Positions 1 to 64,000 are shown, numbered from the stretch's first letter. The stretch: DNA of 64,000 bases from a virus (IMGVR_UViG_3300044825_001821:108440-172439), one strand, 5' to 3'. A program made the numbers and translations. Notes: generated by a model from the letters alone, not told the origin.

Positions 1-3000
1 AAAAACTGGATTACTCAGAGATTCAACAACAAGAGAGTGGTTCTTATTTAAGAATTACACACCTGAAATTGGTACAAATAATAATATCAACATTAATGAT
101 TCTTCTTTTGAAGTTGATACACTCAGTGCCAATTTAAAATCAACTTATATTTTAATCAAAAATGTAGATATTCTACCAAGAACAAATATCATTTTTGATT
201 TAACAAATGCAGCATTTAGACACGCCAACTCTGGATTTGTACATTCAAACGCTGCATTTGTTCACGCCAATGCCGCATATCAAAGTCAAAATGCAACTGG
301 CAGTTATGCAAACACGGGATATGTACACGCCAACGCAGCATTTATTCATGCAAATTCATCATATGAATCTCAGAATGCAACAGGTACTTACGCCAATGCC
401 GCATTCTTGCAAGCAAACACACCTAGTTACACTGCTAATTCGGCAGCATTATATGCCAATGGTTCGTTTATTCAATCCAATGCGGCGTTTGATCATGCTA
501 ATGCAGCATATCAAAGTCAAAATACGACAGGTGTATATGCCAACGCAGCGTTTATACATGCCAATGCCGCATTTATAAAAACTAATGCATCATTTGATCA
601 TGCCAATTCTGCATATCAATCACAAAATGCAACAGGCACTTACGCAAACTCAGCATTTCTACATGCCAATGCTGGATTTATACACGCCAATAGTGCTTTT
701 GTTCATGCCAATGCAGCATTTGATCATTCAAATGCTGGATATAATCAAGCCAATACTGGAACAACATTAGCACAGGCGGCATTTGATAATTCAAACACCA
801 AGTTTAATTCTACTGGTGGAACGATTTCTGGTAATGTAACAGTTCAAAGTAATCTTACTGTTCTAGGTAATGTTACATTCGTAGGTAATGTCACATCGGT
901 ATTAGTTACTGGTAATAGTGGTCAATTCTTTGGCTACGCATCGAATGGTCACAACGCACTGTACGCAGGTATTCCAACTGGTTATGATTATCAGCCACAA
1001 ACAGTTTTCCAAGCATCTGCAAATTATGATGGTTACTCACAGATAAACATTCAGAATATCAATACTGGACCTGATGCATCCGGTGACTATGTTGCTACTG
1101 CTGATAATGGTAACGAAAATGATACTTACATTGACATGGGCATCGGCAGTAGTCAACATGCCGATCCTGACTTTACATTAGTTGGACCAAATGATGGTTA
1201 CTTGTATACACACGGCAACACCTCAACTGGTGGTGGTGATCTTGTAGTTGGTACATTCTTACCACAGAATGATGTAGTATTTGCAGCAGGTGGTATGAAT
1301 ATTGAAAATGAGCAGATGCGTATCATTGGCTCAAGCAACACTATTAATATTCGTGCAAATGTAGATATAAGTCTTTCAAAAAATGTTTTCTTAGGACCAG
1401 TTGTCAATGTTCACATTACTGGTGGAACTAATGATGATTACATCAGAACTGATGGTGCTGGTAACTTAACATTTGCAAATCTTACTTCTGCAAATGTAAT
1501 TAAAGTATTATACAATACATCTAATGCTTCATATATTCAAGCCAATGCAGCATTTGATCATGCTAACGCCTCATTTGCTGCTGCTAATAATGTATTCCCA
1601 CAAGTTCAGCCAGCATTCAACACCGCCAATTTAGCATTTGCACATTCCAATGCAGCATATAATCGTGCAAATAATTCTGTAGACGCAAACAATGGTGGCA
1701 CAATTACTGGTGATTTAACAATCACTAAAAATCTGTTTGTTGGTAATGTGTTTGTAGCTGGACAGACATTCAGTGTTAATGCTGGTACTTTAGTTTCAAA
1801 TGATTCTGTCATTATTTTAGCCGAAGGAAATTATTTCTCCGATTTAACTGATATTGGTTTTGCTGCACATTATAATGATGGTACAAACGCACACTCAGGT
1901 CTGATTCGTGACTCTGTAACAAAAGAGTGGTATCTATTCAAAGGATATACACCTGAGATTGGCACAAACAATAATATTGATATTAATGATGCATCGTTCA
2001 CAATTGATACTCTGAATGCAAATCTAAACTCAACATATGTTTTAGCAAAAGGTATTGATCTATTACCAAGAACAAATATTATTTTTGGTCTTACAAATTC
2101 TTCTTTTGCTCATGCAAATGCTGGATTTGATCATGCCAATGCAGCATTTATTTCGGCTAACAATGTATTTCCACAGGTTCAGCCAGCGTTCAATACGGCT
2201 AACTTAGCATTTGCACACTCAAATGCTGCATTCACACATGCAAATTCATCATATGAATCTCAGAATGCAACTGGCAGTTATGCTAACTCTGCATTTGCAC
2301 ACGCCAACGCAGCATTTATTTCGGCTAACAATGTATTCCCACAAGTTCAGCCAGCATTCAATACGGCCAATTTAGCGTTTGCTCATTCAAATTCTTCGTT
2401 TGATCATGCCAATGCTGCATTCTTGCAGGCAAACACACCTAGCTACACTGCAAACTCTGCAAGTGTTTATGCCAATGCTGCATTCTTACAGGCTAACACA
2501 CCTAGCTACACCGCAAACTCTTCGGCATTGTATGCCAATGCTGCGTTTATACATGCCAATTCGTCATATGAATCACAGAATGCTACTGGTAGTTATGCCA
2601 ACAGTGCTTTTGTACATGCCAATGCTGCGTTTAATTCTGCTAACAATGTATTCCCGCAAGTGCAACCGGCATTTAACACTGCTAATGCTGCATTTGATCA
2701 TGCGAACGCATCTTACATTCAAGCTAATGCCGCATTCATTCGTGCGAATAATTCATTAGATGCAAACAATGGTGGAACAATTACTGCAAATGTTGTAATT
2801 AATGCGAATCTACAAGCAGCTAATGTTACAACAAATGCGTACATTCAATTTGCGGATGGCACAAGACAGTTTACTGCAAATGCAAATCCAGCAAATGTTT
2901 CACTGAAAACATTTACAACAACATCAAATGGCACTACGCCAACGTTTGCATTAGGGTTTACTCCTGCTGGTTCGAATGCTGCTTTAGTTGTTTCAATTGG

Positions 3001-3547
3001 CGGTGTTATACAAACCGATGGTGTTGATTATTCAATACAACCAGGTAATTCATCAATTTCATTTGATGGCATCCCACCAGCGGGTGAAATTGTTAGAGTT
3101 ACATGTTTGGAAAATGTAGTTCTTTTACCAAATCCAAACGTTACTGTATCGGTGTATGAAACTACTGCAAATGGAAATGTTAGCACGTTTGCTTTACCGT
3201 TCTATCCAATTTCACGTGAAGCCTTAACTGTAACAATTGATGGCATTGTGCAACCAATTTCAATGTACACGGTTGATACTTCTGCTAACACAGTTACATT
3301 GGATGACACACCACTAAACGGTGAGTTGGTTCGTGTTGCAACTTTCTATACGGCAGTGAATCCATATGCGGTATTGCCGAACACAGTGACATTTGATGCA
3401 TTGGCTCCTGGTGTTAGAAGTTCAATTAATACATCATTTGCAGCAGCAAATTCGGCCGGCTCATATGCCAATTCGGCATTCAATAAAGCAAATACAGCAG
3501 CAACAACAGGAAAGGCAATTGCAATGTCGATTGTATTTGGAGGCTAA
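1..3547 (+). CDS. Long tail fibre / virion fibre protein, 5' truncated (frame is open from position 2; the ORF-track start at 407 is internal)
   Basis: Frame 2 reads KTGLLRDSTTREWFLFKNYTPEIG... without a stop into the 407 ORF; Ala/Asn heptad repeats, GGTISGNVTV beta motifs, C-terminal TGKAIAMSIVFGG. Confidence 0.75.
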   Translation, partial: KTGLLRDSTTREWFLFKNYTPEIGTNNNININDSSFEVDTLSANLKSTYILIKNVDILPRTNIIFDLTNAAFRHANSGFVHSNAAFVHANAAYQSQNATGSYANTGYVHANAAFIHANSSYESQNATGTYANAAFLQANTPSYTANSAALYANGSFIQSNAAFDHANAAYQSQNTTGVYANAAFIHANAAFIKTNASFDHANSAYQSQNATGTYANSAFLHANAGFIHANSAFVHANAAFDHSNAGYNQANTGTTLAQAAFDNSNTKFNSTGGTISGNVTVQSNLTVLGNVTFVGNVTSVLVTGNSGQFFGYASNGHNALYAGIPTGYDYQPQTVFQASANYDGYSQINIQNINTGPDASGDYVATADNGNENDTYIDMGIGSSQHADPDFTLVGPNDGYLYTHGNTSTGGGDLVVGTFLPQNDVVFAAGGMNIENEQMRIIGSSNTINIRANVDISLSKNVFLGPVVNVHITGGTNDDYIRTDGAGNLTFANLTSANVIKVLYNTSNASYIQANAAFDHANASFAAANNVFPQVQPAFNTANLAFAHSNAAYNRANNSVDANNGGTITGDLTITKNLFVGNVFVAGQTFSVNAGTLVSNDSVIILAEGNYFSDLTDIGFAAHYNDGTNAHSGLIRDSVTKEWYLFKGYTPEIGTNNNIDINDASFTIDTLNANLNSTYVLAKGIDLLPRTNIIFGLTNSSFAHANAGFDHANAAFISANNVFPQVQPAFNTANLAFAHSNAAFTHANSSYESQNATGSYANSAFAHANAAFISANNVFPQVQPAFNTANLAFAHSNSSFDHANAAFLQANTPSYTANSASVYANAAFLQANTPSYTANSSALYANAAFIHANSSYESQNATGSYANSAFVHANAAFNSANNVFPQVQPAFNTANAAFDHANASYIQANAAFIRANNSLDANNGGTITANVVINANLQAANVTTNAYIQFADGTRQFTANANPANVSLKTFTTTSNGTTPTFALGFTPAGSNAALVVSIGGVIQTDGVDYSIQPGNSSISFDGIPPAGEIVRVTCLENVVLLPNPNVTVSVYETTANGNVSTFALPFYPISREALTVTIDGIVQPISMYTVDTSANTVTLDDTPLNGELVRVATFYTAVNPYAVLPNTVTFDALAPGVRSSINTSFAAANSAGSYANSAFNKANTAATTGKAIAMSIVFGG
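200..790 (+). repeat. Degenerate 21-bp (heptad) coding repeats, AN[AS]A[FY]xH
   Basis: Recurrent catgccaatgc / gcatt motifs encoding HANAAF, HANSAY, YANSAF. Confidence 0.85.
2090..2760 (+). repeat. Heptad repeat block with repeated ANNVFPQVQPAFNTAN units and a 63-bp tandem duplication
   Basis: NNVFPQVQPAFNTAN at about 1585, 2158, 2326 and 2640; tgccaatgctgcattctt at 2407 and 2470 (ANAAFLQANTPSYTANS x2). Confidence 0.85.
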
Positions 3548-3550
3548 TTC

Positions 3551-3973
3551 ATGACACAGAAAATTACAAGTGGTAGAATAGCCAACAGTTCTATTACGGT
3601 AAACAGCTTCTCCACTAATTTTGGTGGCTATGCATATGACTTCGATGATATTTCTTATATCACCGATGGTGTGACGACTATCTTTCCTTTAACATATAAC
3701 ACATCGAATGTTTCTGTATCAAGTCCTTGGAATTTAATTATATCAATTAATGGTCTTTTACAGTCCGCTTTTGCAAATACGCAAGAAGTTCTTTGGATGA
3801 GTCACGTTAAAAACTCAGCAAAAGGATACACATTAAATGATGATGGTCGTGTTCTTTTTGCCGATCCGCCTCCAGCGGGTTCTGATGTTATGATTCGACT
3901 TGTGCCTGGGACACCAGCACAAAATACCAAGATTTATCCATTCAAAGCAACCGATATCTTCTTGGGTTACTAA
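3551..3973 (+). CDS. Virion structural/fibre-associated protein (DGVTTxF...INGLLQ...F..PP..G beta domain)
   Basis: Same domain type as the two C-terminal domains of the upstream fibre. Confidence 0.55.
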   Translation: MTQKITSGRIANSSITVNSFSTNFGGYAYDFDDISYITDGVTTIFPLTYNTSNVSVSSPWNLIISINGLLQSAFANTQEVLWMSHVKNSAKGYTLNDDGRVLFADPPPAGSDVMIRLVPGTPAQNTKIYPFKATDIFLGY

Positions 3974-3975
3974 TT

Positions 3976-3983
3976 ACTAAATA
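3976..3983 (+). promoter_or_regulatory. T4-type late promoter variant ACTAAATA
   Basis: Intergenic, upstream of a structural gene; the same variant precedes gp18. Confidence 0.6.
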
Positions 3984-4031
3984 GTAGAGATTTTAAAAAA
4001 ATAAACACCTTTCCCATATTTTGGAGTCAAA

Positions 4032-7000
4032 ATGGCTAGAAAAGTAATCGTAGACACATATTATTCGTTCACACCTTCGTCAAGAACGATTGTGTTTAAT
4101 GAGGTGATTCAACGTGAACGTTTTGTTCTGATTACAAACGTCACTACGAATCAGGTAATTTACAATTTTTCAGACCCAAATCTGAAATTAACTTCTCATT
4201 CGGTATCACAAAACGCAACAAGCGGTTCGGCGACAACCACAATTGTATTGCAATATAATACAGCAGCAATGTCATCTACCGACAAACTTCAAGTTGTGAT
4301 TGATGAATACGCCGAAAAGTTTGAGCCTGATGAACTCTATACTGATCCGGTAAATAAATTCCGTGTGTCTCAGCCACAGTCGATGATTGATACCGACTTT
4401 GAATATTCAACTCAAGCCACAAAATGGGAAACGTTATCTTTAGTAAATAACAGAGCCTTTGCTTATGCGAACGTAGCGGCAAACTCTGACGTTTCTATTG
4501 GTGGTCCAATCAATGTAACATCAATTACTGTAAACTCTAACTCAAGTTTTGTTACAGTATATACTGCAAACCCACCAGCTGTAAACACTCCTATTTTTGT
4601 GACTGATAGTGCATGGGGTCCCGCTGACGGTACATATGTTGTTGATGCTGTTTTTGGTACAACTGCATTTAGATACACAACAAAACAAAGATATCAAGCA
4701 ACACTAGGCGTAACTGCTGGTTTGAATATTAACATTCCGGGAGTAACACAAGTTGCTAATGGTTCTATCTTTACACGTTCAAATATTGCTTTATCAAATA
4801 TTAATTTTACTGGTGCATTTGCAAATGGTATCGTAAGAACAACTCAACCACATGGTATCTCAATTGGTAATGAGATCATTCTTCAGGGTACAACAGCAGC
4901 AACATCAGGTGCGCCTAATGGAGCATTTACTGTAACTGGCGTTTATTCTAATACAGAGTTTCGTATCGATGCTAATGTAGCACCAGTAAGTTCATCTGGT
5001 ATTGGTTCTGGTGGTTTTGCTAATCTATTCTCTTCAGGTCGTTCAACTGTAATTCATCGTGCTTATGATGGTGGTGTTGAGTTTAGCACCGCAGCAGAAG
5101 GACATAACAATCAATTGATTCGTCAGACACGCCGTTACTTCCGTTATCAATCTGGTAAGGGTATTCAAATGTCAACTGGCACTTTGATGAAGCCTTCAAT
5201 TCGTTTGGATAGTGTGACAAGTTCTGGTGCGGTTGTAACATTAAAAACAAAGGAACCCCACTTTGTAGATACAAACACATCAATTACAATTACCGGTTGT
5301 AATGAAACTGCATATAACGGAACGTTTAATGTCTTAGAAGTTTTAGACCCATACACTCTTCGTTATGTTGCTAACAGTACACCTTCTGCAACTCCAGCAA
5401 CTGGTTTGTATTTCTTGTCAGTTAATAACTGGTATGGTGCATCTAATCGTGTTGGCATGTTTGATGATCAAAATGGTATTTTCTTTGAGTATGATGGACA
5501 ACAACTATATGCAGTTCGTCGTTCTTCAACAAGACAATTATCAGGATTCATCAGCGCCAACACTGCCAATACACAAATTGATGGTGTTTCTGTGAATGGT
5601 GTAACAACCAAGTTCTCTTCTGAACTTGATGTTGGTGATTACATTGTAATCAAAGGTATGTCATATCGTGTTATTGAAATTAACTCTGATACCAGACTGC
5701 ATGTTTCACCAGCATATAGAGGTAACACACAAATTCTACAAGCTGTTGCTGCCAAAACAATTGACTTCAAGATTCCACAGTCTCAATGGAATTTAGATCG
5801 TTGTGATGGCACAGGTCCTTCAGGATTTAATCTTGATCTTCGTAAGATGCAGATGTTCTACCTAGATTACTCTTGGTATGGTGCAGGTTTCGTTCGTTGG
5901 GGCTTCAGAGCAACAGATGGTAATATTGTTTATTGTCATAAGATGGTAAACAATAATGTAAACTATGAAGCGTACATGCGTTCTGGTAACTTACCAGGCC
6001 GCTATGAAACAAATACATTTGCACCTAAAACAAAAGTTCAAGCGACGATTCAATCTGGAGACACTTCAATCAATGTGGCTAATGCTTCAGCATTTCCTAC
6101 TGTTGGAACGCTGTGGCTCACAAATGGCGCAGGTTTAAGTGAGTTTGTAAACTACAACGGTGTAACTAACAATTCACCTACAGGTTGGACATTTAATAAT
6201 CTTATTCGTGGACAACAAGGTAATAATATTAACTGTATCATGTCAACATCAAATTCAACATTGAATTTGGTTTCTGGACAGGCAACAACAGGAATTCAAA
6301 TTGGTATGTTTGTACAAAGCGCAAACATTCCACAAGTTGCTCAAGTTGTTAGTATTAATCCAAACGTTTCAGTACAACTTTCTCAAGCACCTGGTATCTC
6401 TGGAACAGGAGTTGTAACATTTATTCCTATGGGTAATGTTGCACAAACGTTTACATATAGTGCTACTTCACCAACATACGCTGAGTTACATGCGCCTGGA
6501 TATGCACCACGTATTGCACATTGGGGCACTTCAGTTATTATGGATGGTCGTTATGATGACGATAAATCATTTGTGTTTACTCAAGGTATGAGAGGTGGGT
6601 TATCTGTGCCTGCTGGTCAACGTATGGCACTACAGAGTTTCCGTGTTTCACCTTCAGTGAATAACGGTGTTCCTGGTTCCGCTTTAGGTGATCGTGAAGT
6701 TGTCAATCGTATGCAAATGGTTCTTCGACAACTTGATTTGTTATCAGGTGGTACTTTCTTGATTGAAGTTGTTCTAAATGGTTCTACAGCAAATGCTGCA
6801 CCAGTTTGGCAAAACGTTGGCGGTTCAAGTCTTGCTCAGTACGTCAATCATGCTGTAAACACAAGAATTGAAGGTGGTGAAGTTATTTACGGCTTCTTCA
6901 CCAACTCCGCTGGTGGTTCGACTAACTTGACTACAACATCCATGGATCTACCTCTGGTTCGTGATCTTGGTAATAGTATTCTTGGTGGAGGTACTAATGA

Positions 7001-7118
7001 TCCACGAAGTGGATTTTATCCAGACGGTCCTGATATTGTGACAATTGTTGCACGTAATGTTGGTACTGCGGCAGCATCAGTGTTCTCACGACTATCATGG
7101 ACAGAAGCACAAGCATAA
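4032..7118 (+). CDS. Large virion structural protein (tail/baseplate-associated, beta-rich, 1028 aa)
   Basis: Thr/Asn/Gly-rich multi-domain protein in the late tail cluster; GGAG RBS. Confidence 0.6.
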   Translation: MARKVIVDTYYSFTPSSRTIVFNEVIQRERFVLITNVTTNQVIYNFSDPNLKLTSHSVSQNATSGSATTTIVLQYNTAAMSSTDKLQVVIDEYAEKFEPDELYTDPVNKFRVSQPQSMIDTDFEYSTQATKWETLSLVNNRAFAYANVAANSDVSIGGPINVTSITVNSNSSFVTVYTANPPAVNTPIFVTDSAWGPADGTYVVDAVFGTTAFRYTTKQRYQATLGVTAGLNINIPGVTQVANGSIFTRSNIALSNINFTGAFANGIVRTTQPHGISIGNEIILQGTTAATSGAPNGAFTVTGVYSNTEFRIDANVAPVSSSGIGSGGFANLFSSGRSTVIHRAYDGGVEFSTAAEGHNNQLIRQTRRYFRYQSGKGIQMSTGTLMKPSIRLDSVTSSGAVVTLKTKEPHFVDTNTSITITGCNETAYNGTFNVLEVLDPYTLRYVANSTPSATPATGLYFLSVNNWYGASNRVGMFDDQNGIFFEYDGQQLYAVRRSSTRQLSGFISANTANTQIDGVSVNGVTTKFSSELDVGDYIVIKGMSYRVIEINSDTRLHVSPAYRGNTQILQAVAAKTIDFKIPQSQWNLDRCDGTGPSGFNLDLRKMQMFYLDYSWYGAGFVRWGFRATDGNIVYCHKMVNNNVNYEAYMRSGNLPGRYETNTFAPKTKVQATIQSGDTSINVANASAFPTVGTLWLTNGAGLSEFVNYNGVTNNSPTGWTFNNLIRGQQGNNINCIMSTSNSTLNLVSGQATTGIQIGMFVQSANIPQVAQVVSINPNVSVQLSQAPGISGTGVVTFIPMGNVAQTFTYSATSPTYAELHAPGYAPRIAHWGTSVIMDGRYDDDKSFVFTQGMRGGLSVPAGQRMALQSFRVSPSVNNGVPGSALGDREVVNRMQMVLRQLDLLSGGTFLIEVVLNGSTANAAPVWQNVGGSSLAQYVNHAVNTRIEGGEVIYGFFTNSAGGSTNLTTTSMDLPLVRDLGNSILGGGTNDPRSGFYPDGPDIVTIVARNVGTAAASVFSRLSWTEAQA

Positions 7119-7760
7119 ATGCAAACTGTTACTACATTACCAATACTGCAAACTGTCAGTGATGTCACACAACACTATATCAGTTTGCAGCCTGCAATAT
7201 CAGGAAGAACAGCGGCAGAGTACGTCAATCGTAATCTGTCGTTTAATCCCGCTTCAAATACATTAAATATTGCGGTCAATGTAAATTTTTTACCAAATTC
7301 AATTTCCGGTTTGGCAATAGCAGACTCAGGAATAATTTCTTCTAAAATTGCGCCTTTAACTAGATTAATTGAGCAAGCTAAAATTATTCCAGGTCAATTA
7401 AGTGGTAACATTAACATCGATGTTTTAGAATCTTCAGTATACTATTTGACGCAATATCCTACGGGAGCTTTAACTTTTAATCTTCGTGGTAATACAAATT
7501 ATACATTAGATAGACTTTTGAATCCTGGACAATCTGTGTCAACAGTTTTTATGATCACACAGAATGTTACTCAGCAAGTTGCAAACGTTTCTGTTGATGG
7601 TAATTTTCAAACAGCAAATATAAGATATGGTTCAAACACCAAACCAACTTCGACCAGTATTTCTAGAGAAGTCATAGATGTTTATTCTTTTGTTACAATG
7701 AAACTTGCAACCAATTCTTATATAATATTACAAACACAGTCATCTTATGGTGTGGGATAA
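7119..7760 (+). CDS. Putative fibre-associated structural protein
   Basis: Abuts its neighbours; C-terminal beta domain (NINIDV...IDVYSF) of a type seen on phage fibres. Confidence 0.5.
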   Translation: MQTVTTLPILQTVSDVTQHYISLQPAISGRTAAEYVNRNLSFNPASNTLNIAVNVNFLPNSISGLAIADSGIISSKIAPLTRLIEQAKIIPGQLSGNINIDVLESSVYYLTQYPTGALTFNLRGNTNYTLDRLLNPGQSVSTVFMITQNVTQQVANVSVDGNFQTANIRYGSNTKPTSTSISREVIDVYSFVTMKLATNSYIILQTQSSYGVG

Positions 7761-8110
7761 TGATACAGAAAGTTCGTTCGTCTTTAATAGAACCAACAAA
7801 TATTACAGGCAATCTGATTGCTCAAAATGCCGTTTCTGGTAACAATATTGTTTCTAACGCTATTCGTGGAAACAATATTGTGGCAAGCACAATCACTGGT
7901 AATTTAATCGCAACAAATCAAATCACTGGCAATCAAATTGCACAAAATCAAATCACCGGTAATTTAATTGCGGTAAATCAAATCACTGGTAACTTAATTG
8001 CGACAAATCAAATCACTGGCAATCTGATAGCAAACAACGCAATCAGTGGAAACAATATTGTTTCTCCTCCTGATATTTTTGATGATGCTTTCTTATTTGG
8101 TGGAATGTAA
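7760..8110 (+). CDS. Small repeat-rich virion protein with ITGNLIAxNQ decapeptides
   Basis: About 9 decapeptide repeats; hydrophobic C-terminus FLFGGM. Confidence 0.6.
   Translation: MIQKVRSSLIEPTNITGNLIAQNAVSGNNIVSNAIRGNNIVASTITGNLIATNQITGNQIAQNQITGNLIAVNQITGNLIATNQITGNLIANNAISGNNIVSPPDIFDDAFLFGGM
7801..8060 (+). repeat. 30-bp tandem coding repeat (aatcactggyaatytaatygcnacaaatca-like)
   Basis: aatcac(t/c)gg recurs at 7891, 7921, 7951, 7981 and 8011. Confidence 0.9.
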
Positions 8111-8112
8111 CC

Positions 8113-9063
8113 ATGTCAATAAACACAAGACAACAATTCAAAGATTACTGCCTACGCCGACTTGGCTGGCCAGTAATTGAAATCAACGTTGATGATGACC
8201 AAGTTGATGATCGCATTGATGATGCGCTAAACTTTTGGCGTGATTATCACTATGATGGAACAGAAAAACTGTTCATGAAACATCAAATCACTCAAGCAGA
8301 TATTGATCGTCAGTGGATTTACTGTCCTGATGCGGTACAATTTGTCACAGGCATTTTTTCATTTGACCAGTCAAACGCATCAATCAATATGTTTGACTTG
8401 CGTTATCAATTGCGTCTACACGATCTCTATGACTTCACATCGGTATCGTATGTGTCATACGAAATCACAATGCAGCATTTACGTACATTGAATCTGTTAT
8501 TCTCTGGCACACCACAGTTCAGATTCAATCGTCATCAGAACAAAGTGTTTCTTGATATTGATTGGACAAGGGATGTAGAACCTGGTGATTGGGTTATTAT
8601 TGAGTGTTATCGCACAGTTCGTCCAGAAACAGTTACACTAACTGGCACAGTATCAGGCACACCAGCATCAAATACAATCACAGGTTATGGCACTAAGTTT
8701 GATCAAGAGATTGTCCCTTATGATTTTATTACCATTGGTACAGAATCAAAGCAAGTCGGTAACATTGTGTCACCAACAAGTCTGGTATTGATCGGTCCAC
8801 CAACACTGACACATAATAACTCAGCAATTCAAATTGAAGGCACAACTGATGTGTGGAACGACCGTTTTCTAAAACAGTTAGCAACTGCAAAAATCAAACA
8901 GCAGTGGGGTAACAATCTTAAAAAGTTTGAAGGTATTCAAATGCCAGGTGGTGTTACACTCAACGGTCAAAAGATTTATGATGAAGCATCCGAAGAAATC
9001 AAAGAAATGGAAGAACAGATTTACATGATGGGTTCACTGCCGTCTGAAATCTTTACTGGCTAA
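8113..9063 (+). CDS. gp13: Neck protein gp13
   Basis: DYCLRRLGWPVIEINVDDDQ; C-terminal KQQWGNNLKKFEGIQMPGGVTLNG. Confidence 0.95.
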   Translation: MSINTRQQFKDYCLRRLGWPVIEINVDDDQVDDRIDDALNFWRDYHYDGTEKLFMKHQITQADIDRQWIYCPDAVQFVTGIFSFDQSNASINMFDLRYQLRLHDLYDFTSVSYVSYEITMQHLRTLNLLFSGTPQFRFNRHQNKVFLDIDWTRDVEPGDWVIIECYRTVRPETVTLTGTVSGTPASNTITGYGTKFDQEIVPYDFITIGTESKQVGNIVSPTSLVLIGPPTLTHNNSAIQIEGTTDVWNDRFLKQLATAKIKQQWGNNLKKFEGIQMPGGVTLNGQKIYDEASEEIKEMEEQIYMMGSLPSEIFTG

Positions 9064-9965
9064 TGGCAACTAATTTTTATTTTAATAATTTTCCAACAAG
9101 ACTTGCAGATGCTCCTGTAACACCGGAGCAACTGCTTGTTGAAGATTTGGTAATTGAAGCACTCAAGATTTATGGTCTTGATGTATATTATTTGCCACGT
9201 ACAACACGTGATCAAGTAGATTATTTGTTTGGTGAAGATACATTAAAAGAATATCGCACCGCACATGCTATTGAAATGTATTTGGAAAATGTAACTGGCT
9301 TTGATGGTGAGCAAGACTTTATATCTAAATTTGGTTTAGAAATTCGTGATGAAGTAACCATGTTAATTTCAAGACTAAGATTTAGATATACAGTTAATGG
9401 TTATACACGACCACGTGAAGGTGATTTGGTTTATATACCAATGACTACTAGTTTTTTTGAAATTACAAGTGTTGAAAATGAAAACGATCAAGCAATGTTT
9501 TATACATTAGGCCGTGGTCGTGGCGGTAATGTTTATGTTTATGCTTTAAAAATGAAACAGTTTTATTTTTCAAATGAAATTATTGAAACTGGTGTAAAAG
9601 ATATTGACAATAACATTCGTAATTACTATCCAAAACTACGTATTTCGTTAGGTTCAGGTTCAGGTAAGTTTGTAAATGATGAAATTGTTTATCAAGGTTC
9701 ATCATTATCTACCGCAACAGCACAAGCATTAGTATATGATTTTGAACCAAACGCATACATCGATGTGTATCGTATGCAAGGCGATTTTACTGCGTCGGCT
9801 AATGTAAAAGGCAACACAAGTTCGGCACAATGGACAGTGACACTTGCAACCGATGCACCAACACAAAACAATGCATTTGAAGATATCATTGACAACGCAC
9901 GTATCGAAGCAGCAAGTGATGGCATCATTGACTTTACGGAAGTCAATCCGTTTGGAGAACCGTAA
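9063..9965 (+). CDS. gp14: Neck protein gp14
   Basis: EDLVIEALKIYGLDVYYLPR, SKFGLEIRD, RPREGDLVY, DFTEVNPFG. Confidence 0.95.
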   Translation: MATNFYFNNFPTRLADAPVTPEQLLVEDLVIEALKIYGLDVYYLPRTTRDQVDYLFGEDTLKEYRTAHAIEMYLENVTGFDGEQDFISKFGLEIRDEVTMLISRLRFRYTVNGYTRPREGDLVYIPMTTSFFEITSVENENDQAMFYTLGRGRGGNVYVYALKMKQFYFSNEIIETGVKDIDNNIRNYYPKLRISLGSGSGKFVNDEIVYQGSSLSTATAQALVYDFEPNAYIDVYRMQGDFTASANVKGNTSSAQWTVTLATDAPTQNNAFEDIIDNARIEAASDGIIDFTEVNPFGEP

Positions 9966-10966
9966 TGTTAGGTAATGCTCAGTTTTATCATCGCACGATT
10001 CGTAAAATGGTTGTGGTGTTTGGTACATTGTTTAATGATCTTGAGATTGTTCGTTATACACAATCTGGTGTGCCAAAAGAAAAATTAAAAGTACCTCTTT
10101 CATATGGCCCGAAAGAAAGATATCTGACACAGATTACATCTGATCCTAATCTTATCAAGTCAGTCAACTCTGTGATACCAAGAATGTCATTCAATCTTGA
10201 CAGTCTTGAATATGATGTGAGCCGAAAACAAATTTCTACTTTACAAAATTTTGCATCAGGAACAAACACCGGGATAGCAACACAGTTTCTTCCTGTACCT
10301 TATAACTTTGAGTTTAGTTTGTCAATCTATGTACGTAATACAGAAGATGGCACACAGATATTAGAACAGATTCTACCATTTTTCACACCAGATTTTAGTG
10401 TGGTCGTAGATTTTATTCCGTCGATGGGTCAAAAATACACTGTGCCTATCATACTTAATTCTGTTGCGTCTACAGTTGAGTATGAAGGTGGTATGTCTGA
10501 TGGTACAACAAGAATTATTTTGTGGGATTTAAATTTTACAGCCAAGAGTTTCATCTGGCCACCTGTTAAGTCTGGCAAGATTATTAATCAAGCCAATACT
10601 AATCTTAATATTGACCTCACATCTAAAGAACTACAAAAAATTTACGTTGATTATGCAAATGGTAATAACGTATTTACGACAGGTGAAACAGTTCGTGATA
10701 CTGCAAATGGGTTTATTGGTACTGTAGAATACTTTAGTAACACAGCAACCGGTACACTTGTTGTTACTGGTGGCAACAAATATATCGAAAAAGGTTACAC
10801 ACTTACAGGCGATTACTCAGGGGCTTCTTATAACGTTGCAACTCTTGACATCAACTCTGTCAACGCTACTGCCGTTATTACCGAGCCTACGCCAAATACA
10901 GCATTACCAAACACTAACTATGGCTACATTGAAACAATTAAAGAGTGGCCTGATACATTATCATGA
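9965..10966 (+). CDS. gp15: Tail sheath stabilizer / tail terminator gp15
   Basis: FYHRTIRKMVVVFGTLFND, VPLSYGPKE, PRMSF, QILEQILPFFTP. Confidence 0.95.
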   Translation: MLGNAQFYHRTIRKMVVVFGTLFNDLEIVRYTQSGVPKEKLKVPLSYGPKERYLTQITSDPNLIKSVNSVIPRMSFNLDSLEYDVSRKQISTLQNFASGTNTGIATQFLPVPYNFEFSLSIYVRNTEDGTQILEQILPFFTPDFSVVVDFIPSMGQKYTVPIILNSVASTVEYEGGMSDGTTRIILWDLNFTAKSFIWPPVKSGKIINQANTNLNIDLTSKELQKIYVDYANGNNVFTTGETVRDTANGFIGTVEYFSNTATGTLVVTGGNKYIEKGYTLTGDYSGASYNVATLDINSVNATAVITEPTPNTALPNTNYGYIETIKEWPDTLS

Positions 10967-11364
10967 AAAAATTAAATAAAAATTTGTCTGAAATCTTTGA
11001 CGTTGAACCTATACAGGAACAAACTGTAGAAACTTTGCCTGTTGTTATTGATAATAACGTAAATCAGATTGATGCTGATGCTGAGTTTGCACGTACCAAT
11101 ATGCGTGAGTTAATCAACAATGGTAACAAAGCATTAGGTGAATTAGCATCTGTTGCTAATCAATCGGAATCACCAAGAGCATATGAAGTCTTAGCCACAA
11201 TGATGAAGAATTTGGCTGAGATGAATAAAGATTTGTTGGAACTTCAGAAAAGAAAAAGAGAGCTTGCACCCCAATCTGAATCCACAAAAGGAGTCAACAT
11301 AGATAAAGCAGTGTTTGTTGGCTCCACAACCGAACTTTTAAAAATGATTAAATCAAATAAATAA
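10963..11364 (+). CDS. gp16: Terminase small subunit gp16
   Basis: SESPRAYEV and VFVGSTTELLK motifs; position. Confidence 0.92.
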   Translation: MKKLNKNLSEIFDVEPIQEQTVETLPVVIDNNVNQIDADAEFARTNMRELINNGNKALGELASVANQSESPRAYEVLATMMKNLAEMNKDLLELQKRKRELAPQSESTKGVNIDKAVFVGSTTELLKMIKSNK

Positions 11365-11368
11365 GACT

Positions 11369-11803
11369 ATGGAACAATTAATCGAACAAATGAAAGTGAT
11401 TTTGGGAACAAACTTCGGTTTGTATTTCAAGGCACATACTTTTCACTGGAATGTGGAAGGACCAGACTTTGCACAATATCACGGATTCTTAGGCGACTTC
11501 TATGATTCTGTGTTCGATCAAACAGATTCTATTGCCGAACATATTCGTGCATTAGGTTCTTATGCACCGACAACACTTGCACGAATGATGGAACTTTCTA
11601 AAGTACAAGACATCGTTGCTATACCGTCACCTCTTGTTATGATGTCCGAACTTGCTCAAGATAACGACAAATACATTATGGAATTACGTGCAGGTATTGC
11701 AATTGCAGATGCAGCAGATGAACCTGCTGTTGGTAACTTTTTACAAGACATTCTTGATGCACATCAAAAGCATGGCTGGATGCTAAAGAGTTTTACAAAA
11801 TAA
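11369..11803 (+). CDS. dps: Dps-family ferritin-like protein
   Basis: KAHTFHWNVEGPDFAQYH, D-SIAEHIRALG ferroxidase motifs; C-terminal KHGWML. Confidence 0.93.
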   Translation: MEQLIEQMKVILGTNFGLYFKAHTFHWNVEGPDFAQYHGFLGDFYDSVFDQTDSIAEHIRALGSYAPTTLARMMELSKVQDIVAIPSPLVMMSELAQDNDKYIMELRAGIAIADAADEPAVGNFLQDILDAHQKHGWMLKSFTK

Positions 11804-11806
11804 AAT

Positions 11807-13438
11807 ATGGATGACGGATATCTTGGTAATGCAAGACTAAAAAGAGTTGGTGTTGAATTATCCCTCACAGAAGATCAAGTAAAAGAATTTGCAAAGTGTG
11901 CCGAAGATCCGGTATACTTTATTCGCAATTACGTAAAGATTGTCAACGTTGACCGTGGACTAGTCCCGTTTGAAATGTGGGGCTTTCAAGAAGATATGGT
12001 CAAAACGTTTCACGAAAATCGTTTCTGCATTGCAAAAATGCCACGACAGGTTGGTAAGACAACCACTACTGTCGGTTACATGTTATGGTGTGCATTGTTC
12101 AATGAAGAGTTTGTGATCGGTATTCTTGCAAACAAACTTCAACTTGCACAAGATATTCTAGCAAAGATTCAAAAGGCATATGAATATCTTCCACATTGGC
12201 TTCAACAAGGTATTATTAATTGGAACAAACGTTCAATTGAATTGGAAAATGGTTCTAAAATTTATGCATATGCAACATCAAATTCTGGAGTTCGAGGTGG
12301 CACGTACAATCTAATCTTTCTTGATGAGTTTGCATTCGTGCCACATAACATGGCAGTAGACTTTTTTACTTCTACTTACCCCGTTATCTCATCAGGTAAA
12401 ACAACAAAAGTTATTATTGTTTCTACACCAAATGGCTTGAATCTATTCTATAAAATGTGGATGGATGCTATTGAAAATCGTTCTCTTTACAAGACGCTTG
12501 AAGTTCACTGGTCACAAGTACCGGGTCGTGATCAAACATGGAAAGAAGAGACAATACGAAATACCTCCGAAGAGCAGTTTCGTCAAGAGTTTGAGACTGA
12601 GTTTATTGGCTCAGCCGCAACGCTCATCTCAGGTTCTAAATTGCGTTCACTTGCATTCAATGATCCAATGCGAATTGAAGATGATGGTCACCTCTTTATC
12701 TATGAAGATGCACGCCCAGGGCGTATCTATATTGCCACAGTAGACTGTGCCGAAGGTGTTGCTTTGGATTATCATACCATTAATGTGGTTGATGCTACTG
12801 AAGCACCTTATAAACAAGTTGCTGTTTATCGTAATAATAAGCTACCTTTGTTATTTTTACCAACAGTAATATACTCTTTAGCCAATCGATATAATCAAGC
12901 CTATGTGCTTATTGAAACTAACAACGTTGGTCAGCAAGTGGTAGACATTTTACACTATGATTTAGAGTATGAGAACATCTATAAGTTGGAACATCATCAT
13001 ATCAAAGGTCAGAGTATCTCTGCTGGTTTCAAACGCTCGGTGGCTTTTGGTGTAAAGACAACCAAATCTGTCAAGAAAATTGGTTGTGCCAACCTAAAAA
13101 CGTTGGTAGAAAACGACAAATTAATTATTCGTGACTTTAATACCATTGCCGAACTGAATACTTTTGTCAGAACTAAAGACACTTATGCTGCCGAAGAAGG
13201 CAATAATGATGATATCGTCATGGGTCTGGTGCTCTACGCATGGCTGACAGCACAGACTTTCTTCAAAGATGAGACAAGAATTGATATTCGTAAAATTATG
13301 TTAGAAGAACAACAGATGTTGGGTGAAGAAAATATGCTACCATTTGGCTTTATTGAAGATGGATTGCGTAGGGAAGTTGAGGTGGAAGATGGAGATATGT
13401 GGGAGCCGCCAGCGGGCTATTTATCATCAAGTTTGTAA
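11807..13438 (+). CDS. gp17: Terminase large subunit gp17
   Basis: Walker A PRQVGKT, Walker B IFLDEFAF, STPNG, nuclease motif NDDIVM. Confidence 0.98.
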   Translation: MDDGYLGNARLKRVGVELSLTEDQVKEFAKCAEDPVYFIRNYVKIVNVDRGLVPFEMWGFQEDMVKTFHENRFCIAKMPRQVGKTTTTVGYMLWCALFNEEFVIGILANKLQLAQDILAKIQKAYEYLPHWLQQGIINWNKRSIELENGSKIYAYATSNSGVRGGTYNLIFLDEFAFVPHNMAVDFFTSTYPVISSGKTTKVIIVSTPNGLNLFYKMWMDAIENRSLYKTLEVHWSQVPGRDQTWKEETIRNTSEEQFRQEFETEFIGSAATLISGSKLRSLAFNDPMRIEDDGHLFIYEDARPGRIYIATVDCAEGVALDYHTINVVDATEAPYKQVAVYRNNKLPLLFLPTVIYSLANRYNQAYVLIETNNVGQQVVDILHYDLEYENIYKLEHHHIKGQSISAGFKRSVAFGVKTTKSVKKIGCANLKTLVENDKLIIRDFNTIAELNTFVRTKDTYAAEEGNNDDIVMGLVLYAWLTAQTFFKDETRIDIRKIMLEEQQMLGEENMLPFGFIEDGLRREVEVEDGDMWEPPAGYLSSSL

Positions 13439-13441
13439 AAA

Positions 13442-13449
13442 ACTAAATA
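13442..13449 (+). promoter_or_regulatory. Late promoter variant ACTAAATA
   Basis: Intergenic, upstream of gp18. Confidence 0.65.
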
Positions 13450-13493
13450 GACAATAAAAAGAAAATTGACCCAACAATAAAAGGAGAAATCCA

Positions 13494-15182
13494 ATGGCAT
13501 TTCAATTATCACCTGGAGTGAATGTATCAGAGATCGATCTGACTACAGTTATTCCTTCAGTTGCCACTTCTACTGGCGCTTTCGTAGGACCTTTTAATTG
13601 GGGACCATGTGGTGTTGTAACAACTATTTCCGATGAAGTTCGACTTGTGGACACATTCGGCAAACCAGACGAAAATAATTATGAATATTGGTTCTCTGCT
13701 GCGAACTTCCTAGCATATGGCAACAATATTAAAGTCGTTCGTGCCGTACCAAGCACAGGCATAAACTCTTCAGCAAACGGAACTGGCTTGGTTATCAAAA
13801 ATGAAGATGACTATTACGATAATCATACCGGTTATACAGATGGCGCATGGGGTGGATGGGTTGCTCGTTGGCCTGGCGCTTTAGGTAACTCTCTAAAAAT
13901 TTCTGTGGCCGATCTTGGAACGTTTGGTACATGGCCATATCGTACACAATTCACTGCAAACACTGGAACATCAACATATGTTTCAAATAAAGGTGGTGCA
14001 AATGACGAAGTTCACATTGTTGTTGTTGACGAAGATGGTTTGTGGTCAGGCACAGCAGGTACAGTGTTAGAAAAATATGCATTTGTTTCAAAAGCATCCG
14101 ATGCAAAAGATGATACTGGTAACTCAAATTACTATAAAGATGTTATCAATAAAAAATCAAAGTATGTATGGTGGGTTGCACATCCAGCAACAGCAAACCT
14201 AAGTTCTGGTACAGCATGGGGTTCAACTGCAAATGCTACAGCATTTAAAATAACCACAGCGAACGTTGTTTATTCGTTTGGTTCTGGTTCAGATGGTATC
14301 GTGGGTTCATCACAGATTACATCTGGTTGGGATTTATTCAAAAATACAGAAGCAGTTGACATTTCACTTTGTGTAACTGGAACTGGTAATGAAACTGTTG
14401 CCGACTATGTGATCAGTAACATTGCTGAAACTCGTAAAGATTGTGTTGTTTTTCTTTCACCAGAAAAATCAAACTGCGTAGACAATGCAGGAAACGAAGC
14501 ATCATCGATTTCAAATTTCAGTGACACAATTACGAAGTCATCATATGCCGTAATGGATTCTGGTTACAAATATCAGTATGACAAATACAAAGACGTATAT
14601 CGTTGGGTTCCTCTGAACGGTGATATTGCTGGTTTGTGTGTACGCACCGATACACAAAATGATCCTTGGTTCTCACCAGGTGGTATGAATCGTGGTCAAA
14701 TTAAAAACGTAATCAAGCTGGCATGGAATCCTACTAAGGCAGAACGTGATACTCTTTATACAAAAGGTGTTAACCCTGTTGTATCGTTCCCAGGTGAAGG
14801 CACAGTTCTTTTTGGAGACAAAACTCTGTTAGCAAAACCAAGTGCATTTGATCGTATCAACGTTCGTCGTTTGTTCATTACACTTGAAAAAGCAATTGCA
14901 CGTGCTGCTCGTTTCTCACTGTTCGAATTCAATGATCAGTTTACACGTGCTCAGTTTGTTGCATTAGTAGAACCATTCCTGCGTGATGTTCAAGGTCGTC
15001 GTGGTATCACTGACTTCCGTGTAGTCTGCGATGAAACAAACAACACAGCAGAAATTATTGACCGTAATGAATTTGTTGGTGACATTTACATTAAACCTGC
15101 TCGTTCTATCAACTTCATTCAACTTAACTTTGTTGCAGTACGTACAGGTGTAAGTTTCAATGAGGTCGTGGGCGCAGTTTAA
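13494..15182 (+). CDS. gp18: Tail sheath protein gp18
   Basis: SPGVNVSEIDLT, PWFSPGG, FDRINVRRLF, IKPARSINFI. Confidence 0.98.
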   Translation: MAFQLSPGVNVSEIDLTTVIPSVATSTGAFVGPFNWGPCGVVTTISDEVRLVDTFGKPDENNYEYWFSAANFLAYGNNIKVVRAVPSTGINSSANGTGLVIKNEDDYYDNHTGYTDGAWGGWVARWPGALGNSLKISVADLGTFGTWPYRTQFTANTGTSTYVSNKGGANDEVHIVVVDEDGLWSGTAGTVLEKYAFVSKASDAKDDTGNSNYYKDVINKKSKYVWWVAHPATANLSSGTAWGSTANATAFKITTANVVYSFGSGSDGIVGSSQITSGWDLFKNTEAVDISLCVTGTGNETVADYVISNIAETRKDCVVFLSPEKSNCVDNAGNEASSISNFSDTITKSSYAVMDSGYKYQYDKYKDVYRWVPLNGDIAGLCVRTDTQNDPWFSPGGMNRGQIKNVIKLAWNPTKAERDTLYTKGVNPVVSFPGEGTVLFGDKTLLAKPSAFDRINVRRLFITLEKAIARAARFSLFEFNDQFTRAQFVALVEPFLRDVQGRRGITDFRVVCDETNNTAEIIDRNEFVGDIYIKPARSINFIQLNFVAVRTGVSFNEVVGAV

Positions 15183-15207
15183 ATAAAGAGAAACAGGAGA
15201 AAATTAA

Positions 15208-15753
15208 ATGGCATTTAACGTAAATCAATTCCGTTCACAATTACAAGGTGACGGTGCCCGCCCAAATCTATTTGAGGTATCAATGCCGTTTCCTGCGTTC
15301 TCAATACCAGGAAACGCACAAACAAAAATGACGTTCATGTGTAAGACAGCACAACTTCCAGGGGCAACTCTGGGCGTTGTGCCAGTTCAATACTTTGGTC
15401 GTGAATTAAAGTTTGTAGGTAATCGTACATTTGCTGACTGGACAGTAACAATTATCAACGACGAAGATTTCGTAGTACGTAATGCATTCGAGCGTTGGAT
15501 GAATGGTATCAACAGTCATAATTTGAATGTACGTAATCCATTGGCAACTACACCTCTAGGATATACTCAAAATGGTGAGGTTACACAGTTTGGTAAATCT
15601 GGTAACCCAATCAAGAAATATAAATTTGTTGGCCTATTCCCAACTGACATCACTCCAATTGATGTTGATTGGGGTTCAAATGATACGATTGAAGAGTTTT
15701 CTGTAACTCTGACCTACCAGTGGTGGGAAGCAGTTGCAGATGGTGTGATCTAA
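15208..15753 (+). CDS. gp19: Tail tube protein gp19
   Basis: GARPNLFEV, GNRTFADWTVTIINDEDF, IEEFSVTLTYQWW. Confidence 0.97.
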   Translation: MAFNVNQFRSQLQGDGARPNLFEVSMPFPAFSIPGNAQTKMTFMCKTAQLPGATLGVVPVQYFGRELKFVGNRTFADWTVTIINDEDFVVRNAFERWMNGINSHNLNVRNPLATTPLGYTQNGEVTQFGKSGNPIKKYKFVGLFPTDITPIDVDWGSNDTIEEFSVTLTYQWWEAVADGVI

Positions 15754-15754
15754 G

Positions 15755-15781
15755 AGTAAGGGTGTTTTACCCTTACTTTTT
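15755..15781 (+). terminator. Intrinsic terminator after gp19
   Basis: agtaagggt-gtttt-acccttact followed by a T run. Confidence 0.8.
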
Positions 15782-15799
15782 AATTTAGGATGATATTTA

Positions 15800-17470
15800 A
15801 TGGCAATTAAACTATTTGGTTTCACATTTGGTGGAAGGGATGTCGTTAAGGCTGAGAAGCCCGAACAGGCATCCTTTACACTGCCTTCTGCTGCACAATT
15901 GGATGATGGTGCAGTTACAGTCACACAGAATGCTTACTACGGTACCTATGTTGACTTAGAAGGCTCAGTTCGTAATGAGATTGAACTTATCACAAGGTAT
16001 CGTGAGATGTCCAATCATCCAGAATGTCAGATGGCAATTGATGAGATTGTCAATGAGGCCATCACACACGACGATCAAGGCAGAGTTGTTGACATCGTTC
16101 TTGATAATCTAAAACAACCAGAGTCAATCAAGAAAAAAATTATTGAAGAGTTCAACAACGTTCAAAGAATGTTGAACTTTAATAATTTGGCTGACGATTT
16201 GTTCAAGCGTTGGTACATTGATGGTCGTATGTTCTATCATGTGGTAGTAAATGACAAACAACCTAATCTTGGTATTCAAGAACTTAGATACATTGATCCA
16301 CGTAAGATTCGTAAAGTACGTGAGATTAAAAAAGATCGTGACCCGAAAACGGGTGCAATGATCATTGTGTCGGTTGCTGAATACTACGTTTATAATGACC
16401 GTGGTACAACAACACAAACATTTACCGCAAATGTAGGACAAGGACTCCGCATTGCACCAGATTCAATTATTAATGTGAACTCTGGTCTGATGGATGCCAA
16501 GAATACATTTGTTATTTCATATCTACATAAAGCAATCAAACCTCTCAATCAACTTAGAATGATTGAAGATGCGATTGTTATCTATCGTATTTCACGTGCG
16601 CCAGAACGCCGCATATTTTACATTGATGTAGGTAATTTACCACGTGGTAAAGCAGAACAATATCTGCGTGATATCATGATTAAGTACCGTAATAAACTCG
16701 TTTACGATGCCAACACAGGTGAGATTCGTGACGAGCGTAAGCACATGTCTATGCTGGAAGATTTCTGGTTACCCCGCCGTGAAGGAGGGAAAGGTACAGA
16801 GATTACAACTCTACCAGCCGGACAAAATCTTGGTGAACTAGAGGATGTAAAGTATTTCCAAAAGAAATTGCTTCAGTCTCTAAATGTACCTTATTCACGC
16901 CTTGAGTCACAAGAAGGTGGACTTGCAGGGCTTGGTCGTTCACAAGAAGTTACACGTGATGAACTGAAGTTTGCCAAGTTTGTCATTCGTTTGCGTAATA
17001 AGTTTTCACAAGTGTTTGATGATGCATTGAGAATTCAATTGACACTCAAGGGCATCTGTACACGTGAAGAGTGGGATGAGTTCAAAGAAAACATTTACTA
17101 CGACTTCCGTAAAGACAACAACTTTACCGAATTGCGTGAAGCAGAGTTACTACAAAACAGATTACAAATGGTTGGTATGGTTGATCCATTTGTCGGTCGT
17201 TACTTCTCTAATAATTATGTCATGAACAAAATTCTCATGATGACTGATGAAGAGATTGAAGCGATGCAAGAAGAGATTCAAAAAGAAAAGGATACTTTAC
17301 CTGATGACATGCAAGGACCAGTATTGGGTGGACCACCACAGGGTGCTGCACCACAAGCAGAGCCAGAAGATAACACGGTAGAGAATGCTGAACAACCTGA
17401 GTCACTGACACCTCAACTTGACGATGAGGTAAACAAGTCAGTGGTCAGCATAAATAATAGACGCAGATAA
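15800..17470 (+). CDS. gp20: Portal vertex protein gp20
   Basis: YRISRAPERRIFYIDVGNLP, EDFWLPRREGGKGTEITTLP. Confidence 0.98.
   Translation: MAIKLFGFTFGGRDVVKAEKPEQASFTLPSAAQLDDGAVTVTQNAYYGTYVDLEGSVRNEIELITRYREMSNHPECQMAIDEIVNEAITHDDQGRVVDIVLDNLKQPESIKKKIIEEFNNVQRMLNFNNLADDLFKRWYIDGRMFYHVVVNDKQPNLGIQELRYIDPRKIRKVREIKKDRDPKTGAMIIVSVAEYYVYNDRGTTTQTFTANVGQGLRIAPDSIINVNSGLMDAKNTFVISYLHKAIKPLNQLRMIEDAIVIYRISRAPERRIFYIDVGNLPRGKAEQYLRDIMIKYRNKLVYDANTGEIRDERKHMSMLEDFWLPRREGGKGTEITTLPAGQNLGELEDVKYFQKKLLQSLNVPYSRLESQEGGLAGLGRSQEVTRDELKFAKFVIRLRNKFSQVFDDALRIQLTLKGICTREEWDEFKENIYYDFRKDNNFTELREAELLQNRLQMVGMVDPFVGRYFSNNYVMNKILMMTDEEIEAMQEEIQKEKDTLPDDMQGPVLGGPPQGAAPQAEPEDNTVENAEQPESLTPQLDDEVNKSVVSINNRRR
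17449..17456 (+). promoter_or_regulatory. Late promoter variant CATAAATA
   Basis: At the end of gp20, upstream of the prohead core genes. Confidence 0.5.
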
Positions 17471-17481
17471 GAGAGGTTATT

Positions 17482-17688
17482 ATGGATATTCAAGACGTTA
17501 TTAACAATATTGCTGCTGGTGATAGTGCCGCAGCCAAAGAAGGTATAGAAAATGTTTTATCAGCGAAAGCGTTCGATGCGCTCCAAGGTCGCAAACAAGA
17601 AATCGCTTCAACTCTTTTTGGCGGGAAAGAGCAAGAGTCTGAAGAAAACACAGACAATCAAGAGGCCGAAGAAGTAACTGAAGAATGA
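17482..17688 (+). CDS. gp67: Prohead core protein gp67-like
   Basis: Small acidic protein directly after the portal gene; GAGG RBS. Confidence 0.65.
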   Translation: MDIQDVINNIAAGDSAAAKEGIENVLSAKAFDALQGRKQEIASTLFGGKEQESEENTDNQEAEEVTEE

Positions 17689-18353
17689 AATCGTTACTAG
17701 AATTCAAATCTATCGTAGAAGAAGAGAAGTCGGACTATTCAAAGTTTGACGCTCTTGTACGTGCGGGTCTTGCAAACAAAGCACAGTTGGCACGTATTCA
17801 TAAAATCTTAGACAAGATGGGAGAAGAGAAGCCAGTATTTAACAATGCTGACCGTGAGATTCTTCGCAATCTTTTCAATCGCATGGTAGATTTAGTTTCA
17901 AGTAAACAGATTTATGGTAAAGCAAGACAAGCAGTGCGTGAAGAATTAACCGAAGCGAAAATGGACAGTGTGGGTAGTGCTTACCCATTGCTACCAGACC
18001 CACCTGCTGTATTAGTAATCAAACGTAAAGCGGTTAGATTATATCCAGATGGCACACGTATTGCAATGTATTGGAGTGATAAATTAAAACGTGTGTTTAG
18101 TTTACCGTATGGTCCTGCTGTTGATCCAGTTGTTCAAGCGGAACAATATGTGCAAGAGTTTTTGCAAACAGAAGAACTATTATTAAATGATGGTAACAGA
18201 TTGTCTTTAAGTGAAGAAACAAAACAACAAATTATAAACATTTACAGTAAGTTAGATGAAGAAAGTAAAGAAGTTTTTTGGCAAGAACTAACTGAATCTG
18301 TAATCACTTTTGGAAAACTAAATGAATTTTGTAGACTTAATTCTACAGAATAA
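17685..18353 (+). CDS. Hypothetical head-cluster protein (possible internal/prohead protein)
   Basis: ATGA overlap with gp67; N-terminus MKSLLEF resembles a capsid-targeting leader. Confidence 0.5.
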   Translation: MKSLLEFKSIVEEEKSDYSKFDALVRAGLANKAQLARIHKILDKMGEEKPVFNNADREILRNLFNRMVDLVSSKQIYGKARQAVREELTEAKMDSVGSAYPLLPDPPAVLVIKRKAVRLYPDGTRIAMYWSDKLKRVFSLPYGPAVDPVVQAEQYVQEFLQTEELLLNDGNRLSLSEETKQQIINIYSKLDEESKEVFWQELTESVITFGKLNEFCRLNSTE

Positions 18354-18783
18354 GTTAGACGAAGCCAAAGAGTTAATCTTTGCACGTTTAGATGACATTG
18401 CTTCTGTAAGATTAGAAGAAGCAAAGCCTTATGTTGTCGATGAAATGTTTGAAGAAATTGAAGTCGATGAAGATGTGCTAGAAGAGGCGGCTAAAAAACG
18501 CAATCCTAATGTTGTTAAGATGGGTCGCATTACAAAGATACGCCGTCGCATTCGTCGCAATAAAAAAGGTAGAATAATCGTACAAAAAAATGTACGCAAA
18601 TCAGGTATCAAAGGATATCGAATATCTGGTAATACAGTTAAACGTATACCAGCAACAGTAAGATTACGTAAAGCACGTTTATTAAAACGTTCTTGGAAAA
18701 CAACAAGAAAAGCAAAACTAAGACGAACATTGTTAAAAAGAAAAATGTCAATGCGCCGTCGTAAATCTATGGGACTAAAATAA
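18322..18783 (+). CDS. gp68: Prohead core protein gp68-like
   Basis: Acidic N-half, extremely basic C-half ending KRKMSMRRRKSMGLK, like the T4 gp68 tail. Confidence 0.7.
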   Translation: MNFVDLILQNKLDEAKELIFARLDDIASVRLEEAKPYVVDEMFEEIEVDEDVLEEAAKKRNPNVVKMGRITKIRRRIRRNKKGRIIVQKNVRKSGIKGYRISGNTVKRIPATVRLRKARLLKRSWKTTRKAKLRRTLLKRKMSMRRRKSMGLK

Positions 18784-18784
18784 A

Positions 18785-19147
18785 ATGCCATTTGAAATTA
18801 CAAATACCCTAAGAGGATCGTCGATAGTTCGAGCAGTCGATGCTGGAACATATACGATTACTCTTAATAATTTAAGAGCAAATGCAACAACCGAAACTGT
18901 TACCGAAGCAGATATTCGCCATCTTAAATGGTCAACGAATGGGCATATTCGTATTGTTAGAAACAGTATTCCATTGTTAGCATTACATAACGGTGGTAGC
19001 ATGGATTTTGATGAGTATGGACATACGCTTGCAAATAATAATACACAAAGCATTGTCATTGAAATTGTGACTGGTGGAACACTTATTCTAGAATTATCAA
19101 AAACTGCAACGTACAATGTTGATCCATACACAGGAGTAAGTCTATAA
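18785..19147 (+). CDS. Hypothetical protein (head cluster)
   Basis: Clean ORF between gp68 and gp21. Confidence 0.6.
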   Translation: MPFEITNTLRGSSIVRAVDAGTYTITLNNLRANATTETVTEADIRHLKWSTNGHIRIVRNSIPLLALHNGGSMDFDEYGHTLANNNTQSIVIEIVTGGTLILELSKTATYNVDPYTGVSL

Positions 19148-19797
19148 TGAAACTCATTAAAGAACATATTGAAAATGTAAGATATCTTACCGAAAAAACA
19201 GAAGATGGTAAGAAACATTTATACATTGAAGGTACATTTCTAGTTGGCGATACAGTCAATCGCAACAACCGCATGTACAAAATGGATACTCTCCGCAATG
19301 AAGTACAACGATATACAGATGAATATATCAAATCTAATCGTGCGTTAGGAGAACTGGGACATCCAGACACACCATCTCTAAATCTAGAACGTGTGTCACA
19401 CAAGATTACAAGTTTGGTAGAGAACGGCAATACATTTGTTGGTAAAGCACTGATCATGGAAACACCATATGGCTTAATTGCTAAGAATCTAATTGAGTCT
19501 GGCGTTAATCTGGGTGTATCTTCACGTGCATTAGGTTCTGTCGTTATGACAAAAGAAGGTTACAATCTGGTACAAGATGACCTGCGCCTTGCAACTGCTG
19601 CTGATATTGTTGCTGACCCTTCTGCTCCTGGCGCTTTTGTCCAGGGTATCATGGAAAATAAAGAATGGTTATTCGTAGAAGGACGCTTTGTTGAATCTGA
19701 TATTAGCTATGCTAAACAACAAATTCGCAAAGCATCACGCAGAGATATTGAAACAGTTGGATTACAACTTTTCGAAAACTTCCTACGAAAACTTTAA
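19147..19797 (+). CDS. gp21: Prohead protease gp21
   Basis: ALGELGHP, GVSSRALGS, ADIVADPSAPGAFV. Confidence 0.97.
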   Translation: MKLIKEHIENVRYLTEKTEDGKKHLYIEGTFLVGDTVNRNNRMYKMDTLRNEVQRYTDEYIKSNRALGELGHPDTPSLNLERVSHKITSLVENGNTFVGKALIMETPYGLIAKNLIESGVNLGVSSRALGSVVMTKEGYNLVQDDLRLATAADIVADPSAPGAFVQGIMENKEWLFVEGRFVESDISYAKQQIRKASRRDIETVGLQLFENFLRKL

Positions 19798-19801
19798 AAT
19801 T

Positions 19802-19809
19802 TATAAATA
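19802..19809 (+). promoter_or_regulatory. T4 late promoter TATAAATA
   Basis: Exact consensus upstream of gp22. Confidence 0.85.
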
Positions 19810-19831
19810 AGAAATCATAAGGAGATATTCA

Positions 19832-20932
19832 ATGGCAACAAACAAACTCATGGAAGCAGCAGCAGAAATTCTTGCATCAAGCAAGTCATCTGCTCCTGGT
19901 ATGCCAATGCCTAAATTAACTCAGAATACACCTCCAGGCAATCCTGGAACACCTGAAGATTTAGGCGGTCCTACACCACAGAACAACAAACCTACTGATG
20001 ATTCTAACAAGTTATCAAGCAAAGGCAATGCTAAGAGTGCAGCAGCACCTACGACTAAGCCTTCAGCAGCATCAAGCGATGTTCAACTTGGTGACAAGAA
20101 CATGAAGTATGGTTCAGGTACAAACATGATGCCTGAAGAAACAGAAGATGAAGAAGGCGAATTGGTGCTCGATGATGAGTCAGCAATTGAAGAAATGAAA
20201 GCACAAATGAAAGAAGATGTTGCTTCATTGTTTGCCGACGATTCAAACATTTCTGAGGACTTCAAAGCAAAAGCTGCTACAATTTTTGAAGCACGTGTAT
20301 TCGACCGTGTTGCTCAAATTCAAGAACAAATGGAAGCAGAATATGCTGGTATGTTAGCCGAAGCTGTTGAAGAAATCAAAGCAGAACTAACAGAAAAGGT
20401 AGATGACTACCTGAACTACGTAGTAGAGCAGTGGATGGACGACAATGAAATCGCAATCGAAAGCGGTCTGCGTTCAGAAATCACAGAAGATTTTATTGCT
20501 GGTCTACGCAATCTGTTTGCTGAAAACTACATCAACGTTCCAGAAGATAAAGTCGAACTGGTAGATGAACTTGCATCTAAGGTCGAAGAACTGGAAGTTA
20601 AACTGAACGAAGAAATTGAAGCAAATATTCAGTATAAGAAACAACTTACTGAAGCTATTAAAGTACAACTGGTAAATGAAGTTTGCGAAGGTCTTACAGC
20701 AACTCAAGTAGAAAAAATCAAAACACTTGCAGAGAGTGTAGAGTTCTCCACAGAGGAAGAATTCGTTGAAAAACTTGAGACAATCCGTGAGAACTACTTC
20801 CCATCTGGCGTAAAGAAAGCCGATGCTGCACAACTTCATGAAGAAGTCGAAGATGACGGCACTGAAAAGAAAGTTGCCGCTGACCCATATGTCGCTTCGG
20901 TTGTACAAGCAATTTCTAAAACAAGAATTTAA
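19832..20932 (+). CDS. gp22: Prohead scaffolding protein gp22
   Basis: EDLGGPTP, KAATIFEA, VDDYLNYVVEQW; acidic coiled coil. Confidence 0.95.
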   Translation: MATNKLMEAAAEILASSKSSAPGMPMPKLTQNTPPGNPGTPEDLGGPTPQNNKPTDDSNKLSSKGNAKSAAAPTTKPSAASSDVQLGDKNMKYGSGTNMMPEETEDEEGELVLDDESAIEEMKAQMKEDVASLFADDSNISEDFKAKAATIFEARVFDRVAQIQEQMEAEYAGMLAEAVEEIKAELTEKVDDYLNYVVEQWMDDNEIAIESGLRSEITEDFIAGLRNLFAENYINVPEDKVELVDELASKVEELEVKLNEEIEANIQYKKQLTEAIKVQLVNEVCEGLTATQVEKIKTLAESVEFSTEEEFVEKLETIRENYFPSGVKKADAAQLHEEVEDDGTEKKVAADPYVASVVQAISKTRI

Positions 20933-20956
20933 ATAAAAACAAAAGGAGATACAAAG

Positions 20957-22300
20957 ATGTATTTGTCTGAAAATCTACAAAGCAAATGGGAAAGCGTTCT
21001 GGATCATCCAGATATGCCTAAGATTGCTGACCCATACCGTAAAGCGGTAACAGCAGTTATTCTTGAGAATCAAGCTCAAGAAATGATCAAAGAATCTGGT
21101 ATTCTACAAGAAACAGGTTCACCAACTAACTTTGCTGGTACAGGTGGTTTCGGTGGCGGTGCTGCTGCTGCTGGTCCTGTTGCTGGTTTCGACCCAATTC
21201 TAATCAGCTTAGTTCGTCGTTCATTACCTAATCTGATTGCGTATGACGTTTGCGGCGTTCAGCCAATGACAGGTCCTACAGGTCTGATTTTTGCGATGCG
21301 TACAAAATACTCATCACAAGGCGGTACAGAAGCATTCTACAACGAAGCTAACACAGCATTCTCTGGTGCTAACGGCGCCATCGTTGCTTCTTCAATGAGC
21401 ATTTCTGGTAACACAACAGATTATCTGTTTACAGGTAACGCTGCTCCTACTGGTGCAATGTCAACTGGTTCTGCTGAAGCACTAGGTGATGGCGCTGCTG
21501 GTAACACATTCCAAGAGATGGCATTCTCAATTGAGAAAGTTACTGTAACAGCACGTACACGTGCTCTGAAAGCAGAATACTCAATGGAACTTGCACAAGA
21601 CTTGAAAGCAGTTCATGGTCTTGACGCAGAAACAGAACTGGCTAACATTCTGTCCGCTGAAATTCTTGCTGAAATCAACCGTGAAGTTATCCGTACAATC
21701 TACAAGATTGCTAAGCCAGGTTGCCAAGCAGGTACAACAACCAAAGGTGCATTTAACCTAGACACAGATTCAAACGGTCGTTGGATGGTTGAAAAGATTA
21801 AAGGTCTGGCATTCCAGATTGAGCGTGAAGCAAACCAAATTGCTAAGACAACTCGTCGTGGTAAAGGTAACATCGTTATCTGTTCTTCAGACGTAGCATC
21901 TGCTCTTGCAATGGCTGGTATTCTTGACTACAACTCAGCACTTGCAGGTCAAGTATCACTGACAGTTGACGATACAGGTAATACATTTGCTGGTACAATC
22001 TTCGGTCGTATCAAAGTCTACATCGATCCATACTTCCCAACAGGCTCAACATCTGAGTTTGCGGTTGTAGGTTACAAGGGTACAAACGCATACGATGCTG
22101 GTATGTTCTACTGCCCATACGTTCCTCTACAAATGGTTCGTGCAGTTGACACTGGTACTTTCCAGCCAAAGATCGGCTTCAAGACTCGTTACGGTCTAGT
22201 AGCAAATCCATTTGCAGAAGGTACAGATCAAGGTCTTGGTGCTTTGACATCTCAGTCAAACAACTACTACCGTGGTTTCCGTATTGCAAACCTGATGTAA
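20957..22300 (+). CDS. gp23: Major capsid protein gp23
   Basis: GVQPMTGPTGLIFAMR, ELAQDLKAVHGLDAETEL, FQPKIGFKTRYG. Confidence 0.99.
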   Translation: MYLSENLQSKWESVLDHPDMPKIADPYRKAVTAVILENQAQEMIKESGILQETGSPTNFAGTGGFGGGAAAAGPVAGFDPILISLVRRSLPNLIAYDVCGVQPMTGPTGLIFAMRTKYSSQGGTEAFYNEANTAFSGANGAIVASSMSISGNTTDYLFTGNAAPTGAMSTGSAEALGDGAAGNTFQEMAFSIEKVTVTARTRALKAEYSMELAQDLKAVHGLDAETELANILSAEILAEINREVIRTIYKIAKPGCQAGTTTKGAFNLDTDSNGRWMVEKIKGLAFQIEREANQIAKTTRRGKGNIVICSSDVASALAMAGILDYNSALAGQVSLTVDDTGNTFAGTIFGRIKVYIDPYFPTGSTSEFAVVGYKGTNAYDAGMFYCPYVPLQMVRAVDTGTFQPKIGFKTRYGLVANPFAEGTDQGLGALTSQSNNYYRGFRIANLM

Positions 22301-22329
22301 TTAAATAACCACCGTAGAGTGGGATTTAG

Positions 22330-22357
22330 AGAGGCACCTTCGGGTGCCTCTTTTTTT
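22330..22357 (+). terminator. Intrinsic terminator after gp23 (UUCG loop)
   Basis: agaggcacc-ttcg-ggtgcctct followed by a T run. Confidence 0.95.
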
Positions 22358-22362
22358 ACGTA

Positions 22363-22370
22363 TATAAATA
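22363..22370 (+). promoter_or_regulatory. T4 late promoter TATAAATA
   Basis: Exact consensus just upstream of the gp3 ATG. Confidence 0.8.
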
Positions 22371-22375
22371 GAGAT

Positions 22376-22915
22376 ATGACAGCCTTAAATAGAAATCCAA
22401 TTAATCCAAATAGTTTACAGCCGAATAAGTTCACGCTGAACTTTTCACGTGCGCCCAATCTACAATACTTTTGTCAGACCATTTCATTACCTGGCATTTC
22501 TACTTCTGAGATTCCGGTACAAAATCCATTTGTTGAATTGTATGCACCAGGTGAAAAGGCAATTTATGATGTGCTTAACATTACCTTTATTGTTGATGCT
22601 GAGATGTTGTCATGGTTAGAAATACACGATTGGCTACGTGCTCTTACATTCCCTACCGAGTATGAAGAGTATCAAAATCTGAGTAAATTATCTCAGTTCA
22701 ATTCAGCGACTCTCTCAAAATCTCCTCAATATTCTGATGCTGCGGTAACACTTTTATCGGCATCAAATAAACCATATTATCGATTTAATTTCAAAGATTT
22801 ATTTCCAATCTCACTATCTGGTTTTGTCGTATCTTCAACCGACACACCAGACACAATTGTTACGGCAGACGCTACGTTTAGGTTTACCTATTACAACGTA
22901 GAAAAATTATTCTAA
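22376..22915 (+). CDS. gp3: Tail completion / tube terminator gp3
   Basis: YFCQTISLPGIS, WLEIHDW, FKDLFPISLS; real start is ATG 22376 (the track start lies upstream, before the terminator). Confidence 0.9.
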   Translation: MTALNRNPINPNSLQPNKFTLNFSRAPNLQYFCQTISLPGISTSEIPVQNPFVELYAPGEKAIYDVLNITFIVDAEMLSWLEIHDWLRALTFPTEYEEYQNLSKLSQFNSATLSKSPQYSDAAVTLLSASNKPYYRFNFKDLFPISLSGFVVSSTDTPDTIVTADATFRFTYYNVEKLF

Positions 22916-22927
22916 ATGTGATATACT
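22899..22927 (+). promoter_or_regulatory. Sigma70-type promoter for uvsY (TAGAAA-17-TATACT with extended TG)
   Basis: TGaTATACT at 22919-22927; -35-like TAGAAA at 17-bp spacing. Confidence 0.55.
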
Positions 22928-22945
22928 CCTAATAGGAGGTATAAT

Positions 22946-23380
22946 ATGAACAAACTTGATGAAGTATTACAGATGTGGACTGCCGATTCTAATATTGACC
23001 GCACCGAACCAGGTAAGGCACTGATCGACATTCCAAAATTACATTCCAAATATTTGAATATTCTATCGTCACATCGTATGTTAGCACGTGAAGCAGAATT
23101 TCAATACAACAAATGGCGTAAGTTAAAATGGGAATACTATACAGGTAGATTAGATGAAGATGATCTAGCAAAATATGGGTGGCAACCATTTCCTTATACT
23201 CTCAAATCAGAGATCAATACATACTTAGAATCAGATGAAGATATCAACAAATATCTTGCACGTAAAATGTTGCACGATGAAGTTGTGGAAGTTTGTCAAG
23301 CAATATTAAAAGAGTTAAACAATAGAACATGGGAACTACGTTCCTTCATTGATTGGGAAAAATTTATACAAGGTGTTTAA
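22946..23380 (+). CDS. uvsY: Recombination mediator UvsY
   Basis: IPKLHSKYL, KWEYYTG, IDWEKF; position after gp3. Confidence 0.92.
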   Translation: MNKLDEVLQMWTADSNIDRTEPGKALIDIPKLHSKYLNILSSHRMLAREAEFQYNKWRKLKWEYYTGRLDEDDLAKYGWQPFPYTLKSEINTYLESDEDINKYLARKMLHDEVVEVCQAILKELNNRTWELRSFIDWEKFIQGV

Positions 23381-23805
23381 TGAGAATCGATCCAAGTAAA
23401 GATTTAATTGAGCATCACAGTAAAGAGTATCCAATGGAAGTTGGTGCACCCGTCTTTGCTCCTGTTGCAGTCAAAGAAGAAAAAGATAGAAGTTTAAACG
23501 TTGCAAAGCTTCATGCTAAACAAGAGTATGAACGTATTATGGAACAGGTCAATGTTCTTAAAGAACAAGCCGAATCTTTAATGCGTCGATTAGATGTTAC
23601 ACACATCGTTCATTCTACTGAGTGTACTTTCAGTCCTTTGTTTACAAGAGTATACTATATCTATAATAACAAATACAAAGAAAAAAATCAAATGATGATG
23701 TTGGGTCCTCATGAGTGGAGTTCTGGTACACCAGATCATCTTGAATTTATAGTTGCTGTTCGAAAGAAAGGTGACAGCACTTGGGAAGAAGTGGTAAATG
23801 ACTGA
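23380..23805 (+). CDS. Hypothetical protein (DUF2452-like)
   Basis: YPMEVGAPVFAP, coiled coil, LGPHEW, DSTWE; TAATG overlap start. Confidence 0.55.
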   Translation: MRIDPSKDLIEHHSKEYPMEVGAPVFAPVAVKEEKDRSLNVAKLHAKQEYERIMEQVNVLKEQAESLMRRLDVTHIVHSTECTFSPLFTRVYYIYNNKYKEKNQMMMLGPHEWSSGTPDHLEFIVAVRKKGDSTWEEVVND

Positions 23806-25279
23806 CCTTGTTCTTTACAAACAAAATGAAGCCTTCATTAAGTTTGATTGTGAAAAAAGTATTGCACAAGAACTTGCTGACTACTTTACATTCTTCGTAC
23901 CAGGTTATCAGTTCATGCCTGCGTACAAGAATAAACTTTGGGACGGTAAGATAAGACTTGCTGATCTTCGATCTTACACAATCTATCATGGTCTTGTACC
24001 TTACATTGAAAAGTTTTGTGAAGAACGGGGTTATAAACTTGAAGTTGATTCACCAGTAAACAACACAGAGAGTTTCTCAGCAATAGAGGCTAATGAGTTT
24101 CTACAGCAACTTTATCTGGACAAAAGCATTATAACAGATGGCATTAGAGAATATCAATACAAAGCCTTCTTATTTGCCGTTCGAAACAGGCGAATGTTAT
24201 TGTTGTCACCCACAGGCTCAGGCAAGTCTTTAATACAATATCTTATACTAAGATACTTACAACACAAAGGTTATAAGAAAGGATTACTAATTGTTCCTAC
24301 AACTTCTCTTGTTGAGCAAATGTATGCTGATTTTGTATCATATGGCTACGATGCCGCAAACAATGCCCATCGACAGTATTCGGGAAAAGACAAGCATACA
24401 AATAAATTTCTAACCATTACCACGTGGCAATCTATCTACAAAAATCCACCAGAATACTTTGAGCAGTTTGATTTTGTTTTAGGTGATGAAGCACATCAGT
24501 TCAAAGCAAAGTCATTGACTACCATCATGACTGGTCTGAAGAATGCAAAGTATAGAATAGGTTGCACAGGTACAATTGATGGTACACAAACACATAAGCT
24601 GGTATTGGAAGGTTTGTTTGGACCGTTATATCAATCTACTACCACAGCCAAGCTGATTGAAAACAAACAACTGGCAGACTTTCGTATCAAGTGTTTGGTA
24701 TTGAAATATTCAGAAGAAGTATGTAAACTATCTAGAGGCTGGGACTATCAAACCGAGATAGACTACATAGTCAGTAGTAAAGCAAGAAATGAATTCATTC
24801 GTAATCTGGCGTTGTCATTAGAGGGCAACTCACTTATATTATTTAATTTGGTAGAAAAACATGGTAAACATCTCCACAAACTCATTGAAGAAAAGGCTGG
24901 TAATAGGCATGTTTTTTTTGTGTATGGTGGAACAGATGTTGAAGTCCGTGAACAAGTTCGTGAGATAACAGAGAAGCAAAATGATGCGATTATTGTTGCT
25001 TCTTATGGTACATTCAGCACTGGTATTAACATTCGTAATCTCCACAATGTTGTCTTTGCATCACCATCTAAGTCTAGGGTACGTAATCTACAATCAATCG
25101 GTAGAGGTTTGCGAATTGGTGATAACAAAACCGAAGCAGTTCTTTATGACATAGCAGATGATTTCCGTATAGGTAAACATGTCAACTATACGTTGCAACA
25201 CTTGCAAGAACGTGTTAAAATATACGATGACGAAAAGTTTAAATACAAATTCTACAATATAGAGGTCAAGAATGCATAA
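23798..25279 (+). CDS. uvsW: SF2 DNA helicase UvsW
   Basis: SPTGSGKS, DEAH, QSIGRGLR. Confidence 0.97.
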   Translation: MTDLVLYKQNEAFIKFDCEKSIAQELADYFTFFVPGYQFMPAYKNKLWDGKIRLADLRSYTIYHGLVPYIEKFCEERGYKLEVDSPVNNTESFSAIEANEFLQQLYLDKSIITDGIREYQYKAFLFAVRNRRMLLLSPTGSGKSLIQYLILRYLQHKGYKKGLLIVPTTSLVEQMYADFVSYGYDAANNAHRQYSGKDKHTNKFLTITTWQSIYKNPPEYFEQFDFVLGDEAHQFKAKSLTTIMTGLKNAKYRIGCTGTIDGTQTHKLVLEGLFGPLYQSTTTAKLIENKQLADFRIKCLVLKYSEEVCKLSRGWDYQTEIDYIVSSKARNEFIRNLALSLEGNSLILFNLVEKHGKHLHKLIEEKAGNRHVFFVYGGTDVEVREQVREITEKQNDAIIVASYGTFSTGINIRNLHNVVFASPSKSRVRNLQSIGRGLRIGDNKTEAVLYDIADDFRIGKHVNYTLQHLQERVKIYDDEKFKYKFYNIEVKNA

Positions 25280-25682
25280 CGTAAAACTTATAAGAATGCA
25301 GACTGGTGAAGATATTATGGCTTCTATGTTTGAGCAGGAAGATTCAGAACAGATACAACTCAATGATCCGATGCGTTTAGTGTTTCGTCGTATGCCCACA
25401 GGCCAAACTGTTATGATGATGATGCCATGGCTGCCAGTTGAATTGATCAAAGAAAACTCTGCCCTAATATATTCTTCCGATATCGTCACAGTTATTGAAC
25501 CAAAAGAAGCAATGATAAGATACTATGATAAACTTGTTGAGCGTACATTAGAAGAGATGGCAGACTCAGATAAAATACTTGACAGTTTATTAGACGAGCA
25601 AGAAGAGGAAGAAGAAGTAAACGAATTGCCTGAGCAGCTAATAGAATTTTTAAAAGACACCAACACTAAAAAATTACACTGA
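25272..25682 (+). CDS. Conserved T4-like hypothetical (Sm-like fold) downstream of uvsW
   Basis: VKLIRMQTGEDIMA...MMPW pattern; typical syntenic position. Confidence 0.55.
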   Translation: MHNVKLIRMQTGEDIMASMFEQEDSEQIQLNDPMRLVFRRMPTGQTVMMMMPWLPVELIKENSALIYSSDIVTVIEPKEAMIRYYDKLVERTLEEMADSDKILDSLLDEQEEEEEVNELPEQLIEFLKDTNTKKLH

Positions 25683-26470
25683 TGAATCTTTTTTTATATC
25701 AAGCGTATTACGAAAAAGCACAAATGAAACACTTGGATTCAGTTTGTGTTCCTTACGACAATACAGCAAATTTAACACCAGAACTAAGAGAATATCCTTT
25801 TGTAAAAAATCTATATGAGATTCATGCAAAGAATGAAGATGATCATTGGGGTTTACTCTCATGGAGATGGTACGATAAAACTAAACTTGAAATGAAGGAA
25901 TTTAAAGAATGGATACTAGCCAATCCAGGCTATGATGTATATCATCTTGATCCATTCTTAGATGTTGCTTCAACTCATATGAATCTATGGGTTCAAGGTG
26001 ACATATGGCATCCTGGAATGATAGATTTTGGTAACAAATTGCTACCTAAAATGGGTTTGAATTTTGATCTGAGAGAACTACTGTATCATCCTGATGATTT
26101 TGCTACATGCAACTATCATGTAGGAAACAAAAAGTTTTGGAAAAGCTACATCAGTTTTATAGATCATTGTTTAAATTTGATTGAGAATGATGAAGAACTC
26201 AAAGAATTTATGTATGAAAAGAAAAGATTATACAATGGCGCTATGCTTCCAAATTTTAGTTTTGTAATAGAGAGGTTGTTTAGTATACACAGTATTTGCA
26301 ATAGACATATAAAGATTAAAAAATTTCCATTTGAAAACGAAAGTTACGAACGATTATTTGGTAGCAACTACTCTTTATATCTTGATTTGTATAACCAAAG
26401 AAAAGAACATTATGAAATGATGTTGAAAAATCATGAGGAAAATTATGATACGAGAGTTGAATTGGTATGA
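25682..26470 (+). CDS. Hypothetical protein, possibly glycosyltransferase-like
   Basis: Aromatic-rich; WGLLSWR, CNY, FVIERLF; heads a sugar cassette. Confidence 0.4.
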   Translation: MNLFLYQAYYEKAQMKHLDSVCVPYDNTANLTPELREYPFVKNLYEIHAKNEDDHWGLLSWRWYDKTKLEMKEFKEWILANPGYDVYHLDPFLDVASTHMNLWVQGDIWHPGMIDFGNKLLPKMGLNFDLRELLYHPDDFATCNYHVGNKKFWKSYISFIDHCLNLIENDEELKEFMYEKKRLYNGAMLPNFSFVIERLFSIHSICNRHIKIKKFPFENESYERLFGSNYSLYLDLYNQRKEHYEMMLKNHEENYDTRVELV

Positions 26471-27236
26471 AATAAAAGAAAGTTTTCAATCATCAATACC
26501 TTTTAATCATGTTGTGATTGACAATTTTTTTATACCTGAAGTAGCAGATAAAATTTCTGAAGAGTTTCCAGACTTCTACGACTCTTCGTTGAACGATCAC
26601 CACAGCCCATTGGAAATTAAAAAAACAATGAATCGTTGGGATCGTTTTCCACCAACAACATATAGAGCATTTAGTTTTTTAAATTCACGTAATTTTGTGG
26701 AGAGACTATCTCATCTAGTTGATAGAGATGACTTAGTTTCTGACCCAGGCCTTAATGGCGGTGGTTGGCACATGCATACACGTGGTGGCAATAATAACAT
26801 ACACTTAGACTATAATGTTCATCCCAAACTAAATCTTCAACGCAAACTTAATATTATTGTTTATCTTACCAAAGATTGGCAGTCAGCATGGAAAGGTGGA
26901 CTAGAACTTTGGTCACACGATGAAGTACAAAAGGAACCTCTACAAAAAGTTCACACAATAGAAAACAAATTCAATAGGGCAATTGTTTTTGATACAACAC
27001 AAAACTCTTGGCATGGGCTTCCAAATAGTATAGAATGTCCATTAGGAGTTGTTCGCAAGTCTATAGCTGCCTATTATCTTTGTGCTGCCCCTGCTATAAC
27101 TGAAGAGCGTGGTCGTGCATTGTTTGCTCCTAGAGAAGAACAAAAAAATGATGAGTCGATAAAAGAACTTATCAAGAAAAGAGCATCCGTGTCACAATCA
27201 GCATCAGTGTACAATACAAAACATTCAGAGAAATAA
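26445..27236 (+). CDS. 2OG-Fe(II) oxygenase
   Basis: PFNHVVIDNF, GGGWH, HLD...H (SWHG), RKSIA; alternative start 26433. Confidence 0.88.
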   Translation: MIRELNWYEIKESFQSSIPFNHVVIDNFFIPEVADKISEEFPDFYDSSLNDHHSPLEIKKTMNRWDRFPPTTYRAFSFLNSRNFVERLSHLVDRDDLVSDPGLNGGGWHMHTRGGNNNIHLDYNVHPKLNLQRKLNIIVYLTKDWQSAWKGGLELWSHDEVQKEPLQKVHTIENKFNRAIVFDTTQNSWHGLPNSIECPLGVVRKSIAAYYLCAAPAITEERGRALFAPREEQKNDESIKELIKKRASVSQSASVYNTKHSEK

Positions 27237-27250
27237 TTGAAAGGTATATA

Positions 27251-28300
27251 ATGTCAAAGCGTGTTCTTATTACAGGTGGTGCTGGTTTTATCGGCCATCA
27301 TATCATTGATTTGTTTTTACAAAAAACAGATTGGACAATCGTATCACTTGATCGATTAGATTATTCTGGTAATTTAAATCGTTTACATGATGTAGTTCAT
27401 AGATACCCACCTGATGTTCGTAAAAGAGTTAAGATTGTCTGGCACGATTTAAAGTCTGAGATACAAGACCTTACACAAAATCTTATTGGTGATGTCAATA
27501 TCATTCTTCATTTGGCTGCATCATCACATGTTGATAGATCAATTACTTACCCTATGGAATTTTTGATGGACAACACTGTAGGCACAGTGAATGTTTTAAA
27601 TTTCGCACGTAAGCTAAAGAATCTTGAAAGAATGATTTACTTTTCAACTGATGAGATTTTTGGCATTGCACCTAATGGTGTTGCATATGCAGAACGTGAT
27701 CGTTACAACTCAACCAATCCTTATTCTGCATCCAAAGCTGCTGCCGAAGAATTTTGTGTAGCATATGAAAACACATACAAGCTACCTATTTTTATTACAC
27801 ATACAATGAATGTGTTTGGTGAACGTCAACATCCAGAGAAGTTTGTACCCATGAGCATTCGTAAAGTTCGTGATGGACAAACTATCTACATTCATTCCGA
27901 TCCTTCTAAAACTGTGCCAGGCTCACGATTCTATATTCACGCCAAAGATGTTGCAGAAGCAATGTACTTCTTGTTACATTTGAATGAAGAACAAAACAAA
28001 ATAATTTACACACCAGACTATGGTGGTGCTAAATGTCCTAAGTTTAATGTTGTAGGTAGAGAAGAAGTTGACAATCTTCAATTAGTCAAACTTGTTGCTG
28101 AAGCACAAAACAAAGAATTGAAATATGAGATGGTTGACTTTCACACTTCAAGACCTGGTCATGATTTGCGTTATGCATTATCAGGAGACTTTATGCGTCA
28201 GTTAGGATGGGAGCCACAACACTCATTCAAGGATCGTATTAAAGAAGTTGTTGATTGGTCAATAGCAAACCCAGAATGGATTGAGTTGAGTGGAGAATAA
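27251..28300 (+). CDS. NDP-glucose 4,6-dehydratase (RmlB-like extended SDR)
   Basis: TGGAGFIG, HLAASSHVDRSI, STDE, YSASK, RPGHDLRY. Confidence 0.92.
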   Translation: MSKRVLITGGAGFIGHHIIDLFLQKTDWTIVSLDRLDYSGNLNRLHDVVHRYPPDVRKRVKIVWHDLKSEIQDLTQNLIGDVNIILHLAASSHVDRSITYPMEFLMDNTVGTVNVLNFARKLKNLERMIYFSTDEIFGIAPNGVAYAERDRYNSTNPYSASKAAAEEFCVAYENTYKLPIFITHTMNVFGERQHPEKFVPMSIRKVRDGQTIYIHSDPSKTVPGSRFYIHAKDVAEAMYFLLHLNEEQNKIIYTPDYGGAKCPKFNVVGREEVDNLQLVKLVAEAQNKELKYEMVDFHTSRPGHDLRYALSGDFMRQLGWEPQHSFKDRIKEVVDWSIANPEWIELSGE

Positions 28301-28301
28301 T

Positions 28302-29513
28302 ATGTCGAATGTAACCAAAGTAGATAGATGTATTGCATGTGATTATGATACTCTATCGCATACTTTAGATTTAGGTAATCAACCATTAGCAAACTCTTTT
28401 ACACCAACGAAAGAAAAACAAGAAGAATATCCTTTAGCAATCAATCGTTGTTTGAATTGTAATCATCTTCAACTAACACATATTGTCGATCCAGAATTAA
28501 TTTATAAGAACTATGCGTATGTGAGCGGTACTACAAAAACATACGTTGATTACATGGATTGGTTTGCAAAATGGGTAAGAGAATATTCTGGTCACTACTA
28601 TGGTCACGTTCTTGATATCGGTTGCAATGATGGAACTCAACTAGATGCTTTTGCCCGTATAGGATTCAGAACATATGGTGTTGATCCTGCCGAGAACTTA
28701 CATCAAATAAGCACATCAAAAGGACATAAAGTTGTTTGTGGTTTCTGGAATAAACAAACAATTCAAGAGTTACATACTGGTGCTACACGGTTTGATGTAG
28801 CAGTTTCACAAAATGCATTTGCTCATATACCAGACCCACACACATATTTGAAGTTGCTACGACCATTGATTGCTGATGATGGTTTGTTTTTCATTCAGAC
28901 AAGTCAAGCTGACATGGTATTAAATGGAGAGTTTGATACAATTTATCATGAGCATATCAGTTTCTATAACATCAACTCAATGAGAGAATTGGCCACACGT
29001 TCTGGATGGAATCTTGTTGATGTTGTTAAAACACCTATACATGGTACAAGTTATGTTTTTATTTTGAGTCCAAATAAATCAAAACCACAAAACATAAAGA
29101 ATCTGATTGAGATGGAATCTAAACTACAGAAACCTATAACTTATACACTGTGGGCTTTTGGTGTTGAACAGATTAAAAATGAATTTAAAAAAGTTTGTGC
29201 AGAGTATAGAGAAAAAGGATATAGACTTGTTGGTTATGGTGCAGCCGCTAAAGGTATGACTCTTCTGAATTACGTAAAAGAAGAACTAGATTTTATTATT
29301 GATGATAATCCTTTGAAGCAGTATCATTACACACCTGGACTTAATATACCAATTACTTCTGTAGTCGAACTTGATGATGTAGAAGAACCTATTTGCTTCA
29401 TTCCTTTGGCATGGAATTTCTTTGATGAGATAGTTAAAAGAATTAGAGATCGTAGAGTAGATTCTAGGGATAAGTATGTAAGATACTTTCCTAAAGTTGG
29501 AGTACAAGAATAA
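28302..29513 (+). CDS. NDP-hexose C3-methyltransferase (zinc-binding, TcaB9/EryBIII type)
   Basis: CIAC...CLNC zinc site, DIGCNDG SAM motif, FDTIYHEH, YGAAAKG, LAWNF. Confidence 0.9.
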   Translation: MSNVTKVDRCIACDYDTLSHTLDLGNQPLANSFTPTKEKQEEYPLAINRCLNCNHLQLTHIVDPELIYKNYAYVSGTTKTYVDYMDWFAKWVREYSGHYYGHVLDIGCNDGTQLDAFARIGFRTYGVDPAENLHQISTSKGHKVVCGFWNKQTIQELHTGATRFDVAVSQNAFAHIPDPHTYLKLLRPLIADDGLFFIQTSQADMVLNGEFDTIYHEHISFYNINSMRELATRSGWNLVDVVKTPIHGTSYVFILSPNKSKPQNIKNLIEMESKLQKPITYTLWAFGVEQIKNEFKKVCAEYREKGYRLVGYGAAAKGMTLLNYVKEELDFIIDDNPLKQYHYTPGLNIPITSVVELDDVEEPICFIPLAWNFFDEIVKRIRDRRVDSRDKYVRYFPKVGVQE

Positions 29514-29514
29514 A

Positions 29515-30054
29515 ATGACAACCAATAATCACTACGTAAACAACGCAGACTTTCTGGCAGCACTAATTAAGTATAGAACAGATTGTGAAGATGCGAAAAA
29601 AAATAATACTTCAGAGCCAAAAGTTCCAGATTATATTGGTGAGTGTTTTCTAAAGATTGCAGAACATCTATCACGTAAACCAAACTTTATTTCTTACACA
29701 TATCGTGATGAAATGATATCTGATGGTGTAGAAAACTGTCTGATGTATTTTCGTAATTTTGATCCAGCTAAGTCTAAGAATCCATTTGCTTACTTCACAC
29801 AGATAATTTACTATGCATTTCTGCGTAGAATTATGCGTGAGAAGAAACAATTGTATGTGAAGTACAAAGCCACACAACAGTTCGGTTTGCTTGATGAAGG
29901 TGAAATGTACGAGGATGAGAATGGTAACATGAAACAGTTTGAGTTGTACGACAACATCTCAGAGTTTATTCATAACTTCGAAGAAAACAAAAAGAAAAAG
30001 AAAGCTAAAAAAATTGTTGGTCTTGATAATTTTCTTGATGGTGAGGCTGAATAA
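29515..30054 (+). CDS. gp55: Late-transcription sigma factor gp55
   Basis: HYVNN, YIGECFLKIA, NPFAYFTQIIYYAFLRRI. Confidence 0.97.
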   Translation: MTTNNHYVNNADFLAALIKYRTDCEDAKKNNTSEPKVPDYIGECFLKIAEHLSRKPNFISYTYRDEMISDGVENCLMYFRNFDPAKSKNPFAYFTQIIYYAFLRRIMREKKQLYVKYKATQQFGLLDEGEMYEDENGNMKQFELYDNISEFIHNFEENKKKKKAKKIVGLDNFLDGEAE

Positions 30055-30485
30055 TGAAAGTAGGATTCAACTGTAGCACATTTGATTTGTTTCATGCCGG
30101 GCATGTAGCTATGCTCAAAGAAGCAAAACGTCACTGTGATTACCTGATAATAGCAATACAAACTGACCCTACTATTGATAGGCCAGAAAAAAATAAACCT
30201 ATACAATCAATCTATGAAAGATTTGTGCAAGTCTCTGGTTGCAAATATGTCGATGAAATACTTGTATATTCTACCGAAGAAGATTTATTAAATCTGTTAA
30301 AAACACAACACATTGACATAAGATTTCTTGGCGAAGATTATATAGGTAAAGACTTTACTGGCAGACAGTGGTGTATTGACAACGGAATCGAAATACACTA
30401 TCATAGTAGAAAACATTCTTACAGTAGCACCGAACTCAGATTGAGGGTGCAACGAGCCGAAGAACAAAAATTAAATTGGTCATAG
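30054..30485 (+). CDS. Glycerol-3-phosphate cytidylyltransferase-like (TagD family)
   Basis: FDLFHAGH (HxGH), ERF..V..CKYVDE, YSSTELR. Confidence 0.88.
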   Translation: MKVGFNCSTFDLFHAGHVAMLKEAKRHCDYLIIAIQTDPTIDRPEKNKPIQSIYERFVQVSGCKYVDEILVYSTEEDLLNLLKTQHIDIRFLGEDYIGKDFTGRQWCIDNGIEIHYHSRKHSYSSTELRLRVQRAEEQKLNWS

Positions 30486-30488
30486 TTA

Positions 30489-31565
30489 ATGAAAATTTGC
30501 ATACTTGGCGACACGCATTTTGGAATGCGAAATGACTCATTGGATTTTCATAAATACATTGAGAAGTTCTACGAGAACACGTTCTTTCCATACCTAAAAG
30601 AAAATGGTATTACTACCGTTGTACAACTTGGCGATCTATTCGACCGCCGTAAGTACATTAATTTCAATTCACTCTATTTGTGTCGTAAATTTTTCTTTGA
30701 TAAACTTAGAGAAAACAACATCACGTTCATTACGCTTCTTGGTAACCACGATGTCGCATACAAAAACACCTTACAAGTTAATTCATCCGAACTTCTATTA
30801 AAAGAATATGATAATATTACTGTATATAATTCTTTTAGTACAGTTGATTTTGGGGGTATCGATGTTGACATTGTACCTTGGCTCTGTGATGATAACCAAG
30901 ATGAAATTCTTTCACAAATAAAACAATCACGTTCTCAAATTTGTTTTGGTCATTTTGAATTATCTGGTTTTGAAATACAACCTGGTATAATTCATCACGA
31001 AGGACTTGACCGTGCTCTATTAAACAAGTATGATGTAGTTCTTACTGGTCACTATCACCACAAATCAACCGATGGTTCTATCACGTATGTTGGTACGCCA
31101 TACGAAATGTTTTGGTCAGACTACAATGACCCACGTGGTTTTCATATCTTCGATACAGATACACGTGAATTGGAGTTCATACAAAATCCATATCGCATGT
31201 TTTACAAATTAAATTATAAAGATGATTTGGAACACTTTGCTGAAGGATATACATCATCGTGTATGGACTATTCAATCTATGAAGGCTCTTATGTTAAAGT
31301 GGTTGTTTTGACTAAATTGAATCCATTTCTCTTTGATATTGTGATTGATAATTTATACAAGGCTGGTGCTGCTGATATATCTGTCGTAGAAGATTTTACT
31401 GAGGTAGAAAATAATACCGATGAAGAACTAGTTGACCGTGCCGAAGATACCATGACCATTCTATCAAAATATATTGATAACCTGACATTAAATGTCGAGT
31501 CTGATAAACTAAAGAAAGTGGTACAAGAACTCTACGTAGAAGCATTGAATACCGAGACTGAATGA
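30489..31565 (+). CDS. gp47: Recombination endonuclease subunit gp47 (Mre11-like)
   Basis: GDTHFG, LGDLFDRRK, GNHD, GHYH. Confidence 0.97.
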   Translation: MKICILGDTHFGMRNDSLDFHKYIEKFYENTFFPYLKENGITTVVQLGDLFDRRKYINFNSLYLCRKFFFDKLRENNITFITLLGNHDVAYKNTLQVNSSELLLKEYDNITVYNSFSTVDFGGIDVDIVPWLCDDNQDEILSQIKQSRSQICFGHFELSGFEIQPGIIHHEGLDRALLNKYDVVLTGHYHHKSTDGSITYVGTPYEMFWSDYNDPRGFHIFDTDTRELEFIQNPYRMFYKLNYKDDLEHFAEGYTSSCMDYSIYEGSYVKVVVLTKLNPFLFDIVIDNLYKAGAADISVVEDFTEVENNTDEELVDRAEDTMTILSKYIDNLTLNVESDKLKKVVQELYVEALNTETE

Positions 31566-33271
31566 TATTATTTAAACGTCTGCGTTGGAAGAATCTACTT
31601 TCAACGGGCAACCATTTTACTGAAATATTACTGAATGGTAACCCTAACACACTCATCGTTGGAACAAATGGCTCAGGTAAGTCAACGATGCTTGACGCTT
31701 TGTGCTTTGGTTTGTTTGGTAAGCCTTTTCGTTCAATTAACAAACCAAACCTTGTAAATTCAATTAACAGTAGAGACACTGTAGTAGAGATTGAATTTTC
31801 TATTGGTAATAAAGAATATAAGATCGTTCGTGGTATCAAACCGAATGTGTTTGAGATATATCAAGACAAGGTTTTGCTGAATCAAGATGCGGCTGTAAGA
31901 GATTATCAAGACTACTTAGAGAAGTTTATTCTCAAACTAAACTATAAGTCTTTCACACAGATCGTGATTCTTGGTTCAGCATCCTTTACGCCGTTTATGC
32001 AATTGTCGGCTGCTGACCGTCGTGCAATCATCGAAGATTTGTTAGACATTCAAATCTTTTCTGTCATGAATGGATTGGTTAGAGAAAGACTATCTACCAA
32101 CAAAGAGTTGACAGCAGCAAAGAAAAGTGAGATAGCATTGCTTGAACAAAAGCATGAACTCAAAAAAGAATACCAAGACAAACTCAATGAAGATATTGAA
32201 GTAAAGGTAAAAGAACATGAGAAAGAGATACTTTTGCACAGAGAAACCATTCGCACCTTACATGATGAGATTAACAACTTGGAGCGAACGAAGAAATCGC
32301 TTGACGAAACCTGCATCAAAATTCCTGAAAATGAAAAGAAGATTGCTGCGCTTAAAAAAATTGAGTCACAAATTGAGAGCAAGATATCCAAAGTGGGAGA
32401 TGATAGAAGTTTCTATGAACACAATGCTGATTGCCCAACCTGTAGGCAAGCAATTACCTTGGAGTTTAAAGAGGGGCAACTTACAGAACTTGGCACAAAA
32501 GAACACGAACTTGCTAGTGCTTTAATAGAACTGCAAACAAAAATCACAACGCAAGAAAATGTTGTTGCTGAACTGCGTGGCAAAGAAAAAGATTTATCAA
32601 ACGTTCGCATTCAATTAGCAACTACACAAACCAGTGTGAAAGGTTTGAATGAAACAATCATCAAATTAGAAAAACAAATTAAAGAACTAAGAACACCCAA
32701 AGAAAACAGCACAGACACAAACGAATTAGAAACAATTAAAACACAGATAAAACAAGCACAAGAAGAATTGAAACAGTTATTGGATGATAAAGCGTACCTT
32801 GATGTAGCATCAACATTATTGAAAGATACAGGCATCAAAACTAATATCATTAAACAATATTTGCCTGTGATAAACAAACTGGTGAACAAGTATCTTACCA
32901 GCATGGATTTCTTTGTGAACTTCAATCTTGATGAAGCATTCAAAGAAACAATCAAGTCACGCCATCGTGATGACTTTAGTTATCACAACTTCTCAGAAGG
33001 TGAGAAACAGCGTATTGATATGGCATTGATGTTGACATGGAGAGCAGTTGCTAAATTGAAGAACTCTACCAACACTAATCTGCTTATACTGGATGAGATA
33101 TTTGATTCAAGCCTAGATACAAGTGGTACTGAAGATTTAATGAAGATACTTCATGAATTGAATGGTGTTAATTTATTTGTTATAAGTCACAAGGGTGATG
33201 TTTTACAAGATAAATTTATGAATACTATTCGTTTTGAAAAAGTGAAAAACTTTTCAAGGATAGTAAAATGA
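31562..33271 (+). CDS. gp46: Recombination ATPase gp46 (Rad50-like)
   Basis: GTNGSGKST, CPTC hook, FSEGEK, ILDE. Confidence 0.98.
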   Translation: MILFKRLRWKNLLSTGNHFTEILLNGNPNTLIVGTNGSGKSTMLDALCFGLFGKPFRSINKPNLVNSINSRDTVVEIEFSIGNKEYKIVRGIKPNVFEIYQDKVLLNQDAAVRDYQDYLEKFILKLNYKSFTQIVILGSASFTPFMQLSAADRRAIIEDLLDIQIFSVMNGLVRERLSTNKELTAAKKSEIALLEQKHELKKEYQDKLNEDIEVKVKEHEKEILLHRETIRTLHDEINNLERTKKSLDETCIKIPENEKKIAALKKIESQIESKISKVGDDRSFYEHNADCPTCRQAITLEFKEGQLTELGTKEHELASALIELQTKITTQENVVAELRGKEKDLSNVRIQLATTQTSVKGLNETIIKLEKQIKELRTPKENSTDTNELETIKTQIKQAQEELKQLLDDKAYLDVASTLLKDTGIKTNIIKQYLPVINKLVNKYLTSMDFFVNFNLDEAFKETIKSRHRDDFSYHNFSEGEKQRIDMALMLTWRAVAKLKNSTNTNLLILDEIFDSSLDTSGTEDLMKILHELNGVNLFVISHKGDVLQDKFMNTIRFEKVKNFSRIVK

Positions 33272-33852
33272 TTTTTAATTATTTGTTCTCCAGTTTTTAC
33301 ATACAAGAAAAAGTAAATTTAAATAGTGAGTTAATTTCAGAATATTGTTTGAGTCTAAGACAAAAAGACTCAGGTAGATTTATAACAAACTATGGTGGTT
33401 GGCAAAGCAATAAAATTACTCACCTGTCATCTGAGTTACAACCTCTATTGAGAGAAGTGCAAAACAGATTTACACCAATGAAAAAGTTGTTAGGTCTTAA
33501 AGAAAACGTTTCTCTTTCAATTGGAAGTCATTGGATAAACATAAATGGTAAAAACAATTTTAATATACCACATATACATCCATTTTCTTTAATGTCTGCT
33601 GTTTACTATGCGAAGGTGCCTAAAAATTCTGGTAAACTAATCTTTGAAAACCCTATTCAACATCATGATTATGTTATAGTACCAGATACAGTTGAAAACT
33701 ATAACTCATTTAATTCTGGTGTTTGGAACGTTGTACCAGAAGAAAATGATTTATTATTCTTTCCTTCTTGGCTGAAACATTGGGTCGAGCCAAGTGAAAC
33801 TGAAGAGGAAAGAATCTCGATAGCATTTAACATACAATATGATAACCAATAA
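33268..33852 (+). CDS. 2OG-Fe(II) oxygenase (TIGR02466-like)
   Basis: GGWQS, WININ, HIHP, FPSWLKHWV, RISIAFN. Confidence 0.88.
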   Translation: MIFNYLFSSFYIQEKVNLNSELISEYCLSLRQKDSGRFITNYGGWQSNKITHLSSELQPLLREVQNRFTPMKKLLGLKENVSLSIGSHWININGKNNFNIPHIHPFSLMSAVYYAKVPKNSGKLIFENPIQHHDYVIVPDTVENYNSFNSGVWNVVPEENDLLFFPSWLKHWVEPSETEEERISIAFNIQYDNQ

Positions 33853-34402
33853 AGTATACGTCTTTGATTATATCATTGATGAAAATAAACGAAAAGATAT
33901 GTATGACACTTTGGTGAAACAACACCAAACAAACGTTTATTTAAAAGAATCAAATAACATGGGTGTGAACCACCCCTTCATGACAGAACTCAACGAAGTA
34001 TTCGTACAAAAATGTAGAGAGATATATGGACCGTTCGAGGAACAATCTTTAAAACAAAAAGATCATCCTTGGATTCATGATTCTAGATATGAGGCATGGG
34101 TTTATTTAAACAATAAAGATTGGTATAAAGGAGAAAATATACACAATCATATGCCTACATCTACATATGTTGGTGTATATTATTTGAATGTACCCAAGCA
34201 CTCAAATTTGATGAATGGTTGTTTGAAGTTCTACGATTACAAATGGCATCTGATTGATTACTTTTATCCGAAGCAGGGACAATTCATTATCTTTGAATCT
34301 GATCTGTTTCATTCAATTACAAAAAACAATTGCGAAGAATACAGAATTTCAATTAATCTTGAAATACTTGTAAAGAAAAAATTAAAATTTGTGGAGCAAT
34401 AA
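33839..34402 (+). CDS. 2OG-Fe(II) oxygenase-like protein
   Basis: IHNH, GVYYL, IFESDLFHSI, RISIN. Confidence 0.75.
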   Translation: MITNKVYVFDYIIDENKRKDMYDTLVKQHQTNVYLKESNNMGVNHPFMTELNEVFVQKCREIYGPFEEQSLKQKDHPWIHDSRYEAWVYLNNKDWYKGENIHNHMPTSTYVGVYYLNVPKHSNLMNGCLKFYDYKWHLIDYFYPKQGQFIIFESDLFHSITKNNCEEYRISINLEILVKKKLKFVEQ

Positions 34403-34403
34403 A

Positions 34404-35000
34404 ATGAGTGAATACATTACAATTGATACTGAAAAAGATATAACATGGAAAAATGAAAACATAACTCCTTTACCTGTTCATGGTGAAGATTATTTCATGT
34501 TAGATGTTCGTATCCCCGAATACAAGGGGGAGTTTCCGAATGCGGCAATGGTACATTTAGCCAAACGATTGCGTATGACTATGAAACTATATTCTGGTTT
34601 AGGTTTGTCGGCTAATCAATGTGGCGTTGCTGAACGTATGTTTGTAATAGGTTCTGGTGAATTTCAACTGACATGTTTAAATCCAAAATTGAAAGCACAA
34701 TCTGCAAAAAGATCGAAAGAAAAAGAGGGATGTTTATCACACCCAGGTTTATTTTTAATTGTTGATAGGCCAGAAGTTATTGAAGTTGAGTTCTTAACAG
34801 AGGATGGTGAGAAAAAAGAAATGACTTTAGAAGGAATCACTGCAAGATGTTTTCTTCATGAGTTAGATCATTTAGATGGGGTTAGATATACCAAACTTGT
34901 AAAACCCCTTGCACTTAGAATGGCAAGACAAAGAGCAAACAAACTTGTTAAAAAGATTGTAAGGAAAAATAAAAATGAAAGACTGGCAACACGGGTATGA
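34404..35000 (+). CDS. def: Peptide deformylase
   Basis: GLGLSANQ, EGCLS, HELDHLDG. Confidence 0.95.
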   Translation: MSEYITIDTEKDITWKNENITPLPVHGEDYFMLDVRIPEYKGEFPNAAMVHLAKRLRMTMKLYSGLGLSANQCGVAERMFVIGSGEFQLTCLNPKLKAQSAKRSKEKEGCLSHPGLFLIVDRPEVIEVEFLTEDGEKKEMTLEGITARCFLHELDHLDGVRYTKLVKPLALRMARQRANKLVKKIVRKNKNERLATRV

Positions 35001-36069
35001 TTTAGACTATCTAAAAAGTCTAGCCGAAAAATACAAGCACTACAATTCTTATACATACTCACCTTTTGCACAAGTAAAAAAGAATAACATTGCAGAAGGT
35101 TTGCATAAGGGCACACTGATTCACTTGTATGAAGATACACTTCTTGATGTGGTACATGTCAAATCGAAGGGTAGCATTACCATGCATGGTGACACAGTAA
35201 TTGGTACAAAACAAAAAGGTGATGTTGTATTCTCAAAGATGACAGGCGATCCTAAAATTTTGAACATGGAAATTTCAAAATACAATCAGGATGCATGGAT
35301 GTATGTGTGGGCAGAAGATAAAGTGATGAATGATTTTGCTGAGTCTATTGGGTTTTGTAAAGTTGCACCAAAGATTACCTCATTTGGTGAGATGTATATG
35401 GTATACTATCGTGGTAAGAAAAGAGATTTTCCAAAAGTTGACCCGGCAGAATATCAAAGTATTTGCAAAATTCAAGATATTGATGTATCATTAATTGATA
35501 GTATTGCAGATAAGTTGAATGAACTACCTCAGTTTACAAATCATTACAGCAATTACAATAAAGGCAAATCATGGTCCGCACTATCCCTTCGTGGTTACAC
35601 TGCCGATCCTGCCTTTATTACAAAACCAATTGAGATGAATGATAAATGGAAAGAAGAAAATAAAGAGGTGCATTTTGAAATGCAAGACACACCTTTGTTT
35701 GAAATGTTTCCTGAAGTTCGTGAATTGATTAAACCGTTTGGTCAGAATATACACCGAGTGAGATTTATGAAATTGAAACCTGGCGGTGGTGAATTAGAAA
35801 GACACACCGATCAAGTTGACCCCGACTCTGGAGGTTCACTTGGTAAACTTGCAAGGTTACATTTTCCAATCAAGACAAATGATAAAGTTAAGTTTACTGT
35901 CTGGCATACAAATGGTGTGCCTAGAGAAGTAACAATGAAAAAAGGTGAGTGTTGGTTTCTAGATACACGTAAGCCACATAGAGCAATCAATGGTGGTGAT
36001 GAGGAACGAATTCATTTAGTAGTCGATATAATGACAGAGAAAGATTTACATGCTAGAATTGTTGAATGA
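34975..36069 (+). CDS. Fusion: GNAT-like N-terminal domain + aspartyl/asparaginyl beta-hydroxylase-type 2OG oxygenase
   Basis: C-domain RVRFMKLKPGG, HTD, RLHFPI, HRAINGG..ERIHLVVD; N-domain YVWAED..MNDFAESIGF resembles GNAT motif B (weaker). Confidence 0.7.
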   Translation: MKDWQHGYDLDYLKSLAEKYKHYNSYTYSPFAQVKKNNIAEGLHKGTLIHLYEDTLLDVVHVKSKGSITMHGDTVIGTKQKGDVVFSKMTGDPKILNMEISKYNQDAWMYVWAEDKVMNDFAESIGFCKVAPKITSFGEMYMVYYRGKKRDFPKVDPAEYQSICKIQDIDVSLIDSIADKLNELPQFTNHYSNYNKGKSWSALSLRGYTADPAFITKPIEMNDKWKEENKEVHFEMQDTPLFEMFPEVRELIKPFGQNIHRVRFMKLKPGGGELERHTDQVDPDSGGSLGKLARLHFPIKTNDKVKFTVWHTNGVPREVTMKKGECWFLDTRKPHRAINGGDEERIHLVVDIMTEKDLHARIVE

Positions 36070-36787
36070 TTGGAGTGATCCTAATCCAAAACCTATTATT
36101 GAGATGCACAATAATTTTTATGTTGTGCGTGATGACCTATTAGAATATGGAAGCAAAAGTAGATTCATTGATTACCTGATTAAAAGTGAGGGTAATGAGT
36201 GGGTGTTTGGTGGCGCAAACAAAGTAGGTTGGGGACCTATATCACTAACGCATGTTTGTAATTTATACAATAAAAAAGCAACATTCTTTATGGCCAAAAG
36301 AAAAGAACCTACTTGGCACCAACAAAAAGTGTTAGACATGGGTGGCACAATTCATTGGGTCGATAATGGAATGTTGAATGTGACAAAAGCAAAAGCACGT
36401 AAGTATTATGAAGAAGATACAGTCAATCGTAGAGTGTTGCCTTTAGGTCTAGAACACCCTTCAGTGTTAGCATCGATAGTTAAAGTTGCAAAGAGTTTGG
36501 AAGTAACACCAACAGAAATATGGACAGTAGCATCAAGTGGAACATTAAGTAGAGGATTACAGTTAGCGTTTCCAGAACTGCCAGTGTATGCAGTTGAGAT
36601 TGGACACAAAATGAGTGAGTATGAAAGAGGTCGTGCAATAACTATGCGCTCACCTTATAAGTACGATCAACCTATCAAAGAAGAAGAAGCACCACCATAT
36701 CCATCAGAAAAATATTATGATGCAAAGATATGGCCATTTGTTATTGAACACGCCAAACCCGGCGCACTGATTTGGAATGTTGCATGA
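36050..36787 (+). CDS. PLP-dependent fold-type II enzyme (ACC deaminase / D-cysteine desulfhydrase-like)
   Basis: VVRDDLL..GSKSR (Schiff-base Lys), VASSGTLSRG phosphate loop, YDAK. Confidence 0.8.
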   Translation: MLELLNDWSDPNPKPIIEMHNNFYVVRDDLLEYGSKSRFIDYLIKSEGNEWVFGGANKVGWGPISLTHVCNLYNKKATFFMAKRKEPTWHQQKVLDMGGTIHWVDNGMLNVTKAKARKYYEEDTVNRRVLPLGLEHPSVLASIVKVAKSLEVTPTEIWTVASSGTLSRGLQLAFPELPVYAVEIGHKMSEYERGRAITMRSPYKYDQPIKEEEAPPYPSEKYYDAKIWPFVIEHAKPGALIWNVA

Positions 36788-38358
36788 AATATTTTTATGA
36801 AAAGAATACAGAGTTACTTGAATCAAATGTAAACAAAACATTTGATGAAGTTCTTATTATGACGAAGGATGAATTTCGTCAATGGGCTATTGACTTACGC
36901 AAAAAAGTTGTTTATCTGTGGGATGAAAAAGGTCAACCACCACGTGTGGGATATGATGAACAAGAAATCATCGATCAGTTCAATGAGATGACTTCATTTC
37001 CTGTTCATAAATTTTTGGTTGAAGATGAATACACAAATGAAAAAAATGTAATTCGTAATACAAGTGTGATTGGGAATGCAGTTAATCAATGGTTTCCTAC
37101 CATGATGAAAACACGAATCAATTACACCAAAGATGTTGACAAAGGCAAATCAATATACGATTACTTTGCACGTGATGACTTACTTGATACGTTTGTAACG
37201 TATGCTTCAAGGCATTTCAAACGAGATTCTTTTTATCATTACTCTTCACCAATTCAAGTTGATAAACTAATTCAGATTGGTTCATTGCAGGTTGTACCAC
37301 AAACAACAAAAGAGTTTGTTGAGTGGTTCGAAACTAAAGCAAGAGGCTATGGCACACATGACTATTGGTTAGAACCTGCTGATGAAGATAAAGAATACAC
37401 AGGATACAATGAAGAGTTGAAGAATCAAAAGTATTTGTTTGTTTCACGTGATGAAATTATTGATTTGAACATACCTGTTCATTGTATAACAAATATTGAT
37501 GCCAAGGAAGGTGTCAACACATATAGAATTAGACTATATGAAAAAGAACAAAAACTTTTTCCTGTAGGTCTTAAAGCTTTCCGTGTGTCGTTCTGTCAGT
37601 ATGCGGTTAATTTTCCTCCATTGACAGCCAAATACTTGTATGAACGATACACGGAGCCTTTTAAAAATCAAGAGCAAATAATCATATACGATCCATCTTC
37701 TGGTTGGGGTGGTCGTTTACTTGGCGCATTGTCGGTTGACGATAATCGAAACATACATTACGTGGGAACTGATCCTAACACAGATCATAACACCCACAGC
37801 GGTAGAACAAAGTACCATGAGTTCGCTGACTTTTTTAATACGAACACGTACAGAGCGACTGGTTTGTTTCCTAAAACACACACATATGAAATCTTTCAAC
37901 ACGGTTCTGAAGAAATACACAATGATCCTGCGTTTCAAAAGTATAAAGGTAAGTTAGATTTGATCTTTACTTCACCACCATACTTTGCTAAAGAAGCCTA
38001 CTCTGAAGATGACGCACAATCGTATAAAAAATTTAGTCAATATGATTTGTGGCGTGATGGATTTCTTCGTAAGACATTAGAAACTTGTGCCGAGTATCTA
38101 AAGAGTGATCGATATCTGTTATGGAATATTGCTGATGCAGTGTTTGATAGTGAAATGCTTCCACTAGAACAAGATTCAATTGATATACTTACCGAGTATG
38201 GATTGATCTATAAAGGCAAACTGAAAATGTCACTGGCACAAATGCCAGGAGGCAATCGTGTTGACTCAGAGACAGGACTACCTAAAGCAAAAAACTTTTG
38301 CAAAGTTAATAACATGTGGCTCAAATACGAACCTATTTTTGTCTTTTATAAACCTTGA
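36784..38358 (+). CDS. SAM-dependent amino-(N4C/N6A) DNA methyltransferase-like protein
   Basis: Motif I YDPSSGWGGR, GTDPN, motif IV DLIFTSPPYF. Confidence 0.82.
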   Translation: MKYFYEKNTELLESNVNKTFDEVLIMTKDEFRQWAIDLRKKVVYLWDEKGQPPRVGYDEQEIIDQFNEMTSFPVHKFLVEDEYTNEKNVIRNTSVIGNAVNQWFPTMMKTRINYTKDVDKGKSIYDYFARDDLLDTFVTYASRHFKRDSFYHYSSPIQVDKLIQIGSLQVVPQTTKEFVEWFETKARGYGTHDYWLEPADEDKEYTGYNEELKNQKYLFVSRDEIIDLNIPVHCITNIDAKEGVNTYRIRLYEKEQKLFPVGLKAFRVSFCQYAVNFPPLTAKYLYERYTEPFKNQEQIIIYDPSSGWGGRLLGALSVDDNRNIHYVGTDPNTDHNTHSGRTKYHEFADFFNTNTYRATGLFPKTHTYEIFQHGSEEIHNDPAFQKYKGKLDLIFTSPPYFAKEAYSEDDAQSYKKFSQYDLWRDGFLRKTLETCAEYLKSDRYLLWNIADAVFDSEMLPLEQDSIDILTEYGLIYKGKLKMSLAQMPGGNRVDSETGLPKAKNFCKVNNMWLKYEPIFVFYKP

Positions 38359-38383
38359 CAAGTAAAACCACCTCTGCTACACT
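38355..38383 (+). promoter_or_regulatory. Sigma70 promoter TTGACA-17-TACACT (extended TG)
   Basis: TTGACA 38355-60; TGcTACACT to 38383. Confidence 0.8.
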
Positions 38384-38414
38384 GGTACAGTGATAGATGA
38401 ATGAGGAGGCAAAC

Positions 38415-38573
38415 ATGTCAGAATTGCAAGATTTTGTTGACGAAAATGAAATAGGTTATCAATTTGCTTTACTTGATGTCAAAAATGCAATAGATACATA
38501 TGGTATCGAAATAGTATTTCAAGCCTTGGACTTGACAAGTATTTCCATACCTGATAAAATGGTTATTCAATGA
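38415..38573 (+). CDS. Small acidic early protein (52 aa; not in the ORF track)
   Basis: MSELQDFVDENEIGYQFALLDVKNAIDTYGIEIVFQALDLTSISIPDKMVIQ; GAGGAGG RBS behind a promoter. Confidence 0.65.
   Translation: MSELQDFVDENEIGYQFALLDVKNAIDTYGIEIVFQALDLTSISIPDKMVIQ
38532..38560 (+). promoter_or_regulatory. Sigma70 promoter TTGACA-17-TAAAAT (extended TG)
   Basis: TTGACA 38532-37; TGaTAAAAT to 38560. Confidence 0.8.
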
Positions 38574-38588
38574 TGCAAGGGTTATCAA

Positions 38589-40847
38589 ATGAATAACATT
38601 CAAAATCAAAAATCCGGTCTTGCCAAACTGATGGCGACCGAGAATCTTACAGTTCAACATTCCAAAGTCTCAACGGCAATGTTCGATCCTAAAAACCGTG
38701 TTCTCATTTGCCCTATTTGGGAACAAATGTCTGGCGATCTTTATGACTTGCTAATGGGTCATGAAGTTGGTCACGCTATCGATACACCTGCCGACGGTTG
38801 GCATGGTGCTGTACATGATCGTGGTTCAAACTACAAAGGCTTTTTGAATGTAGTTGAAGATGCACGTATTGAGAAACGTCAGAAACGCCGTTACCCTGGC
38901 TTGCGCCGTTCATTTATCAACGGCTTCAATGAATTGATGAAGCGTGACTTCTTTAATATTGGTGAACGTGAAGTCAATACATTTCCTTTCATTGATCGAC
39001 TGAACATGTATACCAAATCTGGTTATACAATGCAAATTACATTCAATGCAAAAGAGCAAGAGTTCGTTGAACGTGTTCAGGCTTGTGAAACATGGGAAGA
39101 TGTTCTCAAAGTTACTGATGAGATTTGGGAATATTCAAAAGAAGAACAATCACAAACTAACATTCCACAAGACAGTTTTGGTTTTGATGATAACAGTGCC
39201 ACTGATGAACAAGAAGTAGGTTCGGGTGAAGGTGATGCTGAGACTGAAGCAAAAGGCAACAATAAGTCTAAAGCAAGTGATAAAGGTGATGATGGTGATC
39301 AAGAAAGAGAATCACAATCATCAAGTGGCGACACGGAAGAAGGTGACGATGATGGTGGTGAAGATGGTGATGTTATCAATCGTTTCAAAGAATCACGTAG
39401 CACAAACGAAAACTTTGAGCCACGTTGTGAAACGGATGAAAACTTTCGTCGTAACGAATCTTCTTTGATTGACAAGAAAGCACGTGAGTATGTGTATGTC
39501 AACATACCGCAACCAAATCTGAAGAAAATTATTACACCTGCAAAACGTGTACATGAAATTCTTACCTCTGAGTTTTCCGATCAGCGTACAGATTATGAAA
39601 CACTTTCTAACAATCTGTACAGTGAATTTCGCCGTAAGAACGAACGATTCATTTCGCTATTGGCAAAAGAATTTGAGATGCGTAAAGCGGCTGATAAGTT
39701 TTCAAAAGCAAAAACTGCCGACACAGGCGATATTGACGTTAGCCGTATCTTCAAATATCAGATTGATGATGCTATCTTCAAAAAAGTTATGCGTGTACCA
39801 AAGGGTAAATCACATGGCTTGATTCTGTTACTTGATAAGTCTGGCTCAATGACCGAGAATTTGTCGGCATCATACGAACAAATTCTAGTGTTGGCTTCCT
39901 TTTGCCGTAAAGTAAACATACCGTTTGCTGCATATGGTTTTGGTAACGCTGACAATATTCGTGAACTAGATTTTCCTGGTGGTGAAACCAAACCGTTTTC
40001 AAATGGTTGTTTCAGTGAAAACTATAAAGATATGTTTGTATCACCTGTATATCTGCGTGAGATGATCAATTCCAAGATGAGCAACTCAGAATTTTCTAAG
40101 GCAACAAAAAATATTCTGTGCCTTGCTGATGCTTGGTCAATGGCATCCAGATATGGTTATTATGGTAAAAACTTTTACCGCCCACCGTCAGATGGATTAT
40201 CTAATACCCCATTGTCAGAGGCATTGATTGCTAGTCAAACATTAATCAATGAGTTTCGTCAAGTAAATAATCTTGATATTGTAAACCTCTGTGTTGTACA
40301 TGACGGTGATGCTGACGATATCAATTCGTACTACAACGAAACAATGCGCCGTAACTTTATTAATAGCAGATATCAAAATGTTTTCTTGGTAGATAAGAAA
40401 AACAAAGTGCAACAAGAGGTACCTGCTGATGAAGATGGTATGCGAATTGCTATCTCAAAGTGGTTAACGAAAACAACTGGCGTAAAGATTATTGGTTTTT
40501 ATCTGACACCGAATAGTCAAATGAAAGGTGCCTTGCGCCGCCGTTTATTTAACGAAGATGTAAATCGTTTTCGTAATGATCCAAGCAAAAGGTATGAATT
40601 GCATGATACAATAGCTAAGTATCAAAAGGTACTGAAGAAAGATAAGTATCTTGAATCGAAGAATGATGGTTATGAATCATTCTTTATTCTACCTGGTGGT
40701 ACTGATCTTGGTGTTGATGATGAAGAATTCGAAGCGCCAACAAAAGTTACCACGGCAACTTTGACTAAGGCATTCTCTAAGTTTGCCAAGAGCCGTCAAG
40801 TCAACCGTGTGTTGGTGTCACGATTCATCGGTATGATAGCAATGTGA
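38589..40847 (+). CDS. CobT-like protein: HExxH metallopeptidase-like domain + acidic linker + VWA domain
   Basis: HEVGH, NVVEDARIE, MIDAS DKSGS...NTPL...HDGD; adjacent to a MoxR ATPase. Confidence 0.85.
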   Translation: MNNIQNQKSGLAKLMATENLTVQHSKVSTAMFDPKNRVLICPIWEQMSGDLYDLLMGHEVGHAIDTPADGWHGAVHDRGSNYKGFLNVVEDARIEKRQKRRYPGLRRSFINGFNELMKRDFFNIGEREVNTFPFIDRLNMYTKSGYTMQITFNAKEQEFVERVQACETWEDVLKVTDEIWEYSKEEQSQTNIPQDSFGFDDNSATDEQEVGSGEGDAETEAKGNNKSKASDKGDDGDQERESQSSSGDTEEGDDDGGEDGDVINRFKESRSTNENFEPRCETDENFRRNESSLIDKKAREYVYVNIPQPNLKKIITPAKRVHEILTSEFSDQRTDYETLSNNLYSEFRRKNERFISLLAKEFEMRKAADKFSKAKTADTGDIDVSRIFKYQIDDAIFKKVMRVPKGKSHGLILLLDKSGSMTENLSASYEQILVLASFCRKVNIPFAAYGFGNADNIRELDFPGGETKPFSNGCFSENYKDMFVSPVYLREMINSKMSNSEFSKATKNILCLADAWSMASRYGYYGKNFYRPPSDGLSNTPLSEALIASQTLINEFRQVNNLDIVNLCVVHDGDADDINSYYNETMRRNFINSRYQNVFLVDKKNKVQQEVPADEDGMRIAISKWLTKTTGVKIIGFYLTPNSQMKGALRRRLFNEDVNRFRNDPSKRYELHDTIAKYQKVLKKDKYLESKNDGYESFFILPGGTDLGVDDEEFEAPTKVTTATLTKAFSKFAKSRQVNRVLVSRFIGMIAM

Positions 40848-40852
40848 TAATA

Positions 40853-40890
40853 AAATGCCACTTGACAAGTTGGTGGCATTTCTTTATAAT
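40853..40890 (+). promoter_or_regulatory. Consensus sigma70 promoter inside a terminator-like inverted repeat
   Basis: TTGACA 40862-67, TATAAT 40885-90 (17 bp); aaatgccac / gtggcattt stem. Confidence 0.85.
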
Positions 40891-40922
40891 GGAAGTTCTT
40901 AACGTGAGATGGAGTTTATATT

Positions 40923-42101
40923 ATGACAAGTCGTTCTGACAAGCGCCAGTTGTTTCTTGATGCTCTTATTGCAACTGGCAAAGCAGAAGTTTCACTTGAT
41001 GAAATTCGTGATCTTTCTGATAACATGGGTATACCAGTGCCACAATGGTTCACAAAAGATGAAATTAATAAGGTGAAGCGTGGTGTATATCGTGTTCCTA
41101 AAGCCACCCAAACGCCCGCTATTGAACTCTCAGCACAAGTAATCCCAATGACAAAGACTGAGAATCCAACAGGCAATCGTATTGCTAATGTGACAACTGA
41201 TCTTGAGATTGAAAATCTGATTCCTTCTCAATATAGCAACTATGTACCTTTTGGCAACTTTGAAGATGTGTTGTCAATTGTGCAATCAAAACAATTCTTT
41301 CCTGTATTCATCACCGGTCAATCTGGTAACGGTAAGACCATGTCCATTGAACAGGCTTGTGCCAAAGCAAAACGCAAATTCGTTTGCGTATCAATGACAC
41401 CTGATACTGATGAGGGTGACTTGCTTGGTAACTATGTTCTGATCAACGGTCAGATGGAATGGCGTGACGGTCCTGTGACTGTTGCTGCCCGTCAGGGTGC
41501 TGTTCTGTGTATCGATGAGATTGATTATGGTGCTCAGAATCTTTCTTGCTTACAACGTGTACTTGAAGGTAAGCCATTCTTGCTGAAGAAAAAGAATGAA
41601 CTGGTTGCACCCGCACCTGGCTTTACCGTGTTTGCTACTGCTAACACAAAAGGTAAAGGCTCCGAAGATGGTCGTTATATGTTTACCAATGTGTTGAACG
41701 AAGCGTTTCTTGAGCGTTTCCCTAACACTATGGAACAAGAATGGCCGCCTGCTAAGATCGAAGAAAAGATCATCGGCAAAGAACTTGATGCAGTTGGTCG
41801 TGCTGATGCAACATTTGCCAAGAATCTTGTAACATGGGCGAATGCAATTCGTACTACGTTTGCCGATGGTGGCTGTGATGAAGTTATTTCTACACGCCGT
41901 CTGGTACACATTGTCAAAACGTTTGGTATCTACAATGACAAAAAGAAAGCAATTGAGTATTGCTTGAATCGTTTTGATGCCGATACCAAAGCAACTTTCT
42001 TTGACTTGTATACTAAAGTCGATGCTGGTATTGATCCTACCGTTACGGCAGAACCAGAAGTGAAGCCTGCCGCAACTGAGGGCGAAGAAGTGCCGTTTTA
42101 A
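40923..42101 (+). CDS. cobS: CobS-like MoxR AAA+ ATPase
   Basis: GQSGNGKT, LCIDEID, ATANTKGKG, EAFLERF, ISTRRL. Confidence 0.9.
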   Translation: MTSRSDKRQLFLDALIATGKAEVSLDEIRDLSDNMGIPVPQWFTKDEINKVKRGVYRVPKATQTPAIELSAQVIPMTKTENPTGNRIANVTTDLEIENLIPSQYSNYVPFGNFEDVLSIVQSKQFFPVFITGQSGNGKTMSIEQACAKAKRKFVCVSMTPDTDEGDLLGNYVLINGQMEWRDGPVTVAARQGAVLCIDEIDYGAQNLSCLQRVLEGKPFLLKKKNELVAPAPGFTVFATANTKGKGSEDGRYMFTNVLNEAFLERFPNTMEQEWPPAKIEEKIIGKELDAVGRADATFAKNLVTWANAIRTTFADGGCDEVISTRRLVHIVKTFGIYNDKKKAIEYCLNRFDADTKATFFDLYTKVDAGIDPTVTAEPEVKPAATEGEEVPF

Positions 42102-42104
42102 TTA

Positions 42105-42133
42105 TTGACAGGGACTTCGGTTCCTGTTATAAT
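42105..42133 (+). promoter_or_regulatory. Consensus sigma70 promoter whose spacer is a UUCG hairpin
   Basis: TTGACA 42105-10, TGtTATAAT to 42133; acagggac-ttcg-gttcctgt. Confidence 0.85.
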
Positions 42134-42208
42134 TTGTAGTGTAGTAAAACAATCTGCCAATTGTGGCAACCAACCAAACGCCGTCGGCGTATCTTAGGAG
42201 TAATATGT

Positions 42209-43651
42209 ATGAGTAAAGTTGTACTTTTTAATCACAAAACGTTCAATCTTGAACAGTGGTCAATTGAAGAGATTATTCGGTGTATCAATTCACCCACAGA
42301 AAAAATTCAAGTAATGCCGCCAGAATTTCAGCGTGACTTTATAGCATCGCTGAAATGGCAGCGTGATCTTATAGATTCATTCTACAATGGTCTATCATCT
42401 AATTTAATTCACTTTCGTAAACTTGATAAAGAAAAAGCGTCTAAGATTGGTTTTGCCTATCAATGTCTTGATGGTTTACAGAGACTTTCTACTACGATCA
42501 ATTTTGTCAATAATAAATTTGATGATAATAACGGAAAATTTTTTCGTGAACTCTCAAAAAAAGAGCAAGAAAATGTTCTTTCATACACCTTCACATTGTA
42601 TGTCTATGCTGAAACTATGACAGATGAAGAGGCGGGTGAAACTTTTTGTCGTATTAATAATGCAAATGATCTGAATGATCAAGAAATGCTTAATGCTATT
42701 CCTGGTTATGTATCACAAACAGTTCGTAGCCAGGCACGTTCCGGTCAAACTACATCTGTACTGCCTGTGTTTGAAACGTATATTGATGTTAAAGGTACAC
42801 GCCGTCCTAAAAATGGACTTGGAATGTTGCCTGGTGTACGTTTGGCATATGATGCTTTGCTTGCAAGATGGTATACAGTTGAATACGATAAACAGAAAAA
42901 TCCAAACAACTTAGCCTTTCATGGTTCAGGTATCAACAAACCACATACAACAAAAATGTATCGTGATGCTAATTTGAAATCTCAGTATGTTGATGGTAAA
43001 CCTGTATACCTTGCTGATTATACATGGGCACAACCAAAAGAGTTTGCTTCAATTGAGAAAGAAGTGATTCGTCGTGCTAAGTTTGTTCACGATTGTCTTA
43101 GTGCTGATATTGAAAACAACAAAAAGTTTTTTAAGACTGATGGTAAGATACATGCACTATATGATCTTTCTTATGAACTCGAAAATGTTTACGGTAAAAA
43201 CTGTGTGAAAGATTTTAAAAAATTTGTTCGTGGTGTCAAAGAAGTGCTTGCCACACACCTTGATGAAAAGAAAAATAAAGACGGTGCTCTTTACTTTCAA
43301 AGATTGTTAGGTTGTGGCACTGGTCATGAGATTCTAGAAAAGATTGCATATTTTATGGATGCTATCTATGCCGATCCAGACTATTTTGGTATAGTTGAAA
43401 TGGATTATGGTAAGATCAGTGATGCCGATAAGATGCAAATTTTGATTAAGCAGAAGCATACCTGCTGGATTGATGAACAAGAAGCCAGTATTGATGATGT
43501 TGAAGCAGCACATATCATTGCACGTTCTCTTGGTGGCAAGAATGTAGTAAGTAACTATGTTTTGGTACGTAAACAATACAACCGCAATATGGGTACAATG
43601 ACTCCACAAGATTACAAACAGAAATACTTTCCACAATTGTGTGGCAAATAA
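42209..43651 (+). CDS. DUF262 (ParB-like) + C-terminal HNH nuclease, GmrSD-like
   Basis: PEFQR, LDGLQR, FCRINN; HNH-type AHIIARSLGG...N...YNRNMG; AGGAG RBS before ATG 42209. Confidence 0.8.
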   Translation: MSKVVLFNHKTFNLEQWSIEEIIRCINSPTEKIQVMPPEFQRDFIASLKWQRDLIDSFYNGLSSNLIHFRKLDKEKASKIGFAYQCLDGLQRLSTTINFVNNKFDDNNGKFFRELSKKEQENVLSYTFTLYVYAETMTDEEAGETFCRINNANDLNDQEMLNAIPGYVSQTVRSQARSGQTTSVLPVFETYIDVKGTRRPKNGLGMLPGVRLAYDALLARWYTVEYDKQKNPNNLAFHGSGINKPHTTKMYRDANLKSQYVDGKPVYLADYTWAQPKEFASIEKEVIRRAKFVHDCLSADIENNKKFFKTDGKIHALYDLSYELENVYGKNCVKDFKKFVRGVKEVLATHLDEKKNKDGALYFQRLLGCGTGHEILEKIAYFMDAIYADPDYFGIVEMDYGKISDADKMQILIKQKHTCWIDEQEASIDDVEAAHIIARSLGGKNVVSNYVLVRKQYNRNMGTMTPQDYKQKYFPQLCGK

Positions 43652-43666
43652 GTAACACCTTTGCCT

Positions 43667-43704
43667 GAGGGAGTGTTGACACACTCTCTCTTTTTTTATA
43701 TAAT
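43667..43704 (+). terminator. Intrinsic terminator fused with a consensus sigma70 promoter
   Basis: gagggagtgt-tgac-acactctctc followed by T7; TTGACA 43676-81, TATAAT 43699-704 (17 bp). Confidence 0.85.
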
Positions 43705-43713
43705 GTTAAGTAT

Positions 43714-43754
43714 GTAGAGAAAAGTCGCCTCTACTAATATATTTTTGTGCGACT
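43714..43754 (+). promoter_or_regulatory. Predicted H-type RNA pseudoknot in the 5' UTR
   Basis: S1 GTAGAG/CTCTAC; S2 AGTCGC/GCGACT. Confidence 0.55.
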
Positions 43755-43777
43755 AATTTTTTTATGGAGTAAATTGA

Positions 43778-44041
43778 ATGTCTGCTAAAGAGAAAATTCT
43801 AAAGTTCCTTTCTAAGGACGGTCCTTACAATACCTTGACTGCCGCACAAGCACGTGCTCGTTTCGGTATCGTAAATGTTGGTGCTCGTATTGAAGAACTA
43901 CGTGCAGAGGGTTACTGCATCTACACCAACAAGAAAACTCTTGCCGATGGTCGTCGTATCACTTACTACAAACTCGGTAAGCCAACCAAGAAAATGATCG
44001 CTGCCGCACATGCAGTTCTTGGTGGTCAGGCGTTTGCCTAA
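43778..44041 (+). CDS. Small winged helix-turn-helix protein
   Basis: LTAAQARARFGIVNVGARIEELRAEGYCI + beta wing ending YYKL. Confidence 0.78.
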   Translation: MSAKEKILKFLSKDGPYNTLTAAQARARFGIVNVGARIEELRAEGYCIYTNKKTLADGRRITYYKLGKPTKKMIAAAHAVLGGQAFA

Positions 44042-44060
44042 AATAGGTTGAAAAATGGTG

Positions 44061-44099
44061 GAGTGAGAGCATATATATTATGTGTTCTCACTCTTTTTT
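44061..44099 (+). terminator. Intrinsic terminator after the wHTH gene
   Basis: gagtgagagcata...tgtgttctcactc followed by T6. Confidence 0.75.
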
Positions 44100-44110
44100 A
44101 TGGATAAATT

Positions 44111-44929
44111 ATGCAGATACAAGTCAATATTGAACAACTAAGAAAAAATAAACTGTTCGTTGCTACACCAATGTATGGTGGCATGGCACATGGATTGTAT
44201 ATTAAATCTTGCCTTGATCTTCAAACCGTAATGATGCGTTATGGAATTGAAGTCAAATTCTCTTTCCTATTTAACGAATCACTTATCACACGTGCTCGTA
44301 ATTATCTGGTAGATGAATTTCTACGTTGTGAAGATTTCACACACATGATGTTCATTGACTCTGATATTCATTTCGATCCGAATGATATCATTGCTTTGAT
44401 GGCTCTTGATAAAGATATTATTGGTGGACCATATCCTAAAAAGTCAATCAATTGGGGTAACATTGCACAAGCAGCTAGAGCGCACCCAGAACTTGACCCG
44501 AAAGAACTTGAGAATCTTGTTGGTGAATATGTTTTCAATGTGGTAAAAGGCACACAACAATTTCAAGTATCAGAACCTCTAGAGGTTATGGAGATTGGTA
44601 CTGGTCACATGATGATGAAACGTGAAGTGTTTACGAAGATGGAGAAAGAATATCCCTTCATTCGTTACAAGCCAGATCATATTGGTCAAGCACACTTTGA
44701 TGGTTCACGTTACATTCATGCTTACTTTGATACTGTAATTGATACCAAAGATTCATGTGTTGGTGGTGGCTCTGAACGTTATCTATCAGAAGATTATATG
44801 TTCTGTCAGATGTGGCGTAAGATGGGTGGTAAAGTTTATCTATGTCCATGGATGAGAACTCAGCACATTGGTACATATGCGTTTACTGGTAACATGCCCG
44901 CTGTTGCTCAGTACACTGGTAGACTTTGA
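44111..44929 (+). CDS. GT-A-fold glycosyltransferase-like protein
   Basis: VATPMYGG, ESLITRARN, FIDSD (DxD), GTG.MM..R, LSEDY. Confidence 0.7.
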   Translation: MQIQVNIEQLRKNKLFVATPMYGGMAHGLYIKSCLDLQTVMMRYGIEVKFSFLFNESLITRARNYLVDEFLRCEDFTHMMFIDSDIHFDPNDIIALMALDKDIIGGPYPKKSINWGNIAQAARAHPELDPKELENLVGEYVFNVVKGTQQFQVSEPLEVMEIGTGHMMMKREVFTKMEKEYPFIRYKPDHIGQAHFDGSRYIHAYFDTVIDTKDSCVGGGSERYLSEDYMFCQMWRKMGGKVYLCPWMRTQHIGTYAFTGNMPAVAQYTGRL

Positions 44930-45195
44930 TTGATTACAAATATAGTGAGGACCGTATTCTTGACGAGTTGAAACAATATATCGACAAGACATACGGTCAA
45001 CACTATTCACTAAACAAATTCCAAACTTCAGAATTCATTATAGACTGTGGGCACGGTGAAGGATTCTTTATTGGAAACATCATGAAGTATGCACAGCGTT
45101 ATGGCAAAAAGAATGGCTACAATCGTGATGACTTGTTAAAAGTCGTTCACTATGCTATAATGGCCTTACATAATCATGACTTGACGAGGAAATAA
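44926..45195 (+). CDS. DUF3310-like (SaV-like) protein
   Basis: TYGQHY, GNIMKYAQRYGKK, DLLKVVHY; TTG start overlapping the upstream stop. Confidence 0.75.
   Translation: MIDYKYSEDRILDELKQYIDKTYGQHYSLNKFQTSEFIIDCGHGEGFFIGNIMKYAQRYGKKNGYNRDDLLKVVHYAIMALHNHDLTRK
45133..45161 (+). promoter_or_regulatory. Extended -10 sigma70-type promoter upstream of gp45
   Basis: TTGTTA-17-TATAAT with TG (TGcTATAAT). Confidence 0.55.
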
Positions 45196-45198
45196 ATT

Positions 45199-45879
45199 AT
45201 GAAACTATCAAATGATACAATAACTTTGTTGAAGAATTTTGCAACAATCAATCAGGGTATCATATTTAAAAAAGGCAAGACGATTCGAACTGTCTCTAGT
45301 TTGAAAAATCTAATGGCAGAAGCAACCATCTCAGAAGAAATTCCCACTGAGTTCGGTGTGTATGATCTCAACAATTTTCTTTCTGTCTTGACCTTACACA
45401 AAGATGATCCTGTTCTTGACTTTAAGGACAACGATGTCATCATTTCTGGTCTGCAAGGACGAAGTAAAATCAAATATAGATTTTGTGCGCCAAACATGAT
45501 TGTGGCGCCACCTGAAAATCCTATAAACATGCCTAACCCAGAAATATCTTTTGAGTTCAAACAAGAAGATTTTGATTGGTTGATGAAGGCTGCTGCCGTT
45601 CTATCTTCTCCTTTCATTGCTTTTGAATCTGACGGCGAAAGAATCTTTGTAAAGGCTTTTGATCCTGTGAATGATTCAAGTCATACAGATTCAATTGACA
45701 TTGCAAAAGGCAATGGTGATATCTATTCAATGTTATTTAAAGTTGAACACATCAAAATGATAACAGGCTCATATGATGTGAAGATATCTTCAAAAGGTAT
45801 ATCAAATTTTAAACACAAAAACTTGAATCTTCAGTATTGGATAGCTACTGAAAAAGGTTCCAAATATGAAAAGGTATAA
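45199..45879 (+). CDS. gp45: Sliding clamp gp45
   Basis: LKNFATINQG, FGVYDLNNFL, YWIATE. Confidence 0.96.
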   Translation: MKLSNDTITLLKNFATINQGIIFKKGKTIRTVSSLKNLMAEATISEEIPTEFGVYDLNNFLSVLTLHKDDPVLDFKDNDVIISGLQGRSKIKYRFCAPNMIVAPPENPINMPNPEISFEFKQEDFDWLMKAAAVLSSPFIAFESDGERIFVKAFDPVNDSSHTDSIDIAKGNGDIYSMLFKVEHIKMITGSYDVKISSKGISNFKHKNLNLQYWIATEKGSKYEKV

Positions 45880-45881
45880 AC

Positions 45882-46097
45882 ATGTCTAAATTTGTAAAAT
45901 TTACGAACGCTGCACAGGGATTTGATGATGATGATCTTTATATCAACGCTGATATTGTCGCTTCAGTTTTCTCATTGATAGAACCTGGTGGCTCAGATAA
46001 CAAACTTAATCCATATACAGTCATTTATGGTGTGAATAATATCGACTGGCGTGTAAAAGAAAGTCTGGAAGATGTTGTTCATCTTCTGAATAACTGA
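45882..46097 (+). CDS. Hypothetical protein
   Basis: LYINADIV...VKESLEDV, FlbD-like pattern. Confidence 0.55.
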   Translation: MSKFVKFTNAAQGFDDDDLYINADIVASVFSLIEPGGSDNKLNPYTVIYGVNNIDWRVKESLEDVVHLLNN

Positions 46098-46103
46098 TAT
46101 AAT
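46095..46103 (+). promoter_or_regulatory. Extended -10 element upstream of gp44
   Basis: TGaTATAAT in an AT-rich gap. Confidence 0.5.
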
Positions 46104-46134
46104 TTTATTATTATGATTTATGTGAAAGGTAACC

Positions 46135-47064
46135 ATGGAACATTTTCTATGGACAGAAAAGTATCGCCCACAAACAGTCGAGGACTGTATTCTACCAGAA
46201 CGCTTGAAAGCAGTATTTCAAGAGTACGTGAACCAGAAGCAGATACCAAATCTTCTTCTGGCTGGTGGAGCAGGCGTGGGCAAGACAACAATCGCCAAGG
46301 CAATGTGCAACGAAGTCGGATGCGACTTCATGATACTCAATGGTTCTGATGAGAATGGTGTTGATACTATTCGTGTCAAAATCAAAAACTATGCTTCATC
46401 AATGTCTTTTTCTGGTGGCCGCAAGGTTGTCATTCTAGATGAAGCAGATTATCTAACACCAAACGCACAAGCGATTCTGCGTAACGCAATCGAAGAGTTT
46501 GCTGAAAACTGTTCGTTCATCTTCACTTGTAATTACAAAAGTAAAATCATTGAGCCGTTGCACAGTCGATGTGCGGTGATTGAATTTGGTTTGAAAAATG
46601 GTGAGAAGCAGAAGATGGCAGCAGCATTCTTCAAACGAATCACACACATACTAGACACAGAGAAAGTTGAATTTGATGAAAAGGTAATTGCTGAAGTAGT
46701 CAAGAAACACTTTCCAGATTTTCGTCGTGTTATCAATGAACTTCAACGCTATTCCAAACTCGGCAAGATTGATGTAGGCATCCTCTCTCAGATTGGTGAC
46801 ATATCCATCTCACAAATCGTCAAACATCTGAAAGAAAAAGACTTTACATCCGTCCGTAAATGGGCAGCAACGACAGACATTGATAGCACGACATTCTTTC
46901 GTAAACTGTATGACGCTTTGTATGACATTGTAAAACCACAGAGTATACCACAAGCAGTGTTGATTCTTGCTGACTATCAGTACAAGCAGGCATTTGTTGC
47001 TGATCAAGAGATCAATCTGGTTGCTTGTCTTACAGAGATCATGGCCAACGTGGAGTTCAAATGA
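46135..47064 (+). CDS. gp44: Clamp loader large subunit gp44
   Basis: WTEKYRP, GGAGVGKT, LDEAD, PLHSRC. Confidence 0.97.
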   Translation: MEHFLWTEKYRPQTVEDCILPERLKAVFQEYVNQKQIPNLLLAGGAGVGKTTIAKAMCNEVGCDFMILNGSDENGVDTIRVKIKNYASSMSFSGGRKVVILDEADYLTPNAQAILRNAIEEFAENCSFIFTCNYKSKIIEPLHSRCAVIEFGLKNGEKQKMAAAFFKRITHILDTEKVEFDEKVIAEVVKKHFPDFRRVINELQRYSKLGKIDVGILSQIGDISISQIVKHLKEKDFTSVRKWAATTDIDSTTFFRKLYDALYDIVKPQSIPQAVLILADYQYKQAFVADQEINLVACLTEIMANVEFK

Positions 47065-47246
47065 GTAAAGTGATTAGTGAATATTATTCTGAAGATGGTT
47101 TGAAACATGCCATGATATTTTCACGTACCTATGGTGGATACAGACTTGTCATGATTGATTCATATTTCGAAACTGAAAATGAATTGATGTTCAATCATCA
47201 AGAGACCGCAGAACAACATGCTGAAGATTGGGTGCTTAATAAATGA
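47061..47246 (+). CDS. Hypothetical protein
   Basis: ATGA-coupled; ends AEQHAEDWVL. Confidence 0.6.
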   Translation: MSKVISEYYSEDGLKHAMIFSRTYGGYRLVMIDSYFETENELMFNHQETAEQHAEDWVLNK

Positions 47247-47629
47247 GCAATCCATTTGACTATGCTACCGCCATTCTACAGTCTAAAAAACAACTTATTG
47301 TAGATGAAATAACAGAGAAGGACTATAATCCTTTTCTAATCAACCGAGCCTTGTCTCAGCACAAGGATTGTCTGGCCTTTGCAAATGAGATGAATAGTAG
47401 ACACTATCTTGAAAAGAAACTACAATTCGACTTTTTGCTAAATACCATCAGGTCTATGAAAAGACCTGTTGCGAAGTGGGCAAAGGCTGAAAAAAACGAT
47501 GATTTGGAATGTGTAAAATTGGTCTATGGCCTTTCCGACTCCAAAGCACGTGATGCTTTGCGCCTACTTAGCAAAGAACAAATCCAAAAACTAAAACAAG
47601 AAACCTATACAGGTGGGTTAGGAAAATGA
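47243..47629 (+). CDS. gp62: Clamp loader small subunit gp62
   Basis: YNPFLINRALS, ANEMN, QFDFLLN, C-terminal GG. Confidence 0.95.
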   Translation: MSNPFDYATAILQSKKQLIVDEITEKDYNPFLINRALSQHKDCLAFANEMNSRHYLEKKLQFDFLLNTIRSMKRPVAKWAKAEKNDDLECVKLVYGLSDSKARDALRLLSKEQIQKLKQETYTGGLGK

Positions 47630-47630
47630 C

Positions 47631-48035
47631 ATGGTTGATTTATCTAAATTTGTCGAAGTCACTTTGCCCAAGCAAGATGACTTCCTTAAAGTGCGTGAGA
47701 CACTAACACGTATCGGTGTCTCATCACGCAAAGAAAAGGTACTCTATCAATCTTGCCATATATTGCATAAGCAAGGCAAGTATTATATTGTACATTTTAA
47801 AGAACTGTTTGCATTAGACGGTAAGTTGTCAACAATTACCGAGAATGATATACAAAGACGTAACGCTATTGCCAATTTACTTGAAGAGTGGGGCTTGCTA
47901 AAAATTGTAAACTATGATATAGTAGAACATAACATGGCTCCGATTCATCAGATCAAGATCATTGCTTTTAAAGAGAAGGATGATTGGGAATTGATTGCTA
48001 AATATAACATAGGTAAAAAAGGTAAAGTAGATTAA
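47631..48035 (+). CDS. regA: Translational repressor RegA
   Basis: DDFLKVRETLTRIG, LYQSCHILHKQGKYYIVHFKELF. Confidence 0.98.
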   Translation: MVDLSKFVEVTLPKQDDFLKVRETLTRIGVSSRKEKVLYQSCHILHKQGKYYIVHFKELFALDGKLSTITENDIQRRNAIANLLEEWGLLKIVNYDIVEHNMAPIHQIKIIAFKEKDDWELIAKYNIGKKGKVD

Positions 48036-48047
48036 TGGTGATATATC

Positions 48048-48230
48048 ATGCACAAAGTGAAAAAGAATCCTGTGAAACTGATCAACAAGTATACCAAAGA
48101 AGAGGTGTATACTAGAGATTACGATGATGTCATCAAAGAAGGCTCCAACGAGTTTATTAAGGTGTTCAATCAAAGTAATCCACAAAGAACTTATCTTGTC
48201 AATCGAACAGCATTTTCGGTTGCCAAGTAA
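48048..48230 (+). CDS. Hypothetical protein
   Basis: 60-aa ORF filling the regA-hsp20 gap. Confidence 0.55.
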   Translation: MHKVKKNPVKLINKYTKEEVYTRDYDDVIKEGSNEFIKVFNQSNPQRTYLVNRTAFSVAK

Positions 48231-48232
48231 GT

Positions 48233-48288
48233 CGTGATGCCTAATGGATCACGTTACTTTTAACTTGCTTAAAAAGGAGAAAACTATG
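48233..48288 (+). promoter_or_regulatory. ROSE-like RNA thermometer leader of hsp20
   Basis: Hairpin CGTGAT(g)CC-taat-GGATCACG, then CTTGCTT-aaa-AAGGAG pairing across the SD with a bulged G. Confidence 0.5.
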
Positions 48289-48765
48289 ACAGTAGGACGT
48301 ATTGCTTTTGGACCATTGTTTCATCAAACACTTGGTTTTGAGAAATTCATTCATGATGTTGAAAGCATTCTAAATGATACACGCCCAGTAAACAATTTTC
48401 CTCCACATAACATTGTCAAACTAGATGATAACAAATATGTGGTCGAACTTGCTGTTGCTGGCTTTGGTAAAGATGATATTGATATTCAGGTACAAGAAAA
48501 TACTTTGACTATCAAAGGTGAAAAGGTAGAAGGTACACCAAATCTTGAATATCTACATCGTGGTATTGGCACACGTTCCTTCACCAAAACAATCACTATC
48601 GCCGACACCATTGAAGTAAAGGGTGCGGAATACAAAGATGGTATTCTACGTGTTGGGTTAGAGAATATCGTACCTGAACACAAGAAACCACGCAAGATTG
48701 AAATTGGTAATGAACTAAAAACATTCCAGCCACAACTTCTACAAGAAGAAAAAAAGGCTGCGTAA
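48286..48765 (+). CDS. hsp20: Small heat shock protein (Hsp20/IbpA family)
   Basis: FPPHNIV, ELAVAGF, YLHRGIGTRSF, DGIL, PRKIEI. Confidence 0.96.
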   Translation: MTVGRIAFGPLFHQTLGFEKFIHDVESILNDTRPVNNFPPHNIVKLDDNKYVVELAVAGFGKDDIDIQVQENTLTIKGEKVEGTPNLEYLHRGIGTRSFTKTITIADTIEVKGAEYKDGILRVGLENIVPEHKKPRKIEIGNELKTFQPQLLQEEKKAA

Positions 48766-48768
48766 TAG

Positions 48769-48790
48769 AGTGGGGCGCAAGCCCCACTTG
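48769..48790 (+). terminator. GC-rich hairpin (GCAA loop) after hsp20, probable terminator
   Basis: agtggggc-gcaa-gccccact; weak U tract. Confidence 0.6.
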
Positions 48791-48804
48791 TTGAAAGGTA
48801 TATA

Positions 48805-49380
48805 ATGGATAAAGATTTACGATCATATCTCAAAGTCTATTCTGATTGGCTAACACCAGAAGTGTGCCAAGAGACTGTCGATGAACTTGAAAAAGTTGAA
48901 GGACAGTTTCAAACACATACATTTTACGATCATCAATCAGATACTTCCCACTCAACAGAAAATGAACTTTCTGTAACATGGTCTGAGGTGAAGCACAAAA
49001 ATTATATTATGCAACGAATATGGGATGCCCTAAAAAGGTATCATGAAGAACTTACACAGTCAGGATGTACATGGTATCAAGCTTGGAAGGGATACACAGA
49101 AGTCCGTTTCAATCGATATCGTGAGAACACGAATATGAAATTACATTGTGATCATATTCATTCCATGTTTGATGGTCATCGTAAAGGTATACCAACACTA
49201 TCTGTTTTAGGTAGCTTAAACAATGAATACAGAGGTGGAGAACTTGTATTTTGGGAAGATAGTATTGTACCGCTCAAAGCAGGTGAAATTATGATATTTC
49301 CTTCTAATTTTTTGTACCCACATAAAGTAGATATGGTGACAAAAGGCACCCGATACTCTTACGTTTCTTGGACATGGTGA
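48805..49380 (+). CDS. 2OG-Fe(II) oxygenase (prolyl 4-hydroxylase-like)
   Basis: HCD, LNNEYRGGEL, FPSNFLYPHKV, GTRYS. Confidence 0.9.
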   Translation: MDKDLRSYLKVYSDWLTPEVCQETVDELEKVEGQFQTHTFYDHQSDTSHSTENELSVTWSEVKHKNYIMQRIWDALKRYHEELTQSGCTWYQAWKGYTEVRFNRYRENTNMKLHCDHIHSMFDGHRKGIPTLSVLGSLNNEYRGGELVFWEDSIVPLKAGEIMIFPSNFLYPHKVDMVTKGTRYSYVSWTW

Positions 49381-49544
49381 TGAAATCGAACTCAAATTTT
49401 AAAATGAAAAAGGACTTGAAAATTATATTATCAAGTCTCAAGGGTGAAAGTAAATTCGATTACAAGCGTGAAATGATTAAAGCAATCATTGCTCCACGCA
49501 TTGACTTCAAAAAGAAATCCAAAGAAGAAAAATCCGAGGATTGA
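49380..49544 (+). CDS. Small basic hypothetical protein (54 aa; not in the ORF track)
   Basis: MKSNSNFKMKKDLKIILSSLKGESKFDYKREMIKAII...; TGATG-coupled start. Confidence 0.5.
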   Translation: MKSNSNFKMKKDLKIILSSLKGESKFDYKREMIKAIIAPRIDFKKKSKEEKSED

Positions 49545-49587
49545 TTTTTTCATTTTGCGCTCATGCACGAGTGAGTGCTTACTTCAA

Positions 49588-50085
49588 ATGAAACAAAAAT
49601 ACGTAAAAGCCCATATGAAAGCAGCAAGTGTATATGCTGAACTTTCTACCGCAAAGAGATTACAAGTGGGATGTGTAATCGTCAAAGACAATACCATCAT
49701 CGGCATTGGTTATAATGGTATGCCATCTGGTTGGAATAACATGTGTGAAGAAGTAGAGTATGTTCTGAAAGAAGAATGTTATAAAACTGATGAGTGGATG
49801 AAAATTAATGGTTTCACAGAAACAGCACATGGATGGACAAGATTGCGTTCCAAACCAGAAGTGCTACATGCCGAATCCAATGCTATTGCCAAAGTTTCTC
49901 GGTCAACAAATTCAAGTGATGGGGCATCGATGTTTATTACCCACGCACCATGCTTAGAATGTGCTAAAATGATATATCAGTCAGGAATCAAGGAGGTTTA
50001 TTATAGGCATGATTATAGAAGCAATGCAGGAATCAACTTTTTGAAACAATGTGAAGTTAATGTACAACAGGTGAAGGAGATATAA
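49588..50085 (+). CDS. cd: dCMP deaminase
   Basis: GYNGMPSG, HAESNAI, PCLEC. Confidence 0.93.
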   Translation: MKQKYVKAHMKAASVYAELSTAKRLQVGCVIVKDNTIIGIGYNGMPSGWNNMCEEVEYVLKEECYKTDEWMKINGFTETAHGWTRLRSKPEVLHAESNAIAKVSRSTNSSDGASMFITHAPCLECAKMIYQSGIKEVYYRHDYRSNAGINFLKQCEVNVQQVKEI

Positions 50086-50086
50086 T

Positions 50087-50317
50087 ATGAGCACAACTGT
50101 AAAAGTAGCCAAGCAACTTGCCGAGGCAAATCCTAAACTCCCTAAAGCATACAAGTATGATCTTGTATTGCGTGATTTTGACAATATGGTCGAACTGATT
50201 GGTCTTGTTGATGATCCAACATATGACATTGCCGACTTTCGTGGTCGTGAAATGTTGTTTCCCAAAAAATGGGTCACACTTGACGTTTATGAACCAACAA
50301 CAAAGGTAACAGTATGA
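50087..50317 (+). CDS. Hypothetical protein
   Basis: AAGGAG RBS; clean ORF. Confidence 0.6.
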   Translation: MSTTVKVAKQLAEANPKLPKAYKYDLVLRDFDNMVELIGLVDDPTYDIADFRGREMLFPKKWVTLDVYEPTTKVTV

Positions 50318-50619
50318 ACATAAAATGTATCACGTTTAAAACACATCAAACTATTATTGCCGAACTATCACTCGAAGGTGATGTTGTTGTGTTAGTTAAA
50401 AATCCAGTGCAAGTAATTTCCGTACCACCACGTTCAGCAAATGATCCAGGTGGTGTTGGCTTTGCACCATATCTTGCTTTTGTCGAAGAGTTTGATAAAG
50501 GAATTACACTCAAGCATGAAGATATTTTAACAATCAATACACCTGTTTCTGATCTTTTAGCACAATATCGTAAAATGTTTAGTCGTATCGAAATTGCACC
50601 AGCAGGATTAAAACTTTAA
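50314..50619 (+). CDS. Conserved T4-like hypothetical (Sm-like) preceding gp43
   Basis: KNPVQV...GFAPY...YRKMFS; syntenic position. Confidence 0.55.
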   Translation: MNIKCITFKTHQTIIAELSLEGDVVVLVKNPVQVISVPPRSANDPGGVGFAPYLAFVEEFDKGITLKHEDILTINTPVSDLLAQYRKMFSRIEIAPAGLKL

Positions 50620-53162
50620 TGTCAAAATATTATACAAACGTATGTGTTCATAGTAATCATATATTGTTTCGTGGCGTAACAAACGGTCGGAGAGTAAAGA
50701 GCAAAGTCAAATACTCTCCGACTTTGTTTTTACAATCTAACAAACCATCTTTGGGTTCTGATCAGTTTCATTCACTATTCAATGATCCTCTAGAACCTAT
50801 GAAATTTGAAACAATTCGGGAGGCACGTGATTTTGTCAAACGTTATGAAGATGTTGCAAACTTTAAAATCTACGGCAATACACGCTATGAATACGCATTC
50901 ATTGCTGACAATTTTAGAGGGATTGTTGATTGGGATATTTCTCATCTCTCTGTCGTTTTCATAGACATTGAGGTTGGTTCGGAGAATGGTTTTCCTGATC
51001 CTTACAAAGCTACAGAACCCATCACTGCAATTGCCATTCATCAGTTAAATGGTGGTACTACAGTGTATGGTTGTGGTTCATATCGTAATAATGATGAAAG
51101 TGTAGATTATGTTACTTGTAAAGATGAAGTCGATTTGTGTGAACGCTTCCTTGCTGATTGGTCAAGCAATCATCCTGACGTTGTTACTGGTTGGAATATC
51201 AAGTTCTTTGATATTCCTTATCTTATCAACCGTTTTACCCGTATACTTGGAGAGGATGACGTAAAGAAACTTTCACCTTGGTCTGTTATTTCACAACGCA
51301 ATACAGTATTCAAAGGTAAAGAACAAACAGTTTATGATATGGTTGGCGTATCTGCGCTTGACTATCTTGAACTGTATCAGTGGTATGCGCCTGGTGGTAG
51401 AAACATTGAAAACTATCGTCTTGATACAGTTGCCAGCGTAGAACTTGGTGAGAGTAAATTATCATATGATGAATATGATAGCCTCCATCAACTTTATAAA
51501 CTTGACTATCAAAAATTTATCGACTATAACATCAAAGATGTTAGATTGGTGTTGAAACTAGAAGATAAATTGAAATTGATTGAACTTGCATTGACTCTTG
51601 CCTATGATACAAAGTGCAACTATGACGATGTATTTGCACAAACAAGAATGTGGGATGCACTGATCTATAATTATCTGTTAGAAAAAAAGATCGTCGTACC
51701 ACCACGACGCATTGCAAATAAAACGGCAGCGTTTGAAGGTGCATATGTCAAAGAACCACAAATTGGATTGCATCATTGGGTCGCATCATTTGACTTGAAC
51801 AGTCTGTATCCACATTTGATTATGCAATACAATATTTCACCAGAGACTTTGATTAACAATCATGATTATACAGATGACATGCGTAAACTTGCATCACAGG
51901 CATCTGTTGAAAGTCTGTTGGAGAAGAAACTTGATACGAGCGTGTTGAAAGATGTAACTATTACACCGAACGGTCAATTCTTTCGTACAGATAAAGAAGG
52001 CTTTCTTCCTGCGATGATGGTTGAAATGTATGAAGATCGTAAAAAGTTTAAGAAGTTAATGTTGAAAGAACAACAGGCATATGAAAACGAGAAGGATAAA
52101 ACAAAGAAAAAAGAAATTGAAAAATTGATTGCAAGATACAACAATCTACAACTTGCTAAGAAAGTCTCACTTAACTCTGCCTACGGTGCAATGGGTTCTC
52201 AGTATTTTCGTTTTTATGATTTGCGCCAAGCACTTGCTGTCACACAAGCAGGTCAACTATCGATTCGTTGGATTGAAAATAAACTCAACGAGTATTTGAA
52301 CAAACTATTGAAAACGAATACTGACTATGTTATTGCTTCGGATACAGATTCTATCTATCTCAATCTTGGTCCATTGGTTGATTCTGTGTATGAGAAAAAA
52401 TCATCAACTGAGAAAGTTATCACCTTCATGGATAAAATCTGTGAAGAGAAAATTCAACCATATATCGATCAGAGTTATCAGGAACTTGCTACGTATGTTC
52501 ACGCATTCGACCAAAAGATGCAAATGAAACGTGAGGGCTTGTCTGATAAAGGTATATGGACTGCAAAGAAACGATACATTCTGAACGTGTATAACAATGA
52601 AGGTGTTCAGTATGCAAAACCAAAAATCAAAGTCATGGGTCTTGAGATGGTTAAATCATCAACACCCACTGCTGTACGTGACAAGATGTATCAATTGGTT
52701 GATTTGATTGTGAACACCAATGAAGAAACGGTGCAAAAATTTATTGCTGATTTTAAAGAAGAGTTTAAACGATTACCTGTAGAAGATATATCTTTTCCAC
52801 GTGGTTGTAATGGCTTGAAAGAGTATGCCGATCCTACTACAATATACAAGAAAGGTACACCAATTCATGTTAAAGGGGCAATACTATATAATCATTTCCT
52901 TAAACAAGCTGACTTGATGACTAAGTATCCTTTGATACAAGAAGGAGAAAAACTTAAATTCACATACTTGAAAGTGCCGAATCCATTCAAAGATACGGTT
53001 GTTTCTTTTCCAATGAGACTGCCAAAAGAATTTGGCCTTCAAGATTACGTTGATTATGAAACTCAGTTTGAGAAAACATTCATAGAACCAATTAGACTGA
53101 TTCTTGATTGTATTAATTGGAAAACTGAAAAGCAATATTCTTTGGAGAGTTTTTTTGCATGA
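50619..53162 (+). CDS. gp43: DNA polymerase B gp43
   Basis: DIEV exonuclease I, SFDLNSLYP, KVSLNSAYG, SDTDS. Confidence 0.99.
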   Translation: MSKYYTNVCVHSNHILFRGVTNGRRVKSKVKYSPTLFLQSNKPSLGSDQFHSLFNDPLEPMKFETIREARDFVKRYEDVANFKIYGNTRYEYAFIADNFRGIVDWDISHLSVVFIDIEVGSENGFPDPYKATEPITAIAIHQLNGGTTVYGCGSYRNNDESVDYVTCKDEVDLCERFLADWSSNHPDVVTGWNIKFFDIPYLINRFTRILGEDDVKKLSPWSVISQRNTVFKGKEQTVYDMVGVSALDYLELYQWYAPGGRNIENYRLDTVASVELGESKLSYDEYDSLHQLYKLDYQKFIDYNIKDVRLVLKLEDKLKLIELALTLAYDTKCNYDDVFAQTRMWDALIYNYLLEKKIVVPPRRIANKTAAFEGAYVKEPQIGLHHWVASFDLNSLYPHLIMQYNISPETLINNHDYTDDMRKLASQASVESLLEKKLDTSVLKDVTITPNGQFFRTDKEGFLPAMMVEMYEDRKKFKKLMLKEQQAYENEKDKTKKKEIEKLIARYNNLQLAKKVSLNSAYGAMGSQYFRFYDLRQALAVTQAGQLSIRWIENKLNEYLNKLLKTNTDYVIASDTDSIYLNLGPLVDSVYEKKSSTEKVITFMDKICEEKIQPYIDQSYQELATYVHAFDQKMQMKREGLSDKGIWTAKKRYILNVYNNEGVQYAKPKIKVMGLEMVKSSTPTAVRDKMYQLVDLIVNTNEETVQKFIADFKEEFKRLPVEDISFPRGCNGLKEYADPTTIYKKGTPIHVKGAILYNHFLKQADLMTKYPLIQEGEKLKFTYLKVPNPFKDTVVSFPMRLPKEFGLQDYVDYETQFEKTFIEPIRLILDCINWKTEKQYSLESFFA

Positions 53163-53704
53163 AGAATATAAGAATCATTAGAACCGATATTAACGTTTCA
53201 AAAATATTGAAACAACTGAGTCAGCATCCTGAAGATTGGAACTTTCAAAAGAAACTTCCCGAAACTAAAGTTTTGGACCCACATGTTTATATAAGTCAAG
53301 CCGCAGTTCTTCAACTTGTGATTGGAACAATCAGTCATGAAGATGAATATGTTTTCGATTCTGAAGGTTGTATGCCATCACCAGCATATTATCGACATAC
53401 AGAAGCAGTGGCATTCTTAAAAAGACATTTTAAAAATTTTAAACGTGCTGGATTTCTTGCTTTACCGCCAGGAGGCATAACAGGCAAACACACTGACTTT
53501 GGAAAATATTATTTGACTAAAGATAGATATCATCTATCAATTCAAGGTACATACGAATATACGGTTGAAGATGAAACGATCATTGTCAAGCCTGGCACAT
53601 TGTTTTGGTTTGACAATAAAAAAGAACACTCAGCAAAAAATATCGGAGACAACGATAGAATTGTGTTAGTGTTTGATGTACCACACTCAAAAAACAATCC
53701 ATGA
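53159..53704 (+). CDS. Aspartyl/asparaginyl beta-hydroxylase-type 2OG oxygenase
   Basis: HTD, RYHLSI, FWFDNKKEHSA.N...DRIVLVFD. Confidence 0.85.
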   Translation: MKNIRIIRTDINVSKILKQLSQHPEDWNFQKKLPETKVLDPHVYISQAAVLQLVIGTISHEDEYVFDSEGCMPSPAYYRHTEAVAFLKRHFKNFKRAGFLALPPGGITGKHTDFGKYYLTKDRYHLSIQGTYEYTVEDETIIVKPGTLFWFDNKKEHSAKNIGDNDRIVLVFDVPHSKNNP

Positions 53705-54612
53705 TACACGTAATACTACCATTTTTAACTGCACTTGCACTGTCTGGTATTGCAGCATACTATTCAGTGATTGGTCTTGCACAGATATTTCCAGGTTCAT
53801 ATTGGCCTATTATTATTATGGGTTCTGTGCTTGAAGCAGCAAAATTGGTAACTGTATCATGGGTATACAATCATTGGAAAACAACATTCTCTGCACTCAA
53901 ACTTTATTTTTTAATTGCAGTTGTGTTGTTGATGGGCATCACATCGATGGGTATTTTTGGTTATTTGTCAAAAGCACACATCGAACATTCAAGCACTGTA
54001 GCACCACAAGTAGCAAAGGTAGAACTCTATGATGAAAAGATCAAAGTTATTCAATCGCAGATTGAGAGGAACAACAAGAACCTTAGTCAGTATGATGAAG
54101 CTGTCGATCAAATTATGGGCAGAACGAAAGATGAAAAGGGGGCTGAAAGAGCGAACCAAATTCGTAAAGCCCAACAGAAAGACCGTGAGAGAATCATTGC
54201 TGAGACTAAGAGGCTACAAAAAGAGATACAGTTACTCACGGAAGAGAAGCTCCCTTTATCCTTGGAAGTTAAGAAGGCTGAATCGGATTTGGGGCCTATA
54301 AAGTATGTGGCCGAAGTTGTATATGGCACACAAGATAGAGACTTAATTGACAAAGCAGTTCGTCTGGTGATCTTTGTGATCATTGTCGTATTTGATCCTT
54401 TAGCGGTATTATTGTTGATAGCAGCGAATCAAACTTACCGCAAGATAAAAGGGTACAAAGAAGAAATGGAGCCTTCTAAAAAAATTATAAAGAAGAAAAA
54501 GCTTGACAACACCCCCACACGTAGTTTAGAATCATTCTTTGTAGATGATAAACATGCAGTGATACCAAAAGACAAAATTGCAGATATTGGAGATATGAAT
54601 GAGCGTACTTGA
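53701..54612 (+). CDS. Membrane protein (3 TM + coiled coil + TM)
   Basis: Hydrophobic N-terminal helices, SMGIFGYLSKAH, GPIKY, FDPLAV. Confidence 0.65.
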   Translation: MIHVILPFLTALALSGIAAYYSVIGLAQIFPGSYWPIIIMGSVLEAAKLVTVSWVYNHWKTTFSALKLYFLIAVVLLMGITSMGIFGYLSKAHIEHSSTVAPQVAKVELYDEKIKVIQSQIERNNKNLSQYDEAVDQIMGRTKDEKGAERANQIRKAQQKDRERIIAETKRLQKEIQLLTEEKLPLSLEVKKAESDLGPIKYVAEVVYGTQDRDLIDKAVRLVIFVIIVVFDPLAVLLLIAANQTYRKIKGYKEEMEPSKKIIKKKKLDNTPTRSLESFFVDDKHAVIPKDKIADIGDMNERT

Positions 54613-55663
54613 TAAACTAAAGAAAGCATCAACAATTAAAGAAACATCGGTGCTTTCTAAATCGAAATTCTTTACTGATAAAGATATGATTCAAACTGAT
54701 GTGCCTATTATTAATGTGGCACTATCAGGTAGTCTAGATGGTGGTCTTACACCAGGTCTGACGATGTTTGCAGGTCCATCAAAACATTTCAAGACAGCGT
54801 TTGCTTTACTCATGGCAAAATCATACATGAACAAGTATGATGATGCCGTTGTTTTGTTTTATGATTCTGAGTTTGGCACACCACAATCATACTTTGATGC
54901 TTTTGGTATTGATACTGAACGTGTACTTCACACACCAATTACTGATGTTGAGCAGTTGAAACATGATATCATGAATCAATTACAGAACATCGAAAAGACT
55001 GACAAAGTGATTATTGTGTTAGATTCGATTGGCAATCTAGCATCAAAGAAAGAAGTCGAAGATTCAATCGAAGGCAAATCTGTTGCTGACATGAGCCGAG
55101 CAAAACAGATGAAGTCGTTATTCCGTATGGTAACACCACACTTGACTATCAAAGATATTCCTATGGTTGTTGTCAATCACACATACAAAGAGATTGGTAT
55201 GTTCCCGAAAGACATTGTTGGTGGTGGCACAGGCTCATATTATTCAGCAGACACAATCTGGATTCTTGGTCGTCAACAAGACAAAGATGGTACAGAAATC
55301 GTCGGCTACAACTTTATCATCAACGTAGAAAAGAGTAGATATGTTAGAGAAAAATCAAAGATACCTGTTACTGTATCTTTTGACGGTGGTATTAACAAGT
55401 GGTCTGGTTTATTGGATATTGCACTCGAAGGCAATTTCGTCACTAAGCCAAGCAATGGTTGGTATGCCAAAGTAGATCAGAACACCGGTGAAGTGCTTGA
55501 GAAGAAACGTTTTGTGGATACACAAACAGAAGAATTCTGGAAAGACATTCTTGCAGATGAACGTTTCAAAGAGTTTGTGAGGAAGAAATATGAAATCACT
55601 TATAGCAGCATTATGGGACAAAATGCAATTCTGGAGGAAGAGGTCGATGAAGCCGAGACATAA
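54599..55663 (+). CDS. uvsX: RecA-like recombinase UvsX
   Basis: AGPSKHFKT, YDSEFG, DMSRAK, GGTG. Confidence 0.97.
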   Translation: MSVLDKLKKASTIKETSVLSKSKFFTDKDMIQTDVPIINVALSGSLDGGLTPGLTMFAGPSKHFKTAFALLMAKSYMNKYDDAVVLFYDSEFGTPQSYFDAFGIDTERVLHTPITDVEQLKHDIMNQLQNIEKTDKVIIVLDSIGNLASKKEVEDSIEGKSVADMSRAKQMKSLFRMVTPHLTIKDIPMVVVNHTYKEIGMFPKDIVGGGTGSYYSADTIWILGRQQDKDGTEIVGYNFIINVEKSRYVREKSKIPVTVSFDGGINKWSGLLDIALEGNFVTKPSNGWYAKVDQNTGEVLEKKRFVDTQTEEFWKDILADERFKEFVRKKYEITYSSIMGQNAILEEEVDEAET

Positions 55664-55961
55664 TATCGATTATGTTTTGATAGACAACGAAGAGGGCACC
55701 CAAACGGGTGTCGGAATCAAAACGGGAAAATATGCAGGAGTTTTGTATCGTTATCATTCAGCAAAGTTTACAGAAGTTGATGATTATGCTAAAATGACTT
55801 TTGGATACACAGTAATGTTTTCTCCTAAAATACCCATAGACGATTTAATTCTTGACGAAGAATTTCATGACTTTATAGGTGAAATACTAACAGAAATTCT
55901 AATTGCTCAAACAAATCATGAAACTAGAAACTACAATCCTGAAGAATTTGATATTCAATGA
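55647..55961 (+). CDS. Hypothetical protein between uvsX and gp41
   Basis: GKYAGVLYRY...FIGEIL; overlaps both neighbours. Confidence 0.55.
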   Translation: MKPRHNIDYVLIDNEEGTQTGVGIKTGKYAGVLYRYHSAKFTEVDDYAKMTFGYTVMFSPKIPIDDLILDEEFHDFIGEILTEILIAQTNHETRNYNPEEFDIQ

Positions 55962-57318
55962 GGACTATGCACGAAAAATTATTCCGTTCTTAAAAAACGA
56001 ATACTTCTCAGATACGACTGATCGAATTCTTTTTCAGGAAATCAATGAACATATTCATCAATTCAAACATCTTCCTACCTACGAATCACTTGTAATTAAT
56101 TTTACTGAATCACGTAAACTGACAGAAGAACAAGTCAGAGATGCAGTTGAAATGATTCGTGAAATCAACGCCGACAAAGAAAATCCTACTGATACAGACT
56201 GGCTTATCAAACAAACTGAAAAGTTTTGTCAAGATAAAGCAATTTATAATGCCATCATGAAGTCTGTCAAAATTCTTGATGATAGAGAAAACAAAGATGG
56301 TAAAGGTGCCATACCAAAGATGCTATCTGATGCACTTGGTGTTTCATTTGACAATTCTGTTGGTCATGATTATATCGACGATTCGGATAATCGTTTTGAA
56401 TTCTATCATCGTCATGAAACAAAGATACCATTTGATCTTGATCTATTTAACAAGATTACCAAAGGCGGTCTGCCAAAGAAAACACTGAACATTGCACTTG
56501 CTGGTACTGGTGTTGGTAAGTCACTGTTCATGTGTCACGTTGCTGGTTCATGTTTATCACAAGGTCTGAATGTGTTGTACATCACGATGGAAATGGCCGA
56601 AGAAAGAATTGCTGAACGTATTGATGCCAATCTATTGAACATTGATATTGCAGACCTGAACTCTATCAGTAAACAAGATTATGATCGAAAGTTCTCTGCA
56701 CTCAAAGTCAACACACAAGGCAAACTCATCATCAAAGAGTATCCGACCGCTGCGGCATCTGCATTACACTTTCGTGCTTTGTTAAATGAATTGCAACTAA
56801 AGAAAAGTTTCAAACCTGACATCATCTTTATTGACTATCTTAACATTTGTGCAAGTGCTAGAATCAAGCCTGGTGCTAACGTAAATAGTTATTCTTATGT
56901 TAAGGCCATTGCAGAGGAATTGAGGGGTCTAGCGGTCGAGTTTGATGTTCCTATAGTCTCTGCTACACAGACCACCAGAAGCGGCTTCACAAGCTCGGAT
57001 CCAGGTCTAGAAGATACTTCAGAATCGTTTGGTCTGCCAGCTACGGCCGACTTCATGTTTGCTTTGATAAGCACAGAAGAGTTGCAACAATTGAATCAGA
57101 TACTAATTAAGCAACTCAAGAATCGTTACAATGATCCGAATTATTTCAAAAGATTTGTCGTGGGTATTGACAGAGCCAAAATGAAACTGTATGATGTTGA
57201 ACAGGGCGCACAAGATGATCTAATAGATGCTGGTCAGGTACCGCCCGATAAACCTTTGAATACCTTCGGAGATCGTGAAAGACGCTCAAATGATAAGTTC
57301 GGGGGTTTCAAAGTATAA
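55918..57318 (+). CDS. gp41: Replicative DnaB-like helicase gp41
   Basis: LAGTGVGKS, IDYLNI, SESFGLPATAD, QLKNRY. Confidence 0.98.
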   Translation: MKLETTILKNLIFNEDYARKIIPFLKNEYFSDTTDRILFQEINEHIHQFKHLPTYESLVINFTESRKLTEEQVRDAVEMIREINADKENPTDTDWLIKQTEKFCQDKAIYNAIMKSVKILDDRENKDGKGAIPKMLSDALGVSFDNSVGHDYIDDSDNRFEFYHRHETKIPFDLDLFNKITKGGLPKKTLNIALAGTGVGKSLFMCHVAGSCLSQGLNVLYITMEMAEERIAERIDANLLNIDIADLNSISKQDYDRKFSALKVNTQGKLIIKEYPTAAASALHFRALLNELQLKKSFKPDIIFIDYLNICASARIKPGANVNSYSYVKAIAEELRGLAVEFDVPIVSATQTTRSGFTSSDPGLEDTSESFGLPATADFMFALISTEELQQLNQILIKQLKNRYNDPNYFKRFVVGIDRAKMKLYDVEQGAQDDLIDAGQVPPDKPLNTFGDRERRSNDKFGGFKV

Positions 57319-57321
57319 ATA
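57314..57321 (+). promoter_or_regulatory. T4 late promoter TATAAATA
   Basis: Exact consensus overlapping the gp41 stop. Confidence 0.8.
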
Positions 57322-57353
57322 CACTAATAACCGTAAATTTGTAAGGAAATTAT

Positions 57354-58154
57354 ATGTCCGTAGGCGCAGGTGGTGTAGAATATGAGAACAAAGTTCTTAG
57401 ACAGATTAAGCCCCAAATAAAAAAAATCAAAGGTTTAAAACTTAAAGAAGGAGCATCAACTGCTGCTTTCGCCGCCACTGAACCTGATTTAGTTTTATTG
57501 ATGGATAACTATCAAATAAACATCGAAATCAAACAAGACAACAAAGCGCAAATGGGAGGCGGTTCTTATAATTATGATATAAAAACTAAAAAATTTAGTT
57601 TATCTGCAAAGACTGTTATTGATCCTGCGATTGATTCAAAATTAAAGGAAGTGTTGAGTACCAAACAAAAAGATTTGGATAAACTTCTAAATTATGTTAA
57701 AAAAAATGATGCAAAATTGTTGAGTGAAGATGTGAAGGGATTACCACTAAAGGCAACTAAAACTATGTGGGAAGAATTAACAAAAGAAAGATTTTTAGTA
57801 CCTTTAAATGCAAAGATGCAAGTACCACACACTTTCTTACACGATCACTACAACAAAAAAAAGTGTTACTATATTCAAATTGGTGGAGCAGGTCTTTTTT
57901 ATCTTAAAAAAAATCCATTAAATCTTCCTATACCACAATTAAAAATACCTATGGCAATTGAATTGCGTTTAGGTAGAGCCGGTTCAAAGATGGATAAAAC
58001 TTTGGGCGTTGATGTTGCGAGTGGAAATATTAGAGCACAGGGGCGACTTGATAGTAAAACAAAAATACAATCTCCATACTCACTGGATAAACCAGGAGAT
58101 TTTTTAAAACTATTTGGTAACGTAACCGCAAAAGATTTAGAAAATTTAAAGTAA
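57354..58154 (+). CDS. Putative PD-(D/E)xK nuclease
   Basis: GVEYE...EPDLVL...IEIK; Lys-rich. Confidence 0.6.
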   Translation: MSVGAGGVEYENKVLRQIKPQIKKIKGLKLKEGASTAAFAATEPDLVLLMDNYQINIEIKQDNKAQMGGGSYNYDIKTKKFSLSAKTVIDPAIDSKLKEVLSTKQKDLDKLLNYVKKNDAKLLSEDVKGLPLKATKTMWEELTKERFLVPLNAKMQVPHTFLHDHYNKKKCYYIQIGGAGLFYLKKNPLNLPIPQLKIPMAIELRLGRAGSKMDKTLGVDVASGNIRAQGRLDSKTKIQSPYSLDKPGDFLKLFGNVTAKDLENLK

Positions 58155-58155
58155 A

Positions 58156-59379
58156 ATGAAATTCATGGACTTCATAACAGAGAGTAAAGAAGGTAAGAAT
58201 GTTCACTTGGAACATCTTGAAGATAATGTATTAAATGGTGGTGTATCAGGCGCACGTGAAGCAATTGAATTCTTACGTTCCTTACGAAACATGCTTGCTG
58301 GTCATACTGGCAATAAAATAAACATAACCACAAAATGGGATGGTGCACCGGCAATCTTTGCTGGCACAAATCCAGAGAACGGCAAATTTTTTGTCGGTAC
58401 TAAATCAGTGTTTGCAAAAAATGCAAAATTGAATTATACTGATGAAGATATTGATGAGAATCATCCCGGCGAAGGACTCAATCAAAAACTAAAACTTGCA
58501 TTAGCATTCTTACCTAAGTTAGGCATCAAAGGTGTTTTGCAAGGTGACATGATGTTCTCTAAAGGAGATATCAAACATGAGACAATCGATGGAGAAGATT
58601 ATATCATCTTTCAACCAAATACAATCGTATACGCAGTGCCAACAAAATCAAAGTTGGCACAAACAATGCTTGCTGCACACATTGGCGTGGTATTCCATAC
58701 ATCGTACTCTGGTAAAACACTTGAGACAATGAAAGCATCATTCAACATTGACATTGGACATTTAAAACCAACCAAAGATGTTTGGTTTCGTGATGCATCA
58801 TTCACTGACGCATCTGGCTCTGTCACATTCACCGAAGAAGAAACGGCAGCAATCACATCAATACTTTCAAATGCAGGTAGATTGTTTAATACAATACCCG
58901 CACTGACGTTGAATCGAATTGCTGCATCTGATGTTTTTCTTACGCAGATTAAAACGTTTAACAACACCAAAGTTCGTGAAGGTAAAAAGATTTCTGATAC
59001 CAGAGTTCATACACAAGAATTATTAAATTGGGTGGAAGCAAAATTAAACAAAGAAGTTCTTGCAGCAAAGAAAGAAGATACGAAACAAAAACGTTTGAAA
59101 GAAAAGAATGAAGTGATGCGTTTTTATCGTTCAAACGCTATAAATCTGAAAGCAATTTTCGATCTAATGAATTTAATTGTTGATGCCAAGTTAATGGTTA
59201 TTCGTAAGTTAGAAACTATCAAGAGTATTGGCACATTCGTTCGCACCGATGATGGTTTTCGTATCACGGCACCAGAAGGATTTGTTGCTGTAGATCATCT
59301 TGGTAAAGCACTAAAACTGGTAGATAGATTAGAATTCAGTAGACAAAACTTTAACGCACAAAAGGCATGGGATAAATGA
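58156..59379 (+). CDS. RNA ligase-like covalent nucleotidyltransferase (DUF6267-like)
   Basis: KWDG (motif I), QGDMM, PEGFV (IV), KLVDR (V); HLEHLED N-terminus. Confidence 0.65.
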   Translation: MKFMDFITESKEGKNVHLEHLEDNVLNGGVSGAREAIEFLRSLRNMLAGHTGNKINITTKWDGAPAIFAGTNPENGKFFVGTKSVFAKNAKLNYTDEDIDENHPGEGLNQKLKLALAFLPKLGIKGVLQGDMMFSKGDIKHETIDGEDYIIFQPNTIVYAVPTKSKLAQTMLAAHIGVVFHTSYSGKTLETMKASFNIDIGHLKPTKDVWFRDASFTDASGSVTFTEEETAAITSILSNAGRLFNTIPALTLNRIAASDVFLTQIKTFNNTKVREGKKISDTRVHTQELLNWVEAKLNKEVLAAKKEDTKQKRLKEKNEVMRFYRSNAINLKAIFDLMNLIVDAKLMVIRKLETIKSIGTFVRTDDGFRITAPEGFVAVDHLGKALKLVDRLEFSRQNFNAQKAWDK

Positions 59380-59648
59380 GTTACGATATCAATAAGATTT
59401 TAGCAGAATATGCAGATGATGACTTTGGCTTCAGCACCGTAGATGAAGTTGAATATCAAGCAGTCATTGCAGAGAAAGATGAAACTGTTGAGGAATATAA
59501 ACAAAGACTTCAACAAGTAGAAAAGATTATCATGCCTTTTCTGACAAATTTATATAAGACTGCAAATCAACCATACATTCACTGGCCTAATCGTGGTCCT
59601 ATTATTGAGAAACAAATGCAGAAGATTCTTACATTGACGAGGGGCTAA
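59376..59648 (+). CDS. Hypothetical protein
   Basis: DFGFSTVDE...PYIHWPNR. Confidence 0.6.
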
Positions 59649-59968
59649 TGTTCAACATTACATCAACTGCCGCAAAGAAAATTAAATCAATCATTGATGA
59701 AGAAAATCCTGATTTGAAACTACGTGTGTTCGTACAGGGTGGTGGTTGCACAGGTTTTCAGTATGGCTTTACACTTGAAGAGCAATCAGAAGCCGATGAT
59801 CATGTGTTTGAACGTGATGGCATACAGGTTGTTATAGATAGTATTAGTATGCATTATGTAAATGATGCGGAAATTGATTATGAAGAATCATTGATGGGTT
59901 CACAATTCAAAATCAAAAATCCTAATGTAACTGCAACTTGCGGTTGTGGTTCATCATTTGCCGTATGA
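59648..59968 (+). CDS. erpA: A-type Fe-S cluster carrier (ErpA/IscA)
   Basis: [26 protein letters not shown]. Confidence 0.93.
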
Positions 59969-60360
59969 AAACTTTTAAAGAACATATATCAGAATCCAGT
60001 ATCTATGATAAAGATGTGATAACTTTAGGTAAGTTAGAAAAAACTGGAAAGATCGTTCAGATATTGAAAAAAGCACACACCGTTGCTTTCAGTAAAGATA
60101 AAGATTGGATATTGATTGATACCGATTATATCAGAGGTAAGAAAAGCATTGGTCAAAAATGGATTCCTGCATCAACCAAGTTTAGTTGGGTAAAAGAATT
60201 TAACAATATTCGTGAAAAACAAGAGTTTGTATCAAAGGCTGGTGCTGGTGAATGGGGTCGTCCAGAACTGAGAGATAAATATCTCACTGACACGCCAGGT
60301 CAAAGTACAAAACAATACAAAAAGTTTACAGGAAACTGGGCGACGACAGACAGAAAATAA
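59965..60360 (+). CDS. Hypothetical protein, possible internal head protein
   Basis: Starts [10 protein letters not shown], like the T4 capsid-targeting leader; ends TPGQ. Confidence 0.5.
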
Positions 60361-60375
60361 ATTATTGGAGATATT

Positions 60376-61218
60376 ATGAAGGATTGTATCGTGGGGTGTT
60401 CGACCAACTATGATTGGTCGAAGTTAAAATATTGGGTAAACTCAATCAACGCATCAGGCTTTGAAGGTGATAAAGTTCTGATTCTCATGAACTGCGACAA
60501 AGATACCGTACAAAAGGTAACTGACGCAGGCTTCTCAATCATAGCATTCAATCAAGATGGTGATGGTAATTTAAGCTATCAATCACAATTGATGGTGCAT
60601 GTTGAGCGATTTGTTCACATTTACAAACTTCTGAAAGACAACGACTATCGTTATGTGATTACCACAGATGTGAGAGATGTTATCTTTCAAAAAAATCCTG
60701 TTGATTGGCTAGAAGAAAATCTTTCTACCCGAGAAGATTTGGTATTCTCATCTGAAAGCATGAAATACAAAGATGAACCATGGGGTCGTGAAAACATTAC
60801 ACAATGTTATGGACAAGGTATCTATGAAGATTTTAAAAACAATACTATTTTTAATGTTGGTGTGATTGCAGGTCGTGGTTATGCAATGAAAGATTTAGCA
60901 TTACAACTGTTTTTAAACTGTATTAATAGACCAATACCAATTGTTGATCAAGCAGTATTCAATGTAATGATTTCAAGACATCCATATATTGATTCGTCAA
61001 TGTATACTGAATCAGAATACGGTTGGGCATGTCAATTAGGTACAACTGCCGATCCGAGTAAGATTGATCAATTCAGACCGCATCTACTAGAATCATCACC
61101 GAAATTAGAAGGCGATAAGGTTGTAACTTCAAAGGGAATAGAGTATACTATTGTACATCAGTATGATCGTGTTCCAGAGTGGCGTAAAGTGATTGAGGCA
61201 AAATATGACGACAAGTAA
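60376..61218 (+). CDS. Glycosyltransferase-like protein (GT-A)
   Basis: ERF, TDVRDV (DxD-like), NVGVIAG, DQAVFN, IVHQYDR. Confidence 0.65.
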   Translation: MKDCIVGCSTNYDWSKLKYWVNSINASGFEGDKVLILMNCDKDTVQKVTDAGFSIIAFNQDGDGNLSYQSQLMVHVERFVHIYKLLKDNDYRYVITTDVRDVIFQKNPVDWLEENLSTREDLVFSSESMKYKDEPWGRENITQCYGQGIYEDFKNNTIFNVGVIAGRGYAMKDLALQLFLNCINRPIPIVDQAVFNVMISRHPYIDSSMYTESEYGWACQLGTTADPSKIDQFRPHLLESSPKLEGDKVVTSKGIEYTIVHQYDRVPEWRKVIEAKYDDK

Positions 61219-61927
61219 AATAGCACTTTGTATTTCAGGTCAACCAAGAATGGTTGAAGCGGGGCATTACTATCATTTGAAAAATATTTTGTATAAAAAT
61301 GATGTAACAGTTTTTCTTCACACTTGGGAAAATGAAAACGATCTTCATGAACAAGCCCTTGATCTGTATCAACCAGCTGGTGCAATTGTTGAGCAGCCTT
61401 TAGAAATAGATTTATCAGCATATACTAACACACCTCCTCCTTCTCCAAATTGGAAGGTTAAGGATGGTCGTATGTCAACATATGCACAAATGTATGCAAT
61501 TTATCATACCATGAAATTAAAGCAAGAATATGAAAAAAATAATTCAATGAAGTTTGATTGGGTTATTCGTTCAAGATTTGATTTTGCTATTAATACTCGT
61601 ATACCTTTTGATCAATTAGACAACTCTAAGTTGCATATACCAAACTGTCGCATGACACCAGATCGTGATTTTGGTAATGATCAGTTTGCATTTTCTTCAT
61701 CAGAGAATATGAACAAGTATGCTGAGGTGTTTAAAAACTATGATGAATTTTATAAACAAGGCATACAGTTTATGATGGAAGATTTCATGAGTGCTAACTG
61801 GAAAAAGTATGGTCTTGTTGGTGAAAAACTAGTATACTGTGATGTCAATCATCCATTTCCTCCAGGCGAATACAATGGCACATGGCACTCTTTACTACGT
61901 GAGGACATGGAAGAATGGCTGAAGTAA
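61205..61927 (+). CDS. Glycan-biosynthesis-associated protein, possible glycosyltransferase
   Basis: KIALCISGQPR, FLHTW, FDWVIRSRFD, NDQFA. Confidence 0.55.
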   Translation: MTTSKIALCISGQPRMVEAGHYYHLKNILYKNDVTVFLHTWENENDLHEQALDLYQPAGAIVEQPLEIDLSAYTNTPPPSPNWKVKDGRMSTYAQMYAIYHTMKLKQEYEKNNSMKFDWVIRSRFDFAINTRIPFDQLDNSKLHIPNCRMTPDRDFGNDQFAFSSSENMNKYAEVFKNYDEFYKQGIQFMMEDFMSANWKKYGLVGEKLVYCDVNHPFPPGEYNGTWHSLLREDMEEWLK

Positions 61928-62643
61928 ATCTTGTTATTTGCATGGCGGGTTACAACACCCGCTTTCATGACGTTGGTTTTGATATTCCAAAGTATCTGTT
62001 GCCTTGGAATGGTAAGACAATCATTCATGATATCATAAAGAATCTACACACAGATTGCCGTGTGCTTCTTGTTGCGAACAAACGTGATGTTTATTTTCAA
62101 GATCAACTTCTTGAAACGATTGCACCTTTTGATTTGAATGAAAAGAATATTCTGTATATTGGTGACACAAAAGGCCAAGCACATACAGCAGCGATTGGTA
62201 TTGATTATCTGAATCATCCAGAGTTGCCAACTTTCATTCACAACGGAGACACGATTGTGACTGGTCGTAATTTGAAATCGATAAGTGAAATGTTGGCTTA
62301 TCCATATACAGCATATGTTGATGTATTCATTGGCAACTCACCAAAATATTCTTATGTTCGTGCATATGAAGGCGTCGTTACAGAAATAGTTGAGAAGAAA
62401 CAGATATCGCCATACGCATCATCAGGCCTGTATGGCTTTGAATCTGGCAATAGATATCTTGAATACTACAACAAACTTCATTCGGATGACGAACTTTATA
62501 TTTCAAATGTAATTCAGAGTATGATTGCAGATGATAAGTCTGCGTTCATGAATGGTTTAGCAACAAATCAAGAAACAATTGTTTTAGGTAGTCCACAAGA
62601 ATATGGTATTGAAGTAGCAAGACAAACATTGGGTGCGAAATGA
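61915..62643 (+). CDS. Sugar-phosphate nucleotidyltransferase
   Basis: ICMAGYNTRF...PKYLL, TKGQAHT, NGD, EKK, SGLYGF, ELYIS, LGSP. Confidence 0.85.
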   Translation: MAEVNLVICMAGYNTRFHDVGFDIPKYLLPWNGKTIIHDIIKNLHTDCRVLLVANKRDVYFQDQLLETIAPFDLNEKNILYIGDTKGQAHTAAIGIDYLNHPELPTFIHNGDTIVTGRNLKSISEMLAYPYTAYVDVFIGNSPKYSYVRAYEGVVTEIVEKKQISPYASSGLYGFESGNRYLEYYNKLHSDDELYISNVIQSMIADDKSAFMNGLATNQETIVLGSPQEYGIEVARQTLGAK

Positions 62644-63605
62644 AAACGATTGAACTTAAAGGTGGCTCACTGAGCAAAACTTATTGGATACCAGACCAGA
62701 ACATTGTTCGTAAAGAAATATCACGCACGAAGAATCGTGAATATGGTTTTGTTCGTTGGTATTCACAGTTGATGAAACTGCAACACTTCAATCAGATTTA
62801 TCCTGGTCTGTTTCCAGAAGTTGTTGCTATTGGTTCTACTGGTGTTGATGCATGGTTTGATTTAAAATATCTAGAAGGATTTCGTGATATCAAATCTATT
62901 CTGAGTGGTGAACCACTCAAAGAAGAAACAATATTCAAAATCAGTAAAGCAGTATGGAAAGGTTTGAACACAATACATTCTTTTGGTAGAACGCCAATTT
63001 CTGGAGCGCCATCACTTTACTTCCGTGAAGAGATACATCAAAAGTTGATGGATGCATTGAAGATACCAGCATTTGGTGAATTCTTCGAAAAAGGTAATTA
63101 TTGGTTAAACAGTAAAGAAGTAATTGGTCTTACTGGCACACTAGCAATTCATGGTCCTGTGTATGAATTCTTTTCAAATTTAGAAAATGATGATGAGTGT
63201 AACATTCATGGCAATCCTACATTAGAAAACATCATGTATTCTTTTGAAGAGGACCGTGTAATGTTCATTGACACATACGAAGAAAGTATGTGGAACACAA
63301 AATATCTTGATTATGCACAAGTTCTTCAGTGTTCACGTAGTCATTATGGTTTCATCAATGATCGTGATATTCGTGTAGTCGGAAATGACTTCTTCAATCC
63401 AAATACAATACCAAGTAACTTTGAAGTATTCAACAACCACTTCATGTCCGAACTGCCAGAAGATAAAATGAAACTTATAGATATATTGGAAGCATCACAA
63501 TTTATTCGTATGCTTCCATTCAAATTAATTGCTGGCGATATAAACAAAGCAAGATATTTTTATGTACATGCGGCAAAATTGTTTCATGAGGCTTTAGATG
63601 AGTGA
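62640..63605 (+). CDS. Aminoglycoside-phosphotransferase / choline-kinase-fold kinase
   Basis: LKGGSLS loop, HGNPTLENI (Brenner-like), FID, DYAQ. Confidence 0.72.
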   Translation: MKTIELKGGSLSKTYWIPDQNIVRKEISRTKNREYGFVRWYSQLMKLQHFNQIYPGLFPEVVAIGSTGVDAWFDLKYLEGFRDIKSILSGEPLKEETIFKISKAVWKGLNTIHSFGRTPISGAPSLYFREEIHQKLMDALKIPAFGEFFEKGNYWLNSKEVIGLTGTLAIHGPVYEFFSNLENDDECNIHGNPTLENIMYSFEEDRVMFIDTYEESMWNTKYLDYAQVLQCSRSHYGFINDRDIRVVGNDFFNPNTIPSNFEVFNNHFMSELPEDKMKLIDILEASQFIRMLPFKLIAGDINKARYFYVHAAKLFHEALDE

Positions 63606-64000
63606 TGAGTTTATGATGGACTATGACAAGTTCAAACGAACTTGGAAAGTAAAAACAGAACTACCAGTAGAATTCAAATTAACATATTCGGCTGACATAT
63701 TTAATCCGAGTAACCAAGATATAGCAAATTTATCCAATAGTCATCGTAGAGTGATTGTGATAGATACTGAAGTTTGGGATTTATATAAATCAAAAATCGA
63801 TGAATATTTTGGTGTCACAAAACTTGAATCACAAATACTGATTATTGACTGTAAAGAAGAAAACAAGAACTGGAAAAATGTAGATGAAATTGTCACCTTT
63901 TTTGAAAAACAGGGAGTTCTTCGTCGTGAAAAGATTATCGCCATTGGTGGTGGTGTTCTCCTTGACATTGTTGGGTTTGCTTGCAGCATATATCGTCGTG
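63598..64000 (+). CDS. Sugar-phosphate cyclase, probably sedoheptulose 7-phosphate cyclase (EEVS/DDGS type) rather than DHQS; 3' truncated, absent from the ORF track
   Basis: Manual translation: MSDEF...WKVKTELPVEF...DIFNPSN...RRVIVIDTEVWDLY...EENK...GVLRREKIIAIGGGVLLDIVGFACSIYRR. Confidence 0.8.
   Translation, partial: MSDEFMMDYDKFKRTWKVKTELPVEFKLTYSADIFNPSNQDIANLSNSHRRVIVIDTEVWDLYKSKIDEYFGVTKLESQILIIDCKEENKNWKNVDEIVTFFEKQGVLRREKIIAIGGGVLLDIVGFACSIYRR

Follow-up and report, generated by a model that had tools for sequence, protein, structure and literature searches.

What would a T4-like phage do with a sedoheptulose 7-phosphate cyclase encoded next to a kinase, a nucleotidyltransferase and glycosyltransferase-like proteins? 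The DNA in which this locus was found, here called the window, is a stretch of 64,000 nt (G000:C1:108440-172439) of a 172,439-bp virus record. The source is an uncultured freshwater T4-like phage, which according to the sample sources probably derives from surface-water metagenomes. The answer that we prefer, with a probability of about 0.6, is that the island is a phage glycan-building locus in which a precursor module makes a nucleotide-activated C7 carbasugar. Chemistry of this kind is otherwise known from antibiotics and sunscreens, and its starting metabolite, sedoheptulose 7-phosphate, is common.

Gene order and the complete cyclase gene

The island consists of seven genes that overlap one another by 4-14 nt. 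The overlapping chain that a preliminary description had reported upstream of the cyclase was recovered at 60376-61218, 61193/61205-61927, 61915-62643 and 62640-63605, and ATG 61205, not TTG 61193, is the most likely start of the second gene. The same description had noticed an ORF starting at ATG 63598 that was still open at the window end. Window positions 63874-64000 are 100% identical to G000:C1:1-127, which makes this segment a 127-bp direct terminal repeat, and IMG/VR places the record in the class with direct terminal repeats. Because the record ends in this repeat, the cyclase ORF resumes in frame at C1:128; it ends at C1:861 and encodes a complete protein of 378 aa. The repeat falls inside the gene, which is therefore whole on the circularly permuted genome. 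The cluster extends past the window edge, and the downstream sequence yielded, besides the rest of the cyclase, a short-chain reductase (SDR) followed by a third GT-A-like gene. The features are as follows.

60376..61218, plus strand: GT280, first island gene, probable GT-A-like transferase of 280 aa (ORF, PHROG 1579)
61205..61927, plus strand: DUF7796 protein, 240 aa, predicted GT6-like GT-A glycosyltransferase fold (Pfam, PHROG, AlphaFold model)
61915..62643, plus strand: sugar-1-phosphate-type nucleotidyltransferase, 242 aa (Pfam NTP_transferase)
62640..63605, plus strand: kin321, APH-fold small-molecule kinase-like protein of 321 aa, proposed cyclitol 1-kinase (AlphaFold/Foldseek)
63598..64000, plus strand: EEVS-type cyclase, N-terminal 134 of 378 aa (ORF); rest at G000:C1:128-861 (L003:128-861)
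63874..64000, no strand: 127-bp terminal repeat of the assembled record, inside the cyclase gene (identity to C1:1-127)
L003:858-1526, downstream past the window edge: SDR
L003:1514-2239, downstream past the window edge: third GT-A-like gene (u241)

The putative promoters nearest upstream of the island are TATAAATA at 57314 and a sigma70-like site at 57167.

Type of the cyclase

All motifs on which the cyclase had originally been recognized are present in the translation (IAIGGGVLLDIVG, TWKV...DIFNPSN, HRRVIVIDTEVWDLY, LRRE and IYRRG), as is the Gly-rich NAD loop IAIGGGVLLD. The part inside the window matched Pfam DHQ_synthase (E 3e-11) and the remainder matched DHQ_synthase (E 1e-33) and DHQS_C (E 1e-19); both the N- and the C-terminal domain of the DHQS fold are present (PF01761, PF24621). 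When compared with solved structures (PDB phmmer), the best relative was the 2-epi-5-epi-valiolone synthase ValA (4p53; PMC4426668), with 295 bits and about 50% identity. The score was 217 bits with 5tpr, at most 137 bits with DHQS structures and 90 bits with the DOIS 2d2x. The enzyme is thus nearer to sedoheptulose 7-phosphate cyclases than to shikimate DHQS, as the preliminary description had suspected.

The active site points in the same direction. Ten positions, active-site or fingerprint, were mapped from alignments (the full fingerprint has 14 sites), and the resulting pattern DHSPHEHREK is identical in the phage cyclase and ValA and common to all phage and cassette copies. These sites include the metal ligands (Glu, His, His), found in the motifs VDFGH, LHGEA and KHRNG as compared with VDFGH, LHGEA and KHRDG in ValA, and both positions where the ValA and 5tpr alignments differ. 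At the positions of ValA D281, the Pro of the SP pair and H360, the phage enzyme has Asp, Pro and His, whereas DHQS has Asn, His and Lys. D281 and H360, in the numbering that we assume, are presumably the fingerprint sites by which EEVS and DDGS can be told apart; 5tpr, which we take to be a DDGS, i.e., a sunscreen-pathway cyclase, has Ala and Thr at the two EEVS/DDGS fingerprint sites.

In a tree of cyclases, phage and MAG sequences group in one clade (support 0.99) nested within an 18-taxon group (support 0.978) to which P0125, P0126, P0127 and P0129 also belong; the cassette is present on the contigs of these four as well. JGI names many of the relatives '2-epi-5-epi-valiolone synthase'. 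Judged from its sequence, the protein is an EEVS-type sedoheptulose-7-phosphate cyclase and not AroB, where EEVS-type covers both EEVS and EVS, as the tree contains no named EVS sequence.

Companion enzymes and the exchangeable slot

No Pfam, NCBIfam or PHROG family matched kin321. Its AlphaFold model (pLDDT 92) has a bilobal kinase fold and was matched by Foldseek, with probability 1.0, to APH(2''), fructosamine-3-kinase (3jr1), methylthioribose (MTR) kinase and NahK (TM 0.5-0.57), which agrees with the APH fold assigned earlier. Invariant in 23 kinase sequences are the KGGSLS loop, K25, H190-G-N192, E196-N197 and D211, and the Gly-rich loop, ATP-binding Lys and Mg-binding Asp of such kinases can be assigned by position. 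In the loop H190-G-N192-P-T-L-E-N197, an Asn occupies the usual place of the catalytic Asp in HxDxxxxN, an equivalence set by motif and spacing. This Asn is invariant in the 23 sequences, bacterial and fused forms included, and its presence where APH-fold kinases have the catalytic Asp speaks against our preferred explanation. A kinase is required before nucleotidyl transfer because the cyclase removes the phosphate.

The nucleotidyltransferase belongs to Pfam NTP_transferase (E 1e-9), and its best solved relative is 4evw, a 'nucleoside-diphosphate-sugar pyrophosphorylase' (E 3e-11). Identity to the enzymes at the same position in bacterial cassettes is 39-56%, and that of the phage kinase to bacterial cassette kinases is 31-47%. 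Fused forms also exist: P0123 is a kinase-cyclase fusion (36% identity to kin321, E 1e-44) and P0139 a cyclase-NTP transferase fusion.

ORFs, Pfam and Foldseek together bear out that the cyclase belongs to one coupled gene chain with an NTP transferase and GT-A-like proteins. For the two glycosyltransferase-like genes described in the window, the outcome was divided. The DUF7796 protein matched PHROG 13607 (E 6e-24) and, just under the cut-off, Pfam DUF7796 (E 3.5e-6). Its predicted structure (pLDDT 87, pTM 0.88) has a GT-A Rossmann-like fold, with ABO GTA/GTB, alpha-1,3-GalT and BoGT6a as top Foldseek matches (probability 1.0, TM around 0.5), and is GT6-like in this respect. It has no classical DXD; the equivalent strand is followed by RSRFDF, in which R122, R124 and D126 are invariant. 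For GT280, the evidence for a glycosyltransferase is weak: PHROG 1579 'glycosyltransferase' was matched with an E of 5.7e-6, Pfam GT_PLOD was found in 4 of 10 family members (best E 4.7e-4) and Nucleotid_trans in one of the ten (E 0.004). A search for a transmembrane-like segment in GT280 found none. The third protein, u241, is GT8/DUF1647-like according to an ESM Atlas model.

In 26 phage loci the genes follow the order NTP transferase, kinase, cyclase, SDR, and for one distant lineage among them (L027/L028) these four core genes are all that it has in common with the island. Outside phages, at least six glycan loci show the same order, with Wzx, Wza/Wzz, GT2, GT4, GT47 or WecG genes as neighbors. 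Kinase and cyclase, whose co-occurrence in related genomes was critical to the pathway first proposed, were found together in every locus examined (26 phage, 18 phage and six non-phage), and the fusion in P0123 strengthens this link. A more distant EEVS homologue, P0132 (44% identity), sits in a natural-product-type cluster with MFS, ROK and HAD genes. A literature search found no paper describing the cassette.

A new observation is that 7 of 25 sister phage loci carry an ordinary sugar-activation module in the cyclase slot while the transferases are retained. The alternative content is either an APH kinase with an NTP transferase-like/HAD protein and an NDP-sugar epimerase/dehydratase, or a GT4 gene with a HAD-NTP transferase fusion. 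With the slot content swapped and the transferases kept, the island resembles a glycan locus whose precursor module can be exchanged. GT280 is kept in all seven cyclase-less loci, and the DUF7796 protein and u241 in four; across sister phages with or without the cyclase, GT280 is conserved at 63-94% identity. Distant homologues of the DUF7796 protein occur in Synechococcus T4-like phages lacking the cyclase. The transferases had initially been tied to the cyclitol, which was not borne out: since all of them also occur without the cyclase, in sister phages among others, none is shown to use the cyclitol.

Proposed pathway and its alternatives

In the pathway that we propose, the cyclase would convert host sedoheptulose 7-phosphate to 2-epi-5-epi-valiolone with loss of phosphate, an activity suggested by its type. 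The adjacent classical SDR may then reduce the C1 ketone to a pseudo-anomeric hydroxyl, which kin321, given its modeled fold, could phosphorylate in the way that anomeric kinases such as NahK act on sugars. The NTP transferase, as a member of its family, would make the NDP-cyclitol. At least one of the three soluble GT-A-like proteins may add the cyclitol, together with other sugars, to a cytoplasmic acceptor, most likely a virion protein and less likely a host envelope precursor. The four-gene core appears to have been exchanged with bacterial surface-glycan loci; within this phage lineage it occupies a slot in which other members carry genes for ordinary sugar activation instead.

The product is probably a saturated valiolol-type cyclitol and not valienol. 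Formation of the allylic donor GDP-valienol takes an epimerase and a dehydratase, and the absence of both from the cassette is a further point against the proposed pathway. An amine nucleophile is required by the pseudoglycosyltransferases known so far, which are GT5- or GT20-like, and C-N links occur in all known natural pseudo-oligosaccharides (PMC9200736). If GT-A enzymes transferred a saturated carbasugar to oxygen, this would be without precedent. That phages and planktonic bacteria sharing the cassette build glycoconjugates containing a C7 carbasugar, joined by a glycosidase-resistant bond, is a tentative extension of the proposal. If true, it would give the first carbasugar glycan and the first viral cyclitol pathway, with either new GT-A transfer chemistry or a pseudo-glycoside bound to a virion protein through an amine, and swapping of the precursor slot would be a form of phage 'serotype' variation.

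Decoration with choline phosphate (LicA kinase, LicC nucleotidyltransferase, LicD), ribitol phosphate or glycerol phosphate provides precedents for a different use of an NDP-cyclitol, namely as a 'CDP-alcohol'-type donor from which cyclitol phosphate is added via a phosphodiester. We consider this unlikely. The APH-fold kinase and NTP_transferase-family enzyme do resemble the LicA/LicC pairing, but neither LicD nor a TagF-type phosphotransferase is encoded in the phage genome, and the transferases beside the cassette look like GT-A glycosyltransferases. Such a route would, however, avoid the difficult displacement at a carbocyclic carbon highlighted in PMC9200736.

It is also improbable that the cyclitol or its NDP ester is itself the end product, a soluble sugar mimic that blocks a glycosidase or glycosyltransferase of the host or a competitor during infection, with the neighboring GT-like genes serving an unrelated glycan. 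C7 cyclitols such as validamycin, acarbose and streptol do act as sugar mimics, a 2026 review raises the possibility that glycan synthesis takes up nucleotidylated streptol, and the occurrence of the transferases without the cyclase would fit. On the other hand, the bacterial cassettes lie inside Wzx/Wzy-type polysaccharide loci and not with exporters, the natural-product-type context belongs to P0132, and the ordinary NDP-sugar module in the sister slot suggests that the slot supplies these transferases with a donor.

DNA, named in the preliminary description as another possible target, is a very unlikely one. Sugar-modified DNA is classically known from T4-like phages, T-even phages glucosylating hydroxymethylcytosine, and the transferases of the island are soluble. 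However, the ThyA-family hydroxymethylase (PF00303) is absent from the complete phage genome, while control genomes gave matches, and there is therefore no hydroxymethyl pyrimidine to glycosylate. Moreover, the bacterial counterparts sit in surface-glycan loci, and the T4 DNA glucosyltransferases are GT-B enzymes whereas those of the island are GT-A-like.

A gadusol- or mycosporine-type UV sunscreen, also envisaged initially, has hardly any probability because no MT-Ox or ATP-grasp gene adjoins the cyclase. Surface water as the inferred source of the phage would suit such a compound, and EEVS starts gadusol synthesis in vertebrates (PMC4426668). A domain search in and beside the cluster, however, found neither an MT-Ox fusion nor an O-methyltransferase or ATP-grasp gene linked to the cyclase; the methyltransferase of relatives is missing from this phage, sunscreen synthesis has no use for a kinase and an NTP transferase, and the cyclase is EEVS-type and not DDGS-type. 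Finally, an ordinary AroB boosting host shikimate synthesis can practically be dismissed: aroB is the best NCBIfam model but scores well below its cut-off (196 vs 305 bits, 286 aa), and JGI labels some relatives 3-dehydroquinate synthase, whereas both the ValA score and the three aligned residues set the enzyme apart from DHQS, and a domain search of the cluster surroundings found no other shikimate gene nearby.

The carbasugar pathway that we prefer does not copy the validamycin/acarbose logic with which the locus had been compared. The GDP-valienol branch of those clusters uses the AcbC/ValA cyclase, AcbM/ValC, AcbO, AcbL, AcbN, AcbU, AcbJ, AcbR/VldB and AcbS/VldE (PMC9200736). Shared with it are the sedoheptulose 7-phosphate start, an EEVS-type cyclase, a ketoreductase, a kinase and a nucleotidyltransferase, and a route that would end in an NDP-activated C7 cyclitol passed to a transferase (PMC9200736). 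The phage cassette, however, has four enzymes versus about nine, and its kinase has an APH fold; no ROK-family 7-kinase, 2-epimerase, dehydratase or phosphatase was found in the seven coupled genes or their neighbors. Its transferases are GT6-like, GT8/DUF1647-like and weakly PLOD-GT-like, not GT5 or GT20 pseudoglycosyltransferases such as AcbS and VldE, and the cassette is found in a phage and in surface-glycan loci of bacteria instead of an actinomycete secondary-metabolite cluster.

The direct coupling of an APH-fold kinase to an NTP_transferase-family enzyme also resembles the salvage pairs NahK, AmgK-MurU and LicA-LicC, and sister phages hold a more ordinary pair of this kind in the same slot. 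Unlike in those pairs, the substrate would come from a dedicated cyclase and reductase instead of being scavenged, and the kinase, which matches no Pfam family, carries Asn in place of the catalytic Asp. Clustered soluble viral glycosyltransferases, methyltransferases in relatives and independence of Wzx/Wzy recall mycobacteriophage virion glycosylation, a virion protein being the presumed acceptor in our case. Chlorovirus capsid glycans are likewise built by virus-encoded, Wzx/Wzy-independent clusters of soluble glycosyltransferases. Both systems use ordinary or methylated sugars, and a carbocyclic donor is reported for neither. In the GDP-heptose pathway (GmhA, HddA, GmhB, HddC), sedoheptulose 7-phosphate is turned into a nucleotide-activated seven-carbon donor for surface glycans. 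There too a kinase and a nucleotidyltransferase divert this metabolite, but the first enzyme is an isomerase that keeps a true sugar and not a cyclase making a carbocycle, and the kinase is of the GHMP type instead of APH fold. The reading of the island as a glycan locus also draws on a second nucleotide-sugar module in the same phage genome, which comprises a 4,6-dehydratase, a C-methyltransferase and a 2OG oxygenase.

Enzymes of the cassette

The cyclase reading frame noticed at the window edge in the preliminary description is real, and the joined gene encodes a protein of 378 amino acids. The record is rated complete, with a 127-bp direct terminal repeat at the end of its 172,439 bp, and the window is its final 64 kb. 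The frame that starts at 63598 is interrupted only by linearisation of the circularly permuted genome and continues at C1:128-861 (C1 is the contig of this record). As full-length stand-in we used P0001, a metagenomic protein with 12 differences.

Pfam places the cyclase in the dehydroquinate-synthase superfamily. The top solved structure was ValA (4p53), which matched over the full length with 295 bits, an E-value of 5e-87 and about 50% identity. Scores were lower with 5tpr, which we take to be the Anabaena cyclase of the sunscreen pathway (DDGS; 217 bits), with true dehydroquinate synthases (DHQS; at most 137 bits) and with 2-deoxy-scyllo-inosose synthase (90 bits). In printed alignments the phage cyclase and ValA share the three metal ligands, as well as the Asp of VDFGH and the His of KHR(N/D)G, which are Ala and Thr in 5tpr and Asn and Lys in DHQS. 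Both also have Ser-Pro replacing the second His of the DHQS motif GHTFGHAIE. The 2-epi-5-epi-valiolone synthases (EEVS), represented by ValA in structure 4p53, can be told from DDGS by such fingerprint sites (PMC4426668). The ten-site pattern DHSPHEHREK is shared by every phage copy and by the bacterial cassette copies, and 53 of 144 aligned sequences have it (the alignment comprised 138 database representatives and six copies from phages and MAGs). The best match and the fingerprint sites thus agree with the original reading of a sedoheptulose 7-phosphate (SH7P) cyclase, probably of the EEVS type, an assignment that rests on ten sites and does not separate the stereochemical variant EVS. Many relatives carry the JGI pipeline label '2-epi-5-epi-valiolone synthase'; NCBIfam returned only aroB, under its cut-off, and PHROGs has a family for neither the cyclase nor the kinase.

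The 321-aa protein encoded before the cyclase had no match in the family libraries searched. Its model (pLDDT 92) has the APH/choline-kinase fold that had been proposed, with matches including fructosamine-3-kinase, methylthioribose kinase and the anomeric kinase NahK, and suggests a cyclitol kinase. No variation was seen in the Gly-rich loop, the Lys, the Asn or the Mg-binding Asp. Where the catalytic Asp would be expected, phage, bacterial and fused versions alike have an invariant Asn (HGNxTLEN), and this is the main caveat on calling the protein a kinase. Profile searches of PDB sequences with this family, and with that of GT280 (a 280-aa probable transferase of the island), gave nothing significant. 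The 242-aa protein belongs to the NTP_transferase family, and among solved structures it is closest to a nucleoside-diphosphate-sugar pyrophosphorylase. Downstream of the cyclase, with a 4-nt overlap, lies an SDR of the classical type with TGxxxGxG and YxxxK motifs.

Conservation and exchange of the cassette

The order NTP transferase, kinase, cyclase, SDR was found in all 26 viral loci in which the cyclase was detected. In a distant lineage (contigs L027 and L028; cyclase identity 66-71%), these four genes are the only ones in common, and they are preceded by different GT8-, GT2- and GT29-like genes and a methyltransferase. The same genes in the same order also occur on non-phage contigs, with the SDR replaced by an aldo-keto reductase in one case.

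Cassette-bearing contigs outside phages and accompanying genes
L030, MAG contig: Wza, Wzz, GT4, acyltransferase
P0127, two contigs: WecG, GT2, GT4, Wzx flippase
L034, 262-kb gammaproteobacterial MAG contig: housekeeping genes, GT2, 2,407-aa PKD protein
L033, Lake Mendota MAG: cassette
L111, contig: GT2, GT47, two Methyltransf_24 genes
P0129, contig: Wzx, two GT4 genes

On L034, the 2,407-aa protein with PKD-like repeats (368-7591) is followed by two small genes, the cassette about 1.7 kb downstream, and the GT2 gene; it is possibly a glycosylated surface protein. A scan of genome contigs with the kinase alignment returned only two loci, a count that depends on exact peptide patterns and is a weak guide to prevalence. 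FastTree grouped the phage copies with the two MAG copies in one clade (support 0.99), nested in an 18-taxon group (support 0.978) with four representatives on cassette-bearing contigs. Kinase and cyclase are joined in one protein in P0123, and further EEVS-type cyclase fusions (P0139, P0130/P0135, P0174, P0131) have as partners an NTP transferase with a hexapeptide domain, ROK kinases, a HAD phosphatase and an AMP-binding enzyme. P0132, a more distant EEVS homologue, lies in a natural-product-type cluster with an MFS exporter, a ROK kinase, HAD and ADH. Literature searches that combined the EEVS/SH7P cyclase family with phage, virus, O-antigen, capsule or polysaccharide loci found nothing relevant.

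Besides the cassette, the island of seven overlapping genes contains three GT-like genes, and none of its seven proteins has a membrane-spanning segment. The ESM Atlas model of u241 (241 aa), the gene next after the SDR, resembles GT8 and DUF1647 GT-A proteins (TM 0.67-0.68), and the upstream DUF7796 protein is modelled as a retaining GT-A transferase of GT6-like type; GT280 gave only weak GT-A signals. With the shallow alignments available for the three families, hhalign detected no relationship among them. Most sister phages have a 230-aa Methyltransf_24/CmcI-like gene (sugar O-methyltransferase type; L013:6657-7349 and equivalents) between GT280 and DUF7796. This gene is missing in the present phage, where GT280 and DUF7796 overlap directly.

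Sister loci were anchored on the conserved upstream gene DUF6267, and 25 had enough downstream DNA. The cyclitol cassette is present in 18 and another precursor module in seven (L099, at 4670-7445, L057, L092, L103, L107, L109 and L110). GT280 is kept in all seven cassette-less loci, DUF7796 and u241 in four. In three of the seven, DUF7796 and u241 enclose genes for an APH-family kinase of 248 aa, an NTP-transferase-like/HAD protein of 339 aa and an NDP-sugar epimerase/dehydratase. Another three, with GT280 as the sole transferase kept, carry a methyltransferase along with a GT4 and a HAD-NTP-transferase fusion, and L110 retains all three transferases together with a similar APH-family kinase and a HAD-like protein. 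Because the slot differs among sister loci while the transferases persist, the island appears to be a glycan locus whose donor module can be exchanged. The activation logic first suggested, from cyclase through kinase to NTP transferase, was judged right. The cyclitol cassette takes the position of an ordinary module of the type 'kinase, nucleotidyltransferase, modifier'. The exchange supports a nucleotide-activated donor as cassette product, and shows that the island transferases are not dedicated pseudoglycosyltransferases. It also constitutes a natural experiment, with shared transferases and different donors, which makes the question testable.

Product and acceptor

GDP-valienol is known to be made by a route of about nine enzymes; the pseudoglycosyltransferases known so far resemble GT5 or GT20 and require an amine nucleophile, and all natural pseudo-oligosaccharides contain a C-N bond (PMC9200736). 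Compared with the GDP-valienol pathway, the phage cassette lacks an epimerase and a dehydratase, so a saturated valiolol-type cyclitol is the more likely product. With these two enzymes absent and no GT5- or GT20-like transferase present, the resemblance to validamycin enzymology drawn in the preliminary description is wrong or unproven. Transfer of a saturated cyclitol to oxygen by GT-A enzymes would be without precedent, and this keeps two other explanations alive. The product might act as a soluble sugar mimic, which we regard as improbable. Equally doubtful is transfer of a cyclitol phosphate through a phosphodiester by a Lic-like logic, against which the genome contains no LicD or TagF-type enzyme.

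For an NDP-activated C7 carbasugar used by the island transferases, the soluble nature of these enzymes, the lack of Wzx, Wzy and priming enzymes in the phage, and its second nucleotide-sugar module speak for an acceptor in the cytoplasm. Besides an uncharacterised 262-aa protein, this second module (window 25682-29513) encodes a 2OG-Fe(II) oxygenase, an NDP-sugar 4,6-dehydratase and a C-methyltransferase of the zinc-finger kind (Methyltransf_13/14); at 30054-30485 comes a small gene of cytidylyltransferase-like type. We favour virion proteins as the acceptor, on the model of the glycosylation in mycobacteriophages and chloroviruses. The tripeptide [AGS]-N-[TVI] occurs 159 times in the structural and fibre-gene region (C1:82000-124000, in the window up to about 15200), where within-protein shuffles predict 83 (about twofold), and 84 times elsewhere against 75 expected; all 11 [AGS]NT.T motifs fall in this region. 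The enrichment is a weak lead toward glycosylation sites on virion proteins, and fibre repeats alone could explain it. DNA, suggested earlier as a target, is unlikely because the complete genome contains no ThyA-family hydroxymethylase. A UV sunscreen is also unlikely since the cyclase has neither an MT-Ox nor an ATP-grasp gene coupled to it; nor does this phage have the methyltransferase of its relatives.

C7 cyclitols are found as antibiotics, antidiabetic drugs, plant-symbiont toxins and sunscreens, and their biosynthesis, mostly in actinomycetes, cyanobacteria and animals, takes long dedicated routes. If the proposed route is correct, this chemistry enters glycobiology through a compact four-enzyme path to NDP-carbasugars, present in abundant T4-like phages of lakes and oceans as well as in the surface-glycan loci of planktonic bacteria. 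Hydrolysis-resistant pseudo-sugar residues would then be predicted on cell or virion surfaces, and the kinase would represent a new cyclitol kinase class. The cassette would also provide simple enzymes for preparing NDP-carbasugars, usable as glycosyltransferase probes and inhibitors.

The phage and the surroundings of the island

The phage is T4-like, as marked by the UvsX, DnaB-like helicase and gp55-region genes that surround the island. It is probably not a cyanophage, because psbA and transaldolase are absent from the genome. Among GenBank phages, tblastn with the cyclase matched only host-derived aroB (about 30% identity), and megablast with the 10-kb region gave no match. Upstream of a long same-strand gene run that includes the island and has no convincing internal terminator, window 57167-57321 holds a T4-type late motif, TATAAATA, and a sigma70-like promoter close to consensus (TTGACA-17-TATGAT). 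The scan for promoters and terminators did not outperform shuffled sequence and is a weak guide to when the island is expressed.

Several neighbouring genes were also noted. A 437-aa protein (L003:8314-9627; L003 is the start of the same genome) has a HicA-toxin-like domain (PF07927, E 2e-9), with no obvious HicB partner nearby. Immediately upstream of the island, at window 59648-59968, lies a gene for a 106-aa HesB/IscA-type iron-sulphur cluster assembly protein (PF01521, E 4.5e-21), which is kept in sister phages. Directly after the island, C1:2282-5023 encodes a 913-aa protein in which a cytidylyltransferase-like domain is joined to a kinase domain of the Zeta-toxin/AAA type and a long C-terminal part that is uncharacterised, and its position is likewise kept in sister phages.
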